The notes below the pieces were generated by a model that saw only the letters and a list, made by a program, of their open reading frames with translations, did not search any database and was not told the DNA's origin. Source: Watersipora subatra (Eukaryota). Taken from it: a DNA stretch of 64,000 bases. Numbering within the stretch: the stretch's first letter is position 1; each line of letters opens with the position of its first letter. The position numbers and the translations under genes are program-made. Below are positions 1-64,000 of this stretch, piece after piece. The stretch is from the NCBI RefSeq assembly GCF_963576615.1, contig NC_088716.1, positions 43,431,910-43,495,909 of the forward strand. The letters are read 5' to 3'.

Positions 1-3000
1 GATCATAACGGTGACAACATTGGGCAACGATATTTATTTGACAACAAAATGAAACCAACAGATCAGTAAAATAACCACTATTGTTCATAATATTTGTAAA
101 TTCACAAGGGGTTTTATTCAGCATATTTGTTTGTTCAAGTGTTGTGTTGGGGTTCATCCCAGCAGATCTCGATTATTAAGCCCCGCCCACATGATGCCGT
201 CGCCTATCCTTTTTGGGGCTGTATATCATTAATATCACCCACTAGTGTCACTTGCTAGTGTCTCTCCCTAGGGTCACCTGCTAGAGTCACCAGCTTGTGT
301 TGCCTGTTGATGTCATCCGCTAGTTTTGCCTGATTGGGTCACCGGCCTATTTCAATTATGTCACCCATCTTGAAAATTCTAGTTTGTTTTCTACAGACAC
401 AAGTATTGTACCATTAAAGGTTAGAGGGCCTTGTCTCTTTGACCAGGAACAAAACTAACCACGGCCAGCTTTCCAACAACTTCGCCAATAAATGAGAAAC
501 TCGTAGTGTTTGACTAGCAAGAAACTTTTGTAAAGATTGCCAGGTAATTTTTTACTAAGGGTGCACTAAATGATTTTACAGTGTGCCCTGGCTATAAACC
601 TGACCGTCTTTGATGTGTAGACTCCACAGCTTGACATACATGTACAAAAGTTGTTAGGGCCCAAATACTCTGCATGGCTACAGCATGGCTGGACCCCACA
701 CCAGGCCCACTACATGCATACACCACATACTTGGCCCACCCTGAATGACGACTAATTTTATATCTGACAGTCAGGCAATGAAAGAGCTGCAATGGATAGG
801 CTACAACCATAGATGGGCTAAAACTGTGAATAGGTTAAGCAGGTGTTCGTGGAAGGAGTATCCAGTGCAAAAAGATAGCTCTACATTGAAAGTGTGGATT
901 GCAGGCTAGATCAAGAACAGCTTTTGAGTTTCTGGCAAAGCCATCATTAGATGTAATCTACAGTCCTAACTAATAGAAGTAGCCAGAATTTTAAAGGCGT
1001 GACCTTTCGTTCAAATATAGAAAGGTCATAGTCTTGGTTCTTGAAAGAGAATGACAATTTGGTAGCTTTGGCTAAAAAAAGCTGAACACTTAGGATGTAT
1101 GTGAATATGTTTACGAAGGATGTAGCCAGAGAAAGCAGATGTATTTAGAATTATTCTAATAGTGAAACAGAGTTATACGTAACTGGATCGATGACATCAC
1201 AAATGCTTCTAGCATGTCTCTTTTTATAAATATGTGAAACGCGAGTAGATTGTTTTTAAAAAGTGCTTAAAACCGAATTCCCAAAGTGGTTTTTATTGCT
1301 GCAGCAAAATTTTGTTCTGTTATAGCTAACTATATTTATGTCACCTCTAAATTAGACCTCAGTTTGAATGTATCTGAAGATGTTGACACTTACATTGCAA
1401 TGAATGATTGATGTCTAAAACATTGTCAAAGGAAACTGTCTTTGCTAAAAGCAAATCACGATGAGACACACAGCAGTATGGCTTGTCCTAATGCCAATTT
1501 TGGATGGTGAAATTTGAGGTGTTTTCAAAAGAGTTGTTTAGAAATCTGGTTTGTATCTATTTTGATGCCACTAACTCCTCAAAAGGATAAAGTTTTTCAT
1601 TTTCTTACCAAGATGGTCAAATATGCAATATGCTCAGAGGTCTGCTACCTTTTCTACTGAAAGAGCCATTTGGATTCGTTTTTCGTAGGAAAGAACGGAA
1701 TGGGAGCCACAAACCCCGTTTGATATTTTAAATTAAAAAATACATAAATACTACATGTAACGTTTTTGTTTAGCTTCTAATGCTTTTATACCATGTTTAC
1801 AACATAAAATGAAAAAGTGTGGCATGAGTAATGATTTAACTGCTGAGAACAAAAAATAATACTTTTGCAAAGAACAATAAAATAGCTAATGATAACTTGA
1901 TCGTAACGTGAAAATATTACGTTGTTTATAACGTTACTTTCAAGAAAAATTTCAACTTCATGTTTAATTCAGTCCTTCTTTTAACAAAACGCTGAACTTA
2001 AATTCTAACTGCAACAAATGTCATTCATGCAGCATTTTTTGCTCAAATTAGCCTTACGCATCAGTTTCGAAATGGCCTTTTTTCTCTCATCTCCCTCTGG
2101 ATATTTTTGAGCAAAGGCTGCGTGTTTATTCTGAAAGTGTATTGCGATATTTGACTTTCTGTTTGCAAATCTCTCATTACATTTTAAGCAAACTGGTGAA
2201 CCAGTCTCATCAGCAGTGAAAGCAAACGAATCAACCCATGTAGTATTAAATGTTCTATTTTCACTCTCATTTTTCTTTCCTTAGTATTCGCCATAGTTTG
2301 CCTACCTGGGATATAAAAATCAAGAAATGTTGTGCTGGATGGTGTAATTTTGGCAGTTTTGTTGGCGCATAAATAATGACGCATAACAAACAAAAATGTT
2401 TCAGCTATCACTATAATTACAATTTTTTAAATTATATTACAAAATTTAGTGATAAAACTTCTATATTTTTTATGAATTACTCAGCATATGGTAAAAAAAG
2501 GGAAAAATCGAAGTCATAGGGAGCCGCAGTGATGGGATGAAAGAGCCGCATGCGGCTCCGAAGGCCTCGGGTCGCTGACCCCTGGTCTAGCTACATGTAT
2601 TATATGTGGTATCGGGGATGAGATTTGCTGTTTTATACTATTTTGTCTTACATAGAAATTGTTTTATTAGAACATATATTTATGATATTTTACTTCTTCA
2701 TGCCCTGATTTACATCTACAGTCAAACAAGGATAACTCAAACTTCACGGGACCGAGCGAAAGTGTTCGAGTTATCAGGGAGTTCAAATTATCGGAGCACT
2801 GTCACAAGTACATGTATGTATCAGTAGATAGATATACAAACTGTATATAAATCAAAAGCATAGATTGCTTGTTGCAAGTTAAAGGGCCTCTCACGTGAAG
2901 TTTTAAAAAATTTTATCAGAAAGATAGATATTTTTCTATCACTTTATATTTGTTTTTTGTTTTAGATGATGTGACTGCCAGGACGTTTTCAGATTAAAAT

Positions 3001-3596
3001 TGGCAAAACTTGATGGGGATTGAAAAACTCAGCAAAAATACATTTTTCTCTTTTGAGCGTTTTAACCAAGATCAACTTTGCCAATTTTACTTTAAGTTTA
3101 TCCGAAGTTTTCCACTCTTTCCTTTGCTTTCGATGGTCCACCGCAAAGCGGATGTTTGGTAAAATTTGACCTTTTACAAACCTTTAGAAAAGTTTATAAC
3201 GTAAATATTTAGCTGATGGTGGTAATAATGATGCCTAAGAACTACTGAAAGTTTATGTTTATCTCTATAACTTGGAATAAAGGGATATTCTAAAGTGATA
3301 AAAACCATCTCGGTAGCTGTAGGGCAAAAAACTGTTCGAGTTAATGATGCTAAGTTCAAGTTATCTAATGCAATTTATCATTGCGTGGGAACGGACCGAG
3401 CAAATCCGTTCGAGTTAAAAATGTGTTTGAAATATCCTTGGGCAAGTTATTTGTGTTTGACTGTAGGTACAAAGTCTTAGTTTTGATTTTTTTTAAAGTT
3501 TGGAGGGATCTTTCCTCAAGTTTTTTGTAAATGCTTTTTTTATTGTTAGACTGTGATTCGAGGTAAATTAGCAGGACATGAATCAACACAAGAATG

Positions 3597-4545
3597 TGAT
3601 ATGATACAATATGGTACAATACAATATGACATGATACAAAATAATATGATACAATATGATACAATACAAAATGATATGATACAATATGGTATGTTACAAT
3701 GTGATACGATACATTATGATACGATACAATATGATACGATACAATATGATACGATACAATATGATACGATACAACATGATATGATACAGTGCGATATGAG
3801 ACAATATGTTATCATACATTATGATACAATACAATATGGTGCGATAGAGTACGATACAATTTATACTATACAATACGATACAAAATGATACGATACAATA
3901 TGATACAATATGATACAATATGATACGATACAACATGACACGATACAATATGATACCTTACAATATGATGCAATATGATATGATATGATACAGTATGCTA
4001 TCATACAATATGATATGATACAACATTATATGATACATCATGATATGATACAATGTGGTACAATATAATATGGCATAATACAGTGTGATACAATACAATA
4101 TGATATGATACAATGGGTACGATACCATATGATACGATATGATACAGTACAATATGATACTATACAATATGGTATGATACAATATGATACAATATAATAT
4201 AATACAATACTATATGATACGATACAATATGATATGAGACAATATGCTATCATACAATATGATATGGTACAACATGATATGACACAATATGATGCAAAAA
4301 GTTATGATATGATACAACATGACATGATACAACATGATATTATACAATGTGATACAGTACAATATAATATGATACAATACGATATGGTACAATATGATAT
4401 TATACAATATGATATGGTACAACATGATATAATACAACATGAAACAATACAATATGGTAAGATACAAATTGATGCGATAAAATGTGACACGATGCAATAT
4501 GATACGATACAATATGATCCAATACGATATGCAATATTGTGATAT
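3597..4545. repeat. 15-bp satellite (gatacgatacaatat)n with point variants, ~60 units
   Basis: Direct reading: period-15 tandem array; long ORFs on both strands (3553..3888, 3694..3948, 4210..4611 etc.) are repeat translations (DTIQY / YRIIL). Confidence 0.9.
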
Positions 4546-4917
4546 AGTAGTAGCAGCCAGCCAGGCACTAGCACTGAGTGCTTTGGCTGAAAGGTCACTT
4601 ATTAGTGGCACGCACTAACAGCTAAGAAATTGCATAATAGTCTGATCAGCTATTTCGGCTATACTCGGCTCAGCTGGACTGGCCACATTATGACTTATAT
4701 ACTGAAGCCGAGTCACGTAGGCAAGATCAATAGAGCATCAACAGGGCGTAGCCTATTAAACAAGGATATTTATATATAGAACTGAATAAAAGTTTTTATT
4801 AGTTTTGATGCATGCTTATTTGTGCTTGAACTTATAACTAAGTATATTCTCTTGAATAAACACTTGCCTTGTTGGTTTATATGATCGGTCTTGTGGAGAA
4901 TAAAGGGCTAGTGGAAT

Positions 4918-5030
4918 CCTTTACAATATGACACGATACAATGTGATATGATACAGTATGATATGATACAATATGATATGATACAATATGATATGATACA
5001 ATATGAAACTATACAACATTTCATGATACA
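4918..5030. repeat. second block of the same 15-bp satellite
   Basis: Same unit (gatatgatacaatat) resumes after 370 bp of unique sequence. Confidence 0.85.
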
Positions 5031-5070
5031 ATAATGGTTGCCACCTTAGTTCTTGTAGCATTTCTGTCCC

Positions 5071-5463
5071 TCATAACTTGGGATATCTTGGGCTAGTAGA
5101 TAAAACGTTAAGTGCATACTCACTATGGAGTTTGATGAGCGCTCCTTGGTAAGTTATGGTTGCATCAGAGACGAATCTGAAGATTATACTGTCATCGACT
5201 ACATGAAGATACAGGATCAATCGTTCACTGTGGTCGGCGATCATTTTCTTCGTTTGATTTGGATGCCCTGTGACTCCGATTATTTCCAGGTAGTCAAAGG
5301 GACGTTCGAGCTCAATCGCAGGCCTGATGACCATATCTAGTCTGAGAAGGGAGTCTGGAGATACACCAGTGAGCGTTAGAGAAGAGTTAATGTCATTTCG
5401 GTATTTTTCAGTTGGGTAGCCTGAGTGGGTTGCGATGTACAAAAGAGCATCTGAAGGTATCAT
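5071..5463 (-). CDS. orphan 130-aa ORF of unknown function, possibly a fragment
   Basis: ORF track only; intronless, no recognisable motif (weak LEIIGVTG resemblance to SAM-methyltransferase motif I); wedged between satellite and (TA)n. Confidence 0.12.
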   Translation of the reverse strand: MIPSDALLYIATHSGYPTEKYRNDINSSLTLTGVSPDSLLRLDMVIRPAIELERPFDYLEIIGVTGHPNQTKKMIADHSERLILYLHVVDDSIIFRFVSDATITYQGALIKLHSEYALNVLSTSPRYPKL

Positions 5464-5559
5464 TCTATCATTGTTATGGCCCTGGTCTATCGGGATAATA
5501 TCTGCAATAACAATATGAACATCAAACCAAACCTATTCTATTGTGCAGTAATTTACAGT

Positions 5560-7035
<1,476 letters not shown>

Positions 7036-7164
7036 CTATATATATATATATATATATAAACTATATTAAGAACTGAAAACTTTTAAAATATCTTCTTCAT
7101 CAGTATATATATATATAAACTATATTAAGAACTGAAAACTTTTAAAATATCTTCTTCTTCATCA

Positions 7165-7204
<40 letters not shown>

Positions 7205-7210
<6 letters not shown>

Positions 7211-7566
7211 CTTTTACAGTTGTTTTTATTTTCTCTCCTAACTTATTTTGACTACAGAAAACTATATATATTGAAATTTATCCTACTTAGAACTAAAATC
7301 AAAGTGCTCAACATAAGATGGAGCAGTATAAATTGGAAAATTAAATAGTTCACTTATCTTTTCAGCTACTGACAGTTTCCTGCTGTGGCATTCTTCAGGC
7401 TGTAAACTTCAACTTGAAGAATGCAACAGCAGGAAACTGTCAGTAGCTGAAAAGATAAGTGGACTATTTAATTTTCCAATTTATATATATATATATATGT
7501 ATATACATATATATAGTTTTCTGTAGTTGAAATAAATTAGGAGAGAAAATAAAAACAACTGTAAAA
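7205..7566. repeat. large foldback palindrome: inner arms ~70 bp (7331-7400 / 7421-7489) with 20-bp loop, outer arms ~60 bp (7208-7268 / 7506-7566)
   Basis: Reverse-complement comparison by eye: inner arms differ at 2 positions; outer right arm is a copy of the interspersed repeat 'aacaactgtaaa(a/g)gttttcaaac'. Confidence 0.85.
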
Positions 7567-8224
7567 GTTTTCAAACTTTGTCAAACAATGGCAACTTTCA
7601 AACTTTATATCATGAGGGAACGATTTTGTGCAGAACAGGTTCTTTTCTTTGGAGGTATTAGACAATGTGTAACTTCTGAGAATACATGTATTTAACAGAT
7701 TAATAAAAAAAATATGACAGAATATGGTAGTATTTTGTGGTTGAAATTTTATTAGCACAATGTCTGCCAAAAAATGGTTGAATGAAAAATTAATACTAAT
7801 AATAAAGGTTGGAAACTAACTAAGTAGTAATAGGTAACAGTGATAGGACAATGAATAATGGTTCAACTTCAAACAAATATTAAACTCAAATTATGTTTAA
7901 AAAATGCAAATTGCAATAAAAACGATAACGTAACCAACTTATATTATAAACTTTAAAAGTTATACAAAATCTTACAGATAATCTTACATTAATCTTACAA
8001 ATGATTGTTGTAAAATGGGAAAATAATTACGAATTACTAATTGGTTAGGTTTAGAAGGAAAGATGTGTAAGCTAATAAACAAAGCGAGCAATGATAGAAA
8101 AAATTTGGAAACACGCATTTAATGAATGAAACATTCGGCTGTTGAGGAAAGGAAATAGCGCTTGTTGCTATACTATATCGCTATTAAAATAAACGATAAT
8201 TAACAAAATGAATAACATTTAACA

Positions 8225-9430
8225 AAATAAAAACAACTGTAAAGGTTTTCAAACTTTTTCAAACAACTATAAGTTTCAAACTTCATATCATGAAGAAAAG
8301 GTTTTCAAACCACTGTAAATTTAAAAGTTCATAACTTTCAGCGGCGTATAGCTTTTAATAACGTACAGTTCAACTTATTTTAGCGGAACTGTTCTAGCGT
8401 TGCTAACCAAGTTTTTTGAGATCCGAAACAATTTTTCCCATTAAAGAAAAATTGTGTAGATTTTAATTCGATTCAAGATGAAAAAAACTGGGTAAATTCG
8501 GAGATATACTTCGGTAAAGTAATTTTTTCAACATTTTACACCATAAGCTGTACTGTATACTGCATACTATAAATAGAAACGGATATATATAGATCGTGTT
8601 TAATTTTGATAAAATGTTTTATATTTATGATGGGAAAAAAGCAAAAGTAAACATTTTGTACATTTGGCTTTTCAAACATCCAAAGCATTAAAGGTTAAAA
8701 TACAATACTTAAAATTGCAAAAATGGATAATGAAACAGCAAAAAATGCAACAGATAGTTGCAGTAAAAATCATGGGGAAAAGAAAATATAAACAGCAATG
8801 GCCTGTTAACTTTACATCTTTAACATATCATGAGAAAAATGTTTTGCGCAGGGCAACTAAATTAAAAATAAATAAAACAACTGTAAATGTTTTCAAACCA
8901 CTGTAAATTTAAAAGTTCATAGCTTTCCGTGACGTACAGCTTTTAGTAACGTACAGTGGAACCTCGGTTCTCGAACATAATCTGTTCCAAAAGGTTGTTA
9001 TGTGTTACCCTTTAGGTTAGGTTATGTGTTAGGTTGTTCTAGCGTTGCTAACCGAGTTTTTCGAGATCCGAAACAGTTTTTCAAATTAAAATAAAATTAT
9101 GTAGATTTTAATCCGTTCCAAGATGAGAAAAACTTGGGTAAATTCGGAGATATACTTCGGCAAAGTATGTTTTCAACATTTTACATCATAAGCTGTACTG
9201 TATACCGCATACTATAAATAGAAACGGGTAGATATAGATCGTGTTTAATTTTAATGAAATGTTTTATATTTATGATGTTGAAAAAAAAAGCAAAAGTAAA
9301 CAACATCTAAAGCATTAAAAGTTAAAATACAATAATAAAAATTGCAAAGATAGATAATGAAACAGCAAAGAAATGCAACAGATAGTTAAATCAAAAATCG
9401 TAGGAAAATGAAAATATAAATAGCAATGGC
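8225..9430 (+). repeat. tandem duplication of a ~650-bp unit containing the interspersed 'aacaactgtaaaggttttcaaac' repeat
   Basis: 8380-8640 nearly identical to 9040-9300; unit heads at 8225 and 8876; related copies at 7551-7620 and 45790-45850. Confidence 0.75.
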
Positions 9431-9789
9431 CTGTTTACTTTACATCTTTAAAGGAGAGTCATCCTTCAAAACAATTTAGGGTAACTCGACTGGAAGTTTC
9501 GTCTCGTAGAGCAGAAAAGAACTCGACTGCAAATTTCTTCGGTAGAGGAGGCGTCGTCCCACATGGTTTCTCCCTTTTTGTAAAGAATTTACGAAGCGTG
9601 AAATGCTTATCCATTTCCAAGGGTTTTTTGGAGCTTTGCTAATTGCAATGCGCATGCTCCATTTTAGTTGAGAACCGAATTTATGTTCAAGCTTCGAGGC
9701 AAACAAATCTCAAAATCTTTAGTGCAAAACCTAAGACTAAAATAATAAGCACACGCGTGCTGTATATTTTATATGAAAACATTTCTATT

Positions 9790-9965
9790 TGCTATAGTGT
9801 TCTAGCTCAGTGGTAGAACATCCAGATTAAACGCTCGTCGATTGGTGAAATCGTCGTGAGTTTGAATTCCATCAGATTGCGAAAAATTAAGATTTTAAGA
9901 TCTATAGCTGGAAATCCGAAAGATATTCGATACACGACATACGACGACACACGGACATACTTTGA
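9790..9965 (+). mobile_element. tRNA-derived SINE-like element (family 1)
   Basis: A-box-like tagctcagtggtagaac and B-box-like gtgagtttgaattcc; body shared with 44940-45075 (+) and 33000-33100 (-); not a foldable tRNA. Confidence 0.4.
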
Positions 9966-9983
9966 GAAATATATATATATATG

Positions 9984-10051
<68 letters not shown>

Positions 10052-11415
10052 TACATATATATGTATATATATATATATATATGTGTGTGTATATAATGTG
10101 TGTATATATAATGTGTATATATAGTGATATAGCGTAAACCAGCCTTAACAATCCTTGTGACATTATGTTTGACAGGTGTCAGTTAGCTTGAATAATTAGT
10201 TTATAGCATGTGAACACAAGCTATAAACTATAGTGTCAAATGATTTGAATAATTAGCATATAATGTGGGAGAGCAGGCTATAAACACTACTGTTTTAATA
10301 GGCTGGTTCATAGTACACTATGCATCAGACAACATGAATGAAATAGGAATATCTAAGGTTGTATATACAACAGAACTCGCGCAGGTTTGTGTGCAAAATT
10401 ACATTGGCTGCCAACAGTTGTCAGAAAGGTTGAGCAAAACTCAAACTATGTTGATGTTATCAATCAGTTCATTCTCTTTAAGCCTCCGTACATTTGCGAT
10501 ATTATCTATCTATCCAATTATTAGTCAAACTTGTAATCATTGTGTTTGTTAAGCATTAAGAAGACAACGTCTCGAGTTTTGAATGCTTTAAATTCTTTTT
10601 GTTAAAGGTGTGCAAGTACCTTCTCTGCTTCTGTCTAAAGAAACAGAGACAAATATCAATTACTTGTTGGAGTCACATGGTTAACCTGAATTCAAGCCAG
10701 CTAACATAACAATATCAAACCTATTTACTTTAGCTATTGCGAATGTCTGGTGCCACATTTATCTGTACTGCTTTTCATTATGATCAAGTGAAACAATATT
10801 TTACAAAATGGAAACTATCTATTCTAATAATACGATGATCTAAACAGTAAAATTATCATCTCAGACTATATAGATAAAGGAAACTGACTCTCCTAATTAA
10901 GACCAATATAAGGCTATAACAGCGGCTACAATTTGATGTCAGTTTTTGTCTTTGTAGCCCTGACCAGAGATATAACCGTTTAAATGAGATCAGCTTTTAG
11001 AATGTTTACATTCAAGCGGGTGCTTTATTTGTGACGTGTATAATGAGCGTATATGAAAAAGTCCTTGAGCGATAAGTATACTATCTTTTCTTCAGGCAGT
11101 CATCAGCACAAAAGTTTTATACAGGTCATAATAAATTTTATCACTAGCAGATTCGTTTGCTGTGATTTTGAAAATTTTGGTCATTAGGGAATTTACTGAT
11201 TTACTGGACTATGCATGCTGAATCGATACGCTTTATTGGCAAAAAACAGAATTTTCAAAGGCTTTATGTTCCAGCCAAGGTGACTCAGTTTTCTGAGCAT
11301 CAGCCCGTTAAAGATTGGGGCAGATTGTCTATGGTCAGAGCTGACAGGCGTCAACAGCGTTATGCTGCAGAGGAAGATAGGAGAAAGGACGTAAAACTTT
11401 CTTTAACTTTGTGTC
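9940..11415 (+). repeat. 1.45-kb segmental duplicate, copy 2
   Basis: see copy 1; ends in (TA)n 11409-11470. Confidence 0.85.
9961..10090. repeat. (TA)n microsatellite
   Basis: direct reading. Confidence 0.95.
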
Positions 11416-11469
11416 CTTATATATATATATATATATATATATATCTATATACATATATATATATACATG

Positions 11470-11590
11470 TATATATATATGCAATAAAGAGGATACATCT
11501 CACTACTACATCAATGTACTCGTATGTCTATGTTATAACGAGTATACACCTCACTAGTACATCAATGTACGTCAATGTATGTACAACAAT
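11470..11590 (+). repeat. 60-bp minisatellite, 2 units (catcaatgtac...tatgtctatgttataa)
   Basis: Same unit as the 9-unit array at 16430-16990 but in opposite orientation. Confidence 0.7.
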
Positions 11591-11611
11591 ATATATATAT
11601 ATATGTATATA

Positions 11612-11644
<33 letters not shown>

Positions 11645-12597
11645 TGTGATTTGAGCACTCTGGTGCCAGCACATTGACTTTCTTAAAGTCTGTGAGGCAA
11701 CTTAGTTGTTTCATGGCAGGAAGTCAACTCTCATTGGTAATGGGATTTGTGTTCCTTGCCTAAGCTCTGAGCTGCACTGATGAGGCTTCAATAGCCGAAA
11801 CAATACTGTCTGTAGCATGAGTATATGCTCCCTCACTTCGGTTTGGTTGAGCACTCTGTGAGAGGTGCGGCACTATTAGCCTTTGTGCAAAGCTCATCAC
11901 TTTTGTGATTTGAGCACTCTGGTGCCAGCACATTGACTTTCTTAAAGTCTGTGAGGCAACTTAGTTGTTTCATGGCAGGAAGTCAACTCTCATTGGTAAT
12001 GGGATTTGTGTTCCTTGCCTAAGCTCTGAGCTGCACTGATGAGGCTTCAATAGCCGAAACAGTACTGTCTGTAGCATGAGTATATGCTCCCTCACTTCGG
12101 TTTGGTTGAGCACTCTGTGAGAGGTGCGGCACTATTAGCCTTTGTGCAAAGCTCATCACTTTTGTGATTTGAGCACTCTGGTGCCAGCACATTGACTTTC
12201 TTAAAGTCTGTGAGGCAACTTAGTTGTTTCATGGCAGGAAGTCAACTCTCATTGGTAATGGGATTTGTGTCCCTTGCCTAAGCTCTGAGCTGCACTGATG
12301 AGGCTTCAATAGCCGAAACAGTACTGTCTGTAGCATGAGTATATGCTCCCTCACTTCGGTTTGGTTGAGCACTCTGTGAGAGGTGCGGCACTATTAGCCT
12401 TTGTGCAAAGCTCATCACTTTTGTGATTTGAGCACTCTGGTGCCAGCACATTGACTTTCTTAAAGTCTGTGAGGCAACTTAGTTGTTTCATGGCAGGAAG
12501 TCAACTCTCATTGGTAATGGGATTTGTGTTCCTTGCCTAAGCTCTGAGCTGCACTGATGAGGCTTCAATAGCCGAAACAGTACTGTCTGTAGCATGA

Positions 12598-12599
<2 letters not shown>
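11645..12599 (+). repeat. 259-bp tandem satellite, 3.7 units
   Basis: Unit heads 'tgtgatttgagcactctgg' at 11645, 11904, 12163, 12422; flanked by (TA)n on both sides. Confidence 0.9.

Positions 12600-12685
<86 letters not shown>
12599..12685. repeat. (TA)n microsatellite
   Basis: direct reading. Confidence 0.95.
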
Positions 12686-12789
12686 TAAACTAGAGGTAAT
12701 GATTTTACTAGTCATAAAGAAATATGACTTTATAACCAAACAGAAATTGAGAAATGTGTGAATCCAAGTATATCATACAAATATGCATT

Positions 12790-14830
12790 TGTATATCTTA
12801 TATGATTTGGAGAATGTACAGGAAAAGAGGCTGTTAACCAAGTTCGACCAATAACGTGCTTGCCCACCACTTGGAAACTGCTTTCAGGAATAGTTGCAGA
12901 CAAACTGGAAGAGCACATGAGTCACTATATGACCAGTGCTCAGAAAGGAATTGGGCGCAACATCCGAGGAGCCAAACATCAGTTACTGGTGGATCGGACG
13001 GTCTGTCAAGACAGCAGGAGAAGGCAAACCAATCTTGCCATGGCTTGGATTGACTACAAAAAGGCCTATGACTCAATTCCCCATAGTTGGATACTTGAGT
13101 GCCTCAGTATGTACAATTTTCACCCTGCTCTTGTGGCATTCATCAAGATGTCAATGACCAAATGGAAGACGGAACTGGAGGCTAATGGCAAAAAGATGGC
13201 GAGTGTACAAATTAAGCGAGGCATCTATCAAGGTGACTCCTTATCACCGCTGCTCTTCTGCATATGTCTAAACCCTCTAAGCAAGATGCTGGAGGAGACT
13301 CAATATGGGTACCAGTTTAAGAGTGGCACCAAAATAAACCACCTCTTCTACATGGATGACATCAAGCTGTACGCTAACAAAGAAAGGGACATTGATTCGC
13401 TAATACACCTCACTCAGGTATACAGCAAGGACATCGGAATGACCTTCGGTATTGAGAAATGTGGAAAGCTAATTCTTAAGAAAGGCCATTCTATGCTCAC
13501 AGATGGCCTAAGAATGCCAAATAGTACCATCAAAGATATAGAAGAAGGGTACAAGTACTTGGGAATTATGCAAAGCAACATCAACCACGAAGCCGAGGTA
13601 CGTCACAAAGCCATTACCGAATACAAGAAACGCCTTCGGCAGGTCCTACGAAGCCAGCTCAATGCCAAGAACCAAATCATGGCAATAAATACCTACGAAC
13701 TGCCAGTAATAAGATATCCATCAGGCATAATAAAGTGGACTGAGGAAGCCATCAAAGAAACAGATATAGCAACTCGTAAACTGCTGACCATGCATGGAGC
13801 ACTCCACCCAAAATCTGATACTACTAGATTGTATCTTGATAGGAAAGATGGCGGTAGGGGACTCAAAAGTGTACAGCAGACAGTGAAAGAGGAGGAGCAA
13901 AGCATCAAAGCATATGCAGCCTCCATGGCCATCTCAGATAAGTTGCTAGCTGAATTTCAATCGGCTGCTCTTACAACGGACCTACGCCCTGATGATGAGG
14001 AAATTGACTGGCACACGAAACCTCTTCATGGTGCTTACCACCAACAAGTATCTAAGGTTGGCGATCTTCACCAGACATATATGTGGCTGAACAAAGGAAA
14101 CCTAACGGCCAATACAGAGTCGCTAATCATGGCAGCCCAGGAGCAAGTGCTCCCAACAATGCAACTCCAAATGAAAATCTATCACACTAGAAGCGATCCT
14201 AGATGCAGACTGTGCAAAGATGCACCTGAGACCATCCAACACATCATCAGTGGATGCAGGCAGCTAGCAGGGAACGCATACACTGAGCGGCATAATCATG
14301 TTGCAGGTATTGTGTATAGAAGTCTATGTGATGAGTATGGCCTTAATAAACCACAACACTGGTGGGAAGCTCCTGGTAAGGTGAATGAAAATGACCGTGC
14401 TAAGATCCTCTGGGACTTCTACATCCAAACTGACAAGCATGTCCTAGCAAACCGACCAGATACAGTGGTGGTAGACAAGGAAAACAAGAGGGCTACTATA
14501 ATAGATATAGCAGTACCCAATGACTACAATATAGCCAGCAAAGAAAAAGAAAAGGTAGAGAAATATCTCCCTCTTAGAGAAGAAATTGAAAAATGCTGGA
14601 ATGTAAGAACATTTGTAATCCCAGTAGTCATTGGGGCACTGGGCGCAATAACACCGGCACATAAAATGTGGCTTGCCCAAATACCAACAACAATCAACTC
14701 AGGTGAGTTGCAGAAAAGTGCGCTATTGGCAACGGCTAAGATCTTGAGGCGAGTGCTCAAACTCCCAGGTCTCTGGTAGGAGACCTGAGTTAGAGCAGAA
14801 TTTACCACCCATACGGGGTATCCGGGGTGA
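12790..14830 (+). mobile_element. 5'-truncated non-LTR retrotransposon (LINE) copy
   Basis: RT ORF without endonuclease domain or 5' part; 3' tail '...ctctggtaggagacctgagttagagc...ggggtgaggaaacaa' followed by T-rich/(TA)n; a 3' fragment of the same element recurs at 55221-55325 (-). Confidence 0.8.
12797..14779 (+). CDS. LINE ORF2 fragment: reverse transcriptase plus C-terminal Cys-His motif, open for ~660 codons with no in-frame stop
   Basis: RT motifs WIDYKKAYDSIPHSW, FYMDDIKLYA, CRLCKDAPETIQHIISGC; frame is open upstream of the annotated start (track ORF 12860..14779 begins at a TTG). Confidence 0.85.
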
Positions 14831-14837
14831 GGAAACA

Positions 14838-14839
14838 AT

Positions 14840-14878
<39 letters not shown>

Positions 14879-14915
14879 TGAAAGCGGACCTATATATATA
14901 TATATATATATATAG
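14838..14915. repeat. (TA)n microsatellite, two blocks
   Basis: direct reading. Confidence 0.9.
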
Positions 14916-15184
14916 GTTGACCACCTAAGCTAGGTTGACCACCTAACCTAGCTTCCAAGTAGTTGGATTACAAGAGTGCACCACCACTCCCATATATATG
15001 CCTTCTATATGCCCTTATGCCCTTATATGCCCTTCTCTACGCCCTCATATATATATATATATGCCTATACATATATATAAATTGGTATGCCTTCTCCTAC
15101 TGTCTTGACAGACCGTCCAATCCACCAGCAACTGATGCTCGGCTCATCGGGTGCTAAGAATCAGTATATATATCAGGGTATATA

Positions 15185-15425
15185 TGAATATACATGTATA
15201 TATATATATATTTGAAAAAATATTATGAAAAAAATAAACATTTAGTAATTGCGCTACAAATTTGTTTTGTGCGATGCCCTCATCAGACGCGGTTGTACTA
15301 ATTTTTTTTTTATTACAACCGCGTCTGATGAGTGCATCGCACGAAACAAATTTGTAGCGCAATTAGTAAAAGTTTACTTTCTTCTTTATATTTTTTCAAA
15401 TATTTCATACTCCACTAATTATCTT
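15185..15425. repeat. foldback element: near-perfect hairpin 15242-15370 (55-bp arms, loop ctaatttttttttttatta) with imperfect outer arms
   Basis: Track ORFs 15144..15362(-) and 15249..15437(+) encode the same peptide because the DNA is its own reverse complement. Confidence 0.8.
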
Positions 15426-15478
15426 TTAGGTTTTTAGTGTAGAGTTCTTTTTTATATGCTTTTGCACCTGCTTTTAGT

Positions 15479-15519
<41 letters not shown>

Positions 15520-16429
15520 TACATATAATATATAGATAAATATACAAACATTATAACATGTTTGTAATTATAGTATATGTACATATATATACGATAATTA
15601 CAAAACACGTTATAATGCTTCACTATTGATACAACATTATTTACACTCAATATTTGTCTACAGATGAAGCTACAGTGTTATTCTCTGTGTATGAACCACT
15701 CACCTGGAGATGATGTCAAGATGACACTAAAGCACAGACAACTAACTACGAGTAAGCGAAGCATTTTTAAGGAGTCCTGTAGTGGCCAGGTTTACGTTGC
15801 CAACTACAATTCCTCTAAAATGAATCTTAACTTGCGTGTAGCTCACTGTTCTGTTACTAGTGGGATTGATTTGCTGGCTCTGTAATCCCGCCCATCCTAA
15901 AGGACCAACAATAACTAGTTCAATGGCTCATATTAAAGACAATAAACTGAAATTGCACGCTGGTAGGATTATAATATAACTATTCAGGTTCTATTATAAT
16001 CTATTTTTGTTGCATATTATTCAAATTATTCTTATAAATATACTAAGCAAACGTCAAGCGTTGGGGGGTATTAAAAACAGCTTATAAATAGTGGCAGATA
16101 ATGTAGTTGCCGCCGCTTGCCATTAATCTGGCAAATTGCCAAAGGCTATTTTGGGTAAGTTAGTATACTTATTGTCAAACTTGTTAATAAGAGATGTAAG
16201 AGCAAGCTTTAGTGACGCCGCTTGGAGCAAAGTGCTATGAGTATTTTAAACCGGAACGACTCATATCGCCAAACGAATTCATCTCGCCTTGCTTAAATGG
16301 TCAAGTTACCACCTGGTGAACCGGAAGTTTTGATATCAAATTTTCTGCAATACATTATTGTCATTGCTAGATACTAATTGCTATAGTTGGACAAACCGAG
16401 CAACTCACGGCGACGACAGGCGACCGCAA

Positions 16430-16990
16430 ATACGTTGATGTAGTAGTGATATGTATTCTGTTCATAGCATAAACATGCACGTACATTGATGTACTAGAGA
16501 GGTGTATACTCGTTATAACATAGACATACGAGTACATTGATGTAGTAGTGAGATGTATACTTGTTATAACATAGACATACGAGTACATTGATGTAGTAGT
16601 GAGATGTATCCTCTTTATATCATAGACATACAAGTACATTGATGTAATAGTGAGATATATCCTCTTTATAACGTAGATATACAATTACATTGATTTAGTA
16701 GTGAGGTGTATCCTCTTTATAACATAGACATACAAGTACATTGATGTAGTAGTGAGATATAGCCTCTTTATAACATAGACATACAAGTACATTGATTTAG
16801 TCGTGAGATATATACTCTTTATAACATTGACATACAAGTACATTGATGCAGCAGTGAGATGTATCCTCTATAGCATAGACATACATGTACATTGATGCAG
16901 TGGTGAGATATATCCTCTTTATAACATAGACTTACAAGTACATTGATGTAGAGGTGAGATATATCCTCTTCATAACATAATAATACAAGC
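16430..16990 (-). repeat. 60-bp minisatellite, ~9 units
   Basis: Same family as 11470-11590, opposite orientation. Confidence 0.85.
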
Positions 16991-17092
16991 ATATTGATGT
17001 GACTTGTTTAAACCCTAAACTAAAGCAGTCTTAAACTCCACTTTTCCAAAAGGTTTTTTCTCTGTATTTTGTCTTTTCACACGTAAACAAGT

Positions 17093-17616
17093 GAGAATGT
17101 CATCACAATGTCTGTGTAATGCAGAGTTGTGCTATTACAGCTGGTATACTGATGGAATAATCAGTGATGAAGCATATACATGTACATGTACATGTAGCAA
17201 CCTTGCTTCTACCAGAGAGGAATATGCTCCTTATGTTCAAATAGAACTTAAATAAAACTATTGTACAAAAAATGAGATACTACAATGGCTTACAGAGGTA
17301 TAATAAACTGACACACAACTTCACTAGTTTCTTATCAAAGTCATGTTGTATCATGGTAATACTAATACATGTAAGTGTTTTGTTCTTCTAGCTGTGATTA
17401 GCATGAACCTGCTGGTGAATGTCAGAGAGACAGATTATGACACTAGTAGCTCTCAAAATTCTTTGCTCAAATATTATGTACTACAGAGGTCTTTCTCTCA
17501 AATCGAGAGTGCAGACATGTACAAGTGGTGTATATGGTAGATATGTGAGAATCACTGAGTTGACAGTTCAGATTCTTTGTCAGCTCGCGAGATAATTGTG
17601 CTCAACTACGAGTAGT
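17093..17616 (+). pseudogene. decayed copy of lectin-family exons 5-6 (F-type-lectin-like domain)
   Basis: Recognisable KQVRMSSQ...NLASTREEYAPYVQIEL and MNLLVNV...RYVRIT...LNYE, but with frameshifts, an (ACATGT)3 insertion and stops; exons 1-4 absent. Confidence 0.7.
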
Positions 17617-18699
17617 TTTATAATTTGTTTATTTTACACATCTTCTTCGTCATACAGAGTTTTAAAAAATTTATATTGGTTCTGTTATAGTTTTTCAAAA
17701 ATTTATTAGTATTTCATATTTGTTTCAATGCAAATTAATGCCTTTTTAATATAGTTATGAATATGCAAAAGTAATAAATGCTAAACTGCTTTCCTTTTAT
17801 TTTGCGATTAGACACTAAAAGCTGGTGTATAATTGAATGGCTGCTTAACTGCTCTGATGACTCCAAGTACTGGCCGCTTTGGCAAAGTTTCACAAAGCAT
17901 TTATACTACATCCCTTTCATTGAATTAGCACATCTACATATCATTAGAAAGATTATGTTAATAAAGTATGTGCATATACCTTAGCTTGATTCTAAAAAAA
18001 TGTAATCTTAATTAAACATAATGCATCAAGTCAACATTTAAATTTTTTGTCAATATTGTTCTTTGCATCTCAAGTAAGAGCCTTTTACGGTTTTTTAAAT
18101 CCAGGCAACTTCAGTAGCTGCATGCCAAGGCACAGGATTCAAAGACACTGCCGCAGTTAGACAAACAACACATCTTGAGACTGTAAAGTTCTACTCTAGA
18201 CTGCTATGATAATTGCAGTTAAATTGAATAGTTAGTGGAAATTAAATGTGAAATTTTGCCGATACAGCATATTGATTCACCTATAGATAAGTGTTGTGAG
18301 CTCTAAACATCACTCTCATCTAAGATTAAACTATTAAATAATAAATATGGAATTGACTAGGAACCATTGAACAAAATGGCTATCGCATTTGCCTTGCAAA
18401 TTACTTACCACTTTTATCATTTGTTACGGTAAAATAAAGTTTTGTGAGAAAACATAATATTAACATAATACAACTATTTTATCACTTACATTCGAATGTT
18501 GGTGATGAAATAGAAGCATTTTTAGAAGCAGACAGCGTTACAAAAACCTTGAAATTCAAAAATTCCAAACTTTCCATAGTGCCATTAACAAACGGAAAAC
18601 TCCTATTTGGCTGAGAGTTATTTAAAGATTTCAAGTTGTATTAGTACCTATCATCTATTTAAAACTAAATAGGACGCTACGCTCACTTATAATATATGG

Positions 18700-19200
18700 G
18701 TTGTGAGATATTAGATTTGATTATAGGATACTGCGCTTAGTTATAAAAAAAACTAGACTTGGTTATGAAAAATAAACTTGGTTATAAGAGACTAAAATTG
18801 CTTATAAGAGACTAAACTTGGTTATAAAAGCTTAAATTGCTTATAAGAGACTAAACTTGGTTATAAGAGACTAGACTTAGTTATAAAAGACTAGACTTGA
18901 TTATAAGAGACTAGACTTAGTTATAAGAGGCTAGACTTGGTTGTAAGAGACTAGACATAGTTATAAAATGCTAGACTCGGTTGTAAGAGACTAGACTCGG
19001 TTATAAGAGGCTAGACTCGGTTATAAGAGGATAGACTTGGTTGCAAGAGACTAGACTTGGTTGTAAGAGGCTAGACTCGGTTGTGAGAGACTAGACTCAA
19101 TTATAAAAAACCTAGACATGTTTATAAGAGAGTAGACTATGTTATAAGAGACTTGATTTGGTTATAATAAATTGCATTCATTTATAACATATTACACTTG
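18700..19200. repeat. 21-22-bp minisatellite (gactagacttggttataagag)n, ~22 units
   Basis: Directly contiguous units with no spacers, so not CRISPR-like. Confidence 0.9.
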
Positions 19201-19924
19201 GTTAGCTCTGTAGTTTATTTATTAGGCAACACGAAAACCGACAAAAATGCTGCTTTAATTCGTCTCCTATCTATTTTAAGAAAGTGAAAAGAAGTTTCAA
19301 TTATTTTTATGCTCCAAGAGTGCATGCTAGTGTGGTGGTGAATGAGAACCAGACCCAAGGCCAATGAAGGTCATCAGGATTGGCCAACCATACCGAGGCC
19401 AAGAGAATCACATCGCCCCTTCGACCTGTTAAGGACTTGAATAGGCTTGCCAGACAGAGACCTGGAGTGACAGAGCCGTCCTTAAACCCAGCCAGAAGTA
19501 CAGGTGGTTGGTTGTTGGCTGGTAAGGAAAATCAGGCCTACTACTAAGCCGACAGATGATAGGCTGAACTGCTACCACACTGGCACTAAAAGGACCTACT
19601 TACCACCGAGTTGGCCTTTTTGGGAAAAGGAACAGAGCTTGACAATGTTTGTGAAATACAAGGAGCCCATCAAGAAGAGGTTGGAAGAGCATGAGAAAAA
19701 ATAATTTTATGCAGTTGTCTGCTGAGCCTACATACACTGATTATTTATCAATTTGTACAAATATATGTATTGCCATATATACTCAGATGGGTTTAGATTT
19801 TTATGAAGCAGTACAGTGTCACAGTGGATTTATGGATCACCCATCAATAACCTATAATACTCCATAACTGTACCATTTTATGGTACAGTTATGGAGTATT
19901 ATAGGTTTCTCAGTCCTTTTCTCT

Positions 19925-20135
19925 CTGTAGACCATATAGTATCTCACTCTCTATATACATGTACAGTACTTATTTTCAAAGTCTACTTGAATATACGGAG
20001 AAGATTCATCTCTGATATTGGAAGCAGAGTTGCTATATGCTTCATCTCTGATGATTCCATTTACAGCATACCAGCTGTAGTAGCACAACTCCACATTGTT
20101 ACATGGATTCTGTGATGACATTCTCACTTGTTTAC
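19925..20135 (-). pseudogene. inverted decayed exon-5 copy of the lectin family
   Basis: Acceptor ctgcag|gtaaacaag kept, but in-frame stop (…YIQVDFENKYCTCI*). Confidence 0.7.
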
Positions 20136-23100
20136 CTGCAGATAAAATCTAAAATTACTTATACGTATCTATTTTCAAACTTGGTATTTTTCAGAGGTAG
20201 AATTTTTTACAATTATAATTTGCAACACTAGTTGCTTATGAGCTATTCAAAGTACTTTTTGTTATCATATTAATAAATATTTTATATAAAAACTTTTGAA
20301 AAAAAAACTATAATATTTCCAATATATGAATAAGCATTAACCATCTTTTTTGTGTTATCAATTGTATAATCAGGTGAATGACAGTTTTGAATTTTTCTGA
20401 TCTAAATTATACTTGGCTCTGTCAGATCTTTCCAAATTTTATGAAATAAAAAATTAAGTAGTAAACAAAAAATCGTATTACATAAAATAAAGGCTTTTAT
20501 TAGCACAAATCTTACTGACAGGACAAAACCAAATATCTTGTTTTAGGTTTTATTTATTTATTATTTATTATCAAGAACTGACTATGAAGTTCAATTTATC
20601 ATACAAGCAGGTATGCATAAGCTTAGCAGAAAACTGTCAGTAATCATTAAAATATTATCTCTTTTAGTGCAAATATATTTTTGTTCAATTAAAAAAGTAA
20701 TAGAAGAGAACATTTCTTACAGGCTCACTTTTATGAATTTATAAGTAGATTTAGAACTGAACTCTTCTGTTATTTGCCAAGTACTACAAAGTAAGTTAAT
20801 CTGATCTTGTTTCACTTTTATGTACTCGCTTGTAGTCTTACGAATAACTCTTTATTTACCTACCACAAGGAAGTAAAATAAAATAGATTTTATATCCATA
20901 CTTTTAAAATAGCTTTGCGGTAGAATTACAGCTAAACTTGATGTCTACAATGTCATTGAGGTAAAACATATAACAAATTATAAAGTTAGATCCAAGTTTT
21001 TTAGCTGCTCGCTAGTGCATTGTGAATAACCTGCAGGGAAGTCAAGATACAAAGCTACAATCTTTCTCATCTTTTCTGATTAAGAAATTGTGTCAACTAA
21101 AATGTTGTTTACGTTTCTATCCACTACCTATTGACGTTGAGTAACTTCAAAATATAATTTCAAACTACTCCAATTTTGCTGTTTATTCATAAAACCTGGA
21201 TTATCTCTGTTTTAACACAGACTAGTTCACTATATACTTTCCTATATATATATAGGAGTAAAAGATTCTTGTTTGTACCATTAGGAACTAAAACATTCTT
21301 TATGTAAATCAACGGCATTCTGAAACACCATTGAACATCCAAATGCCAAACACTATAAAACATTGGAAAATTGGATGTTCAACCTTTAGTTCAGTGATAA
21401 CTATAAAAGTAAAGTAATTTTCGCAAATTTTATAAGCCCTGACAGGCTAAAGCAAAAACTTTAGATGACTTTGATACACAGAACAGCCAAGCCATACATA
21501 GAGTACAAATCACACAGCTTTACAGTACAATACATAGCAGCTCCGCCATGCGACATTCATTGGCTCTCGAGTTGGCATCAGAAAGCGAAAATTTCATATA
21601 GTGTGGTATAAAAACTTCAGTAACATTCTAATGCAAACACTTCCTGGTAAGAAAACATCAAAATTGTATATACATATCATGCTTATTAAAAATTAGTAAC
21701 AAAATAGTATATTAACGCTAATAACAATAGTTAACTTATAGTTAACCTAGTAACTCTAAAGGTGTTGAAATGATAATCACCATCTTACTTATTTCTTTTG
21801 CATCATTATCAGACTTAAAACCCATGGCTAATGAATTAAATCTATATATGTAGTTATATAATTAAATATGTATAATAAATTAAAGTCCAGTGAATATTAT
21901 ATTAAACGATAAGATGCTCAATAAACTTTCACTTTCGCTTACTTTTCACAAATTTACGCCAATATCAAGCATCTGTGAAACACAAAAAATGCTAAACTGA
22001 GCAAACATCGTATCATTGTGGAAGAGATTTTGGCAAATAGCATACTGGCATTTTTGTTATTCCGACACATTCAACTCACCAACTGCCAATTCTGAATTTT
22101 GAAATAATTTTTTGTTAATATCCCATGGCACAAAAATGTTGTACGGTGGGAACAAAAAAAACATTGTGTTACACCGTAAGTTGAAAAACTGTATAACAGG
22201 AACATTTTAACTTGGAAGTGTAGGGCCTACTGTATAACAAACTCTGTATCAAACCACAAAAGCTGTACTCATCTTTCTATTATTGCTACGCCGTTAGCAT
22301 TAATAAACCAACATATTGTGACTTTTGTACAACTTTTTGCTATGGTATATTAGCAAACAATTATTGAATTGACAGAGGGACTTTTTAATTATGAAAAATA
22401 AGAGAAGGCAACTCCTATAACAAACACTTATTCCTATTTAACACATTAAAATTTTGACATATATTGGAGAATACAAAAATTATGAAAAAAATTATACTTT
22501 GAACTTTTTTCAGCTAAACTACAATATAACTTCATATTGACTGATGTATGTTTTGTTTAACTTATAGAAAAATTTTCATCAAAATTTGTTCCCTCTCTGC
22601 TGCATGTATAGCAATTTATTTCGAACTAGATTTATCCTGATACTAAATATACTATGACCATCTGTGCATGGGATTTGGCATGGGGGCTATGGTGGCTGGA
22701 CGCCCTTCTTAACACCTTAGATTGTTTTTATGTGACCTGTTCAACTGACATACTGATTATATGCCAGTGTACAAACCCTCGAACCACTACTACTCTGTGG
22801 TTCGGTGGTAAGTGCACCAGCATATATTGGGCACTATTTCAAGTTTATGTAGAGGTTAGCATTATCAAAAATTGAAGTGTTGTGAGTTGTTTCCTATCTA
22901 ACCTAAGTCTTTATCAAAAATAAATTTTTGATAAAGTTGTAAAGTTGTAAACATTCTACATCACCAACTATTTTTCTGTTAAGGAATTTCTAAAATTTCA
23001 TTTACTAATCTATTTTTGTATGGTCATATCTAAAAGATATTTCATGCAATAATGATTTTTCATAATCTAAAATATACAACCAAGAAGAAAAATTATCCTA

Positions 23101-24709
23101 TCGGGATTTCAGAGATATGTTTATACTAGTTACACTTAAAGAATGTTATTGTATAAAGTAGAGATGTCCCGATTCTAAATTCACCAACCAATTCAGATAC
23201 TGATCCGATATACCAATTCTTATTAAAAAATAATCCGATTCAGATACCGATTTAGATCTTTTGTGTTGCATAGATAATTTTTCATTTTATTATAGAAAAT
23301 ATAAATAATAATTTATTTGTCTGTTTGTATTGATATATTGTTGTTGTCAACAAAAACAGCAACAACATTAGCCGCACCTGTAAAGGAAAAGCATTTTTCA
23401 ATTTTTTAAGAAAAGATTGGCCGATACCGATTTAGATACCAAAATCGGGGCAACTCCAGTATATAGATACTGGCTGAGTGAGAATTATAAAGAAACTATT
23501 TTGTCAGTTTACTCTAAGAAAATAAAGAAAATAAGGTATTTTGCATATGACTATGAATGTCTTTTAACACTAAAAAAGTTATGATTTGTGATCACTGATA
23601 ATGTTTTAGAGAGAATACACATCTAGTTTTCTTCGTGTCAAATTGCACAAGATAACAAGCTGCTGTTCAGACTAGAGGAGTTGTCCTCTTATCATCATAA
23701 ATTGTAATAACTAAGCTACCTGTACATATAGAAGCTATAAGAGCTATAGGTAAGTAGTTATTTATTTCAATACAAAAAAACTCCAAAAACTAATATGATT
23801 GATGCTGGTACAATAATTCTAAAAATAATCAAGTAATCAGGTAATGTGGTAATCTTTAATATTTTAAGTATTATCAATGTTATAGGCAATGTAACCGCAA
23901 AATCAGAATCAGTCAACTCAGAAATGAATTTTTATGGCCAATTTATTGATTCTTTACTACTTGAATTTATTGAACTTAACTATTACTTGAAAATTTGTGA
24001 TTTTTGCAGTCTACTGCAACAATAGACTATAGTGAATATTAATAATTTGTTTACTCAAGCTCTCATGTTTTGGTACAGCAAAATTTATAGTTTTTTGAGT
24101 ATTTTGATGGTTACAAAACACGCGCAATTATATAATTCAAAATACTTGCTTTTATTTACTCAATTTGCACTCCTTAATTATTTTAGAATTAAATAAGTAA
24201 GTTTAGAGGTTTTTCATTGTACAACACAAAAGCAAACAAAATAATGCTTCAATATTTTTACAATTTACTTTTAGTAGAAATAGAAAAAGTCTGTATTGTT
24301 CTTTTATGATCTCTAAGTTCATGTTAGTCACATCTGCAAAATTATAACTGGCCCAGTAAGCGGAGAATGGACCCAGCTTAGATTGGATCGACTCAGAAAT
24401 TGCTTCAAAACTGACCCAGAAGGAAGCAGAGTCTAAACCCCACATGAATTATTTAAAGACGAAGATAATGCTAAAAGAATAAGATTCATTCGCGTTTTCT
24501 TGTTAACACGTGTCTTGAACAGTACGCAAGCAGAGCAAATACATTTATTTTAAACTGGAAACATACTGCGTTGTTTCAGTAAACTTAAGTATGGAGCTAG
24601 TGAGAGAGCCTCGCAGGCATCCTTCACAATATATATATATCACCTATCAATAAACTAGAATACTCCATAGCTGTAGAAAGAACTAACTATAAATTGAGTA
24701 AAAACTTAC

Positions 24710-24905
24710 CATCTCTCTGTAGGCCATTATAGTATCTCACTCCCTTTATACAATAGTTATATTCCAGGTCGATTTGAATATAAGGAGAATAATCATCTCT
24801 GGTAGAAGAAAGGTTGCTGTCTGCTTCATCATTGATGATTCCATCAACAGCGTGCCAGCTGTGGTAGCATGACTCCGAATTACATGGATTCTGTAATGAC
24901 ATCCT
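24710..24905 (-). pseudogene. orphan exon-5 copy of the lectin family with intact frame and donor, but no conserved acceptor and no neighbouring exons
   Basis: Encodes [69 protein letters not shown] then gtaagt; upstream replaced by (CA)n/(CATG)n. Confidence 0.6.
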
Positions 24906-25200
24906 CACTTGCTTAATTGAAGTTTAAATGTAAAATTACGCACACGTACCCATACACACATACATACGCACATACACACAAACCCACATACACACATACA
25001 TACACACACATACACACATCTACACATACCTACACGCACACACGCACACACGCACACACACTCACACACGCACACACGCACGCACACACATTACATGCAT
25101 ACATGCATACATGAATGCATGAATACATGTATGCATACACGCATACACGCATGCATGCATGCATGCATGCATGCATGTATGCATGCATACATGTTGCGTT
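24905..25200. repeat. compound (CA)n / (CATA)n / (CATG)n microsatellite
   Basis: direct reading. Confidence 0.9.
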
Positions 25201-26371
25201 CGTAAGTATACATGTTTTATTAACATGCGGTTATTCAGCTTTTTACCAACATTCATCATAGTTCATTTTATTCATGATGTTTGAAATTTTGATGTGTTAC
25301 TTGCAGATGATGATTGCAGGTAAAACTGATGTCAGATTAACGACATTGAGTTGCTCTAACTGATACTTAAATGTAAAGGAGACAATTCCCAATTGATATC
25401 AGCTTTTTTAATTCGTTCCATTCACCATACATGGCTGACTATGAAGTTCACTAATTAAAGTATATATAAGCTTAGCAAAAAATTATCAGTGATCATTAAA
25501 ATGTATGCTCTTTTGCTACAAATATATTCTTGTTCAGTTAGAGCAGTATTATAAGAAAGAACATTTCCTACAAACTCATTTTCATAAATGTATAAGTGAA
25601 ATTAAAACTTAACTCTTTGGTATTTGCCATGCACTACAAAGTAAGTTAATTTGATCTTGTTTCACTTTTATGTACTTGCTTGCAGTCTTACAAATGATTC
25701 TTTATTTACCTGACAGAATAAAGGGAAATAAAATAGCTTTTATATTCATACTTTCAAAGTAGTTTTGCAGTAGAATTACGGCTAAAGTTGATGTCAACAA
25801 TGTCATTGATTTAAAATATATAAGAAATTAATAAAGCTAGAACCAAGTTTTATAGCTGCTCGCTAGTTCATTGTGAATAACCTTCAGGGAATTCAAGATA
25901 CAAAGCTGCTATATCTCTCATTTTATTTTTCTGATTGAGAAATTGTGTCAACTAAAATGTTGTTTTAGGTTTTTATCTGCTACCCATTAACGTTGAGTAG
26001 CTTCAAAATATAGTTTCAAACTGCTTCTAATTTTGCTGTTTATTCATAAATCCTTGATTATCTCTGTTTTAACACAGACTAGTTCACTATATACTTTTTG
26101 GATGATTATAGATGATCATTGGCATGAGGTGAATACTGTTACATGCAATCGTTCTTCTATCATGCAGAAGAGTGGCAGTAGTCAAGTTTTTAAAAATACA
26201 GATATAGATGCAATCAGATCCACATCATTGAGATGTTATCTAAACTGATTCATAGCCCTGTTCTACTCGTTTTGTAACAGTTAAGACTCATTCAGTGAAA
26301 AGAAAAAGCTAATAATCTTGTTAAGCTTTAAAGAAAGCTGAAGGCTTGAAGCTTAAGCTTGGAAAGATGGC

Positions 26372-26435
26372 TATAAAAGTCAGAGGATGTTCAGTGAAGT
26401 TATTCAGAAACATTTAGTAAGGAGTTGAGGAACAG
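26372..26435 (+). promoter_or_regulatory. TATA box (tataaaag, 26372-26379) and non-coding first exon of lectin gene A, with donor cag|gtaat at 26435/26436
   Basis: Block conserved with 30890-30953 upstream of gene B; contains a short uORF (atgttcagtgaag...tag). Confidence 0.55.
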
Positions 26436-26650
26436 GTAATTGTATAAATTATATATAGTATTCATCTTGCATATTATATAGTGACAGTCTTTATCAGCTC
26501 TACTAGTAACTCAGTAGTAGTTGTTTTTGTAGTTGTAAATTTCTGACGTATGATAGTTTTTATTGCAGTTCTAAATATTTAGAGATTTTGTACTATTTAC
26601 AGTCAATCTTCCAGCAGCATAATCACGTGGTTGAACAGCGAATAGACACA

Positions 26651-27907
26651 ATGTGTAGCAATATGAATGTTGCATTGATGCTGATGCTGGGTGCCGTTGT
26701 GTTAGACGCGTCTCACAATGCCAACACTATTGGTGATGTGTATAAAGCACCTTCTGGAGATGGATTCAGATGTGTGGGTAGGTACATTTTCCTATGAGTA
26801 GAATGTTCGCTCTGTATATTGTTAGTTAAAAGTTCTCTGTTCATACAACTTAGCCTCAAGTTTCAATTTGCAGATATAAACGAGTGTCAGTCCCCAGATG
26901 ACTACAGATGTCCAGCTAGGTCAACCTGTGTCAACACTGTAGGAGGTTACGACTGCAAGTGTATGAATGGATATACTATGGTTGATGGCAGATGTGTTCG
27001 TAAGTATACATGCTTTATAAGCACACATTGATTTAGTTTTCTGCCGACAATCTTCAGGGCTCAATTTTTTCATGGTGATTACGATTTTGATGGAGTGTTA
27101 CTTGCAGGTGATGCGAGAAATGGTGCTTCTAGCAGTGTTAACAGTCCATGCTGGAACAACAATGGAGGCTGTGGAAATCAACACTGTAAAGACACCGCAT
27201 GGGGAGTTGATTGCTCATGTGACCGCTTGGCATCATATGGTTCTACTGTTGCACGAGGTAGGTGCCATTGTATATGAAAGTGTGTACATGAATGACTGAA
27301 GACTTACAGAGCTGTGATTTGTTTGAGTTCATAATCGCAAAAAGTTTCCAGTTTTACAAGTTTTCAACTCACATTTTGCGTTTGGTTACAGGAAAGCAAG
27401 TAAGAATGTCATCACAGTATCCATGTAATTCGGAGTCGTGCTACCACAGCTGGTTTGCTGTTGATGGAATCATCAGTGATGAGGCTTACAGCAACCTTGC
27501 TTCTACCAGGGAGGAATATTCTCCTTATATTCAAATAGACCTGGAAGAAAGCTACTGTATAAAGGGAGTGAGATACTATAATGGCCTACAGAGAGATAGT
27601 AAGTTGATTTGTTACTTGTTACAAGCTTCTGCTATATTTATACAGTATCATAATCATGTTGATAAGTGTTCTTCTCTTTACAGCTGTGACTAGCATGAAT
27701 CTGCTGGTGAATGTCGGAGAGACGGAGTATGCCGCTAGCCGCTTTCCAGGTTCATCTGCTCAATGTATCTATTACCGAGGTCTTTCCTTTGAACAGAGAG
27801 TATTGACATGTACAAGTAGAGTATATGGAAGATATGTGAGAATCACCGATGTGGCAGCATCCAGTTCTCTAGCAGCTCGGGAGATAGTTGTGCTCAATTA
27901 TGAGTAG
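26651..27907 (+). CDS. lectin gene A: secreted signal peptide-cbEGF-EGF-F-type-lectin-like protein, ~278 aa. CDS join(26651..26777,26874..26999,27108..27257,27392..27598,27684..27907)
   Basis: All introns GT..AG and phase 1; exon frames agree with track ORFs 26588..26797, 26819.., 27095.., 27292.., 27656..27907; motifs DINECQSPDDYRCPARSTCVNTVGGYDCKCMNGY, SPCWNNNGGCGNQHC...DCSCD, AVDGI...YIQIDL...GRYVRITDV...REIVVLNYE. Confidence 0.8.
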
Positions 27908-28022
27908 TTTTATGATTTGTCCATTTTAAACTGTACTTGCTACATAAAGTTTTAGAAAATTTGATATTAGCTTTTTATTTTTTATAGTTTGTAATATTTT
28001 ATTTTGCTTATATTTTACTGTA

Positions 28023-28028
28023 AATAAA
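28023..28028 (+). promoter_or_regulatory. AATAAA polyadenylation signal ~115 bp after the gene A stop
   Basis: direct reading. Confidence 0.4.
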
Positions 28029-28139
28029 TGTCATTTTCATACATCTAATTTTATGCAAAGTTATTGAACACTAAGCTGCTCTTATTATCCCACTCCACTA
28101 ATTGGCAGTCACACAATACGTTTGGATTATTAGACCACG

Positions 28140-28430
28140 CTTAGTTATGAGAGACTAATTTAAGTTGATTATAAAAACTCTTACTTGGTTGTAAGAGGCT
28201 AGACTTGGCTGTAAGACACTTGACGTGGCTGTAAGACACTTGACGTGGCTGTAAGACACTTGACGTGGCTGTAAGACACTTGACGTGGCTGTAAGACACT
28301 TGACGTGGCTGTAAGACACTTGACGTGGCTGTAAGATGTTTGACGTGGCTGTAAGACACTTGACTTGGCTATAAGACACTTGACTTGGCTGTAAGATGTT
28401 TGACTTGAGATATTTACCTCAATTATAAAA
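28140..28430. repeat. 20-bp minisatellite (gacacttgacgtggctgtaa)n, ~12 units
   Basis: Positional equivalent of the 18700-19200 array in the neighbouring duplication unit, with a diverged unit. Confidence 0.9.
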
Positions 28431-29282
28431 GACTAGACTTGGTTAGCTGAGTAAAAATATTGTTTGTGTTTCATGCTCTCACATTTTGTTACAAAACTGC
28501 TGGTTGTTTAATGATCTCGTTGGTTCTAGTCCCGATGCAGTTTTACAGGTTAAAATATTTCTTACTCATTACAGAATTAGTATTCCTTCATGTCTTTTAA
28601 ACTGAATAAATAATCTCAGTAGTTTTTTTATTAGTCAATACGGAAACAGACAAAAATACTGCTTTAATTCGTCTCTTATCATCTATTTTAAGGAAGCGAC
28701 AAAAAAGTTTCAATTATTTTTTATGCTCCAAGAGTTCATGCTAGTGTGGTGGTGGACAATGACCAGACCCAAGACCAATGAAGCTCATTAGGATTAGACA
28801 ACCATACCAAGGCCAAAAGACTCACATTGCCCCTTCGACCTGTTAAGGACTTGGAAAAGCATGCCAGACAGAGGCCTGGAGTGGCCAAGCCTGCCTTAAA
28901 CCCAGCTGGAGGTACAGACAGTTGGTTGTTGGCTGGTAAGGACAATCAGGCTTACTAGCAAGCCGCAGATGATAGGCTAACCAATTGTTTAATTGGCATG
29001 CTAATAATTGTGAAATACAAGGAGCCCATCAAGAGGAGGTTGGAAGAGCATAAAAAAAATAATTTTATGCAGTTGTCTGCTGAGCATACATTCACTGTGA
29101 TTATTTATAAATTTGCACATACATATGTATTGCCTGAGATACTCATAGTGGTTTGAATTTTTGTGGAGCAGTAAAAGGTCACAGTGGATCCTTTACACTA
29201 GTCTCAGCTACAAGATATGGATCAACTATCAATAACCTATAATATTCCATAACTGTAGCAAGAATTAACTGTAGATTAAGTA

Positions 29283-29512
29283 CCAGTTTACCATCTCTCT
29301 GTAGACCATTATATTATCTCACTCTCTATATGCAGTAGTTATTTTCAAGGTCTATTTGAATATACAGAGAATATTCTTTTTTAGTATTGGAAGCAGGGTT
29401 GCTATATGCTTCATAACTGATGATTCCATTAACAGCATACCAGCTGTGGTAGCACAACTCCACATTTTTACATGGATTCTGTGATGACATTCTCGCTTGT
29501 TTACCTGCAGAA
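29283..29512 (-). pseudogene. inverted decayed exon-5 copy of the lectin family
   Basis: GKQARMSSQNPCKNVELCYHSWYAVNGI... with in-frame stops (YCI*). Confidence 0.7.
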
Positions 29513-30889
29513 AAAATCTAACATTACTTATACGTATGTATTTTCAAATTTTGCATTTTTCAGAGATAGAATTGCTTACAATTATAATTTGAAACACTAG
29601 TTGCTTATGAGCTATTCAAAGTACTTTTTGTTATCATATTAATACATATCTTATATAGAAACTATTAAAGAAAAACTGTAATATTTCCAATATATGAATG
29701 AGCATTAACCACTTTTTTGTGTTATCAATTGAAAAAGCAGATAATAGACAGTTTTGAATTTTTCGGATCTAAATTATACCTTGCTCTGTCAGATCTTTCC
29801 AAATTTTTATGAAATAAAAAAATTAAGTAAACAACAAATAATTGTATTACATAACATAAAGGCTTTTATTAGCACATATCTTACTGACTGGACAAAACCA
29901 AATATATTGTTTTAGGTTTTATTTATTTATTATTTATTATAAAGAACTGACTATGAAGTTCACTTAATCATAGAAGCAGGTAGGCATAAGCTTAGCAGAA
30001 GATTATCAGCAATCATTGAAATGTATGCTCTTTCTGTGCCAATATATTTTTGTTCAGTTAGAGCAGTAATATAGAAAAGAACATTTTCTACAAACTCATT
30101 TTCATGAATGTATAAGTGGAATTAGAACTTAACTCTTTAGGTATTTACCATGCACTACAAAGTAGGTTGATCTGAACTTGTTTCACTTTTATGTACTCGC
30201 TTGTAGTCTAACAAATAATTCTTTATTTACCTCGCACAATGAAATGAAATAAAATAGGTTTTATATCCATACTTTTAAAATAGCTTTGCAGTAGAACTAC
30301 AGCTAAACTTGATGTCTACAATATCATTGAAGTAAAACATATTGTGAAGTTAGAACCAAGTTTTATAGCTGCTCACTAGTGCATTGTAAATAACCTGCAC
30401 GGAAGTCAAGATACAAAGCTACATGTACAATCTTTCTCATCTTTTCTGATTCAGAAATTGTGTCAACTAAAATGTCGATTCACGTTTCCATCCACTACAT
30501 ATTGACGTTGAGTAACTTCAAAATATAATTTCAAATTGCTCAAATTTTGCTGTTTATTCATAAAACCTTGATTATATCTGTTTTACCACATCCTTCTTCA
30601 CTAAATACTTTCTTGGATGATTATAGATAATCATTGGCATGAAGTAAAATACTGTTACATGCAATCTTTCTGGCAGAGCTGGAGAGTTCAGTAGTACATG
30701 TACCATTCCAGACAATATAGATGTAGAGAGGATTAGATGGCCCCAGTGAGTTGTTATGTAGTCTAATTCATAACCCTGTTCTACATTCCTTGTAACAGTT
30801 AATTACCACTTAGTGAAAAGAAAAAGCTAATAATCTTCTCAAGCTGAAAAGAAAGCTGAAGGCTTGAAGCTTAAGCTTGAATAGATGGC

Positions 30890-30953
30890 TATAAAAGTCA
30901 GAAGATGTTCAGTGAAGTTATTCAGAAACATTTAGTAAGGAGTTGAGTAACAG
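30890..30953 (+). promoter_or_regulatory. TATA box (30890-30897) and non-coding first exon of lectin gene B, with donor cag|gtaagt at 30953/30954
   Basis: Near-identical to the gene A block; exon 2 acceptor at 31107/31108. Confidence 0.55.
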
Positions 30954-31150
30954 GTAAGTGTATAAATTATATACAGTATTCATCTTGCATATGCATGTGT
31001 ATTGATAGCCCTTGTCAGCGTATATAATAATTCAGTGTATGGTTGTGGTTATAATTAACTGACATTTGCTAGTTGTTATAGTAGTTTAAAATATGTTTTA
31101 TTTTACAGCGTACTACACACTCATTTGGTTTAAGAGGAAATTGATGCAAA

Positions 31151-32386
31151 ATGTTGGGTAAAATGAAAGTTTTACTGATGCTGTGTGCCATTGCATTGGT
31201 AAAATCTCGGGATGCTGACACTATTGGTGATGTATATAAGACACCTTCTGGAGATGGTTTCAGATGTGTGGGTAGGTACATTTTCCTATGAGTACAACAG
31301 GTGGTTTGCTACAAATATTTTGTTCTTATGCCCTTAGACTTATTTTTAACTTTTAGACATAAACGAGTGTCAGTCCCCAGATGACTACAGATGTCCAGCT
31401 AGGTCAACCTGTGTCAACACTGTAGGAGGTTACAACTGCAAGTGTATGAATGGATATACAATGGCTGATGGCAGATGTGTTCGTAAGTGCGCCGAGTTTT
31501 TCTATTTTCCTTTTTTTGATTTTACCATCGATATGTGTTATTCATCAGTCTTATTCAATTTATTCAATGATGGCTGCAATTTTTGAGTTTTATTCGCAGG
31601 TGATGTGGCAAATTATAGTGCTGGCAGTATTAACAGTCCGTGCTGGAACAACAATGGAGGCTGTGGAAATCGACACTGTAAAGACACTGCATGGAGAGTC
31701 GATTGCTCATGTGACCGCTTGACATCGTATGGCTCTACTGTTGCACGAGGTAGGTGCCATTGTATGTAAAAACGCGTACATGAACAACTGAAGACTCACA
31801 GAGCTGTGATTTGCTCATAACCGCGAAAAAATTTTAAGACGTTTTAACTCGCATTTTGCATTTGTTTACAGGAAAGCAAGTAAGAATGTCATCACAGTAT
31901 TCATGTAGATCGGAGTCATGCTACCACAGCTGGTACGCTGTTGATGGAATCATCAGTGATAAAGCAGACAGCAACCTTGCTTCTACCAGAAAAGAATATT
32001 CTCCTTATATTCAAATCAACCTGGAGGATAACTACTGTATAAAGGGAGTGAGATACTATAATGGTCTACAGAAAGATGGTGGGTTTATGTGTTACTTGTT
32101 ACTAGCGTCTGCTATAATTATACAGCAACATTATCATGTTGATAAGTGTTTTTCTTTAACAGCTGTGACTAGCATGAACCTGCTGGTGAATGTCGGCGAA
32201 ACGGAGTATGACGCTAGCAGCTCACCAGGTTCATCTGCTCAATGTGTCTACTACCGAGGTCCTTCCTTTGAACAGATATTGCTGACATGTAGAAGTAGGG
32301 TATATGGAAGATATGTGAGAATCACTGATGTAGCGGCATCCAACTCCCTGTCTGCTCGTGAGATAGTCGTGCTCAACTATGAGTAG
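31151..32386 (+). CDS. lectin gene B. CDS join(31151..31271,31357..31482,31600..31749,31872..32078,32163..32386)
   Basis: Same exon sizes and phases as gene A (126, 150, 207, 224 bp for exons 3-6); intron 5 is 84 bp with no stop, which explains the track ORF 31856..32386 reading through it. Confidence 0.8.
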
Positions 32387-32999
32387 TTTTATGCTTAGTT
32401 TATTTTACGGTATTTTCTTGGAACAGAATATTTTAAAATAGTTTTTATAGAGTTCATATCTTTTTTAATTTTCATTGTTTTATATTGTTTTTGACAAGAG
32501 AATTATTTTAATACAATTTATGATCGAGCATTGCAATTTTTTTGTACTTTTATAAAATTAATTAGTGTTTCCCTATCATCAAAAGTTTGCCACAGTAGCC
32601 TAACCACGGTTCTCACAAAATAATTGGACCACTACTAAGGTGTTGCTTGGTCAGAAGAAACTAACCAGCTAGAATTTTTACTGTAAATATATATATAGAA
32701 TTACCCACATGACCAGAACAATATTTCACGATATTTTGCATAACATAACTGTTAGTTACAATGTCTCTAGCATTGCAAAACGACAGAAATTAGACCTTCA
32801 CTTGCTTTGGCCATTAATTTAATGACCCAAGATTGCAATTAGTAACTATCAAAACTAATTTTAATAGCTATACTTTGAATAGAATATTTTGATATGATAG
32901 AATACATTAAATAGCTTTTTTAATAAAAAAAACTTTGATATATATATCTATCTCAAAAATTTTCGTCTGTCGTCGTTGTTTGTTAAGATATCTTTCAGT

Positions 33000-33100
33000 C
33001 AGTCTATAGCTATTAAAATCTTAGAACTTAAATTCCACTCTGTCGGATTCAAATTAAGGTTTAAAATCTCGCGCTTCACCACTGAGCTATACAAATGTTG
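33000..33100 (-). mobile_element. tRNA-derived SINE-like element (family 1), minus orientation
   Basis: Reverse complement reads gtatagctcagtggtgaagcgcgagattttaaacc...tttgaatccgacagagtgg. Confidence 0.35.
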
Positions 33101-33404
33101 ACTTGCAATAAAATTCACATTACAGTTATTTGGTATCAAAACGTTTGTTCTACTCTGCTGTGATGTAGGTGCAAAATATGTGGAAATGTGATTACGTGAT
33201 TACAAGCTTTTAAAAACTCAAAAATAAACAGTTAATAGCAACCAACACGAACGGCCGTAGGTCGAAATCCCTCTCCAAAAGGGCTAAAATTGGACGTAGT
33301 TGAAAATGATCCACTTCTGTTTACACAATATATAAACTGTAATATTTTATACTATTGTAATAAAATGTAATGTATTCGCAAATATACTTTACGCATTCAA
33401 TAAA

Positions 33405-33600
33405 ACCATGTGTACTACTGTATAAAAGGAATGAGATACTATAGTTGTCTACAGAGAGATGGTAAGCTGGTACATAACCTATACTAGTGATTCAGTCGTA
33501 AATGTCGGAGAGACGAAATAAGAGGCCGGCAGCCCTCCTGGTTCCTTTGCTCGCGTTTCCACTGCAGAAGTGCTGCCTTTGAGTGAGCATAACGTATTGA
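33405..33600 (+). pseudogene. collapsed fragment of lectin exons 5-6 with the intron largely deleted
   Basis: ...IKGMRYYSCLQRDG + gtaagctgg... + ...VNVGETK...; stops present. Confidence 0.5.
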
Positions 33601-35121
33601 TAAATGTGCAAATATTAATTTTGCAGCATCTACATGTAATTCTCTGGCAGCCATAATATAGGTATTCTTAGCCGAGTGTATGTTAAATTGTTCATTGCGC
33701 TTGTATGTCTACATCACACTCACCTGCATTACAGTATAATGATTTGCAGAATTTATAGTTTATAGAGTTTTAGTGCTTTCTATAATTTGTTGCAATCATT
33801 TGCTAACTCCACCAGCTATTTTGCTATTTTGGTTCATCCTAATATCTGATTGTTGTCACAATATTGTTGGCAATATAGACTGAAGCCCAATTTCAATGTT
33901 TCAAACAACCACAAATTTGAATTGCCGAATTGTGCAACTAATAATGGCAATGTACAACCTTCCCATTTTCAACTGTAGTAGATGTAAGGTTTTATTAAGC
34001 ATCAGTCAAGTTTATTTCAAAGTTGCAATATATTGTAAACTTGATAGTTTTGTAGTTACAGATAAAATTCAATTTTCTTTTAATAAGTATCAGTGCGGCA
34101 TGTTTTGCTTGGTTTTTGAAAGAGTGCTGAGTGTGGGCAAACGCTGAACGTGCAAGCAAAATTTTGTTGGTCCTTTGCTGGTGCATCTGATTTTCATTTA
34201 CCAGCATACTCGAGTTTCCTATTTTACATATAAAAGATGGTTGTTCATACCTTAAGAATGTGGTAGCAATCGTCAACAAGATGTGTAATTAAGTTTCGTA
34301 TATTACCTCTAGTTAAAATTACCACATCGTTTTTGGAATGTTTGTTAATATTTTTCTTGCGCAGTTCGATCAAATGTCTGCATCAACTTCTAAGAATAAA
34401 TTATATCGACCAATCACAAGTAGGCGTTTTTATGGCTCATTCTGACTGATTAATATCGTGAAATATTCTGATCGATTAATATGTTCGTTTCTTTACTTAA
34501 TAGTACGTGTCAGTACAATTTCATATTGCTGTCAAACAAATACATGTATGTTATTTTTTCATTTTAAATGGTATATTTGAAATGCAGAACTGCTGACCAT
34601 GGATAAGCTTTAATTCTTTCAAAAACTGCTCTGCACACTGACTAACACGTCTTTCATACTTTTAAGTATATCACGTTGGGATTAAATTACTTTTTTAAAG
34701 TGATTGGAAGTGTTTTCCTACTTGTTGTTCCCTTAAAGAATGTTCAGTTAAAACTAGAAATTTATATTTATTGTTGTTCATCTACCTTAGCAGCCGTGAC
34801 TTCACGATATCACTTTGCATTATTTCTATATTTGGTATGTTATGGTCAGCTTCTGTATTTACAGATATCAATAAATGCCTGGCTTCTTATGATAGCAGCT
34901 GCTCATGTGTGTCCGATCTACTGTTGACCCAAAAGCACCGATTTCAAAGGTATATCTAGTAGAACACACATACTGTTAAATATGCAATAAATTTGTTTGT
35001 ATTGTTTATTAGAAAGCTGATAAAGTAATGAAACTCGTTAAAAACAGGTCTTTAAAATCTCAGTTAAAAAGGCAAATTATGATAATACAAATTTAAGGTG
35101 TTAAAGTAAATCTACACATTT

Positions 35122-36902
35122 CTACACATAGACAAGCACAAGAATCTCACGAGCTGCCAGAGAGTAGGATGCTGCCACATCAGTGATCCTAACATAGCTA
35201 CCATATACCCTGCTAGTACAGCTCAGTAATCTCTGTTCAAAGGCAGCACCTCTGTAGTAGACACATTGAGCGGATGAGTCAGGATGGCTGCCAGCCTCCT
35301 CTTCAGTTTCTCCAACATTCACGAGCAGGTTAACTCTATAGACAGCTGCAAACAAGTATAAGCAATGTTTATTTAATACACATCTTGACATGATACTTCA
35401 ATAGACTTGACATGATACTTCAATAGATTGTTGTCCAGTTTTGATTCTATTTTATACCTCGCCCAATGCCATTGTAGTATTTCACTCCTTTAACGCAGTA
35501 GCTCTCTTCGAGATCAATCTGGAGATATGGAGAGTACTCTACTAGTGTCGAGGCCAAGTTGCCACCGGCTTCGGTATCAATCACTCCATCAACAGCATAT
35601 GAGCCGTGATAACACAACTCCGGTGTGCAAGGAAACTGTGAGGACATCTTAACTCGTTTCCCTGAATTAGAAGTTTTTAATATCAGCAACTTTTTTAATG
35701 GGTTCAATTTATTACAATGCATATCAGCACATTGCAACACTGTTTTAGCTAAGTCATGCTTTTTAACTCTTAGAGTTTGTGAATCAATACCCTTAAACGT
35801 AAAGTACAGCACAAACCTAACCTTGGGCAATATGCGAGTCATATGATGTCAAGCGATCACAAGAGCAGTCAACTCCCGTATCCGTGTCTTCACAGTGTTT
35901 ATTACCACATCCACCATTGTTTCCAGCTAAACATGAATTTTCACCTAAAATATACAGAAAGAGTATTTTGTATTACAAGCTGGAATAGTAACATTGCTTG
36001 CACGCCAAATTTTCTAGTGAGCCCTGGATGCTAGATTCAAGTATAATTATAGGTCAGTCCGCAATATTATGAGAAGACAACTCCATTGAATACTTACTAA
36101 TACAAGTGCCATCCACCATTGTATAGCCATCCATGCACTTGCAGTTGTAACCTCCTACAGTGTTGACACAGGTAGACCTACTTGGGCAGCTGTTTCCATA
36201 AGGAGTCAGGCATTCGTTGATATCTGTCAATACACAAGACAAGCAAACATCCAATGTATTACATTCTAAGAAAAAACTGAAAAACTTAAATTGATATTAA
36301 AGTGATATGGTGAAATCAGGACTGCTAAAGTGAATGAACAGCAACAAATATGACACTTGTTAGTTCTACTTAACTACTTTGTATACAAAATGATAATCTT
36401 TTAAGTCACTTTTCAAGCGAGTTTCTAGAACCGTTGGTTTAGTATTTACCACAGGAAACAGAAACCCATTCTTTTAATTTTCGGGACTTGGGTGACTGCC
36501 TCAAAAAAACATCGTTCAAATCGGAGTAGGTCACAGCTCTTTGCGCAAAGTAACTCGAGTATGGTTCACTTACCCATGCTAGACTAGCGGTATATTCTAA
36601 AGGACCAGAATGCTTTCTCCTCACACATATCAAGCTAGCTAGCAGCTATCAAGCTATCAAGCTAGAGTTTCCTGCAGCAAACAGACTTGTTACTTACCTA
36701 CACACTGGGATGTTGGACCCGGAGCACGAGGTGGCTCTGCAATTCTAGTTTCTTCTCTTGTAGGACGCGGAGCACGAGGTGGCTCTGCAATTCTAGTTTC
36801 TTTTCTTGTAGGACGTGGAGCAAAAGGTGGCTCAGTCATTCTCCTAGTTTCTTCTCTGTAGTGCTCAGCAAAGCATCCAGCAAAACCAAACAGCAATAGC
36901 AT
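35122..36902 (-). CDS. lectin gene D (minus strand), with an N-terminal Pro/Arg/Thr-rich tandem repeat. CDS complement join(36902..36698,36223..36098,35944..35822,35661..35458,35345..35122)
   Basis: Phase-1 introns throughout; frames agree with track ORFs 36690..36914(-), 36054..36254(-), 35447..35842(-), 35122..35391(-); exon 2 carries 3 x 48-bp repeat encoding (E/K)ETRIAEPPRAPRPTR. Confidence 0.75.
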
Positions 36903-37019
36903 CTTTAAAAACAATGATTAAAACCTTGAAGTGTGATCAATAATGAAGCACAAGTTGGTATATATCAAAATACATGCATTTTGCCAATTCTACCACATTC
37001 TTCCGGCTGATGTTCTTAC

Positions 37020-37188
37020 CTTTAACAGCGCTGCCATATTGTATGTCACTTCACTTCGTAGTAATTGAGAGCTGGGGTAAATATTCACTGCACACCTAAA
37101 GGAATGGTAGAACTTCTTATAATACACTTACAATCCTCAGTATGTAAGGATGGTTGCTCTTACCAACTCTATTAGCGCCTTATATACA
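37020..37188 (-). promoter_or_regulatory. putative TATA (ctgtatataagg, minus, 37181-37188) and 5' exon of gene D, with donor aaag|gtaaga at 37020/37019
   Basis: Unrelated to the A/B promoter block; contains atggcagcgctgttaaag, which would splice in frame onto the exon-2 ATG. Confidence 0.3.
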
Positions 37189-38029
37189 GTAAAGGGTGCA
37201 AATAAGCTCTCCGCTTTGTCTATTCTACCAAAAGAAGCTTTCTATTGTTTCTACTCAGCTACAGAGCAAGCTGAGTTTAGCATCTAATAATTTTAGTACA
37301 TTAGAAATTACAAAAAGCTAAGTCATTAAAATCAACTCATTGCCACTTTTGTAATTGAAACGAAACATATGCGCATCAAGTTTGAAAGAAGACTGCCAAA
37401 AAATGTAGAAGCGCATAGCATTCATGCGGACTGACAGTCAGACACACACACAAACATGAGGACATGCACACACACGCATATGTATGCAGGCTTGCATGCA
37501 CACGTACATGCGTGTGTAAATGTGTGAGGGCACACTGATGGCCTCAATTTTCAATATGATGGAAATATTGTATGTTCAATCACTTGTTTTATCGACGCTT
37601 GTAAACAGTGAAAGTTACCTCTAACTTTTAGCTCGAGACTTTCCTGCCTCGTCGAGGTTTGTTCTAGCTTTATTGACCCCCTATTGTCTTTTCAGATAAA
37701 AGGTGTTGTTAAGCTCTCAGGCTAAAGTCTCAGGCTTCCATTTACTGAACTCAGATTACTGCCTGATTTGCCCTTTAACAATCGATGATATACCCAGTCA
37801 ATTTGATGAAGTTAGAGGCTAATCTTGCAGGAATAATTATCAACTGAAATTAACACTGAAAATGATAAAATGCATCAGTGGTTAATTTATATATACAAAT
37901 TGAAGTGTTTATCATGTCTAGTTAAAAGTAATTAGTTAAAACATGCATGGTTGCACGATTGCAGTTCAGTACACTGTGAGAGATCATGTCATGTAATACT
38001 TCTATGTGCAAATATTTTTATGCATGACA

Positions 38030-38195
38030 AGGTGGCTGCATGGTTTAGTGGTAGTGTGCCAGGTAGGTGTGCATGCATATGTGCATCTGCATGCATGGGT
38101 TTTATTCCTGAGAGACGCAGTCTTTTTTCCTAACTCCCTTAGCTGTCTTCGGACAAATACGGTTCTTATTATAGCAAAGATTAAAATATCAGCTG
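38030..38195 (+). mobile_element. tRNA-derived SINE-like element (family 2)
   Basis: tggtttagtggtag...gggttttattcctg head; tail cttagc..ggacaaa..cttattatagcaaagatt shared with 63805-63975. Confidence 0.4.
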
Positions 38196-39509
38196 AAGTT
38201 ACTAGCTTAAGTTACTAGCTTCAGTTACTAGCTTAAGTTACTCAAATTCATTGAGTGAAGAAACTTAGCCAAATGCAACTACACAACCTGCTTATACAAC
38301 TATACAAATGCTTATACAAATGCAACTACACAACCTGCCTATGTTTGTAATTTATTTCAAATCTTGAGCGAATGCGTAGCATAAGTATTAAGAAATGTTT
38401 TTCAAAAATCTGTTTTAGGCATGTCTCTAGCTTTTGAGTATTTGAATTATGCATTGGCCAGACACACACAGAAATAAACAACTGCCTTTATTTGAAAGAT
38501 AGAAATGATAAATGTTGTGTACGTTGATTAAAACTAAATTTTTTTAAATAACAAGAAAAAATCATAGTCATTGACAGGTTTACTGTTAGTAAACATTAAA
38601 AAGGTTTTTGTCGTAGCAGAAAATGCAGTTATACGAATTTTAATTTCAACACAACAACCTACAATATATAGGCCTACTTTATATATAGCATTTATGTTTC
38701 CAAGTTAGATTAGTGCAGTTCAACCATGCTGGATTCTTTTGGGCACAAACGTTCAAAACAAGCTACTTCAAATTACTTTGGAAGAAGTATATTACAAACA
38801 TGAAAGCTCTATCACAAAATCAGGCATCTGAGCAATCCCTTGAAGATGGAGTAAGTCTTGTTAACTTACTACAACCAGAGGCTGCGTGTTTTTAAGAGCC
38901 ATTGTTGCACAAGCATTGGATCGGTGATCTTGGCTTGATATGTCTGTTCTAGTGACAAGGAAACCTCGATGACTGGGGACATACTCAGTTGCAGTGAGGT
39001 TGGATTTCATTCCTGTGATCCTCAGTGGCCTTTTTTGGCGATTGAACCTCAAGCACTAGTTTTCACCAGTACATACTTACACCAAAAAACTTACACGTGC
39101 AAGTTGAATGTTAAAGGGTTTCTACTATCTCACTGAACTAAACTTGAAATTTCTAGAGAGTTTATTTTGAAAAATAGTTTTATCAGAGCGGACTGACCTA
39201 GTTATATATGTCAAGCACCAAGCGTTCAAGGGGTTTAGCTAACCAATGCTATATGGAATTATGTTTACACAAAACACTTCAAACCTAAATCTGCATTCAT
39301 CTTTTCAGTTTACCATAAGCATGAACAAACCTTACCTATAATAAGAAATCATGCCTTTACAACTAAACTGATCTAAATCTTTTCCAATCCTCTTTCTCTT
39401 CGCGTCCATAGCTAACGGCTCAATAAGGCAGCTAGAGGATACACAAGATAAGCTCCTTAATGGCATGGAAAAGCGTCTGGCTTTTCAGTGTTCCATTAAC
39501 TGGTTCACT

Positions 39510-39592
39510 ATAAATGAGTCTGAGACTAAAAGGATAAGTCATTCAGGATTTGTACCAATTACAGAGGAGTACAGAGTATAGAAAAAAGTTTG
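39510..39592 (+). promoter_or_regulatory. putative TATA (tataaatg, 39510-39517) and non-coding first exon of lectin gene C, with donor ttg|gtaagc at 39592/39593
   Basis: Exon-2 acceptor ttttgcag at 39678; sequence differs from the A/B promoter. Confidence 0.35.
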
Positions 39593-39687
39593 GTAAGCGT
39601 ACATGTATGATGTAGAGGATGGTAGCAAAGCTTAATAGTGAAAACCTATTTCATTTGGTGGGTAACTTTGTTTTGCAGAATTGCAAG

Positions 39688-40971
39688 ATGTTGAAAGGCA
39701 GGGAAGTGAGTTTAGCAGTTATGCTGGCAATAACTGTTTTGGTGAGCTCCCAAGAAACGGACACTGACGGTCATGTCTATCAGCCACCCTCTGGAGCTGG
39801 TTTTCGATGCGTTGGTAAGTTTCAAAACCATACGCTATAGGAAAGTATATGTAGCTGGCAAAATGGCTGCGCTGATGAAAGTTATTTTTTGTAGACATAA
39901 ACGAGTGTCAGTCCCCAGATGATTACAGATGTCCAGCTAGGTCAACCTGTGTCAACACTGTAGGAGGCTACGACTGCAAGTGTATAAATGGATATACTAT
40001 GGTTGATGGCAGCTGTGTTCGTGAGTGGCTTTCAGTTTTTCAAGCTCTCAGTATTTGTAGTTTACGTTGATATTTGTTGCTGGTGTTCTAAAGTGTAGTT
40101 AAGTTAATGTAAGTATTGGTTTTATACTACTTATTACTAATTTTATTTCAAACAATTGTTTTAAAAATTATACCATACCAAGAATCCTAAAGTTTTGCAA
40201 ATTGATGTCACTGGGTAAACTTGTAGCTCGAGCTGGTAATCTTGATAATATTGGTCCATGTTGGAACAACAATGGCGGTTGTGGAAACAGGAAATGCAGA
40301 GACACAACGTATGGAGTTGACTGCTCATGCGATGGGTTCGCATCATATGGATCCACTATTGCTCGAGGTCAGAAGCTTATCTTGCTCTTTCATTAATCTC
40401 GGATGTTAAATATCAAAGTAGAACATCTAAATATTTTTTTTCTCTGCAGGTAAGCAAGTAAGAATGTCATCACAGTATCCATGCAATTCGGAGTCGTGCT
40501 ACCACAGCTGGTACGCTGTTGATGGAATCATCAGTGATGACGCCTACAGCAACCTTGCTTCTACTAGAGAAGAATACTCTCCTTATATTCAAATAGACCT
40601 GGAAGATAGCTACTGTATAAAGGGAGTGAGATACTATAATGGCCTACAGAGAGATGGTGAGTTGATAATTAATTTGATAATTAATCTGGGCTACTATTTG
40701 CCAATGATATGAAGTACCATAGGCATGCTTATAAACGCTCTTTACAGCTGTGACTAGCATGAACCTGCTAGTGAATGTTGGTGAGACGGAGTATGACGCT
40801 AGCAGCTCACCAGGTTCATCTGCTCAATGTGTCTACTACCGAGGTCCTTCCTTTGAACAGAGGGTATTGACCTGTACAAATGGAGCCTATGGTAGATATG
40901 TGAGAATCACTGATGTGGCAGCATCTAATTCTATGGCAGCCCGTGAAATAGTCGTGCTCAACTATGAGTAA
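39688..40971 (+). CDS. lectin gene C. CDS join(39688..39814,39895..40020,40227..40367,40450..40656,40748..40971)
   Basis: Frames verified against track ORFs 39619.., 40202.., 40464.., 40750..40971; exon 4 donor is the weaker gtcaga. Confidence 0.78.
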
Positions 40972-41153
40972 AGATTCTGAATGTTTTATTTACTGTATTA
41001 GTTGATTGCAATATCTTATGTGCTTTTTATGTGCTTTTTACTTTCCAGTTAGCGTTTTGTATGAATTTTAATGGTTTTTAATGCATCACAAGTGAGTTTA
41101 ATTTCTAATTAGTAATTTATATGTCTAGTAAAATTGTTCTCAATTTTTATTCA

Positions 41154-41159
41154 AATAAA
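41154..41159 (+). promoter_or_regulatory. AATAAA polyadenylation signal ~180 bp after the gene C stop
   Basis: direct reading. Confidence 0.4.
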
Positions 41160-41698
41160 TTTTAAATATCTTGAAATAACTTACTGCCTTGTGTTTCAAG
41201 AATGCTACAACAAGAATACATTTCTGTAGCCCTTTTACGGTACTTCAACGGAAGGCAAGTATTTACCCATAGCACAAGAAGTGAGTTGAGGGTATCCATG
41301 ATTAAAAATTAACTAAAAATTTTTGAAGTACATGCTGGGAGTTTATTCAAGTTGCGAATACACCTGGTGATCAACTAATTAAATATAAAGTTGTCTACTC
41401 CTTACTAAAACAAAACCAGCAGTATAAAAGCCCTTCCACTACCTTCAGACAGTTACAGTACATGTTACAGCAAGAATATTGCTGCATCTGAATCAATTTG
41501 TGTTTTTTGAGTGTATATTGTATTTTAACATCGAAGCAGTATAAAATTAACATGCAATAATAACATGTAGCTAAAAATTTCAGCCCACACTGTTTATATT
41601 AGCTTGCAGCTTCTTCCTCAGCATTATCTCCATCGATAGTTCAATTTATGTAGCTGATGTGGAAGGTTAGCAAGTAGCCTCGCCGTCTTGTTAAAATG

Positions 41699-44600
41699 TC
41701 ACTGGTTGATGAGTCTGCGTATTTCTCCTAAAAATGTTCAATTAAACTGATGTTGATATTTAAATATTCTAACTGTTTAGAAGCTAAGTCCAATAATAGG
41801 AATTAGGAAGTATTCAAATGTATATTACTCACTTTGAGACTTGAATTGATAGAACAAAAATAGTAGTCATATGTACAAAATGTATTTCAGTTTTTTACAA
41901 AGCATTGTCATCATTGTTCAGTGTCTGCCTAGCTATAATAGTGATTAATATGTAACAATGAAAAAATCCGTATTGCAGAAGATTTGATCCTGCAACTTTC
42001 ATTCACAAAGCAACAAGCTAACCCATCGAGCTACATGGGTTGCAATAAATTTGTTGACCGATATGAAACATTGTTTGGGTTAAAATGCGCATAGCGACTC
42101 TGCGTTACGCGCAATGTCAATAAAGCTTGCTCTCACGCCTCTTCTTAGTAAGCTTAGCAATACGGATACTAACTTACTCAAATTATCCAAGGGCAACTAC
42201 ATAACCTGCCGCTGTTTATAAGCTATTTATAACACCCATGCAACGCCGAGCATTAGGCTAGTATTAGAATAGAATACAGTTGCAGTTAATGGCCAACATA
42301 AAATAAATCAATAAGAAATTTAAAGTGTGTTTGCGGTTACTAACCATTTGCATAACATTTGTGTTTAAAGTTTTCAAAAATTTTTGTAATCATAAAAAAG
42401 AATGAGCCAAACATACATGTAAGGAAGATGAAAATATTAATATATGATTAATTAATACTAATCTAATACTAACTAATAACCTAATATAACTAAATATTAG
42501 ATATATAATAATGAGCCATTACGAGGGGAAGCTTTGATATCAATGGAGGCGTTTTGAAACAGCTTGTATCAATAGGAAGACCATGTCATACATGAGTATG
42601 TCAACAGTATTAAGTAATTAAGTGAAAGTGAATATCGATATTGCAAGCCTAGAAAAAGAATGCTTTGAAGTTACATACCAGCCAAGTCGTTTAGCCTGTA
42701 ATACTTCACTGCTCGGACTAGTTGTTGGGGTGAAGCATTGGCTCCCTGATTTTGCTTCCAAATCTCTAGTGCTTCAAGACATCGCTCTCTTCCTGATGAG
42801 AACTCATCTTCAATATTGCTCAGTTCTGCGAAAGAACACATACAAGTATAGCTAAAGCACAGAGCTCAATCAGTAGAGCTTAGCAGGATGTCAAAGGAAT
42901 GAGGTCAAGGTTCCTACCTTATTCCTAATAAGGTTTATATGACTAGGTTCAAGGTTGAGACACTTTTATTTGCATAGAAAGTTTTATCTACTTAGCTTGA
43001 TAAACTAAACTACATCTTGGCAAACCAAGAGAATATCAAGGTTACTTCTAAAAACTTAATAACCCTTAAGGAAGGTTTGCTTGTAGTTTGGAGGGTTAAA
43101 TTGCTTTTTGCTGCTTATTTTCCTTGTACATGTATATAACAGCACAATGCCTGTGTACTTGTTGTACAGTTGATTATTATTACTATTATTATTGTTGTTT
43201 TTGTTTGTACACTTTATTCATAGAGAATTTTATAATAGATCTCAGTCAACATCTATGACAGAATACATTGTTGACTTGCTTATCAACAAGTACCCATAAA
43301 GCGATAGTGTAGCAAAACCCAAGTGTGCCAGTACCGAAGCACTATCAAGGGCTGACAAGTAGATCATATTTCCATAGAGCGCTTATAGTAGAGTGATGGT
43401 CGTGCGATGTCTAATTTCAAGGCATATGTCTGCATATAAAGCAACAGGAAAGAAGGACCTATTGGCATGCACAAGTGTGACCCGGTTGGTCGCTAAGACC
43501 CTTTTCATGGCACAAAGATGGTGCATCGCACGGGTGTTTCACTCTCAAACAGCAACACTGAATCACTAAAAAATTCCAGTGACAAGCTGTTTCCGTGGTG
43601 TCATAGCAACGCCATATGGGGTGTCTCGCTACCCTATGGCATTTCTAACTGTATGGCATTTCATATCTTCACATGTCATACAATAGTACGAGTCTCAGTA
43701 ACACGTATTTTTATGTATGCGATTATTTCCCGAAAGGTAATTCAGGTCTGCCATATGTAGGCTTGAATTAATGAATGCTATTGGCAGCTGTTTAAAAGCA
43801 GCAGCAAAGGTTTAGTAGCTCTACATTAGTACACAGGCATGACTAGTACACAGGCATAACAACACTTGCAGTTGACATACCCTGGTCTGTGACACGCAGA
43901 TGTTGAGCTATATCTTTCCACCTGGCTAGTCCTGAATGATGTTGTGCTATTTTCACAAAGATCTGCCGCAGCAGGTTTTCTGTAACAGTAAAAGAATTCA
44001 ATAATTAGTATAAAAGATTTGAAAATTTTATAGTGAATTAATTATAATATTTTTCTCAAGCTTGAAAAATATTTTTTGAATTGTAGATAGAAGCAACTCA
44101 GAGTATATTACAAATAACAATTTCATGAAAACTTTTAGAATTGGTTTATGACGCTCAAATACATTAATTTGTTCAAACCATAGTATTCTATTGCTTTTGT
44201 AAGCAAATGGTTTCTAAAAATCCAAAAAGATTCCATTACTGCCCACTCATAGTTTTTTTCTGAAGGTCTGCTTCAGTTCACAAAAGAACCTGCATGTTAC
44301 TAACAACTACAATCAAACACTTCCAGATAATGTAAGCAAAAAACTACATAATTACAGGTATTGTTTAGACAAAATAATTGTTATATATATTTAGCTAAAC
44401 CGATCAATAATTGTAAAAAATTGAATCTTTACAAAGGCATCAAGCAAACTGCAGCGCTCACCTTTATATAGTTCTGCTCGAAGCTCGTTAAAGTCATATT
44501 CTTTGTCTCTCACATCTTCAACTAAATCAAGTCGGCCAACAGCTCGCAGCGCATCACAAAGAACCTTGACCTTATCCATGCTTCTTGGAATCCTCTTTAT

Positions 44601-47600
44601 CCAGGTCAGCAGCATTTCCTGTATTGGCTATAACGAAGAAAAAATTTGTTATCACTGGCTAAATTTCTGATTTTTGATTTATATACTATAAGCGGAATGC
44701 CCGACATTGTACGGGTATTAAAAATCAGCTTATAAACAGTGATAGTAATGCCGCACTTATAAACTCAGCTTATAAACAATGCCACTTGCCATTAGCCTGA
44801 CACACTGCCAATGGCTAATTTATGTAAGCTAGTTATCTACTGCTCCCACTAATACCTAGAATGACGTTGTACCGTAATGGAGAGTAGTAGCGTGTTTTCA
44901 CTCAGGTAGCAACATATATCACCCAAAGAATCCATCAATCTCGCGTAGCTAAAATGGTAAGGCATTTGCCTAGCAAATCGGAGGTTCTGAGATCAAATAT
45001 TTTGCGACAAAGATTCTTCATCCAAACGTTTAATATCTATAGCTGGACATATTGAACTACAGACAGATATATGCTTAAACTTTTAGATTTACATATATAC
45101 ATGTAGATGTAGACTAGTGCTGGGCACGGGTAGAAATATTCGTTGAACTCGCGGGTTTATCTTCTCTCGAGTATCGGGTAATAGAGATTTCGGGTATTCC
45201 GGTCCTTCGGGTTCGGGTTTTGACTTTCGAGTTCGGGTTTTGGTACATGGATCCGTCGGGTAGTGTGAACAAAAACGCGGTCTATTGCACCTTGAGCTCT
45301 TAGTCTGAGGCCACAGGGCATTTCTGTGTCATTTTTGCTAAGGAGGCACGACAATGGGGTATAACGAGTCTTTAAATTAATAGATAGAATAAAGCATCTC
45401 ATACCTTATTTACCATACCTACCAGAGACATTGTAGTCAAACAGTGATTACTTGTCATTAAAAGGTGAGTAGAAAATTTAATACTTAAATCAAATTTTAT
45501 TTGCGCAGTTAGCCAAATCGGCTTCGTAAACAGATCTATGCCTTTTTTAATACGGCGCGTGTTTGCTTTCACCGATAACACATAGGTCCTTAGTCTGTTT
45601 CCGCTATCGCCTTGTAGCCTATCTACATTGTAGACTAGATGAATTCCTAGCATTGCCCTGGTAATAAAAAAGTTTGAAGGACAGAAAATTTATTTTTATT
45701 TTACATATACGACATTTATCATTCTAACTGTTAAACTTCATATCATGGGAAAAGTGTTTATGTGCAGTTTAAATTAATTAAGAGAAAAGAGAAAACAACT
45801 CTAAAGGTTTTCAAACTTTTTCAAGCAGCTATAGTTTTTAAATTCTAAAACATAAAATAAGTCTTTTGTTGAAATAAATTAGGTAAAAAAATAAAAATTT
45901 AGAGGTGTTTAAATGTAAAATCATTAGCAAGTAATGGCTGAATATAGTTTCAGTTCGTTTCAGTGTTGGCATCATAAGGCAAAAATATTGTATAGAGTGG
46001 TATAAAAACCCATAGTAATTATCTAATGCAGTCACTAACTGATAATAATCATCGAAATCACCATCATTAAAAAATAGTAACAAAACAATATGTTAACCTT
46101 AGTAACAATACTTACCAACAATAACTTTAGTGTATTTTGTGGTTATGATATGCAAGAAAATGTAATATTACAGTGTACTACGTGAGGAGCTCTTACCTTC
46201 TAGACAAGCGTGTAACATAAACGCTGAATACAACTTATATGAATGTAGCTTACTAAAAACATACTTGAAGGAGTTTTACTAGCCATTTTAGTAAATTTTT
46301 AACCAGAATTTTATTACTTCTCTGTTTGCAAACTCATTTTTATCATAACGAATGACACTGAACTGAGATATACTCGTAATCAACAAATTTTAGCTTCGAT
46401 GAAGCTTATTGTTGATATTGTTTTGCAGAAAACAAATTAGCCCTAGTACAGCAAGTACAAAAAATTATATATATAGATTAGTGTAAGCATTAGACATTAT
46501 GAAACATTATAAATTTACAGATGAACTTATACAAGATTTTAGTAGAATTTATAAGAAAGTATCAAGATTCTTTTATCATCTACGATTGCTTTTGATTTTT
46601 GAGGTGATCTGACTGCCAAGATTTTTCAAAATTAAAAATGACAAATTTTTATCGAGATTGAAACGCCCAGAATAAAATTACGCTCTAAGTTGATGTCACT
46701 AGTTCCTCAGCTGCTTGTCTCTTTTGTTATTGTTATCAGCGTTACCTAACTCTTGTCTATCGGTTTCTTTGACCGACAGATTAGAGGCGGGTAAGCGAAA
46801 GTTTGATTATTACTTTAGATGTCATATTCACACTAGAGGGTATGAGATTATGCATTTTCATTTAAATCTGAGCTCTTTAACTGCAACCAAGTTTTGTCAA
46901 TTTTAACCTTGAGACATCTATTAAAGTAAAACTGCAAAACTTAATATAATATTTTTGTAGGTATGTTTCCGCTAATATCAGTCACATAAAAGTATAATAT
47001 ACAATATATCAGAAGATTTAATGTTCAGAATTACAAAACCTTGTTTAGCCGGCCTCAGGTGTTAATATTGTTTTATGAGAAATATTTTATTTTTTTCAAT
47101 AGCAGGAAATTGAGCAGATGAAAAAAAAGTCATTTATTTTTTTAACATTAGAAAAATACAAGATTTTGAAAAAATTGACAATTGTGGAAGCTTAAAATGT
47201 TGTTGTATTTTCATTGTTTGTTTGTTAGCTTTCTGCAAATATTTTGATTTACATACATAAGTTGGAGAATGCCCGGTGTTGCACAGGTAATAAAAAAGTT
47301 TTTTGAGCAGAAAATAAACTTTTATTTACTGTGTAACTTTTAAATGAAGGTGTTTGGTTATTTTTGTGTGTGCTATAAATTTAATTAAGTTTAGGTTATA
47401 TATATATCCTAAACTTAATTAAATTTATATCACACACAAAAATAAACAAACAGATATAAATAAATATAAACATATATATATACTTATATATATATTTATT
47501 TATATATAACGCATACATTTGAATCATACGACGAATATTTTTCCAGCTAGGCAAAACCTGCAAAAAAGTGCTACGAAAAACAATCAGCAATTTCAATTAT

Positions 47601-50600
47601 AGCTCTATGCTTCAAGAGATAACAAGTTGGTAAAAAAGAGGCGCTTTAATCCACCTATAGGTAAGAATTCACAAGTTATAGCCAGCTTTTTTTTAATCTG
47701 TGTATTTTTATGGCACTGAACTCGATCTAAGCTAACGTGTTTTCAATGGGTTTATTAATGTGTCTATGGATATGTCTATGAATGAAATAAAATAAAGTTA
47801 GGTTTCAATTTTTTATCTTAGCTGATGTGTAGCTGATGCGTAGCTGATGAATAGTCTAATATAAAACACAGACAATCTTCACACAACTTGGCCCAAAATA
47901 GAATATGATGCTCTGTGTTATGGTTCTCAATTCTCATAACCAAATATTAATTTATCTTAAAATTATCATTAAATATACATGCTACTATATGTGCTTGATT
48001 AAAATCCTAGCAAATCTATAACTCCATTTTTACTTTTACTGGTCTATTTAATTCGTAATTCAAGTATTAAATAAATAGTGATGCAAAATTCCATTTTAAG
48101 AATTAGAATCAATGTTATTACGATATGAAGTACAGATGTTTTTAGTAGAAGTTAAAAGGTCAACTATTTAAGTTATTAGGGTCTTTCAAAGGTAAACATA
48201 GCTTCCTTGTTTCATAGACAATAAAAGTTACAAAAAGGATGCCGGTATTTGCAATTATTATATTACTATTTTATAACAATCACGAAACATTTTACCATGC
48301 AACAATTCAAGGTAATGCATACAGGTCAGAAAGCAGAGAACATACCCCGTCACTCTCACTGTTCACGTGGTTCCTCATGATAGACTGAATGCGTGTTTTT
48401 TTCACATTGAGGTGGCTGGCAAGCATTTTCCATTCATCTCCCAAGTCTGAAGACAACTGCTTGAGAAGGGCTTCATCTATTGGTCCTGCATTTAGAGAAA
48501 AACGTTTTTGTCAGAAGTAAGTTCCCAAATAAATTTTCATCATGTACAACTTCAAAAGTGCTGCATATTTCAATAGTTTAAAAGTTTTCCTGCTGCAGAT
48601 AGTTGAAGTCCTGGTTGTTGTCAGACTATTATACCAAAAGTTACAGAAAAAGTAAAGCAATTGCTAAAGTTATAGAAGAAGTAAAACAATTGCTAAGGTT
48701 ACAGAAGAGATAAAACACTTGCAAAGGCTACAGAATAAGTGAAATAATTGCTAAGGTTACAGAAGAAGTAAAACAATTGCTATGGTTACAGAAGAAGTAA
48801 AACAATTGCTAAGGTTACAGAAGAGGTATAACAATTTCTGAAGTTCAAAAGAGGTAAGACGATTGCTGCCATTCAAAAGAGGTAAGACAATTGCCAAAGT
48901 TACAGAAGAGGTAAGACAACTGCTAAATCTTGTACGGTCTTGTACTCTAGTAAAGGGTTTAACCTTCTATTTCAAAATAAATATCTGCAGTTAGAGCATT
49001 GCTGCTGACAAACCTTCTGGAATGAGATTAAGTTTTGCTTTTTTCAAAGGTTTGGGAGCTTCTTGCTCTGGCTTGGGAAGACTAATAAGTAGCTCTGCTA
49101 ACTTGATGCTATCCCAAACTTCTTCTGAGCCTATCGGCTTTTTCTCTTTTTTCTTATCTGACTCATCATAAATATCTTTTGTAACCATCCCTGCAAAAAT
49201 TCAATTAACTGTTGTTAGGATCACAGATAATAGCGAAGATCTTATATACAATAGCATAAAAGTACTTTACCATTGTTTTGAGAATCTTCAGCAATTCAAC
49301 ATAAAAAAAAGATAAGGTATTTAATTTGAGCAGAACACTCCAAGGTAAGCACATTAATATATTTCATATACACACTTGCATCAATATCATTTCATATACA
49401 CACTTGCGTCAATATTGTTTCATACACACACTTGCATCAATATCATTTAATATACACACTTGCATCAATATCATTTAATATACACACTTGCATCAGTGCC
49501 ATCTCTAATACACACGGGTGTCAGTATTATCTCATATACACACTGGTATCACTATCCTTTCATATGCACACTTGCATCAATATCATTTCATATACACACT
49601 TGCGTCAATATCATTTCATACACACACTTGCATCAATATCATTTCATATACACACTTGCATCAGTGCCATCTCTAATACACACGGGTGTCAGTATTATCT
49701 CATATACACACTGGTATCACTATCCTTTCATATGCACACTTGCATCAATATCATTTCATATACACACTTGCGTCAATATCATTTCATACACACACTTGCA
49801 TCAATATCATTTTATATACACACTTGCATCAATATCATTTCATATACACACTTGCATCAGTGCCATCTCTAATACACACGGATGTCAGTATTATCTCATA
49901 TACACACTGGCATCATTATCCTTTTATATGCACATTTGCATCAATATCATTTCATATACACACTTGCATCAGTGTCATCTCTGATACACACGGTGTCAGT
50001 ATCATCTCATGTACACATTGGTATCATTATTATCTCATATACACATTTGCATACAGATCATGACCTATAAAAGTTTGCATCGATTTTCCTCTGTTTAAGA
50101 ATAGCACCAAATAAGGCTGACAATAGTATAATAAAGTATTTTTATTCAATGATTGTTCAAAGCTCAACTGCTGTTATTCTGAACACAAGGCAACACTGTT
50201 GTTTTATGGTTAAGAGTATTAAGCATTCAACACAAGCAAATCATATCCTTTAGTAAGTCACGTATTCAGGTAAGGAATGTTTCCCACTACATTCACATAA
50301 ACAAGAGAGTGAGAAGCTGCTGAAAAACCTTATTATTATTGTCTAACAAGATCATATACTGCACTCCAAACTGAAGTATTTGTTCTTTTGATCACTGCAT
50401 GCACAAAGTTTATAAAATTAATCTGATAGCGTGTAACCAGGTATGCATAATAATAAGTGTGCTGAACTATTTCGATAGACTATAAACAGAGTGTTTGAAA
50501 ATAAAAACAGCATAACTAAATGCAGTGATACTACACGCCTTAATCTAATACACATTGTAGTTACCTGTGAGTTCTGTCGTAGCCATTATGGATAACAATT

Positions 50601-53600
50601 ATAGTGTACTAATAGGTGACTAACATGCCTAGTTTGTAAACCGATGTTAAAAGTGCTCGTGCCAAAGGTGTTTGTGAAGGAATGTTATAGCTATATTACT
50701 AATATATGTTAGTTTACCTTTCTGCCTTTTTTGCCGCCTTTGCTCTAAATTTAAATAGAAAAAATTAGATCGAACAAAAAAGCAAATTGCGGTACAAGGT
50801 CATCTATTTGCTTCTCAGCACTCAAACATAGATAATATTAATATATAATATGCTAATAGCCTCAACAAATAATGGAATCAAGACTCATAATCTGAAGTAT
50901 TGGATCAATAAGCGGGCTTGAGCCCACACTCTTACCTTCCGTAAAGAATTGAGCAAAACCCCTATAAGAGCTCAATGTCTTCTGTGCATATTTGTCAATT
51001 TCAGCGATGTAAAGGTTGATTTGGCACTTCAGCTGCGAGTTAAATGAAGTTATCAGGTCAACTTCTTCATCAGGTTGCAGGTTTCCTCTAAATCTCACTT
51101 CTAACTTCTGTCCTTCTTTAACAAAGATCTCTTGCGATATCTTGTTGCAGTCTGTGTAGCCTGTAAAAATAGAACAATGAACTTTTTTATAAGAATTGCA
51201 ATATGCTTTAACAAAAAACTATTTCAGTTAAACCTTTGGCCAGGCTTGCAGCTTTCTTTACTTCCAAATACATGAGACTGGTAAACTTTGCTGTTGAGAG
51301 AATCAAAATTGAGTACTAAAGTTATGATACAACTTATTTTATATCATTTTATACATTATACTTTATCTCATGCATAATTATAATACATATGGAAAATAAT
51401 ATCATCTGCTATACTACACTAATTATATAGTGTATTATATACTTGTAATATATACTTATATATTATATATTATACTTGTAATATATACTTATATATTATA
51501 CTTGTAATATATACTTATATATTATATATTATACTTGTAATATATACTTATACATTATACTTGTAATATATAAGTATATATTATACTTGTAATATATAAG
51601 TATATATATATTATATATTATACTTGTAATATATACTTATACATTATACTTGTAATATATAAGTATATATTATACTTGTAATATATAAGTATATATATAT
51701 TATATATTATACTTGTAGTATATACTTATATATTATATATTATACTTGTAATATATATTTATATATTATATATTATACTTGTAATATATACTTATATATT
51801 ATATACTATACTTGTAATACATACTTATATATTATATACTATACTTGTAATATATACTTATATATTATATATTATACTGGTAATATATACTTATATATTA
51901 TATACTATACTTGTAATATATACTTATATATTATATACTATACTTGTAATATATACTTATATTTTATATATTATACTTGTAAAGCAAAATTCAATCATCT
52001 TGTTTTATTGTGTTCGGCTTTTGAAACTTTTAACAACACCTAACTAGTAAGAGAATGTTTTTATAGGTTTTTTAATCAACCCAATATATATTAGGTACTG
52101 AAATTAGGTAAAGTTGCTTTCTAAAATCCTCAAACGCATGATTTAGCTAGTTTGAGTTATATTCAAAAGAGGTTTCTCTAAATTATTTTGTTACTGTAAC
52201 TAGTCATTTATGAATTAATCTATTTTAATTTAAAACTAAAATAGCCTCTCTATAGTCTTACCTTCTTCATCCAATTTCCTTATTGTCTTGTCTACCTTCT
52301 GGCTCGGAACACAGACTAATGCTATGTCTGTAGGATCATCAGCTTTCTGTCGCACTATAAACTGGGCCAGCCTTCGATGAATGTAGTCGTATAGCCTGTC
52401 AGCCATAGCTTCAACTTGGGACGTTGATAGACTAGCTTTGGTTCTGAGCAGCCAGTACCTTTAAATGCATTATCGTCCAGTGTGAGCAAACAGTCTGACT
52501 GAGGGACTAGCCTCCTGCATCCATTTTATCGCTTGTTAATCTTCTTATTCCATTACCCTTCATATCTTATTTCCCTTTATGATTTTTTGTTGTCAATATT
52601 AGTTATTATATAGATATATTACTTTATTAATAAAAAATTCATTTTAAACAGAATTGTGTTCTAAATTTTGCCATAGAAGAATCTTAAACAAAAAATTGGC
52701 AACAGTTGGCCAATAAAATCAAATAAATAGTTTGACGTCTAGCATTTAAAACAAAACTCTTTACTCCATTAAGAGAAACAATATTAGGTTGAAGATTGCT
52801 GTAGAAGCTAGCAAGGATATTTTCAAAATATTTATTAGAGGTTATATGCAAGTTGTTCATATAGCGAAAGTTGAAATGAGTTAAAAACCTGTAAAAAACC
52901 TGTTATTTTACAATTATTATCATATATGGCTGACCCGTTCATGATTCTTATTGCTTCATCATTTTTCTACATGTTTATTTTCATTTTTTGTTATTCTTTA
53001 GTTTTGAGTTTTCAAATTATCATTTAAATAAAATAGCTTAATAATTATTTTAATTAACTTTACGGCTACATGAGAATGCAACAGAGGTAATAACGAATTA
53101 GAATAATACATGTAAGAGCTATACTAAAACGAGCCGAAATAAACTAGCCTGAGAACCATTCAGTCTGTTATTGATACAACAACATATACAGGCGATTCAG
53201 TCATTTTATAACAAAATGTTGAATTTGCAGCTATTTTAATGCACATCTGTTTACTGTTTTAGATACATGTAAGTAAGGTATAATTTATCATATAAAATTC
53301 ATAGCTTTAGTAACAACTTATACGCACATGCCCCTATGTTAAAGCCTTCCACATGTATGACTGAAGCCTTGGAAAAAATGAAAAAAACTACCTATTTATT
53401 GTTGGTATGCCCTTGGATGAGTTTCTCCTTTACTGTAAACTTACTTGTGTGGAATAATATCGGTGGTGACAGATATCAGATCTCCTTTTTTGTTCTGAGG
53501 AGAAAACTCCATCTGGTTAGTAATGTACCAGTTGCCATCACTATCAAGTGTTAGCAAGTGCAATGCATCTTCTTCTTCTTCTACAGATGAAAGAAATTGT

Positions 53601-56600
53601 AGCCATCTTAAGTACTTTTGTGAATATAACTTAATAGCAAAATTGCACTATTTAGAAACTTTATTATCTAGAATTTAAAAAAATTGTTAAATCATTTTGT
53701 ACAACAAAATGCAACGATAATTTCAAAAAACATGCTGCAATATAAGGCTACCATCCATGCAATTTAGTTAGTGTGGAACTGCATAACACAGCAACACAAA
53801 GCGCTAGTATTGTTAGTCCTGCACAAAACCATTCCTTTTTTGCTGTCATATATTTTTGGGTAGTTTTGTAGTAAGCTTTGGAATACTATCAATGAGAAGG
53901 CAACTACCATTATTAATTGCAATCACGGTAAGAGTTAAGGAGACAAACTCGTATCCTGCGCAGACAACCGCTAGTTGTTTGTTAAATAACATGCTTTGTA
54001 ATCTAATTACATACTTACCTTTCATTTCTGGTTCTATATGCATAAACATCATAGAGTTCAATGACATACATATGATGGACTTACATTCATCCACCAACTT
54101 ATGTTTAAGTTTATGAACTCTCTTACTATAACCTACAGTTCACTATCCCGTTTCCTCTGCAATACTATTATCAATCTCTAAAACATCCTTGTTTAACTTT
54201 CTCAATAATTCTTGATTTCTGTCTTTTTATTTGTATCTTTTTCTTTCTTTTGACATGTAACGAAAAACATACTTTTTTATGATTACCAAGAAAAAGTTAT
54301 ACATATATGCGATAAGGTTTAATAAAAAAAATATACTACGAAACAACAGTAGTATAATATAAAAATATTTATGCATTTGTGTTCAGTTAAGAAGAAATAC
54401 TTTAAGAAGCGATCAAGATTGAGGAAGATACTTTTGGTAAATAGTCTTTAATCAAAGTTTTTTTTTATCTATTTGTCAAAAGAATTGACCTCAACTAAAA
54501 CAAAATAAAAAATGTGCCATGTTGGTCACTGTTTAGACATTTGGTCCAACAAACTATTGAAGAGCAAATTAAGGAAGTGCTAATTACAAAGTAGCTATTA
54601 ATAGCCTACCTTCCTTATTGTATGTGCCCAATCCAAATGCAGACGCGGGTCGTGTTGGAGGCTTAGCTCTCTCCTTGTCCACTGCTGTCATGGGTCTCTT
54701 CGGGCGCGCCGAATTGGCGGGGATCGGGGTAATAATATTAATGGCTCTCTTTAGCGTAGGAGTAGGAAACTCCATTTTAATGATCGAACTTGAAGATATG
54801 ATGCCACCACATTCTTCCGGGAATCTGACTTTCACATCAGAGACAGACGCCAGATCAACTGGTTGAACCTGTAAAATATATTACATGAAACTTTGTACTA
54901 ATATCAAGGCATTACTTGTACAACCATTGACTATATGTTTCTTTGCAAATTATTAATGTGAAATAGTCAAATGAAATTAATGTAAGTATTTTTCATTAAT
55001 TAAAGTTATAGTCTTTTAATCTTTTTTCACTGAAAAAAGATTTATACCAAAACTTGGTAGTTTCAAGCCTTTCTTGTATAAAATTTTGTTCTTACGTTTA
55101 TGACTCTACATGGCCATAACTTATTTGTTATGTACGTTGTTATGTAGTTTTATAGTGCCATATCTAAAAAAATTTTACCAAAATGATTAAAGGCTTTCAA
55201 TAAAGGTATAGAAATTGGTTCCTTACTCTGATTTTCGCATGTGGGTGGTTATGTCTACACAAACTCGAGTCTTCTACCAGAGACCTGGGAGTTTGAGCAC
55301 TCGCCTCAAGATCTTAGCCATTCCTAATATCACACTTTTCTACAACTAACTTGTGCTGTTGATCGTTGATATGCATGTATAGGTGTTGAACTAGTGGTGA
55401 CAACCAACAACGAAAAGTTTTCCTTGCTTTACATTTTTTTTGTTCATAAGCTCCATGGTGGTTTATTTATCACTAGAAATATACAAGTGCTGTTTTGTAC
55501 AACACTCAACTCATTAGCTTATGCTATTAAAAAGTGACATTAAATGTTGAGCTGCACATGAGATGAAAAGCTAAAATTTTTAGCTTTTCATCTAATGTGC
55601 AGCTTGAGAAATCTAATATATTTTTGCCAAAATTCTGATGTAGCTGCGACCGATGTTGGGCAGCTCTCTACAAGCACTGACCTCAAAGATGCCGACCAAC
55701 CTACGACTCGGCCTAGCCAGACCAAGAGATCGACACCAGTCAAACTGATAACACAAACGGGTAAATGTTTCTCGCTGAAATATTTGAGAATGTTTTAGTA
55801 CTTATTGACTTTGGTTACATGGGAACTCATAAAGACACATTAAGCAATAATAAAACAAACTACATGTATAGCCCAAACAGTCTGTCATCTCTCAACAGGT
55901 TAAGGTCTACACTTGCTAATGAAAACAGAAGCCGTTCCTATAATGAAACCTCTACTGCGCATTAGACAGTAAAGTTATATAGCTGCTGGGTGCTACTTCT
56001 AAACATGATAACAATAAAACTACTAACAGATTTAAAAAATTAACAAATCAAAAATTAAAAAAGTTTTTTCTGTTAAATAAACTGCTACTGAGGTTTGAAC
56101 CAAAAGTTTTTCATTAAAGAGCTAAGTAGATTATTCCGCATATCATGCAGGCACTTTCTATTTTATGTTTACAAATTTCAGAATATTAAACTTCTCTCGA
56201 AAAGTTTTTTGATTAAAACTGAACAAAGTTTCCTAAAAATTAAACAACTACTAACTAAATGCATACTGTATGTCTTTTGACGCTGTTACACATCTACTAA
56301 CTGAATGCATACTGTATGTCTATTGATGCTGTTAAACATCTACTAACTGAATGCAAACTGTATGTCTATTGATGCTGTTAAACATCTACTAACTGAATGC
56401 ATACTGTATGTCTATTGATGCTATTAAAACTGCTTACCAAAGTTGAGCCGTGCAAGTTATAGCTCGCATTCACAGTTACTTACCTGCATTGTGAATGGTG
56501 TGTTTACTCTAAAAGATCCTGGTCTACACTGCACGCATAGTCGTCCATCTACGGAGGAGGTAAATTTGCCACCCTTCTTAGTTATAACATGGTTATCAGT

Positions 56601-57743
56601 TTTGAGTCTAAAAATGGGTGCGAAAACTCCCAATCCTCTCGGCCGACACTCGACCAGTTTTGCTTCCTACAAGCAAAACAGTAAAGTTACTGGTTTGTCG
56701 TGAGACTGCATTGCTTCTAATGCTTTACCATAGACTGTTAGAAGCCAGTATAGTGAGCATTGCTCTCTACTAGTGTAATGCATAATGCTATGCCTGGCTA
56801 CAGATAACCTGTCCAACTTTTTTGGGATTAAAATTTGTAAATAACAGCTTCTTTATACCTAAACCAGATGTACGGCTGGTGATGCCAGGTGATATTTTTC
56901 ATCTTTAATCAGATAGTCTGCAGGTGGTAGTTTGAAAGGCTGATTCTTAGGAACCAGACAAAGCTTTGAAACTAAATATTGTTAGTGACCTAGTGGAAGA
57001 CAGAGAGCATATGCTTGTGAGGTGCGAACAAAATCGGCAAAAAATCTTAAAATTCACAGCATTTATGCAACTAACACACACTTTGCACATCACACACCTC
57101 ACAGACCGCGCACCACACATCGCACACTGCACACCGCACAAAGCACACACATACACAAAAACATACACATATACAAACACATACACTCACAAAAATGTAA
57201 ACCTTTTTAAACCTCAGGCTGTAAAAGGGCACAACCTTTTCAGCAACATGGTTTATGATAGAGATCACTGCTACGAGCAGTTCCAATCAAATCACACAAA
57301 AATTCACTGAAACAAAGCAACGTTTTCCAAAAATCTGCACTCTAATGTTTAAAAAAAATTGCAGAGGCTTTAATTTTGTGTCTGTGACTGTACAAATTTA
57401 CAATAATGACACAAATAAAACTTTTGTGTTATACATCAAGTATGTATTATCTGATAAAGCCAAAATCAAATTAAATTAAGATAAATATACACAAACATAA
57501 GCAATATTAAAAAGGCGTTTTGAAATGCTTCCTGGAAAAATTTTTACTAAAGAAAGAAATAAATATTTTTACACCAACATAAAGTTTTCTTACTTTTACA
57601 GATTCCAGGTTGCACTCCTTAGCCTCTAAAGGTACCCAATCTGCATCTTGAAATTGTCTCCACATGACAATCAACTCTCTGGAAGTACTTCTTGGTGCAC
57701 AATGTGGCAGGAGAATAGACAGCGGTTCATCAGAGTCACTCAT
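41699..57743 (-). CDS. 13-exon gene encoding a ~670-aa ZU5-like / UPA-like / double death-domain protein. CDS complement join(57743..57594,56666..56484,54868..54610,54132..54019,53580..53445,52458..52262,51160..50936,49190..49014,48485..48346,44618..44462,43978..43880,42825..42679,41727..41699)
   Basis: Every intron is GT..AG and all 12 exon-exon phase transitions are consistent; frames match minus-strand track ORFs 57507.., 54584.., 53846.., 50862.., 48991.., 44391..; ankyrin/UNC5-type UPA signature YWLLRTK...ALVCVPSQKVDKTIRKLDEE; two death-domain-like segments (LGDEWKMLASHLNV...RLDLVEDV and LARWKDIAQHL...ALEIWKQ...LVRAVKYYRLNDL). Confidence 0.65.
44940..45075 (+). mobile_element. tRNA-derived SINE-like element (family 1), inside the intron between the DD2-N and DD1-C exons
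   Basis: gtagctaaaatggtaaggc...ggaggttctgagatc...atctatagctgga shared with 9790-9965. Confidence 0.35.
45130..45300. repeat. GC-rich block of degenerate (t)tcgggt(t/a) direct repeats
   Basis: At least 8 cgggt motifs in 170 bp against an AT-rich background. Confidence 0.6.
48600..48960. repeat. ~41-bp minisatellite (ttacagaagaagtaaaacaattgctaagg)n, ~9 units, intronic
   Basis: direct reading. Confidence 0.85.
49330..50060. repeat. 28-bp minisatellite (cacttgcatcaatatcatttcatataca)n, ~26 units, with higher-order variant pattern
   Basis: Track ORFs 49432..50070 are repeat translations. Confidence 0.9.
51380..51990. repeat. AT-rich minisatellite (tatacttgtaatatatacttatatat...)n, intronic
   Basis: direct reading. 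Confidence 0.85.
55221..55325 (-). mobile_element. short 3' fragment of the same LINE family as 12790-14830, minus orientation
   Basis: Reverse complement 'ggctaagatcttgaggcgagtgctcaaactcccaggtctctggtag' matches 14737-14783 almost exactly. Confidence 0.7.
56270..56440. repeat. 57-bp tandem repeat x3 (catctactaactgaatgcatactgtatgtctattgatgctgttaaa)
   Basis: direct reading. Confidence 0.85.
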
Positions 57744-58206
57744 TAGCTACAAATAGCAGGTAAAGCTTACTTTTTCATAGCTGTTGCGTGCTTTTAAATA
57801 TTTCAGGCTATGTCAGCATTTTGCTGTTGTTATAGCTTTTTCCTGCGAGCATTCAAATTTTCATACTAAAACTTTGATTATTAAAATTTCGAAATGCAAC
57901 AATTTTTGCTTACTTTATCAAGCAACTACTTGGCAACTCAAAAGATCAAAACAACATAGAAAAAAAAACAATTTATTGTTTTGCGCAGGTTTCAGATTTT
58001 CATTAAAATTCTTCTAACAAACTCTTTCAACTTCAAAGATGTACCCTTCACCACAGCAATTCTCAGAGTTCTAATAACCGATAATTTAAAAAACAGTTCT
58101 ACTTAGCCAGTAAGTCAAGAAGCCAAATGAGTATAAAAAGTTTTGCCTTGTAAGTTTTTCAACAGCTAACAAATACAAATAGAAGTGCTGCAGCTAAAAG
58201 GGTTTT

Positions 58207-58256
<50 letters not shown>
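58207..58256. repeat. (TA)n microsatellite
   Basis: direct reading. Confidence 0.95.
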
Positions 58257-58260
<4 letters not shown>

Positions 58261-59289
58261 TTTTATGTTCATGCGCAAAAGCAATTCTATGACTAAACTT
58301 AAATAAAAGAAAGCAAAATTCAAAGCTACAGAAGAATTCTATACTAATAGTAATAAGTGGATTCATTGTTTAGACTAAAATTTATTTGGAAAGTTAATAT
58401 TTTTCACTACAAATCTGTTTCCCAGCGTCACTCATCAGGTATCCTTCTAAATAAAAACATAAGACGAGTGGCACTTGGAAACAGATTTGTAGAAAAGAAT
58501 ACATAATTTTTGCAACAAAATGATTAAATGTTAGATACCCAAAATGCTTGAAAGGACAATATATTTTAAATATATGTTTCAATTCAATTCCTATCAGGCT
58601 AGCTATTTGGCTGCTCCCGGCAGCCATTACGCAGTGCACAGCGGCAGAATATTTTAATATTCATGCTGATTAGTCAAGTATTATTATAACCATTAGATTT
58701 AAACTTATCAATATAATTTATAACATAACATTATATGTTTATTTAACCGTTGCAAACTTTGAATAAAAATAATAGACATTGGGAATTACGTAACGCCCTT
58801 TATCCTTACAGAATGATGTGTGCGCAGTGTCAACACGACTGCTCTCTAATCGGTTATGTATGTAGCTCTATTGTCATTCAGCCCTTGTATCAACTACAAT
58901 GCTCTGGGTTGTAAATATAATTTTAACTTGTATTTGCCTACATCGGTATGTCCTAACCAACAGCTCACAGCTGTGAGCTGCTGGATCTATAGGCAGGAAA
59001 TTATATTGCAGGCACTTTAGAGTGCATTGCCTTCCATGCAGGTCTGGCGCTTTGCAGCCGAACGCTTATGTGATAGTTTTTCTTTTTAGCATTTTTGACT
59101 AAAGTTTGCACGCCAGAAATAAGCTTTTGGATCAATGTTTTCAAAAGGCAAAAGTGATTAAAAAATGATTTATTACAAAGGCATAGTTCGGTAGAATAAT
59201 CTAAAACAGCTCTACTGTGGATAACACTATAGCAAAATGGCACTATAGCACAAATTAGATGCAAGTGATAGAATAAAAATGACTATGTT

Positions 59290-59810
59290 GAGCTTAGTGC
59301 AGTGTTGTAGCAAGCACTTGCTGAACAAATCGGTTCCTGCTTGCTGGTGTCACAGCAAGCACTGGCTGAACACATCAGTTCTTGCTTACTAGTGTCACAG
59401 AAAGCAACTGCTGCACACATCAATTCTTACTCGAAGGTTTCATAGAAAGCACTTGCTAAACACATCAGTTTTTACTTGCTGATATTATAGCAAGCACCTG
59501 CTGTATACACTGGGTTTGACTTGCTGGTGTTCTAAAAAACGCTTGCTGAGTACATCAGTTGATGTTTACTAGTGTCACAGAAAGTAACTGCTGCACACAT
59601 CAATACTTGCCGGTGCCATGCAAACACATCAGTGCTTATTTGCTGATGTCATAAAGGCGCTTGCTGAACACGCCAGTTCTTACTTGCAGGTGTCATAAAA
59701 AGTACTTGTTGAACACGTCAGTGCTTACTTGCAGGTGTCATAAAAACACTTGCTGAACACATCAGTGCTTACTTGCAGGTGTCATACAAAATCTTCCTGA
59801 ACACATTAAT
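59290..59810. repeat. ~60-bp minisatellite (agcacttgctgaacacatcagttcttgcttgctggtgtcacagcaagc)n, ~9 units
   Basis: direct reading. Confidence 0.85.
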
Positions 59811-59968
59811 TCTAAATTTTTCTGCAAAATATCTATTAAACCTTTTAAATACTAAAACCTTTAGTTCAAAAGTTTGTGCACCTGGTGTTGATCATAAACT
59901 ACTGCTTGCAGAGGTTTCTGAGTGGAATGACCCAGTTTCGACCCAGAATAACTCAGTTTCAATCTTAC

Positions 59969-60185
59969 CTCATTTGAATTAAATATAGCTTGACCATCAT
60001 TATCAGCAACTGGATTTATGCTGACTATGTTGCCGACAAGCTCATCATTGTTATCAAGAGTCAGCCCAGAGTTGAGCTGGTTGATCTTCTCAACTGCGAC
60101 ATCATTTTGAGCTAGCAGACCCGGCATAGCTCTGATAATGCATGCATATGACCCGTCAAAATCATTAGAGGCAGTTTGTTTAAAT
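59969..60185 (-). other. candidate internal coding exon of an unidentified minus-strand gene
   Basis: Acceptor tgtgtttgcag| and donor |gtaaga; single open frame (FKQTASNDFDGSYACIIRAMPGLLAQNDVAVEKINQ...AIFNSNE); frame confirmed against track ORF 59861..60283(-). Confidence 0.3.
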
Positions 60186-61839
60186 CTGCAAACACAAGTA
60201 CAAGTATTGACTATACTGACGTTATAATAAGCTGTCTCAAGTCTCAGGAGTCTCAAGAGTCTCAGTAGCAGCAGAATATGCATGGAAAAAATAATGTTGA
60301 GGAGCCAAGTATATGAAAATGATATTTATAATCAAACAACTCTGTTTGACAGCTTAATAATTTTGCAAATGAGCCTGAAACCTAAATCTAATGTAATCAA
60401 TATTTCTCACATCTTTGCAATATTGATATTATGAAAGCAATACTTGAAACAGCCTTACTAGTTTATACTCTCCTTGTAGTAGTGTAGAAAAGGTTGTTAC
60501 AAAGTTACTAAAAACAAATCAATTTTGAAATTTTTCAGTATTTTGCAGAGTGGTTCAAAGGGCTGCTAGTCAGAATGAGTCAGCTGCATATAAATTACAT
60601 ATGACAAAGGCAACAAGGAGTAAACTTTTCATAAGAGTTATCTTCTCTCCCTACTTTATGAGATTAACTGAATGATCTAATTAATACAGCTCTTAATAGA
60701 TTTTACTGCAAGTATATATAATATATTCTTTTCATCACATCTTATTTTATCACACCAATCTATTAAATTCTGGATATAAGTGATTAACATACCTATTCAC
60801 TACAATTACATTATATTATATATATTATATTATTATTTTATTATATATATATATATATATTATTATATTATCTTTTATCATTAAAATGAATAATACACTT
60901 TATTAACTTTTCATTTTTGTTGTGATATATAGTATTAATTGACTTGTTATGTTTACTTTGCTAATAATTAACATGCTCAATTTTGACGCCTCCTTTTTAA
61001 ACAATTCATTTGCCATTTTACTATCATATTGTACAAGGAAGGGGCGAATGTCTACCATTTTATTACGAATTTATTTATGCTTTGGTTGATTAAAAAGATC
61101 TGTCCAGTTTTTAATTTTTGTTTGTTTATATTCTATTTTTTAATATTTTTAAAAAGATTCAACTAAATGTTTATCTATGCAACTAAATCTTTCAAATTAA
61201 ATTTTGAAAAAACTAATTGAGTCGAATCAATAAAAATTCAATATAGGTAATATACATGATGTGTCACATAGAAGAAAAGATGAAAGGAGATCTGCCTGTA
61301 AAATGAAACAATGAAGAAAAAGTAAAAGATTGTTTAAAAAGAGAGGACAACTGATAAATGTTCACCGTAACAAAGAATATTGACTTTTGGAAACTTCAAA
61401 GAAAGCAAATATGCATGCATGTATATGTACATAGTTAAGCTGCCAATCAAAAGCTTAGACTGCAGATTTTTCTCATTATGATAATAAATATTTACCAACT
61501 GTAGACTAGAGAGATTGTTGTCCCTCTTGTCATAAGTCTGCTAAAATCAGTGAAATTAAAATCTAACTGCCATGCTAATATTTGATTGCCAAAAGACTGT
61601 TTGCCAAAGTGCACTTATTTAGAGCTTATCACTTGGTTACAAAAGATTTAGACTGATGCCGCTATTCTGCCACTTGTAAACAATTCTGCACAAATAAAAA
61701 TCGTTTGAAGGAAGCTATTTTAAGAGGCTGCTAATTGCATTGTTTGTGGCTTATTAATAAAAGGAAGTTTTTAAAATATCAGTAAAGATGTAAAACAAAG
61801 CCATAAATGGCCTTCCTTGTGTTAGCTTAAAACACGGAG

Positions 61840-62140
61840 CAAGAATGACTAACATGCCTGTGTTCACTTGAAACAAGTATCAAAAACCACCAACACATTT
61901 ATTTCTCTCTAAAACAAGTAGGAAGAATGACTAACATGCCTGTGTTTATTTAAAACAAGTAGCTAAAATGACTAACATGCCGTGTTTAATTAATACAAGT
62001 AGCTAAAATGACTAACATGCCGTGTTTAATTAATACAAGTAGCTAAAATGACTAACATGCCGTGTTTAATTAATACAAATAGCTAGAACGATTAAAATAC
62101 CTGTGTTCATTTAAAACATGTCACTAGAATGACCGATATG
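61840..62140. repeat. 40-bp minisatellite (agctaaaatgactaacatgccgtgtttaattaatacaagt)n
   Basis: Unit heads at 61961, 62001, 62041. Confidence 0.85.
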
Positions 62141-62567
62141 CCTAAATGGCACATAGATGATGAAATGAGCACTTGTGCCTCTTTCTCATGTATGTTTTTA
62201 AGCCATAGTACTTGGTGATCTATAAGGATTTGATACTGTTCTTTTTATCAAACTGCTTCAAAAAGAAACTTATCTACCGCTGACATAATATCAGTCTTCT
62301 GGTTCATCTTCTATCGGCTGCTAGATGTTTGCACTAGTAGCGAGATACAGCTAGTCAACTTGTTATAGAGTGATTCGTGTAATGGAAACTGGACTGTCTC
62401 GAGAACAATGAACCACGTGTACAAGTATTCATACTTAGTTCTGTCTATTCATATGTTCTACAGTAGAATGTTTAGTAAGGAAACATTTTAGTTTGTCTGA
62501 AAAGCATAAACTGTCTACTACCTAGGAAAGCAATCAAGCATGAGCGTGTCTATATAAACAGACGTAC

Positions 62568-62750
62568 GTGTATGATGGCCAGTTGTTTGGATTTCTCCTC
62601 TCCTGTTCCTCAGGAGTGCCTTTGATTTTTTCCATTTCGATTCGCCTTTTTTCTTCTAGCTCCTTTTTCGCCTTTTCTTCCTCGGCTTGTTTTTTAGCCA
62701 ATGCTTCCGCCTTCTGCCTCTTATCTTCCTCAAGTCTAGCCTAAATTAAA
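62568..62750 (-). other. candidate coding exon, charged coiled-coil-like (ARLEEDKRQKAEALAKKQAEEEKAKKELEEKRRIEMEKIKG...)
   Basis: Acceptor tttaatttag| and donor |gtacgt; only one of three frames is open across 61 codons. Confidence 0.25.
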
Positions 62751-63804
62751 AGTATCGTCATTTAAAGCTGCCTTTCTTAATAAGTGTTAAAAACATTTTA
62801 AAACGAATATCGTTCCGATCATATTTAAACAATTTAGCAACAGAAAAGTTAAGTAGCTATCTATAATTATATTACCTCTTACTATCATAAGCATAAATTG
62901 CAAATTTTTATCTCTAATAATTTTAACTAACCTCATTTAGTAGTTTGCAAAACAGAAACAAAATTTCCCATTTTTCCCTTTAGTAAAAGAGTTTGCTAAA
63001 TCGAGAATCCTCTGTTTTACAGAAAGTTTGTTGTATTGCTAAAGTTTGTTAAAATTGTTATAGTGAGCCTTTCCATGCATAGTTTCAAAATAAAAATTTT
63101 GAGATTCAAAAGTTAGCGCCATTTTTAAAAAATCAAAGTATCTATAGTTTACATGAAGTAGAATGTAATAATAAAATTCCTTTTACACTGCAAAGTCTAA
63201 TTGCACTAAACTTCTATATAAAAATTTTACATTCATTTTTCACAAGAGAATCGCTATGCAAGTTGGCATGAGTCAGCTATTTACACTGACAGATCTCAAT
63301 AAAGGTCTTGTACTGGCATTGACTAATAGACTCTGGCATAGAATATGCAGCAGCCAATGGTGACAACTGTTTCAGAATTCCTGTTTATTGTAAACGAGTC
63401 TAAGTGCATGTGAACATAAGAGACAGTTGCTAAAACTGATCAACGGAAGAAGATAATGCTAGAAAACAACCAAAAGTTTCCTTCAAATTGGCAAAAAAAG
63501 ATTACCAAAGAATAGCGCAAACACCTTTTAGATTAACAAAAATAAAATAAAAATATTTAATAATGGTTTTATGATGAATCAATCAACTAACTAAGCCTTC
63601 GGAGCAATAAGAGTCACCTCTCATATCTTAGTTAAAAGTAAAAATTGATTTATTTTTGTTACAGTTACTGTGTGTTAACTTCCTTCAGCATTTTCTGTCG
63701 GTGTTCAATATTTTGGAAAGAGTTTAGAAAAGAGGCTACCAAAGCTAAAAGGTTATTTATACCAGAGAGATCGTAATGAGTACTCAGTATATGCATAATT
63801 AATT

Positions 63805-63975
63805 CATGAAGTTGTAAGGCAGCTGAGGGCTGTAAGTGGTGAGAGCGCCAGACTGTAAATCGGAGTACTCAAGTTCAAATCCTGTGTGAGTCGATTTTTC
63901 TTAACGCTCTTAGCGTGGCTTCACGCATACGGACAAACGAACACTGCTCTTATTATAGCAAAGATTGCACTGTGT
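63805..63975 (+). mobile_element. tRNA-derived SINE-like element (family 2)
   Basis: gtggtgagagcgccagactgtaaatcgg...agttcaaatcctg head; tail shared with 38030-38195. Confidence 0.4.
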
Positions 63976-64000
63976 TTTGTCATTTGTGGCACTCCATGGG

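What the first reader, a model, noticed from the sequence alone, without database searches (positions are those of the whole stretch)
26280..41160. Tandem cluster of secreted EGF-EGF-F-type-lectin-like genes, four intact copies
Four paralogues share an identical 5-coding-exon plan: A 26651-27907 (+), B 31151-32386 (+), D 36902-35122 (-), C 39688-40971 (+). The plan is signal peptide, calcium-binding EGF (DINEC...CxNxxGGYxCxCxxGY), a second EGF, then a ~140-aa domain split over two exons. That domain aligns motif-for-motif by eye with the F-type lectin fold: AVDG ~ AIDGN, YIQIDL ~ WWRVDL, LLVNVG ~ INIG, GRYVRI ~ GRYVV, REIVVLNY ~ LCEVEVN. All introns are phase 1 and exon lengths are conserved (126 / 141-150 / 204-207 / 224), so the exons are shuffle-compatible modules. 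Copy D is inverted relative to the others. Such compact, recently amplified clusters are typical of lineage-specific secreted recognition or immune-type lectins.
Basis: partly seen in the sequence, partly recalled or inferred. Interest (0 to 1): 0.75.

Follow-up and report, generated by a model that had tools for sequence, protein, structure and literature searches.

The report
Secreted EGF plus F-type-lectin-fold gene cluster
An invertebrate-type genome segment carries four intact, tandemly duplicated genes for small secreted proteins made of two EGF modules and a divergent F-type-lectin-fold domain that has lost the usual fucose-binding residues: a real gene family, but an ordinary kind of lineage-specific expansion.

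Summary
All introns are GT-AG and phase 1, and all reading frames are intact (274-293 aa). Each protein has a hydrophobic N-terminus, a calcium-binding EGF (Pfam EGF_CA above threshold), a 5-cysteine EGF-like module and a ~143-aa C-terminal domain.

- A profile of its own subfamily hits the solved F-type lectins first (3CQO 2e-25, 1K12 6e-13).

The defining fucose site is gone in all four copies: His52 to Ser, Arg79 to Gly, Arg86 to Thr/Tyr, and the Cys-Cys bridge to Arg-Asp. Canonical fucose binding is therefore unlikely and the ligand is unknown.

The genes are under purifying selection (dN/dS about 0.2). In an independent metagenome contig, copy D's exons differ only synonymously.

It starts near 17 kb, holds at least six dead exon relics, and dS ranges from 0.29 (A-B) to about 1.4 (D versus the rest). 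The closest annotated relatives are uncharacterised bryozoan (Watersipora) proteins. I rate it a new member of a known kind, of modest interest.

The parts
26651..27907 (+). Gene A, 277 aa. Exons 26651-26777 (signal peptide plus a vestigial EGF tail), 26874-26999 (calcium-binding EGF), 27108-27257 (5-Cys EGF-like module), 27392-27598 and 27684-27907 (F-type-lectin-fold domain, then stop).
   Evidence: GT-AG phase-1 introns and an intact ORF. Pfam EGF_CA 4.6e-10; PF22633 1.4e-4, below cut-off. AATAAA lies 116 nt after the stop.
31151..32386 (+). Gene B, 275 aa. Exons 31151-31271, 31357-31482, 31600-31749, 31872-32078, 32163-32386.
   Evidence: Pfam results. AlphaFold model of its C-terminal domain has pLDDT 93.9. 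Its unit 29947-32490 is 80% identical to 25435-28009.
35122..36902 (-). Gene D, 293 aa, inverted. Exons 36902-36698 (signal peptide plus three 16-aa Pro/Arg/Thr-rich repeats), 36223-36098, 35944-35822, 35661-35458, 35345-35122.
   Evidence: A 48-bp x3.1 tandem repeat lies at 36711-36861. In the independent contig L001, exons 2-5 differ at 5 of 632 nt, all synonymous, against 2.1% in introns and 6.1% downstream.
39688..40971 (+). Gene C, 274 aa. Exons 39688-39814, 39895-40020, 40227-40367, 40450-40656, 40748-40971. It lies head-to-head with D, with 2.8 kb between the two start codons.
   Evidence: Pfam results.
17085..17612 (+). Pseudogene relic of exons 4 and 5, with stop codons and frameshifts. 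The 5' exons are missing and a 51-bp x11 tandem repeat (16427-17000) lies directly upstream.
   Evidence: tblastn; translations; Tandem Repeats Finder.
19936..20136 (-). Isolated inverted exon-4 relic with a stop codon.
   Evidence: It lies inside the duplicated block 19206-21241, which matches 28615-30612 at 85%.
24711..24914 (-). Isolated inverted exon-4 relic, 85% aa identity to A. The ORF is still open, but it has no partner exons. It lies 1.7 kb upstream of gene A.
29293..29505 (-). Isolated inverted exon-4 relic with two stop codons, 1.6 kb upstream of gene B.
33416..33554 (+). Fragment joining the 3' end of exon 4 to the 5' end of exon 5, with a stop codon and most of the intron deleted.
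34764..34908 (+). Decayed copy of D's intron-1 end and exon-2 start ('TDINKCLASYDSSC'), inverted relative to D.
   Evidence: and blastn (81-83% identity to 36351-36180).

Best explanation
**What it is.** This is a lineage-specific cluster of four functional paralogous genes plus at least six dead exon fragments. It lies in an AT-rich, short-intron animal genome. The closest annotated relatives are bryozoan.

**The proteins.** Each gene encodes a small soluble secreted mosaic protein with these parts, in order:
- a signal peptide;
- a short N-terminal stretch that is the vestige of an EGF C-terminal hairpin and carries one orphan cysteine;
- one calcium-binding EGF;
- one truncated EGF-like module with 5 cysteines;

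**How the cluster formed.** It grew by tandem duplication of a unit of about 4.5-4.8 kb. Each unit held an inverted exon-4 relic plus a gene. One older copy (D) is inverted. The copies have been kept under purifying selection.

**Proposed mechanism (inferred, not shown).**
- The FTLD binds a target through the loops at the open end of the barrel.
- The calcium-stiffened EGF pair acts as a stalk or protein-interaction arm.
- The odd number of cysteines (17 in every mature paralogue) would allow a disulfide-linked dimer, giving bivalent bridging or agglutination.

**What the ligand is not.** All three basic residues and the vicinal disulfide that hold fucose in canonical F-type lectins are replaced. 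The ligand is therefore most likely not fucose bound in the canonical way. It is either a different glycan or a non-glycan surface molecule.

**Shown versus inferred.** Shown: the gene structures, the domain family and fold, the loss of the fucose triad, the selective constraint and the duplication architecture. Inferred: secretion, dimerisation, ligand binding and biological role.
For: **Gene models.** All introns are GT-AG and phase 1, and all ORFs are intact.

**Constraint.**
- Exons are consistently better conserved than introns in all six pairwise comparisons.
- Between A and B, exons 2-5 have no gap columns.
- dN/dS is 0.18-0.32 overall and 0.12-0.20 in the FTLD.
- In the independent ENA contig L001, D's exons have 5 of 632 differences, all synonymous. 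Introns differ by 2.1% and downstream DNA by 6.1%.

**EGF and secretion.**
- EGF_CA scores 36-41 bits against a cut-off of 27 in all four copies.
- The only strongly hydrophobic segment is N-terminal.

**FTLD homology.**
- A profile of B, C and D found 91 proteins at E<=1e-3 among 1.84 billion.
- Every larger hit I scanned is a strong PF22633/PF00754 member.
- P0008 carries the canonical 'CFHT...NRLDCCDKR' motif.
- A profile made only of the window copies and their closest relatives hits 3CQO at 2e-25, 1K12 at 6.4e-13, 3LE0 at 3e-12 and 2J1R at 8e-8. The best discoidin hit, neuropilin, is at 2.5e-7.

**Fold.** The AlphaFold model has pLDDT 93.9 and pTM 0.89.
- Foldseek's best match is 1K12, TM 0.80.

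**Binding site.** In alignment A5, His52 becomes Ser, Arg79 becomes Gly, Arg86 becomes Thr or Tyr, and Cys82-Cys83 becomes Arg-Asp. The 26-residue spacing is kept.

**Duplication.** The repeated units are mapped.
Against: - There is no transcript evidence. The spliced proteins are not in the 15-billion-protein collection, and a full-length search found no homologue.
- Direct evidence for the domain family from the window sequences alone is weak. Pfam PF22633 gives 18.7-25.7 bits against a cut-off of 27.8. A four-paralogue profile found no lectin in the PDB. A window-only versus PDB-FTLD profile comparison gave only E 0.003 and 10.6% probability.
- The firm assignment therefore rests on intermediate sequences.
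- The AlphaFold model was built from an alignment that itself contains canonical FTLDs, so its resemblance to 1K12 is not fully independent.
- Signal peptides were judged by hydropathy only, and D's hydrophobic core is just 12 residues.
- Nothing here shows binding to any ligand.
Confidence: 0.8

Rival explanations
1. They are ordinary fucose-binding F-type lectins (fucolectins). They would act as secreted pattern-recognition molecules that bind fucosylated glycans through the canonical His/Arg/Arg site.
For: - The fold and family are those of F-type lectins.
- Part of the cation motif (A-V-D-G) is kept.
- Close relatives from metagenomes keep 'IAHT' His and 'WNR' Arg at the right positions.
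- Tandem expansions of FTLs are known in molluscs, hemichordates and amphioxus (PMC5712786).
Against: - In all four paralogues His52, Arg79 and Arg86 are replaced by Ser, Gly and Thr/Tyr. The Cys82-Cys83 bridge that contacts fucose is replaced by Arg-Asp.
- The review notes that such deviations suggest different specificity or loss of sugar recognition (PMC5712786).
Confidence: 0.1
2. They work like MFG-E8/lactadherin or EDIL3. These are secreted EGF-plus-jellyroll bridging proteins whose C-terminal domain binds a membrane lipid or a protein rather than a sugar, while the EGF part engages a cell-surface receptor.
For: - The order of modules is the same: signal peptide, EGF modules, then a C-terminal galactose-binding-like beta-sandwich.
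- There are weak PF00754 hits.
- Discoidin domains (neuropilin, factor V/VIII, lactadherin) appear further down both the sequence and fold hit lists.
- Factor V C2 lost the basic triad and binds phospholipid (PMC5712786).
Against: - None of the four protein sequences shown contains an RGD motif.
- No lipid-binding hydrophobic spikes could be assessed.
Confidence: 0.2
3. The copies are decaying or unexpressed duplicates, or the exon models are artefacts. On this view the cluster has no present function.
For: - The region is littered with dead fragments of the same gene.
- There is no transcript evidence.
- Gene B has no AATAAA or ATTAAA within 500 nt after its stop.
Against: - Four complete ORFs with every splice site intact.
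- dN/dS of 0.12-0.32 at dS up to about 1.4.
- No indels in exons 2-5 although every intron has them.
- Only synonymous differences in D's exons in an independent sample.
Confidence: 0.05

Closest known systems
F-type lectins: Anguilla anguilla agglutinin (PDB 1K12), striped bass MsaFBP32 (3CQO), and the streptococcal FTLDs (3LE0, 2J1R)
   Same: - The sequences align in register over the whole domain: AVDG~AIDG, PYIQIDL~PWWRVDL, NVG~NIG, GRYVRI~GRYV, REIVV~CEVEV.
- The cysteine pair equivalent to AAA Cys108-Cys124 appears to be conserved.
   Different: - The His/Arg/Arg fucose triad and the vicinal Cys-Cys bridge are all replaced.
- The Cys50-Cys146 pair is absent.
- There is an extra N-terminal C-x4-C hairpin motif and a 'YCI' cysteine.
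- The domain is fused to two EGF modules rather than standing alone or in FTLD tandems.
Uncharacterised proteins of the bryozoan Watersipora subatra (XP_067947203, XP_067949520, XP_067949440), and unnamed exon-sized ORFs from ENA and Logan assemblies
   Same: - These are the closest relatives found, at 30-54% identity.
- They share 'SPW/YIQ(I/L)DL', '(H/Y)CI' and 'LR.REIEV'.
- The many short ORFs break off at model positions 63-68, where intron 4 lies here (position 69). This suggests a conserved intron position.
   Different: - The Watersipora models are about 110-150-aa single domains with no EGF part annotated.
- Many of the metagenomic relatives keep the His and the first Arg that the window copies have lost.
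Deviant FTLDs: Drosophila CG9095 and Crassostrea gigas FTL isoforms 3 and 7-10. Mosaic FTLD proteins, such as the Nematostella CCP/EGF-like/FTLD protein (PMC5712786).
   Same: There is precedent both for FTLDs that lack the basic triad and for FTLDs combined with EGF-like modules.
   Different: Those are large multidomain or membrane proteins, or FTLD-only bindins. The compact arrangement of signal peptide, calcium-binding EGF, EGF-like module and FTLD is not described in the two reviews I read.
MFG-E8/lactadherin and EDIL3 (EGF repeats followed by F5/8 type C discoidin domains)
   Same: The architectural logic is the same: N-terminal EGF modules and a C-terminal domain of the galactose-binding-like superfamily in a small secreted protein.
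   Different: - The domain subfamily differs (discoidin versus FTLD).
- There is no RGD motif and only one C-terminal domain.
- The resemblance is by analogy only.

Membership tests
F-type lectin (FTL/FTLD) family | F-type beta-jellyroll fold | tested here: met
   [not shown]
F-type lectin (FTL/FTLD) family | Sequence homology to established FTLDs | tested here: met
   The subfamily profile A4 hits 3CQO at 2e-25, 1K12 at 6.4e-13 and 3LE0 at 3e-12. The window-only profile reaches FTLD-type proteins at 1e-17 to 1e-11 in 1.84 billion proteins. Direct tests are weak: Pfam PF22633 is below its cut-off and hhalign gives E 0.003.
F-type lectin (FTL/FTLD) family | Fucose-binding motif HX24RXDX4(R/K): His52, Arg79 and Arg86 of AAA, plus the Cys82-Cys83 bridge | tested here: not met
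   In alignment A5, His becomes Ser, Arg79 becomes Gly, Arg86 becomes Thr (Tyr in D) and Cys-Cys becomes Arg-Asp in all four copies. The spacing is preserved. The motif definition is from PMC5712786.
F-type lectin (FTL/FTLD) family | Cation-binding motif h2DGx (two small hydrophobic residues, Asp, Gly, then a small hydrophilic residue) | tested here: inconclusive
   A-V-D-G is present in all four copies, but the x position is Ile or Val instead of Asn, Asp or Ser. AAA Asn35 and Asn40 are also not conserved.
F-type lectin (FTL/FTLD) family | Binding of L-fucose or fucosylated glycans | not testable with these tools
   This needs recombinant protein and a glycan array or haemagglutination inhibition.
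Calcium-binding EGF (Pfam PF07645) | Score above the curated cut-off, and the consensus D-x-(D/N)-E-C ... C-x-N-x4-(Y/F)-x-C-x-C with six cysteines | tested here: met
   Scores are 40.0, 39.5, 36.4 and 40.6 bits against a cut-off of 27. 'DINEC...CVNTVGGY(D/N)CKC' is found only in the four genes.
EGF-like domain (second module) | Six-cysteine EGF pattern, or a Pfam hit above cut-off | tested here: not met
   Exon 3 encodes only five cysteines (C-x6-C-x4-C-x8-C-x-C). The next cysteine is 23 residues away, in exon 4. FXa_inhibition scores 22-28 bits against a cut-off of 33.4 and covers only positions 1-24 of 36. It is EGF-like but truncated or atypical.
F5/8 type C discoidin domain (Pfam PF00754) | Score above the curated cut-off, or closest structural neighbours being discoidin domains | tested here: not met
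   [not shown]
Secreted protein | N-terminal signal peptide and no other membrane anchor | tested here: inconclusive
   A, B and C have their only strongly hydrophobic 15-residue windows at residues 1-9. D has a 12-residue hydrophobic start. There is no C-terminal hydrophobic tail. No dedicated signal-peptide predictor was available.

The most novel reading that the evidence does not exclude
The window copies may belong to a previously undescribed, widely expanded FTLD subfamily. Its marks are an N-terminal 'KMSSQ-x2-C-x4-C' hairpin and a '(Y/H)CI' cysteine, and it is present in bryozoan-like hosts and many metagenome-borne eukaryotic contigs. Within that subfamily, this cluster would have been re-tooled to a new, non-fucose ligand after losing the basic triad. 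The inverted exon-4 relic kept 1.6-1.7 kb upstream of tandem genes A and B might additionally give antisense or hairpin RNA that regulates the family.
Probability: 0.12. Interest if true: 0.45.

Novelty: new member of a known kind. Interest (0 to 1): 0.25.

Why it matters
If the models are expressed, this adds a compact EGF-EGF-FTLD architecture to the already very plastic F-type lectin family. It would also add a probably bryozoan-related lineage that the two F-type lectin reviews I read do not mention. It gives a natural series of four paralogues in which the fold is kept but the fucose site is rebuilt. That series is useful for asking what FTLDs bind once the His/Arg/Arg triad is gone. It does not challenge any current view. 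Tandem, lineage-specific expansions of secreted lectin-like genes with phase-1 shuffled exons are a well-known pattern in invertebrate genomes.

Tried and rejected
1. A full-length search with protein A against 5.8 billion proteins gave no hit at E<=1e-3.
2. A four-paralogue profile against PDB sequences gave only a spurious TPR hit.
3. The first AlphaFold run, with three sequences, had pLDDT 38 and was unusable.
4. Exact look-ups of the four spliced proteins and three read-through ORFs found nothing in the collection, so I have no transcript evidence.
5. The Watersipora locus could not be fetched. The Logan contig L002 shows the relative's domain as a single open frame with no EGF nearby in 1.4 kb.
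6. The JGI metagenome scan found no relative.
7. The AFDB Foldseek library was unavailable.
8. The sample accession ERZ6864376 appears in no held paper. No paper links F-type lectins with bryozoans. The Bishnoi 2015 survey is not held.
9. I looked for a lost gene in the 'empty' repeat unit 21241-24633 and found no trace.
10. I considered the idea that A and B are parts of one larger gene and rejected it. Each has its own start codon, hydrophobic leader and stop codon.
11. I did not determine the organism.

Full report
**Checking the observation**

The window is AT-rich (27-42% G+C in 2-kb windows). In the flagged region, short coding blocks are separated by GT...AG introns of 80-474 nt. I rebuilt gene A by hand and then located every copy with tblastn. 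I anchored the exon ends of B, C and D on exact peptide matches and splice signals.

All four models close as intact reading frames of 277, 275, 274 and 293 aa. Every intron is GT-AG and phase 1. Exon 2 is 126 nt and exon 5 is 224 nt in all copies. Exon 4 is 207 nt (204 in D). The quoted motifs are all present.

**Evidence that these are real, constrained genes**

- In all six pairwise comparisons each exon is more conserved than the introns beside it. For A against C, for example, exon 2 is 96% identical and its flanking introns 54% and 42%.
- Between A and B, exons 2-5 have no gap columns while every intron has indels.
- Nei-Gojobori estimates give dN/dS of 0.18-0.32 over the whole CDS and 0.12-0.20 in the C-terminal domain.
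- dS is 0.29 (A-B), about 0.52-0.54 (A-C and B-C) and 1.3-1.5 (D against the others).
- Independent support came from the protein library. One hit (P0001) is the exact exon-4 ORF of copy D, carried on a 3.3-kb ENA metagenome contig (ERZ6864376; L001).
- L001 is 93% identical to window 36178-33414. Across it, D's exons differ at 5 of 632 positions, all synonymous. Introns differ by 2.1% with 23 gap columns, and downstream DNA by 6.1%.
- I could obtain no transcript evidence. The spliced proteins are not in the 15-billion-protein collection.

**Extent and structure of the cluster**

tblastn and six-frame reading show additional pieces:
- a dead exon 4+5 copy at 17085-17612 (+);
- isolated inverted exon-4 relics at 19936-20136, 24711-24914 and 29293-29505 (-);
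- a fused exon 4/5 scrap at 33416-33554 (+);
- a decayed intron-1/exon-2 piece at 34764-34908 (+).

EGF exons occur only in the four intact genes.

Self-comparison shows a repeat unit of about 4.5-4.8 kb, consisting of an inverted exon-4 relic, a spacer and a gene. Block 25435-28009 matches 29947-32490 at 80%. Block 19206-21241 matches 28615-30612 at 85%. One unit (21241-24633) has lost all trace of its gene. D and C lie head to head, 2.8 kb apart.

**What the proteins are**

Pfam puts the first module above threshold as a calcium-binding EGF in all four copies (36-41 bits, cut-off 27).

The last residues of exon 1 ('SGDGFRCV') align with the C-terminal hairpin of a preceding EGF in uromodulin and NELL (weak cEGF hit). 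Exon 1 therefore ends in a vestigial EGF tail with one orphan cysteine.

Exon 3 encodes an EGF-like 'C...NNGGC...C...C.C' pattern, but with five cysteines. It has only sub-threshold, partial Pfam matches.

The only strongly hydrophobic segment is N-terminal, and there is no C-terminal anchor. This fits secretion. Every mature paralogue has 17 cysteines.

D's exon 1 additionally carries three 16-aa Pro/Arg/Thr-rich repeats, encoded by a 48-bp tandem repeat.

**The C-terminal domain**

Taken alone, the window sequences give only consistent sub-threshold hits, though these span the whole PF22633 model (18.7-25.7 bits, cut-off 27.8). A, B and C also hit PF00754 weakly. A four-paralogue profile finds no relative in the PDB.

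A profile of B, C and D searched against 1.84 billion representative proteins found 91 proteins at E<=1e-3. They fall into two groups.

1. **A close subfamily.**
   - Its members are exon-sized ORFs from ENA and Logan assemblies, and uncharacterised proteins of the bryozoan Watersipora subatra.
   - They share 'KMSSQ..C-x4-C', 'AVDGIY', 'SPWIQIDL' and '(H/Y)CI'.
   - The short ORFs break off where intron 4 lies here.
2. **Classical multidomain proteins.** The ones I scanned are strong PF22633/PF00754 members, from Saccoglossus, Ruditapes and unnamed sources. P0008 carries the canonical 'CFHT...NRLDCCDKR' signature.

A profile restricted to the close subfamily hits the solved F-type lectins first. 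FBP32 (3CQO) scores 2e-25, eel agglutinin (1K12) 6.4e-13, lectinolysin (3LE0) 3e-12 and SpX-1 (2J1R) 8e-8. Neuropilin and factor V discoidin domains follow at 2.5e-7 and weaker.

A direct window-only comparison against PDB FTLDs is weak (E 0.003, probability 10.6%). It covers 115 columns in the same register.

I conclude that the domain is a remote but genuine FTLD.

**Membership detail**

The review by Vasta et al. (PMC5712786) defines the family by three features: the F-type fold, the fucose motif HX24RXDX4(R/K) and the cation motif h2DGx.

In alignment A5 the positions of AAA His52, Arg79 and Arg86 are Ser, Gly and Thr (Tyr in D) in the window proteins. The fucose-contacting Cys82-Cys83 bridge is Arg-Asp. 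The 26-residue spacing is preserved, so these are substitutions and not misalignment.

A-V-D-G is kept but is followed by Ile or Val. Several relatives keep the His and the first Arg, and P0052 keeps all three basic residues. The loss therefore appears specific to this branch.

The same review records other FTLDs without the triad (Drosophila CG9095 and some oyster isoforms). It also records an FTLD combined with EGF-like modules in Nematostella. Neither feature is without precedent.

**How it most likely works**

- Shown: four constrained genes for modular proteins whose FTLD fold is intact but whose canonical sugar site is rebuilt.
- Inferred: the proteins are secreted. The calcium-binding EGF pair forms a stiff stalk or interaction arm. 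The FTLD loop face binds a target that is probably not fucose in the canonical mode. The unpaired cysteine may give covalent dimers, and so bivalent bridging.
- The main functional rival is an MFG-E8/EDIL3-like, non-lectin bridging role. I cannot exclude it.
- Canonical fucolectin activity and pseudogene status are both unlikely, for the reasons given above.

**Comparison, novelty and verdict**

Tandem, lineage-specific expansions of secreted lectin-like genes built from phase-1 exons are a familiar pattern. FTLD expansions in particular are documented in molluscs, hemichordates and cephalochordates (PMC5712786).

What is mildly new:
- the compact architecture of signal peptide, calcium-binding EGF, EGF-like module and FTLD;
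- the apparent bryozoan-related affinity, since bryozoans are not mentioned in either review I read;
- a subfamily with its own cysteine pattern.

I rate it a new member of a known kind, with an interest score of about 0.25. Its 'lectin', 'recent' and 'immune-type' labels go beyond the evidence.

Noticed in passing
window 24711-24914 (-) with 27392-27598 (+); 29293-29505 (-) with 31872-32078 (+): The tandem units of A and B each keep an inverted exon-4 relic 1.6-1.7 kb upstream of the gene's start codon. This forms a 212-226-bp inverted repeat, 82-90% identical, with the functional exon 4 about 2.4-2.5 kb away. If co-transcribed it could give antisense or hairpin RNA. I did not test this.
   Followed up: partly
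window 26874-26999, 31357-31482, 39895-40020: Exon 2 (calcium-binding EGF) is 94-97% identical at the DNA level among A, B and C. Its flanking introns are only 42-66% identical. EGF-region dS between A and B (0.13) is well below that of the FTLD (0.35). Either constraint is very strong or gene conversion is confined to this exon.
   Followed up: partly
window 36711-36861 (-), within exon 1 of gene D: A 48-bp tandem repeat (3.1 copies) encodes three 16-aa Pro/Arg/Thr-rich units ('ETRIAEPPRAPRPTR.'). They lie between the signal peptide and the EGF of D only, as a copy-specific linker.
   Followed up: partly
L001 2738-3334 compared with window 33414 and 29280-29874: The ENA contig runs collinear with the window from D down to 33414. 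It then continues into sequence 92% identical to window 29280-29874, a full inverted exon-4 relic unit. The window has only a truncated scrap (33416-33554) at that point. This is a structural difference between individuals or haplotypes, or a deletion in the window.
   Followed up: partly
all four proteins: Each mature protein has 17 cysteines, an odd number. The orphans are probably the 'RCV' cysteine at the end of exon 1, the fifth cysteine of the EGF-like module, and the 'YCI' cysteine of the FTLD.
   Followed up: no
window 12806-14779 (+) and 11644-12603: A 657-aa open frame shows sequence motifs typical of a reverse transcriptase of a non-LTR retrotransposon (judged by eye; not scanned against a family library). 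A 259-bp x3.7 tandem repeat at 99% identity lies just upstream of it.
   Followed up: no
window 44394-44627 (-): An exon-sized ORF has a weak Death-domain match (PF00531, E 5e-4, just under cut-off). It suggests a neighbouring death-domain gene on the minus strand downstream of the cluster.
   Followed up: no
window 16427-17000: A 51-bp x11.3 tandem repeat abuts the 5' end of the dead exon 4+5 copy at 17085, where exons 1-3 should be.
   Followed up: no
window 2008-2280 (-): An ORF 'FNTTWVDSFAFT...CLKCNERF...' resembles, from memory, hAT/ZBED-type transposase-derived proteins. It has no Pfam hit.
   Followed up: no

What the first reader, a model, noticed from the sequence alone, without database searches (positions are those of the whole stretch)
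36698..36902. Copy D acquired a Pro/Arg/Thr-rich tandem-repeat insert between the signal peptide and the first EGF
Exon 2 of gene D contains three 48-bp DNA repeats (36700-36860) encoding ...EETRRMTEPPFAPRPTRKETRIAEPPRAPRPTREETRIAEPPRAPGPTSQ. These are absent from A, B and C, where the equivalent exon reads GDVYK(A/T)PSGDGFRCV. A repeat-number-variable, mucin-like or proline-rich linker in one paralogue suggests fast-evolving neofunctionalisation, for example a tether or cleavage region.
Basis: seen in the sequence. Interest (0 to 1): 0.55.

Follow-up and report, generated by a model that had tools for sequence, protein, structure and literature searches.

The report
In-frame tandem repeat in paralogue D
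One of four neighbouring genes for a small secreted EGF/lectin-like protein has tripled a 16-codon stretch just after its signal peptide, giving it a floppy proline/arginine-rich N-terminal tail; this is a real but ordinary way for secreted proteins to change.

Summary
Window 36698-36902 (minus strand) is an exon with canonical splice sites. It encodes a signal peptide, three head-to-tail units of 51, 48 and 48 bp (TRF period 48, 3.1 copies, score 212), then Cys-Val, and it joins in phase 1 to a calcium-binding EGF exon.

Gene D is intact: six exons, all GT-AG, with AATAAA after the stop. It is under purifying selection (dN/dS 0.16-0.18 against A-C; dS about 1.2).

Copies A-C carry a 22-residue peptide at this position. 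Its tail, SGDGFRCV, matches the junction between tandem EGF modules, so the short form is ancestral.

The units differ by only 7-15%, so the expansion is a later gain in the D lineage, in at least two steps. Removing two units returns the ancestral length.

The tail is 21% Pro, 20% Arg, 16% Glu and 12.5% Thr, and is predicted disordered. Ser+Thr is only 14%, so it is not mucin-like. The units evolve almost neutrally (pN/pS 0.6-0.9).

The window is rich in minisatellites (15 arrays, 9.5% of bases).

Best reading: an in-frame coding minisatellite that makes a flexible N-terminal extension. Neofunctionalisation, copy-number polymorphism, cleavage and glycosylation are untested. No relatives of the family were found in any database searched. 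Interest is low.

The parts
37020..37037 (-). Putative coding end of D exon 1: ATG GCA GCG CTG TTA AAG (MAALLK), donor AAG|gtaaga, in frame with exon 2
   Evidence: No ATG lies between the TATATAA at about 37186 and 37037. Use of this exon is inferred; there is no transcript evidence.
36698..36902 (-). D exon 2 (205 nt, ends in phase 1): signal peptide, repeat array, then Gln-Cys-Val
   Evidence: Acceptor tttttaaag|ATG and donor TAG|gtaagt. Translation. GC 0.49 against 0.35-0.37 in the flanking introns.
36867..36902 (-). Signal-peptide core MLLLFGFAGCFA; likely cleavage after CFA
   Evidence: Best 9-residue Kyte-Doolittle hydropathy 2.3-2.4 (A-C: 2.8-3.1). The cleavage site is inferred from the small residues at positions -3 and -1; no SignalP run was possible.
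36804..36854 (-). Repeat unit 1 (51 nt): EETRRMTEPPFAPRPTR
   Evidence: 7/48 mismatches plus one extra codon relative to unit 2.
36756..36803 (-). Repeat unit 2 (48 nt): KETRIAEPPRAPRPTR
36708..36755 (-). Repeat unit 3 (48 nt): EETRIAEPPRAPGPTS
   Evidence: 3/45 mismatches relative to unit 2.
36698..36707 (-). Exon-2 tail CAG TGT GTA G: Gln-Cys-Val plus the first base of Asp. The Cys-Val and the phase-1 donor are shared with A-C.
   Evidence: Alignments.
36098..36223 (-). D exon 3: calcium-binding EGF (DINEC...GTCI)
   Evidence: Pfam EGF_CA 40.5 bits against a cut-off of 27; splice sites.
35822..35944 (-). D exon 4: second EGF-like module with five Cys
35458..35661 (-). D exon 5: first half of the C-terminal discoidin-like domain
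35122..35345 (-). D exon 6: second half of the C-terminal domain plus the stop codon; AATAAA 112 nt downstream
26651..26777 (+). Equivalent exon of copy A (no repeat): MCSNMNVALMLMLGAVVLDASHNANTIGDVYKAPSGDGFRCV
31151..31271 (+). Equivalent exon of copy B (no repeat): MLGKMKVLLMLCAIALVKSRDADTIGDVYKTPSGDGFRCV
39688..39814 (+). Equivalent exon of copy C (no repeat): MLKGREVSLAVMLAITVLVSSQETDTDGHVYQPPSGAGFRCV

Best explanation
The feature is an in-frame coding minisatellite. A 16-codon segment that encodes the peptide just after the signal peptide was tandemly triplicated inside exon 2 of paralogue D. D is one of four clustered genes for small secreted proteins built as signal peptide, calcium-binding EGF, EGF and a discoidin-like domain.

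The triplication took at least two steps, by unequal exchange or replication slippage, in a genome region prone to minisatellites. It happened after D split from the A-C lineage.

The translated product is a tail of about 53 residues rich in Pro, Arg, Glu and Thr. It has mixed charge and is predicted disordered. It replaces the short vestigial EGF tail (GDGFRC) of A-C and joins the first EGF through the conserved Cys-Val.

I infer that it acts through length and composition, as a flexible, proline-stiffened N-terminal arm or spacer, and not through a specific sequence motif.

Shown: the repeat, the reading frame, the splice structure, the intactness of D and its selective constraint, the polarity and relative timing of the gain, and the composition.
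Inferred: translation and secretion in vivo, disorder, and the spacer role.
For: - Repeat: TRF period 48, 3.1 copies, score 212. The unit is unique in the window.
- Reading frame: units of 17, 16 and 16 codons, and the only indel is one whole codon.
- Fit to the gene: the exon begins with a hydrophobic signal peptide, ends ...Cys-Val|G in phase 1 as in A-C, and joins to DINEC.
- Exon skipping: skipping exon 2 would remove the signal peptide and shift the frame, because it is 205 nt long.
- Gene integrity: all D splice sites are GT-AG, there is a poly(A) signal, and a TATA-like box lies upstream.
- Selection: D against A, B and C gives dN/dS 0.16-0.18 and dS 1.15-1.24.
- Composition: exon-like GC of 0.49 against 0.35-0.37 in the flanks.
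- Timing: unit divergence is 6.7% (units 2-3) and 14.6% (units 1-2), far below dS between D and A-C.
- Polarity: the A-C tail aligns to the GDGxxC-DI(D/N)EC junctions of EGF arrays (Pfam cEGF hint).
- Length: the 56-residue mature exon-2 peptide, less two units (33 residues), leaves 23 against 22 in A-C.
- Tail properties: Pro 21%, charged residues 37.5%, and the Uversky plot places it on the disordered side. No Pfam or PDB match.
- Context: the window carries 15 minisatellite arrays.
This suggests a host-held gene model with exactly this structure.
Against: - There is no transcript, protein or orthologue evidence. The family has no detectable relatives in 5.8 billion proteins, 1.84 billion cluster representatives, the PDB or metagenome contigs.
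- Between-unit pN/pS of 0.6-0.9 (3-8 differences per comparison) fits a functionless passenger as well as a composition-only function.
- Homology of the unit to the ancestral peptide could not be shown statistically, so 'triplication of the native segment' rests on length parity and position.
- Concerted evolution among the units could make them look younger than they are.
- The single-sequence AlphaFold model was poor throughout (pLDDT 44.8), so it says nothing reliable about disorder.
Confidence: 0.62

Rival explanations
1. Propeptide or multi-peptide precursor. The units are cut by a proprotein convertase at the RPTR sites on the unit boundaries. This either removes the tail before secretion or releases short Pro/Arg-rich peptides.
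For: RxxR occurs at RPTR|KE and RPTR|EE, exactly at the unit 1/2 and 2/3 boundaries, with one more at RAPR|PT, and the array follows the signal peptide directly. Human basic salivary proline-rich proteins have tandem repeats, and their precursors are processed by proprotein convertases (PMC3235478, which cites Chan & Bennick 2001). The PRPT motif also occurs in drosocin, GKPRPYSPRPTSHPRPIRV (bioRxiv 10.1101/2022.12.11.519952).
Against: Only the minimal RxxR is present, not R-x-[K/R]-R. In a peptide that is 20% Arg such motifs are expected by chance. Unit 3 lacks the site (GPTS). Released peptides would have a net charge of about +1, unlike strongly cationic Pro-rich antimicrobial peptides. The conserved Cys sits after the last unit, so nothing marks a pro/mature boundary.
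Confidence: 0.12
2. Mucin-like or densely O-glycosylated stalk, comparable to the Pro/Thr-rich domain of the long isoform of mouse MFG-E8.
For: There are seven Thr. The three that follow Pro directly (the P-T of PRPTR/PGPTS) are in a context I recall as favourable for GalNAc transferases. MFG-E8-L carries P/T-rich repeats, O-glycosylated on Thr, between EGF2 and the first discoidin domain (PMC4939324).
Against: Ser+Thr is 14% with a single Ser, well below mucin domains. Arg and Glu together exceed Thr nearly threefold. The position is N-terminal rather than between EGF and the lectin domain.
Confidence: 0.1
3. Not translated. D is a decaying or mis-modelled copy and the array lies in an intron, a UTR or a dead exon.
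For: There is no expression evidence. The window holds at least five pseudogene fragments of the family with stop codons. The units evolve nearly neutrally. The antisense frame over the array is also open.
Against: D has an intact 293-299 codon ORF across six exons with canonical splice sites and phase-1 junctions identical to A-C. dN/dS is 0.16-0.18, and all 17 mature Cys are conserved. No A-C-type exon 2 exists elsewhere upstream of D's EGF exon. The only signal peptide available to D is in this exon.
Confidence: 0.08
4. Assembly artefact: a collapsed or spuriously duplicated sequence.
For: None specific, beyond the general fact that tandem repeats are prone to assembly error.
Against: The units differ by 7-15%, including one codon indel, and the whole array of about 150 bp is shorter than a typical sequencing read. 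Copy number in other haplotypes could still differ.
Confidence: 0.02

Closest known systems
Intragenic (coding) minisatellites in secreted and cell-surface proteins, such as yeast FLO1 and other adhesins (review PMC3899988)
   Same: Head-to-tail units that are a multiple of three bases, inside an exon of a secreted protein. They arise and change by slippage or unequal recombination and alter length without breaking the frame.
   Different: Only three units are present, no copy-number variation has been demonstrated, and the array lies at the extreme N-terminus of a small soluble protein rather than in a wall-spanning stalk.
Human basic salivary proline-rich proteins PRB1-4 (PMC3235478)
   Same: Tandem Pro-rich units of 20-21 residues in a clustered gene family. 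The same review lists a paper on convertase processing of a PRP precursor.
   Different: PRPs consist almost entirely of repeats (3.5-15 copies), are rich in Gly and Gln, and have no folded domains. Here the repeat is a short appendage on an EGF/discoidin-like protein. No sequence similarity was found.
Pro/Thr-rich domain of the long isoform of mouse MFG-E8 (lactadherin) (PMC4939324)
   Same: A secreted protein with two EGF modules and discoidin-type domain(s) that carries an extra Pro-rich repeat segment, present in one form and absent from another.
   Different: In MFG-E8 the segment is an alternatively spliced exon between EGF2 and discoidin-1 and is O-glycosylated. Here it is an in-exon triplication ahead of EGF1, Thr-poor and Arg/Glu-rich. 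Membership of the MFG-E8/EDIL3 family is not established: there is no RGD, only one C-terminal domain, and that domain scores below the Pfam threshold.
Inter-module junction of tandem calcium-binding EGF arrays (fibrillin/NELL-type proteins)
   Same: The short A-C peptide ...SGDGFRCV-DINEC aligns with GDGxxC-DI(D/N)EC junctions. The family's exon 2 is therefore a remnant of an upstream EGF module.
   Different: D keeps only the Cys-Val of that remnant. The rest has been overwritten by the repeat unit.

Membership tests
Coding tandem repeat (intragenic minisatellite) | At least two head-to-tail copies of a unit of 10 bp or more, beyond chance | tested here: met
   TRF period 48, 3.1 copies, 87% matches, score 212.
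Coding tandem repeat (intragenic minisatellite) | Unit length a multiple of three, and the array lies within an open reading frame bounded by valid splice sites | tested here: met
   Units of 51, 48 and 48 nt; the only indel is one codon; the ORF runs from the signal peptide to the phase-1 donor.
Coding tandem repeat (intragenic minisatellite) | Copy number varies between alleles or species | not testable with these tools
   No population data. No related DNA or protein was found.
Mucin-like domain | High Ser+Thr content (roughly a quarter or more of residues) together with Pro, in tandem repeats | tested here: not met
   Ser+Thr 14% (7 Thr, 1 Ser of 56) and Pro 21%. The threshold is from general knowledge.
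Mucin-like domain | Dense O-glycosylation | not testable with these tools
   No glycosylation predictor or data were available.
Proprotein-convertase-processed propeptide | R-x-[K/R]-R consensus at the pro/mature boundary | tested here: not met
   Only minimal RxxR motifs (RPTR twice, RAPR once); no R-x-K/R-R.
Proprotein-convertase-processed propeptide | Cleavage demonstrated | not testable with these tools
   Needs protein chemistry.
MFG-E8 / EDIL3 (EGF plus discoidin) family | EGF module(s) after a signal peptide | tested here: met
   Pfam EGF_CA 40.5 bits (D) and 40.0 bits (A), cut-off 27.
MFG-E8 / EDIL3 (EGF plus discoidin) family | F5/8 type C (discoidin) domains, normally two | tested here: inconclusive
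   There is a single C-terminal domain. For the isolated domain of D and of C, F5_F8_type_C scores 15.6 and 22.4 bits (cut-off 28.2) and F5_F8_type_C_2 scores 20.9 and 27.7 bits (cut-off 27.8). The four-copy profile has no credible PDB match: the only hit is an unrelated TPR-repeat protein at E=0.018.
MFG-E8 / EDIL3 (EGF plus discoidin) family | RGD integrin-binding motif in an EGF module | tested here: not met
   No RGD in any of the four proteins (sequences).
Proline-rich antimicrobial peptide precursor (apidaecin/drosocin type) | Strongly cationic Pro/Arg-rich mature peptides with PRP motifs, flanked by processing sites | tested here: not met
   PRP and PRPT are present, but each unit has a net charge of about +1 (4 Arg against 3 Glu) and no dibasic or RxKR flanks. 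No activity test was possible.
Secretory signal peptide | N-terminal hydrophobic core followed by small residues at -3 and -1 | tested here: met
   MLLLFGFAGCFA has a best 9-residue hydropathy of 2.3-2.4, with Cys and Ala at -3 and -1. This is heuristic only; SignalP was not run.

The most novel reading that the evidence does not exclude
The array is a newly evolved multi-copy propeptide. Convertase cleavage at the RPTR unit boundaries would release short Pro/Arg-rich peptides carrying PRPT, the motif around the glycosylated Thr of drosocin, from a lectin-like carrier. On this reading an immune-type paralogue in a birth-and-death gene cluster has gained an effector-peptide function.
Probability: 0.05. 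Interest if true: 0.6.

Novelty: new member of a known kind. Interest (0 to 1): 0.2.

Why it matters
It is a clean small example of protein change by in-frame minisatellite expansion. The polarity is clear: the ancestral peptide was a vestigial EGF tail. The relative timing is clear: the array was built in at least two steps, after the paralogue split. The rest of the gene remains under purifying selection.

If the array varies in copy number or is processed, it would be a handle on the function of a clustered secreted-protein family that appears lineage-restricted and has no detectable relatives in public protein collections. As it stands, it does not challenge current knowledge.

Tried and rejected
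1. Unit derived from the ancestral exon-2 peptide. By eye, QET/EET and QPPS/EPPR looked homologous. Shuffle tests at DNA and protein level were not significant (p 0.05-0.97). Only alignments that include the shared Cys-Val tail scored. I kept this only as a length and position argument.
2. Family identification. The search for homologous proteins with D found only an EGF hit to Elysia NELL2. The profile of the C-terminal domain found nothing. phmmer of B against 1.84 billion representatives returned only multi-EGF arrays, with every best-scoring stretch inside residues 19-133. The profile search of the PDB gave only a spurious TPR hit. Exact look-ups of B and D found nothing.
3. Related DNA that could show copy-number variants. 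An exact 23-mer from the repeat and a protein-pattern scan of metagenome contigs both returned nothing.
4. Structure. Single-sequence AlphaFold of D gave pLDDT 44.8, which is unusable, so no fold search was run.
5. Organism. The LINE reverse-transcriptase ORF matches a bryozoan (Watersipora subatra, 79%) and fish elements. This does not identify the source.
6. An 18-nt match of the unit at window 375-392 is a chance hit.
7. Pfam and PDB searches with the 56-residue tail found nothing.

Full report
**What is at the coordinates.** The window is AT-rich eukaryotic DNA (GC about 0.27-0.42 in 2-kb windows, mostly 0.30-0.37). Read on the minus strand, 36902-36698 is an exon. A pyrimidine-rich acceptor (tttttaaag|ATG) precedes it and a consensus donor (TAG|gtaagt) follows it.

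It translates as MLLLFGFAGCFA-EHYR-EETRRMTEPPFAPRPTR-KETRIAEPPRAPRPTR-EETRIAEPPRAPGPTS-QCV, plus one base.

Tandem Repeats Finder reports one array at 36711-36861: period 48, 3.1 copies, 87% matches, score 212. My parse gives units of 51, 48 and 48 nt at 36804-36854, 36756-36803 and 36708-36755. Unit 1 differs from unit 2 by 7/48 substitutions and exactly one extra codon. Units 2 and 3 differ by 3/45.

The unit occurs nowhere else in the window.

**The gene it belongs to.** Self-comparison and six-frame translation show a cluster of paralogues. I built spliced models for four intact copies:
- A: 26651-27907, plus strand.
- B: 31151-32386, plus strand.
- C: 39688-40971, plus strand.
- D: 37037-35122, minus strand.

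Each has a signal peptide with a short N-terminal peptide, a calcium-binding EGF (Pfam EGF_CA about 40 bits, cut-off 27), a second EGF-like module with five Cys, and a two-exon C-terminal domain of about 140 residues. That domain resembles F5/8 type C (discoidin) domains only weakly. Its best score is F5_F8_type_C_2 at 27.7 bits, against a cut-off of 27.8.

All internal exon junctions are phase 1 and all splice sites are GT-AG. D has AATAAA 112 nt after its stop and a TATATAA about 150 nt upstream of a short 5' exon.

That 5' exon (37020-37037) carries an in-frame ATG that would add MAALLK to the signal peptide. No other ATG lies between the TATA-like box and it. Whichever ATG is used, the array lies inside the ORF.

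tblastn also finds at least five family fragments with stop codons, at 17085-17612, 19936-20145, 24654-24914, 29272-29505 and 33416-33554. None has a D-type exon 2, and no A-C-type exon 2 lies upstream of D's EGF exon.

**Is D a live gene?** From the DINEC motif to the stop, Nei-Gojobori estimates give dN/dS of 0.16-0.18 and dS of 1.15-1.24 for D against A, B and C. A, B and C are younger relative to each other (dS 0.26-0.45, dN/dS 0.19-0.28). All 17 Cys of the mature protein are conserved in the four copies. D is therefore an old paralogue under purifying selection, not a decaying copy.

Exon 2 also has exon-like GC (0.49 against 0.35-0.37 in the flanks). It cannot be skipped: it is 205 nt long and holds the only signal peptide.

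One indirect point. The structure-prediction tool admits only proteins 'found exact in this window'. It accepted the spliced D protein starting at the 36902 ATG, repeat included, and the representatives-search tool, which has the same gate, accepted B. I read this as a hint that a host-held gene model with exactly this exon 2 exists. I cannot verify that, and I give it little weight.

**Gain in D or loss in A-C?** Two lines of evidence point to a gain.
1. In A-C the peptide ends ...SGDGFRCV|DINEC. BLASTP against a multi-EGF protein aligns this repeatedly with the junction GDGxxC-DI(D/N)EC between tandem calcium-binding EGF modules. Pfam also gives a sub-threshold cEGF match there. The short form is therefore a remnant of an upstream EGF and is ancestral. 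D retains only its Cys-Val.
2. The units differ by 6.7% and 14.6%, far less than the synonymous divergence between D and A-C. The duplications therefore post-date that split and came in at least two steps. The caveat is that concerted evolution could make the units look younger.

The mature exon-2 peptide of D is 56 residues. Less two units (33 residues) it is 23, against 22 in A-C. The simplest history is an internal triplication of D's own, already diverged, N-terminal segment, not an insertion of foreign DNA. I could not show residual homology between the unit and the A-C peptide.

**What the tail is like.**
- Composition: of 56 residues, 12 are Pro, 11 Arg, 9 Glu, 7 Thr and 5 Ala, with a net charge of +3.
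- Ser+Thr is 14%. The Uversky charge-hydropathy plot places the peptide on the disordered side.
- It matches nothing in Pfam or the PDB.
- Minimal RxxR motifs fall at the unit boundaries (RPTR|KE and RPTR|EE) and once inside a unit (RAPR|PT). With 20% Arg this is unremarkable.
- Between units, pN/pS is 0.6-0.9 on 3-8 differences per comparison, against 0.16-0.18 for the folded domains. The tail's sequence is therefore under little constraint.

**Context.** The window has 15 distinct tandem arrays with TRF score of 200 or more, periods 2-259 bp, covering 9.5% of its bases. The four genes' coding exons cover 5.3%. One array landing in an exon is therefore not surprising. What selection has filtered for is that this one stayed in frame.

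**Interpretation.** The best-supported account is an in-frame coding minisatellite that turned a short N-terminal peptide into a flexible tail of about 53 residues, rich in proline and of mixed charge, on a secreted EGF/discoidin-like protein. Any effect probably comes from length and composition, as a spacer or arm.

Rivals:
- Convertase-processed propeptide. Possible, but only minimal sites are present.
- Mucin-like O-glycosylated stalk. The composition argues against it.
- Untranslated or dead exon. Gene integrity and dN/dS argue against it.
- Assembly artefact. The divergence between units argues against it.

**Comparison with known systems.** It behaves like the intragenic minisatellites of secreted and surface proteins reviewed in PMC3899988, and like the tandem Pro-rich repeats of the salivary PRB genes (PMC3235478). 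The nearest architectural analogue is the Pro/Thr-rich, O-glycosylated segment of the long isoform of mouse MFG-E8 (PMC4939324). That segment is an alternative exon between EGF2 and the first discoidin domain. Membership of the MFG-E8/EDIL3 family fails on RGD and on domain number, and is inconclusive on the discoidin domain.

**Limits.** No relatives of the family were found, so orthology, polymorphism and expression could not be examined. Single-sequence AlphaFold was uninformative. The source organism is unidentified. A LINE reverse-transcriptase ORF in the window is closest, among named hits, to a bryozoan element.

**Verdict.** The feature is real, correctly located and correctly read as a D-specific coding gain. 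It is an ordinary kind of event, it is not mucin-like, and there is no evidence yet for neofunctionalisation.

Noticed in passing
window 17085-17612 (+), 19936-20145 (-), 24654-24914 (-), 29272-29505 (-), 33416-33554 (+): Fragments of the same gene family, mostly the first exon of the C-terminal domain, with in-frame stop codons. With the four intact copies on both strands, this looks like a birth-and-death tandem cluster.
   Followed up: partly
window 39863-39881 (+), inside intron 2 of copy C, compared with 37020-37037 (-): ATGGCTGCGCTGATGAAAG in C's intron, just upstream of its EGF exon, resembles D's putative exon 1, ATGGCAGCGCTGTTAAAG (MAALMK against MAALLK). It is out of frame with C's next exon. 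It could be chance or a relic of an alternative first exon.
   Followed up: partly
all four copies; Cys at the end of exon 2 (D: 36702-36704): Each mature protein has 17 Cys. The second EGF has only five, and the extra Cys at the end of exon 2 is invariant. This suggests an unusual disulfide between the N-terminal peptide and EGF2, or a free or intermolecular Cys.
   Followed up: no
C-terminal domain of A-D (for example D 35122-35661): The domain of about 140 residues has no detectable homologue in 5.8 billion proteins, no credible match in the PDB and no relative in metagenome contigs. It scores just below Pfam thresholds for F5/8 type C. It may be a lineage-restricted, divergent discoidin-like domain.
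   Followed up: partly
window 12806-14776 (+), with a 259-bp tandem array at 11644-12603: An open 657-codon reverse-transcriptase ORF of a LINE. The best named hits are a bryozoan (Watersipora subatra, 79%) and teleost fishes (about 60%). It is preceded by 3.7 copies of a 259-bp repeat that are 99% identical.
   Followed up: partly
window 42674-42865 (-): An exon-sized ORF that encodes part of a death domain (Pfam PF00531, 29.5 bits, cut-off 22.6). It belongs to a neighbouring, unrelated gene.
   Followed up: no
window 3593-4531, 16427-17000, 18752-19167, 28186-28396, 48637-50052, 51423-51982, 56240-56428, 59309-59806, 61827-62133: Unusually many minisatellite arrays, with periods of 15-196 bp. 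Arrays of TRF score 200 or more cover 9.5% of the window.
   Followed up: partly
window 36633-36665 (-), intron 2 of D: A simple (AGCT)n / AGCTATCA repeat lies immediately downstream of the repeat-bearing exon. D's intron 2 is 474 nt, against 80-96 nt in A-C.
   Followed up: no
D exon 4 (35822-35944) against A and B exon 4: D lacks about 9 residues of the linker between the two EGF modules (TCISENSC against RCVRDVANYSAGSINSPC). D therefore has a longer N-terminal tail but a shorter inter-EGF linker than its paralogues.
   Followed up: no

What the first reader, a model, noticed from the sequence alone, without database searches (positions are those of the whole stretch)
41699..57743. Thirteen-exon minus-strand gene model: ZU5-like + UPA-like + two tandem death domains, with no other domains
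All 13 exons join with consistent intron phases (0,0,1,1,2,1,1,1,0,1,1,1) into a 2013-nt CDS that ends in GEIRRLINQ*. Exons 6-7 carry a clear ankyrin/UNC5/PIDD-type UPA signature (YWLLRTK...RLYDYI...FIVRQKADDPTDIALVCVPSQKVDKTIRKLDEE). Exons 2-5 look ZU5-like (RLCVQCRPGSFRVNTPF...LHLLTLDSDGNWY). Exons 9-10 form one death domain and exons 11-12 a second. Known ZU5-UPA-DD proteins (ankyrins, UNC5, PIDD1) have a single DD and additional N-terminal modules (ANK, Ig/TSP1, LRR). A compact ZU5-UPA-DD-DD protein would be an unusual adaptor architecture.
Basis: partly seen in the sequence, partly recalled or inferred. Interest (0 to 1): 0.65.

Follow-up and report, generated by a model that had tools for sequence, protein, structure and literature searches.

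The report
Bryozoan DTHD1 gene with two death domains
The exons are real, but they belong to a larger, already annotated bryozoan gene of the DTHD1 family (an ankyrin-like ZU5-ZU5-UPA-death-domain scaffold protein), whose only unusual feature is a second, FADD-like death domain that I found only in spiralian invertebrates.

Summary
Twelve of its 13 exons are correct or nearly so. The gene model is incomplete and its interpretation is partly wrong.

The locus is the NCBI-annotated "death domain-containing protein 1-like" gene of Watersipora subatra (792 aa). Residues 27-792 map exactly onto 14 GT-AG exons from 62740 to 41699, and the first 26 residues lie beyond the window edge.

- Its "exon 1" is the C-terminal part of a first ZU5 domain, which begins two exons upstream.
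- Its extra 114-nt exon has no support.
- One acceptor is 9 nt off (44627, not 44618).

The true architecture is an E/K-rich predicted helical (coiled-coil-like) segment, then ZU5N-ZU5C-UPA-DD1-DD2. The ZU5N-ZU5C-UPA-DD1 part is homologous to the ankyrin supramodule (4D8O: profile E 2.6e-25, Foldseek E 9.5e-23). That core is shared with vertebrate DTHD1.

DD2 is FADD-like and conserved. It occurs in every named spiralian orthologue I checked and in none of 111 vertebrate DTHD1 proteins. So the protein is not a compact orphan adaptor. It is a lineage-specific two-DD variant of a known but poorly studied family. Function is inferred only. Interest is low to moderate.

The parts
62568..62740 (-). 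Exon (P0001 residues 27-84): E/K-rich predicted helical segment and the conserved NPNNWP motif. Acceptor AG at 62742-62741. At least one further 5' exon (residues 1-26) lies beyond 64000.
   Evidence: Exact translation match to P0001. Residues 1-26 were not found in any minus-strand frame of the window. W80 is invariant in the family alignment.
59969..60185 (-). Exon (residues 84-156): N-terminal half of ZU5N (…DELVGNIVSINP…).
   Evidence: The ZU5N sub-profile hits residues 75-232. The family profile aligns to ankyrin-B ZU5N.
57594..57746 (-). Exon (residues 157-207): C-terminal part of ZU5N, including PHCA (residues 170-173). The ATG at 57743 is internal.
   Evidence: Alignment to ankyrin 'IPHFA'.
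56484..56666 (-). Exon (residues 208-268): last strand of ZU5N (GVFAPIFR) and the start of ZU5C (KKGGKFTSSVDGRL…).
54610..54868 (-). Exon (residues 269-355): ZU5C core plus a disordered basic/Pro-rich loop (pLDDT below 50).
53445..53580 (-). Exon (residues 355-400): end of ZU5C (LHLLTLDSDGNWY…).
52262..52458 (-). Exon (residues 400-466): start of UPA (YWLLRTK…FIVRQKADDP…VDKTIRKLDEE).
   Evidence: (ankyrin-2 UPA residues 299-405).
50936..51160 (-). Exon (residues 466-541): UPA core (EGQKLEVRFRGN…, invariant E-G…F-R-G-N).
49014..49190 (-). Exon (residues 541-600): end of UPA, with the conserved ELLISLPKPE motif, and the linker to DD1.
48346..48485 (-). Exon (residues 600-646): first half of DD1 (PIDD/RIPK1-like), followed by a phase-0 intron.
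44462..44627 (-). Exon (residues 647-702): second half of DD1 plus the helical linker.
   Evidence: (PIQ aligns with conserved residues).
43881..43979 (-). Exon (residues 702-735): first part of DD2 (FADD-like), followed by a phase-1 intron.
42679..42825 (-). Exon (residues 735-784): main part of DD2.
41699..41727 (-). Terminal coding exon (residues 784-792, GEIRRLINQ, and the stop codon TGA at 41701-41699).

Best explanation
This is the 3' four-fifths or more of the Watersipora subatra (bryozoan) homologue of DTHD1 (death domain-containing protein 1). It is a minus-strand gene with at least 15 exons, 14 of them in the window (62740-41699).

The protein has no signal peptide, membrane span or enzyme domain. 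It consists of an E/K-rich predicted helical (coiled-coil-like) N-terminus, an ankyrin-type ZU5N-ZU5C-UPA supramodule, a PIDD/RIPK1-like death domain (DD1) and, about 20 residues later, a FADD-like death domain (DD2). AlphaFold predicts one continuous helix running from the last helix of DD1 into the first helix of DD2.

Shown: the gene structure, the domain identities, homology to vertebrate DTHD1, and DD2 being conserved in spiralian orthologues and missing from vertebrate DTHD1.

Inferred: the protein is a non-catalytic scaffold. Its ZU5-ZU5-UPA block docks it onto a partner, by analogy with ankyrin-spectrin binding and with PIDD1 recruitment to centrioles, which depends on ANKRD26. Its DDs make homotypic DD contacts that sequester or bridge DD adaptors, as reported for human DTHD1 and MYD88. 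In spiralians the added DD2 would make the molecule bivalent, able to engage two DD partners or to offer a pre-formed DD pair. It is probably not self-cleaving, because the position of the PIDD1 HFS cleavage motif reads PHCA.
For: Identity. P0001, 'death domain-containing protein 1-like [Watersipora subatra]', is 100% identical over my whole model, and residues 27-792 map exactly to 14 GT-AG exons.

Domains. Pfam Death scores 82 bits in two stretches. Pfam ZU5 hits 4 of 12 family members. The family profile against PDB sequences gives ankyrin-2 4D8O at E 2.6e-25, with ZU5N-ZU5C, UPA and DD matched in order. DD2 matches the FADD DD at about 1e-12 and DD1 matches the PIDD and RIPK1 DDs at about 1e-10. 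The AF2 model has mean pLDDT 81.4, with a helix at 605-640 at pLDDT 84-90. Foldseek gives 4D8O at 9.5e-23, UNC5b 3G5B at 2.7e-9, and the FADD DD at TM 0.88 and rmsd 1.3 Å.

Family. There are 193 representatives at E<=1e-30, and fish DTHD1 (P0108) scores 1e-58. Of 111 vertebrate DTHD1 proteins, 95 show ZU5N-ZU5C-UPA-DD1 and none has DD2. Twenty-three full-length representatives show ZU5N-ZU5C-UPA-DD1-DD2, and every named one is a mollusc, annelid, nemertean, brachiopod, rotifer or this bryozoan.

DD2 is not a recent copy of DD1. The two are 22% identical at profile level, and their introns sit at different positions and phases.

Function, from the literature. Human DTHD1 co-precipitates with MYD88 through its DD and dampens MYD88-driven NF-kB (PMC10011749). 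DTHD1 was detected in human respiratory cilia and lost in DNAH5 mutants (PMC12310455). The ZU5-UPA-DD module sequesters the DD in UNC5 and ANK2, and PIDD1 recruitment to centrioles needs ANKRD26 (PMC9162469).
Against: There is no transcript evidence from this species, so the model rests on the NCBI prediction plus conservation. Pfam's ZU5 model does not reach significance on the Watersipora protein itself, and no Pfam UPA match was reported. UPA rests on the family-profile and structure matches (UPA stretch E 0.013-0.14 on its own).

The Watersipora model (792 aa) is shorter than all but one of the complete DD2-bearing orthologues I saw (mostly about 900-2200 aa), and its 5' end is outside the window, so the N-terminus may be incomplete.

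The function is entirely by analogy. The two literature leads (MYD88 inhibition in T cells and cilia proteomics) point in different directions, and neither comes from an invertebrate. I could not inspect inter-domain geometry in the AF2 model (pTM only 0.59), and the DD1-DD2 bridging helix could be a prediction artefact. Orthology with vertebrate DTHD1, as opposed to paralogy, was not tested by phylogeny or synteny.
Confidence: 0.85

Rival explanations
1. One reading: a compact, self-contained 13-exon gene (57743-41699) encoding only ZU5-UPA-DD-DD, a new minimal adaptor architecture.
For: An in-frame ATG exists at 57743 and the frame is closed just upstream. The downstream exons and domains are real.
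Against: The annotated protein continues 157 residues further N-terminal through an acceptor at 57746. Residues 157-232 are the C-terminal part of a ZU5 whose N-terminal half is encoded at 60185-59969, and this part aligns with ankyrin ZU5N and with all orthologues. A protein starting at 57743 would begin in the middle of a beta-sandwich. The 13th exon has no homology support.
Confidence: 0.04
2. Two genes merged by mis-annotation: a ZU5-ZU5-UPA-DD gene followed by a separate small FADD-like DD gene (exons 43979-41699).
For: DD2 is most similar to the FADD DD rather than to DD1. Deuterostome family members and one spiralian paralogue subfamily end right after DD1.
Against: No start codon is needed and no stop intervenes. 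The exon 44627-44462 carries the end of DD1 plus the linker and joins in phase to the first DD2 exon. DD1 and DD2 lie in one protein about 20-25 residues apart in 23 independent full-length representatives from several phyla. Short Logan contigs carry DD1 and DD2 in one uninterrupted ORF (P0146: 259 aa on a 1082-nt contig), as expected of mRNA-derived sequence. AF2 models the linker as a confident continuous helix.
Confidence: 0.03
3. Same gene, but its main role is structural and ciliary or cytoskeletal rather than DD signalling: a coiled-coil/ZU5-UPA scaffold of motile cilia or the centriole region, in which the DDs serve as assembly modules.
For: DTHD1 was detected in wild-type human respiratory cilia and lost in DNAH5-mutant cilia (PMC12310455). 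It is a candidate gene for Leber congenital amaurosis with muscle dystrophy (PMC3561865). The ankyrin ZU5N-ZU5C-UPA block is a cytoskeleton-docking module, and PIDD1 is recruited to centriolar appendages. Orthologues have long coiled-coil N-termini. A ctenophore comb-plate structural protein, CTENO189, also ends in two DDs (10.1101/2022.03.27.486007).
Against: The cilia evidence is a single proteomics study without localisation. CTENO189 is otherwise unrelated. The only direct biochemical result on DTHD1 is MYD88 binding. I did not test a phylogenetic profile against the presence of motile cilia.
Confidence: 0.3

Closest known systems
Vertebrate DTHD1 (death domain-containing protein 1)
   Same: Same ZU5N-ZU5C-UPA-DD1 core by sub-profiles built from the spiralian proteins: 95 of 111 vertebrate DTHD1 proteins. 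Fish DTHD1 scores E 1e-58 against the family profile. NCBI names the window's gene DTHD1-like.
   Different: Vertebrate proteins end no more than 35 residues after DD1 and none has DD2. The literature treats human DTHD1 as a one-DD protein (PMC8564539; PMC3561865). Sequence identity was not measured directly but must be low: the fish protein was found only by the profile search, not by the single-sequence search.
Ankyrin-B/G/R ZU5N-ZU5C-UPA-DD (ZZUD) supramodule, PDB 4D8O
   Same: Same order of four domains: profile E 2.6e-25 and Foldseek E 9.5e-23. A PH(F/C)A motif sits where PIDD1 has its cleavage site, so no cleavage is expected.
   Different: No ANK repeats and no giant regulatory tail. 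The N-terminus is an E/K-rich helical segment, and there is an extra C-terminal DD. Only 18% identity in the structural alignment. Spectrin binding was not tested.
PIDD1 (LRR-ZU5-ZU5-UPA-DD) and UNC5 (Ig-TSP1-TM-ZU5-UPA-DD)
   Same: ZU5-UPA-DD module: UNC5b 3G5B at Foldseek 2.7e-9, and DD1 matches the PIDD DD at 2.6e-10.
   Different: No LRR, Ig/TSP1 or transmembrane segment (Pfam). No HFS autoproteolysis motif (PHCA). Two DDs instead of one.
FADD death domain
   Same: DD2 is 25-29% identical and superposes at rmsd 1.3 Å with TM 0.88.
   Different: No death effector domain. DD2 is the C-terminal appendage of a large scaffold, not a DED-DD adaptor.
Other proteins with two DDs or tandem death-fold domains (osteoprotegerin, ctenophore CTENO189, tandem DEDs of caspase-8/vFLIP, tandem CARDs of RIG-I)
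   Same: Two death-fold domains in tandem. In tDED and tCARD the pair is held rigidly and nucleates or caps helical assemblies (PMC11874512). CTENO189 has two C-terminal DDs. A paper on osteoprotegerin was retrieved by the phrase 'two death domains' (PMC4442310; not read further).
   Different: No homology outside the DDs. A rigid DD-DD pair bridged by one helix is only an AF2 prediction here. No functional data.

Membership tests
ZU5-UPA-DD module family (ankyrin / UNC5 / PIDD1 type) | One or two ZU5 beta-sandwich domains | tested here: met
   Family profile against 4D8O: E 2.6e-25, covering ZU5N-ZU5C. Foldseek hits 4D8O at 9.5e-23 and the ankyrin-R ZU5A-ZU5B structures 3UD1/3UD2 at about 1e-10. 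Pfam ZU5 hits 4 of 12 family members, but not the Watersipora protein itself.
ZU5-UPA-DD module family (ankyrin / UNC5 / PIDD1 type) | UPA domain directly after ZU5 | tested here: met
   phmmer: query 230-339 against ankyrin-2 299-405. Profile positions 346-418 against 337-408. The Foldseek alignment to 4D8O spans 634 columns. On its own the UPA stretch is weak (E 0.013-0.14); the conserved domain order and the fold carry the call.
ZU5-UPA-DD module family (ankyrin / UNC5 / PIDD1 type) | Death domain C-terminal to UPA | tested here: met
   Pfam Death, two stretches, 82 bits against a cutoff of 22.6. DD1 matches the PIDD and RIPK1 DDs at about 1e-10.
Ankyrin / UNC5 / PIDD1 proper | Subfamily-specific N-terminal modules (ANK repeats; Ig+TSP1+TM; LRR) | tested here: not met
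   No such Pfam hits in P0001 or in any of the 12 family members. The N-terminus is E/K-rich helical sequence. So it is not an ankyrin, UNC5 or PIDD1.
PIDD1 / NLRP1-CARD8 FIIND | Autoproteolytic H-F-S or S-F-S motif in ZU5 | tested here: not met
   The equivalent position reads PHCA (residues 170-173), and P0001 contains no HFS. Motif definitions are taken from PMC9162469 and PMC3210808 (abstract).
DTHD1 | Sequence and architecture similarity to vertebrate DTHD1 across ZU5N-ZU5C-UPA-DD | tested here: met
   Fish DTHD1 (P0108) scores E 1e-58 against the family profile. Of 111 vertebrate DTHD1 proteins, 95 are hit by all four spiralian-derived sub-profiles in the same order. NCBI's name agrees.
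DTHD1 | Single C-terminal death domain, as described for the human protein | tested here: not met
   There are two DDs (601-686 and 706-789). Human DTHD1 is handled as one DD in PMC8564539. This is the point of difference, which is why I call it a variant.
DTHD1 | One-to-one orthology (phylogeny, synteny) | not tested
   I built no tree. Spiralians also have a DD1-only paralogue subfamily (P0007, P0008, P0010, P0012), so orthology relations need a proper phylogeny.
FADD | DED followed by DD | tested here: not met
   No DED hit in Pfam. Only DD2 resembles the FADD DD.

The most novel reading that the evidence does not exclude
Spiralian DTHD1 orthologues carry a rigid, helix-bridged pair of different death domains (PIDD/RIPK1-like DD1 and FADD-like DD2). 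The pair would act as a pre-formed seed, cap or bridge between two distinct DD assemblies, such as a MyD88-type and a FADD/death-receptor-type complex. That would make it a death-domain counterpart of the tandem DEDs of caspase-8/FLIP and the tandem CARDs of RIG-I, here tethered to a cytoskeletal or ciliary ZU5-ZU5-UPA anchor.
Probability: 0.12. Interest if true: 0.55.

Novelty: new variant of a known kind. Interest (0 to 1): 0.3.

Why it matters
DTHD1 is a conserved bilaterian gene linked to human retinal dystrophy with myopathy, to lupus T-cell biology and to the cilia proteome, yet papers describe it as known only for its death domain. I found no open-access paper that mentions both DTHD1 and ZU5.

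This locus shows two things. First, the family is a fourth ZU5-UPA-DD lineage with a full ankyrin-type ZU5N-ZU5C-UPA-DD core. Second, spiralian animals added a FADD-like second DD. That gives concrete, testable hypotheses for a poorly understood disease gene: docking through ZU5-UPA, DD sequestration, and bivalent DD binding.

For the genome scan itself the result is mostly corrective.

Tried and rejected
- **Unspliced open frames against Pfam.** This found the DDs but not ZU5 or UPA, so a spliced model and family profiles were needed.
- **Profile search with the full-length alignment A1.** It returned only 2 proteins. The low-complexity coiled-coil region probably filled the candidate list. 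I replaced it with a trimmed alignment (A2) in the exhaustive HMMER search.
- **The look-up of encoding contigs for P0001.** The protein is not on record, so I could not get the sequence beyond 64000 or the first exon.
- **Foldseek against afdb50.** The library was unavailable, so there is no direct structural match to the human DTHD1 AlphaFold model.
Three 114-nt phase 1-1 open segments exist (54132-54019, 54018-53905, 53903-53790). None resembles any family protein, so I rejected it as a chance open frame in an AT-rich intron.
- **DD2 as a recent tandem duplicate of DD1.** Rejected: 22% profile identity and non-homologous intron positions and phases.
- **PIDD-like self-cleavage.** Rejected for lack of the HFS serine.
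- **Literature.** No open-access paper pairs DTHD1 with ZU5. The 2025 death-fold atlas does not mention DTHD1 or tandem DDs.


Full report
**1. The observation**

The window is AT-rich eukaryotic DNA (34% G+C).

I then assembled 12 exons with canonical GT-AG borders and phases 0,0,1,2,1,1,1,0,1,1,1. They give a 1899-nt open frame ending GEIRRLINQ* at 41699.

**2. What the gene is**

A search of 5.8 billion proteins returned an NCBI/UniRef protein, P0001, [quoted passage not shown] (792 aa). It is 100% identical to my model over its whole length. Watersipora is a bryozoan.

Residues 27-792 of P0001 map exactly onto 14 exons:

- 62740-62568
- 60185-59969
- 57746-57594
- 56666-56484
- 54868-54610
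- 53580-53445
- 52458-52262
- 51160-50936
- 49190-49014
- 48485-48346
- 44627-44462
- 43979-43881
- 42825-42679
- 41727-41699

Residues 1-26 are not encoded anywhere in the window. The gene therefore runs off the 64000 end.

- **Start codon.** The ATG at 57743 is internal. That exon is entered at 57746 and is preceded by at least three exons.
- **DD1 acceptor.** The annotated acceptor is 44627, not 44618. The two AGs are 9 nt apart (TAG|CCAATACAG|). The three extra residues, PIQ, align with conserved residues in all orthologues.
- **Thirteenth exon.** It can only be one of three open AG…GT segments in the intron 54609-53581. None resembles any of 292 family proteins even at E<=10, and no DD2-bearing orthologue has an insertion at that position. 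A 97-codon open frame in DNA this AT-rich is not unusual by my own rough estimate (several such frames expected in 64 kb).
- **Other domains.** The protein has a second ZU5 domain and an N-terminal helical segment (section 3).

**3. Domain architecture**

- **Death domains.** Pfam finds two Death stretches (82 bits, cutoff 22.6).
- **ZU5 by Pfam.** Pfam ZU5 does not reach significance on the Watersipora protein, but it does in 4 of 12 family members.
- **Match to ankyrin by sequence.** The single sequence already matches the ankyrin-B ZU5N-ZU5C-UPA-DD crystal structure 4D8O in three pieces that keep the same order. A profile of nine family members raises this to E 2.6e-25. Profile positions 38-234 match ankyrin 59-264 (ZU5N to ZU5C), 346-418 match 337-408 (UPA), and 491-608 match 455-577 (DD).
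- **Match by structure.** An AlphaFold2 model of residues 75-792 is confident (mean pLDDT 81.4, pTM 0.59). Only the basic loop in ZU5C and the UPA-DD1 linker are disordered. Foldseek's best hits are 4D8O (9.5e-23), then the AnkB and AnkG ZU5-ZU5-UPA complexes, ankyrin-R ZU5A-ZU5B, and the UNC5b cytoplasmic domain (2.7e-9). The DDs superpose on the FADD DD (TM 0.88, rmsd 1.3 Å) and the RIPK1 DD (TM about 0.8).
PLSILLPHCA…GVFAPIFR is the C-terminal part of ZU5N, equivalent to ankyrin …VIVEIPHFA…YFAVVSR.

The architecture is therefore: E/K-rich helical segment, the NPNNWP motif, ZU5N (75-232), ZU5C (233-408), UPA (410-580), DD1 (601-686), a roughly 20-residue helical linker, and DD2 (706-789). 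"No other domains" is wrong, but the claim of two tandem DDs is right.

**4. The family, and where DD2 occurs**

An exhaustive HMMER search of 1.84 billion cluster representatives with the trimmed profile found 2321 proteins at E<=1e-3 and 193 at E<=1e-30.

I built sub-profiles for the five domains and applied them to 156 family proteins (the 150 listed hits plus six more). The commonest architectures were ZU5N-ZU5C-UPA-DD1 (49 proteins) and ZU5N-ZU5C-UPA-DD1-DD2 (23 proteins, plus fragments). The DD1-only proteins end 3-65 residues after DD1, which leaves no room for a hidden DD2.

- **With DD1-DD2.** Every member I could name is a spiralian:
  - molluscs: Lottia, Haliotis, Mytilus, Sinanodonta, Aplysia, Elysia, Dreissena, Argopecten, Mizuhopecten, Batillaria, Nucella, Liolophura;
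  - annelids: Owenia, Capitella;
  - nemerteans: Lineus, Tubulanus;
  - a brachiopod: Lingula;
  - rotifers: Adineta, Didymodactylos;
  - this bryozoan.
- **DD1 only.** Amphioxus and acorn-worm relatives and fish DTHD1 have only DD1.
- **Vertebrates.** A search seeded with fish DTHD1 returned 166 vertebrate proteins at E<=1e-10, of which the best 120 were listed: teleosts, coelacanth, axolotl, turtles and birds. Of the 111 new proteins among those listed, 95 show ZU5N-ZU5C-UPA-DD1, none has DD2, and the tail after DD1 is at most 35 residues.
- **Paralogues.** Spiralians also have a paralogous DD1-only subfamily.
- **Amphioxus "ankyrin-3-like" proteins.** A few have a single DD that scores better against the DD2 profile. 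So whether DD2 arose within Spiralia or is older remains open.
- **DD2 is not a recent copy of DD1.** The two profiles are 22% identical (hhalign probability 93.8%). The DD1 intron is phase 0 after …SESDG, whereas the DD2 intron is phase 1 after …RVTDQ, so the positions are not homologous.

**5. One gene or two**

Two DDs are detected. For the second test, the evidence favours one gene:

- The splice phases are compatible across the DD1-DD2 junction.
- DD1 and DD2 sit about 20-25 residues apart in one protein in 23 independent full-length representatives.
- Short Logan contigs carry both DDs in one uninterrupted ORF (P0146: 259 aa on 1082 nt).
- AF2 models a confident continuous helix from DD1 into DD2.

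No transcript data from this species were available, so this point is strongly supported but not proven.

**6. How it probably works**

Shown: the protein has no signal peptide, membrane span or catalytic domain in Pfam. It is built from protein-protein interaction modules.

Inferred from the families:

- **ZU5-UPA docking.** In UNC5 and ankyrin-B the ZU5-UPA-DD module forms a supramodule that can sequester the DD. PIDD1 recruitment to centrioles depends on the appendage protein ANKRD26 (PMC9162469).
- **No self-cleavage.** PIDD1 cleaves itself before S446 and at S588, and NLRP1/CARD8 cleave at an SF/S motif (PMC3210808). Here the equivalent position reads PHCA, much like ankyrin's PHFA, so self-cleavage is unlikely.
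- **DD contacts.** The only direct biochemistry on DTHD1 is human. Wild-type DTHD1, but not a DD-frameshift mutant, co-precipitates with MYD88 and lowers MYD88-driven NF-kB reporter activity (PMC10011749). A cell-free screen also flagged DTHD1-DD pairs with the ANK2, MYD88 and IRAK2 DDs (PMC8564539).
- **Cilia and retina.** DTHD1 was found in wild-type human respiratory cilia and lost in DNAH5-mutant cilia (PMC12310455). It is also a candidate gene for Leber congenital amaurosis with muscle dystrophy (PMC3561865).

My best reading is a non-catalytic scaffold. It is anchored through its N-terminal helical region and the ZU5-ZU5-UPA block, and its DD or DDs bind and sequester or bridge DD adaptors. 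In spiralians the FADD-like DD2 would make it bivalent.

I put about 0.95 on the identity and architecture, about 0.4 on the statement that the DDs act by homotypic binding of other DD proteins in signalling, and about 0.3 on a mainly structural, ciliary role. These two functional readings are not mutually exclusive.

**7. Comparison with what is known, and novelty**

The protein is not an ankyrin, UNC5 or PIDD1, because their defining N-terminal modules are absent. By sequence and architecture it is a member of the DTHD1 family, and NCBI already names it so.

It differs from described DTHD1 in having a second DD. Tandem death-fold domains are well known for DEDs and CARDs (PMC11874512). Two DDs in one chain are reported for ctenophore CTENO189, and a paper on osteoprotegerin was retrieved by the phrase "two death domains". 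I found no paper that mentions both DTHD1 and ZU5.

I therefore rate this as a new variant of a known kind: a lineage-specific two-DD form of DTHD1, in a gene that is already annotated. Interest is low to moderate. The finding is real but less exotic than proposed, and its main value is to clarify the architecture of a neglected disease-associated family.

Noticed in passing
window 12860-14779 (+): A 639-aa open frame with a reverse-transcriptase domain (Pfam RVT_1, E 4e-23, plus zf-RVT). It is probably a fragment of a non-LTR retrotransposon.
   Followed up: partly
window 27292-27693 (+), 31856-32386 (+), 35447-35842 (-): Three open frames share a conserved block (…GKQVRMSSQY.C..E.CYH..AVDG.I…NLAST..EYSPY.QI.LE..YC.KGV.YYNG…). 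They look like exons of a locally duplicated gene family, with one copy inverted. None hits Pfam at E<=0.001. From memory the pattern resembles a fucolectin or F5/8 type C lectin fold, but I did not test this.
   Followed up: partly
window 44618-44627 (-): Two acceptor AGs lie 9 nt apart (TAG|CCAATACAG|) at the start of the second DD1 exon. Alternative use would add or remove PIQ inside DD1. The annotation and the homologues favour 44627.
   Followed up: partly
window 48637-48927, 49352-50052, 51423-51982, 56240-56428, 59309-59806, 61827-62133: The introns of the gene hold several minisatellites with periods of 28-46 nt and 4-25 copies, for example 28 nt x 25 at 49352-50052. There is also a (TA)24 microsatellite at 58209-58256.
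   Followed up: no
It has no similarity to any family protein.
   Followed up: yes
window 62741-64000 and beyond: The Watersipora NCBI model (792 aa) lacks the conserved N-terminal region of roughly 250-400 residues seen in the Lingula, Owenia, Capitella, Liolophura and Tubulanus orthologues (alignment columns about 240-400). Either the bryozoan protein is truly shorter or the annotation misses 5' exons outside the window.
   Followed up: no
related proteins P0090, P0127, P0142, P0019: The family search also picked up proteins with arrays of 4-11 DD1-like death domains (P0090 matched in 11 stretches). A Lingula protein named 'titin homolog' has a duplicated ZU5N-ZU5C pair before UPA-DD1-DD2.
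   Followed up: no
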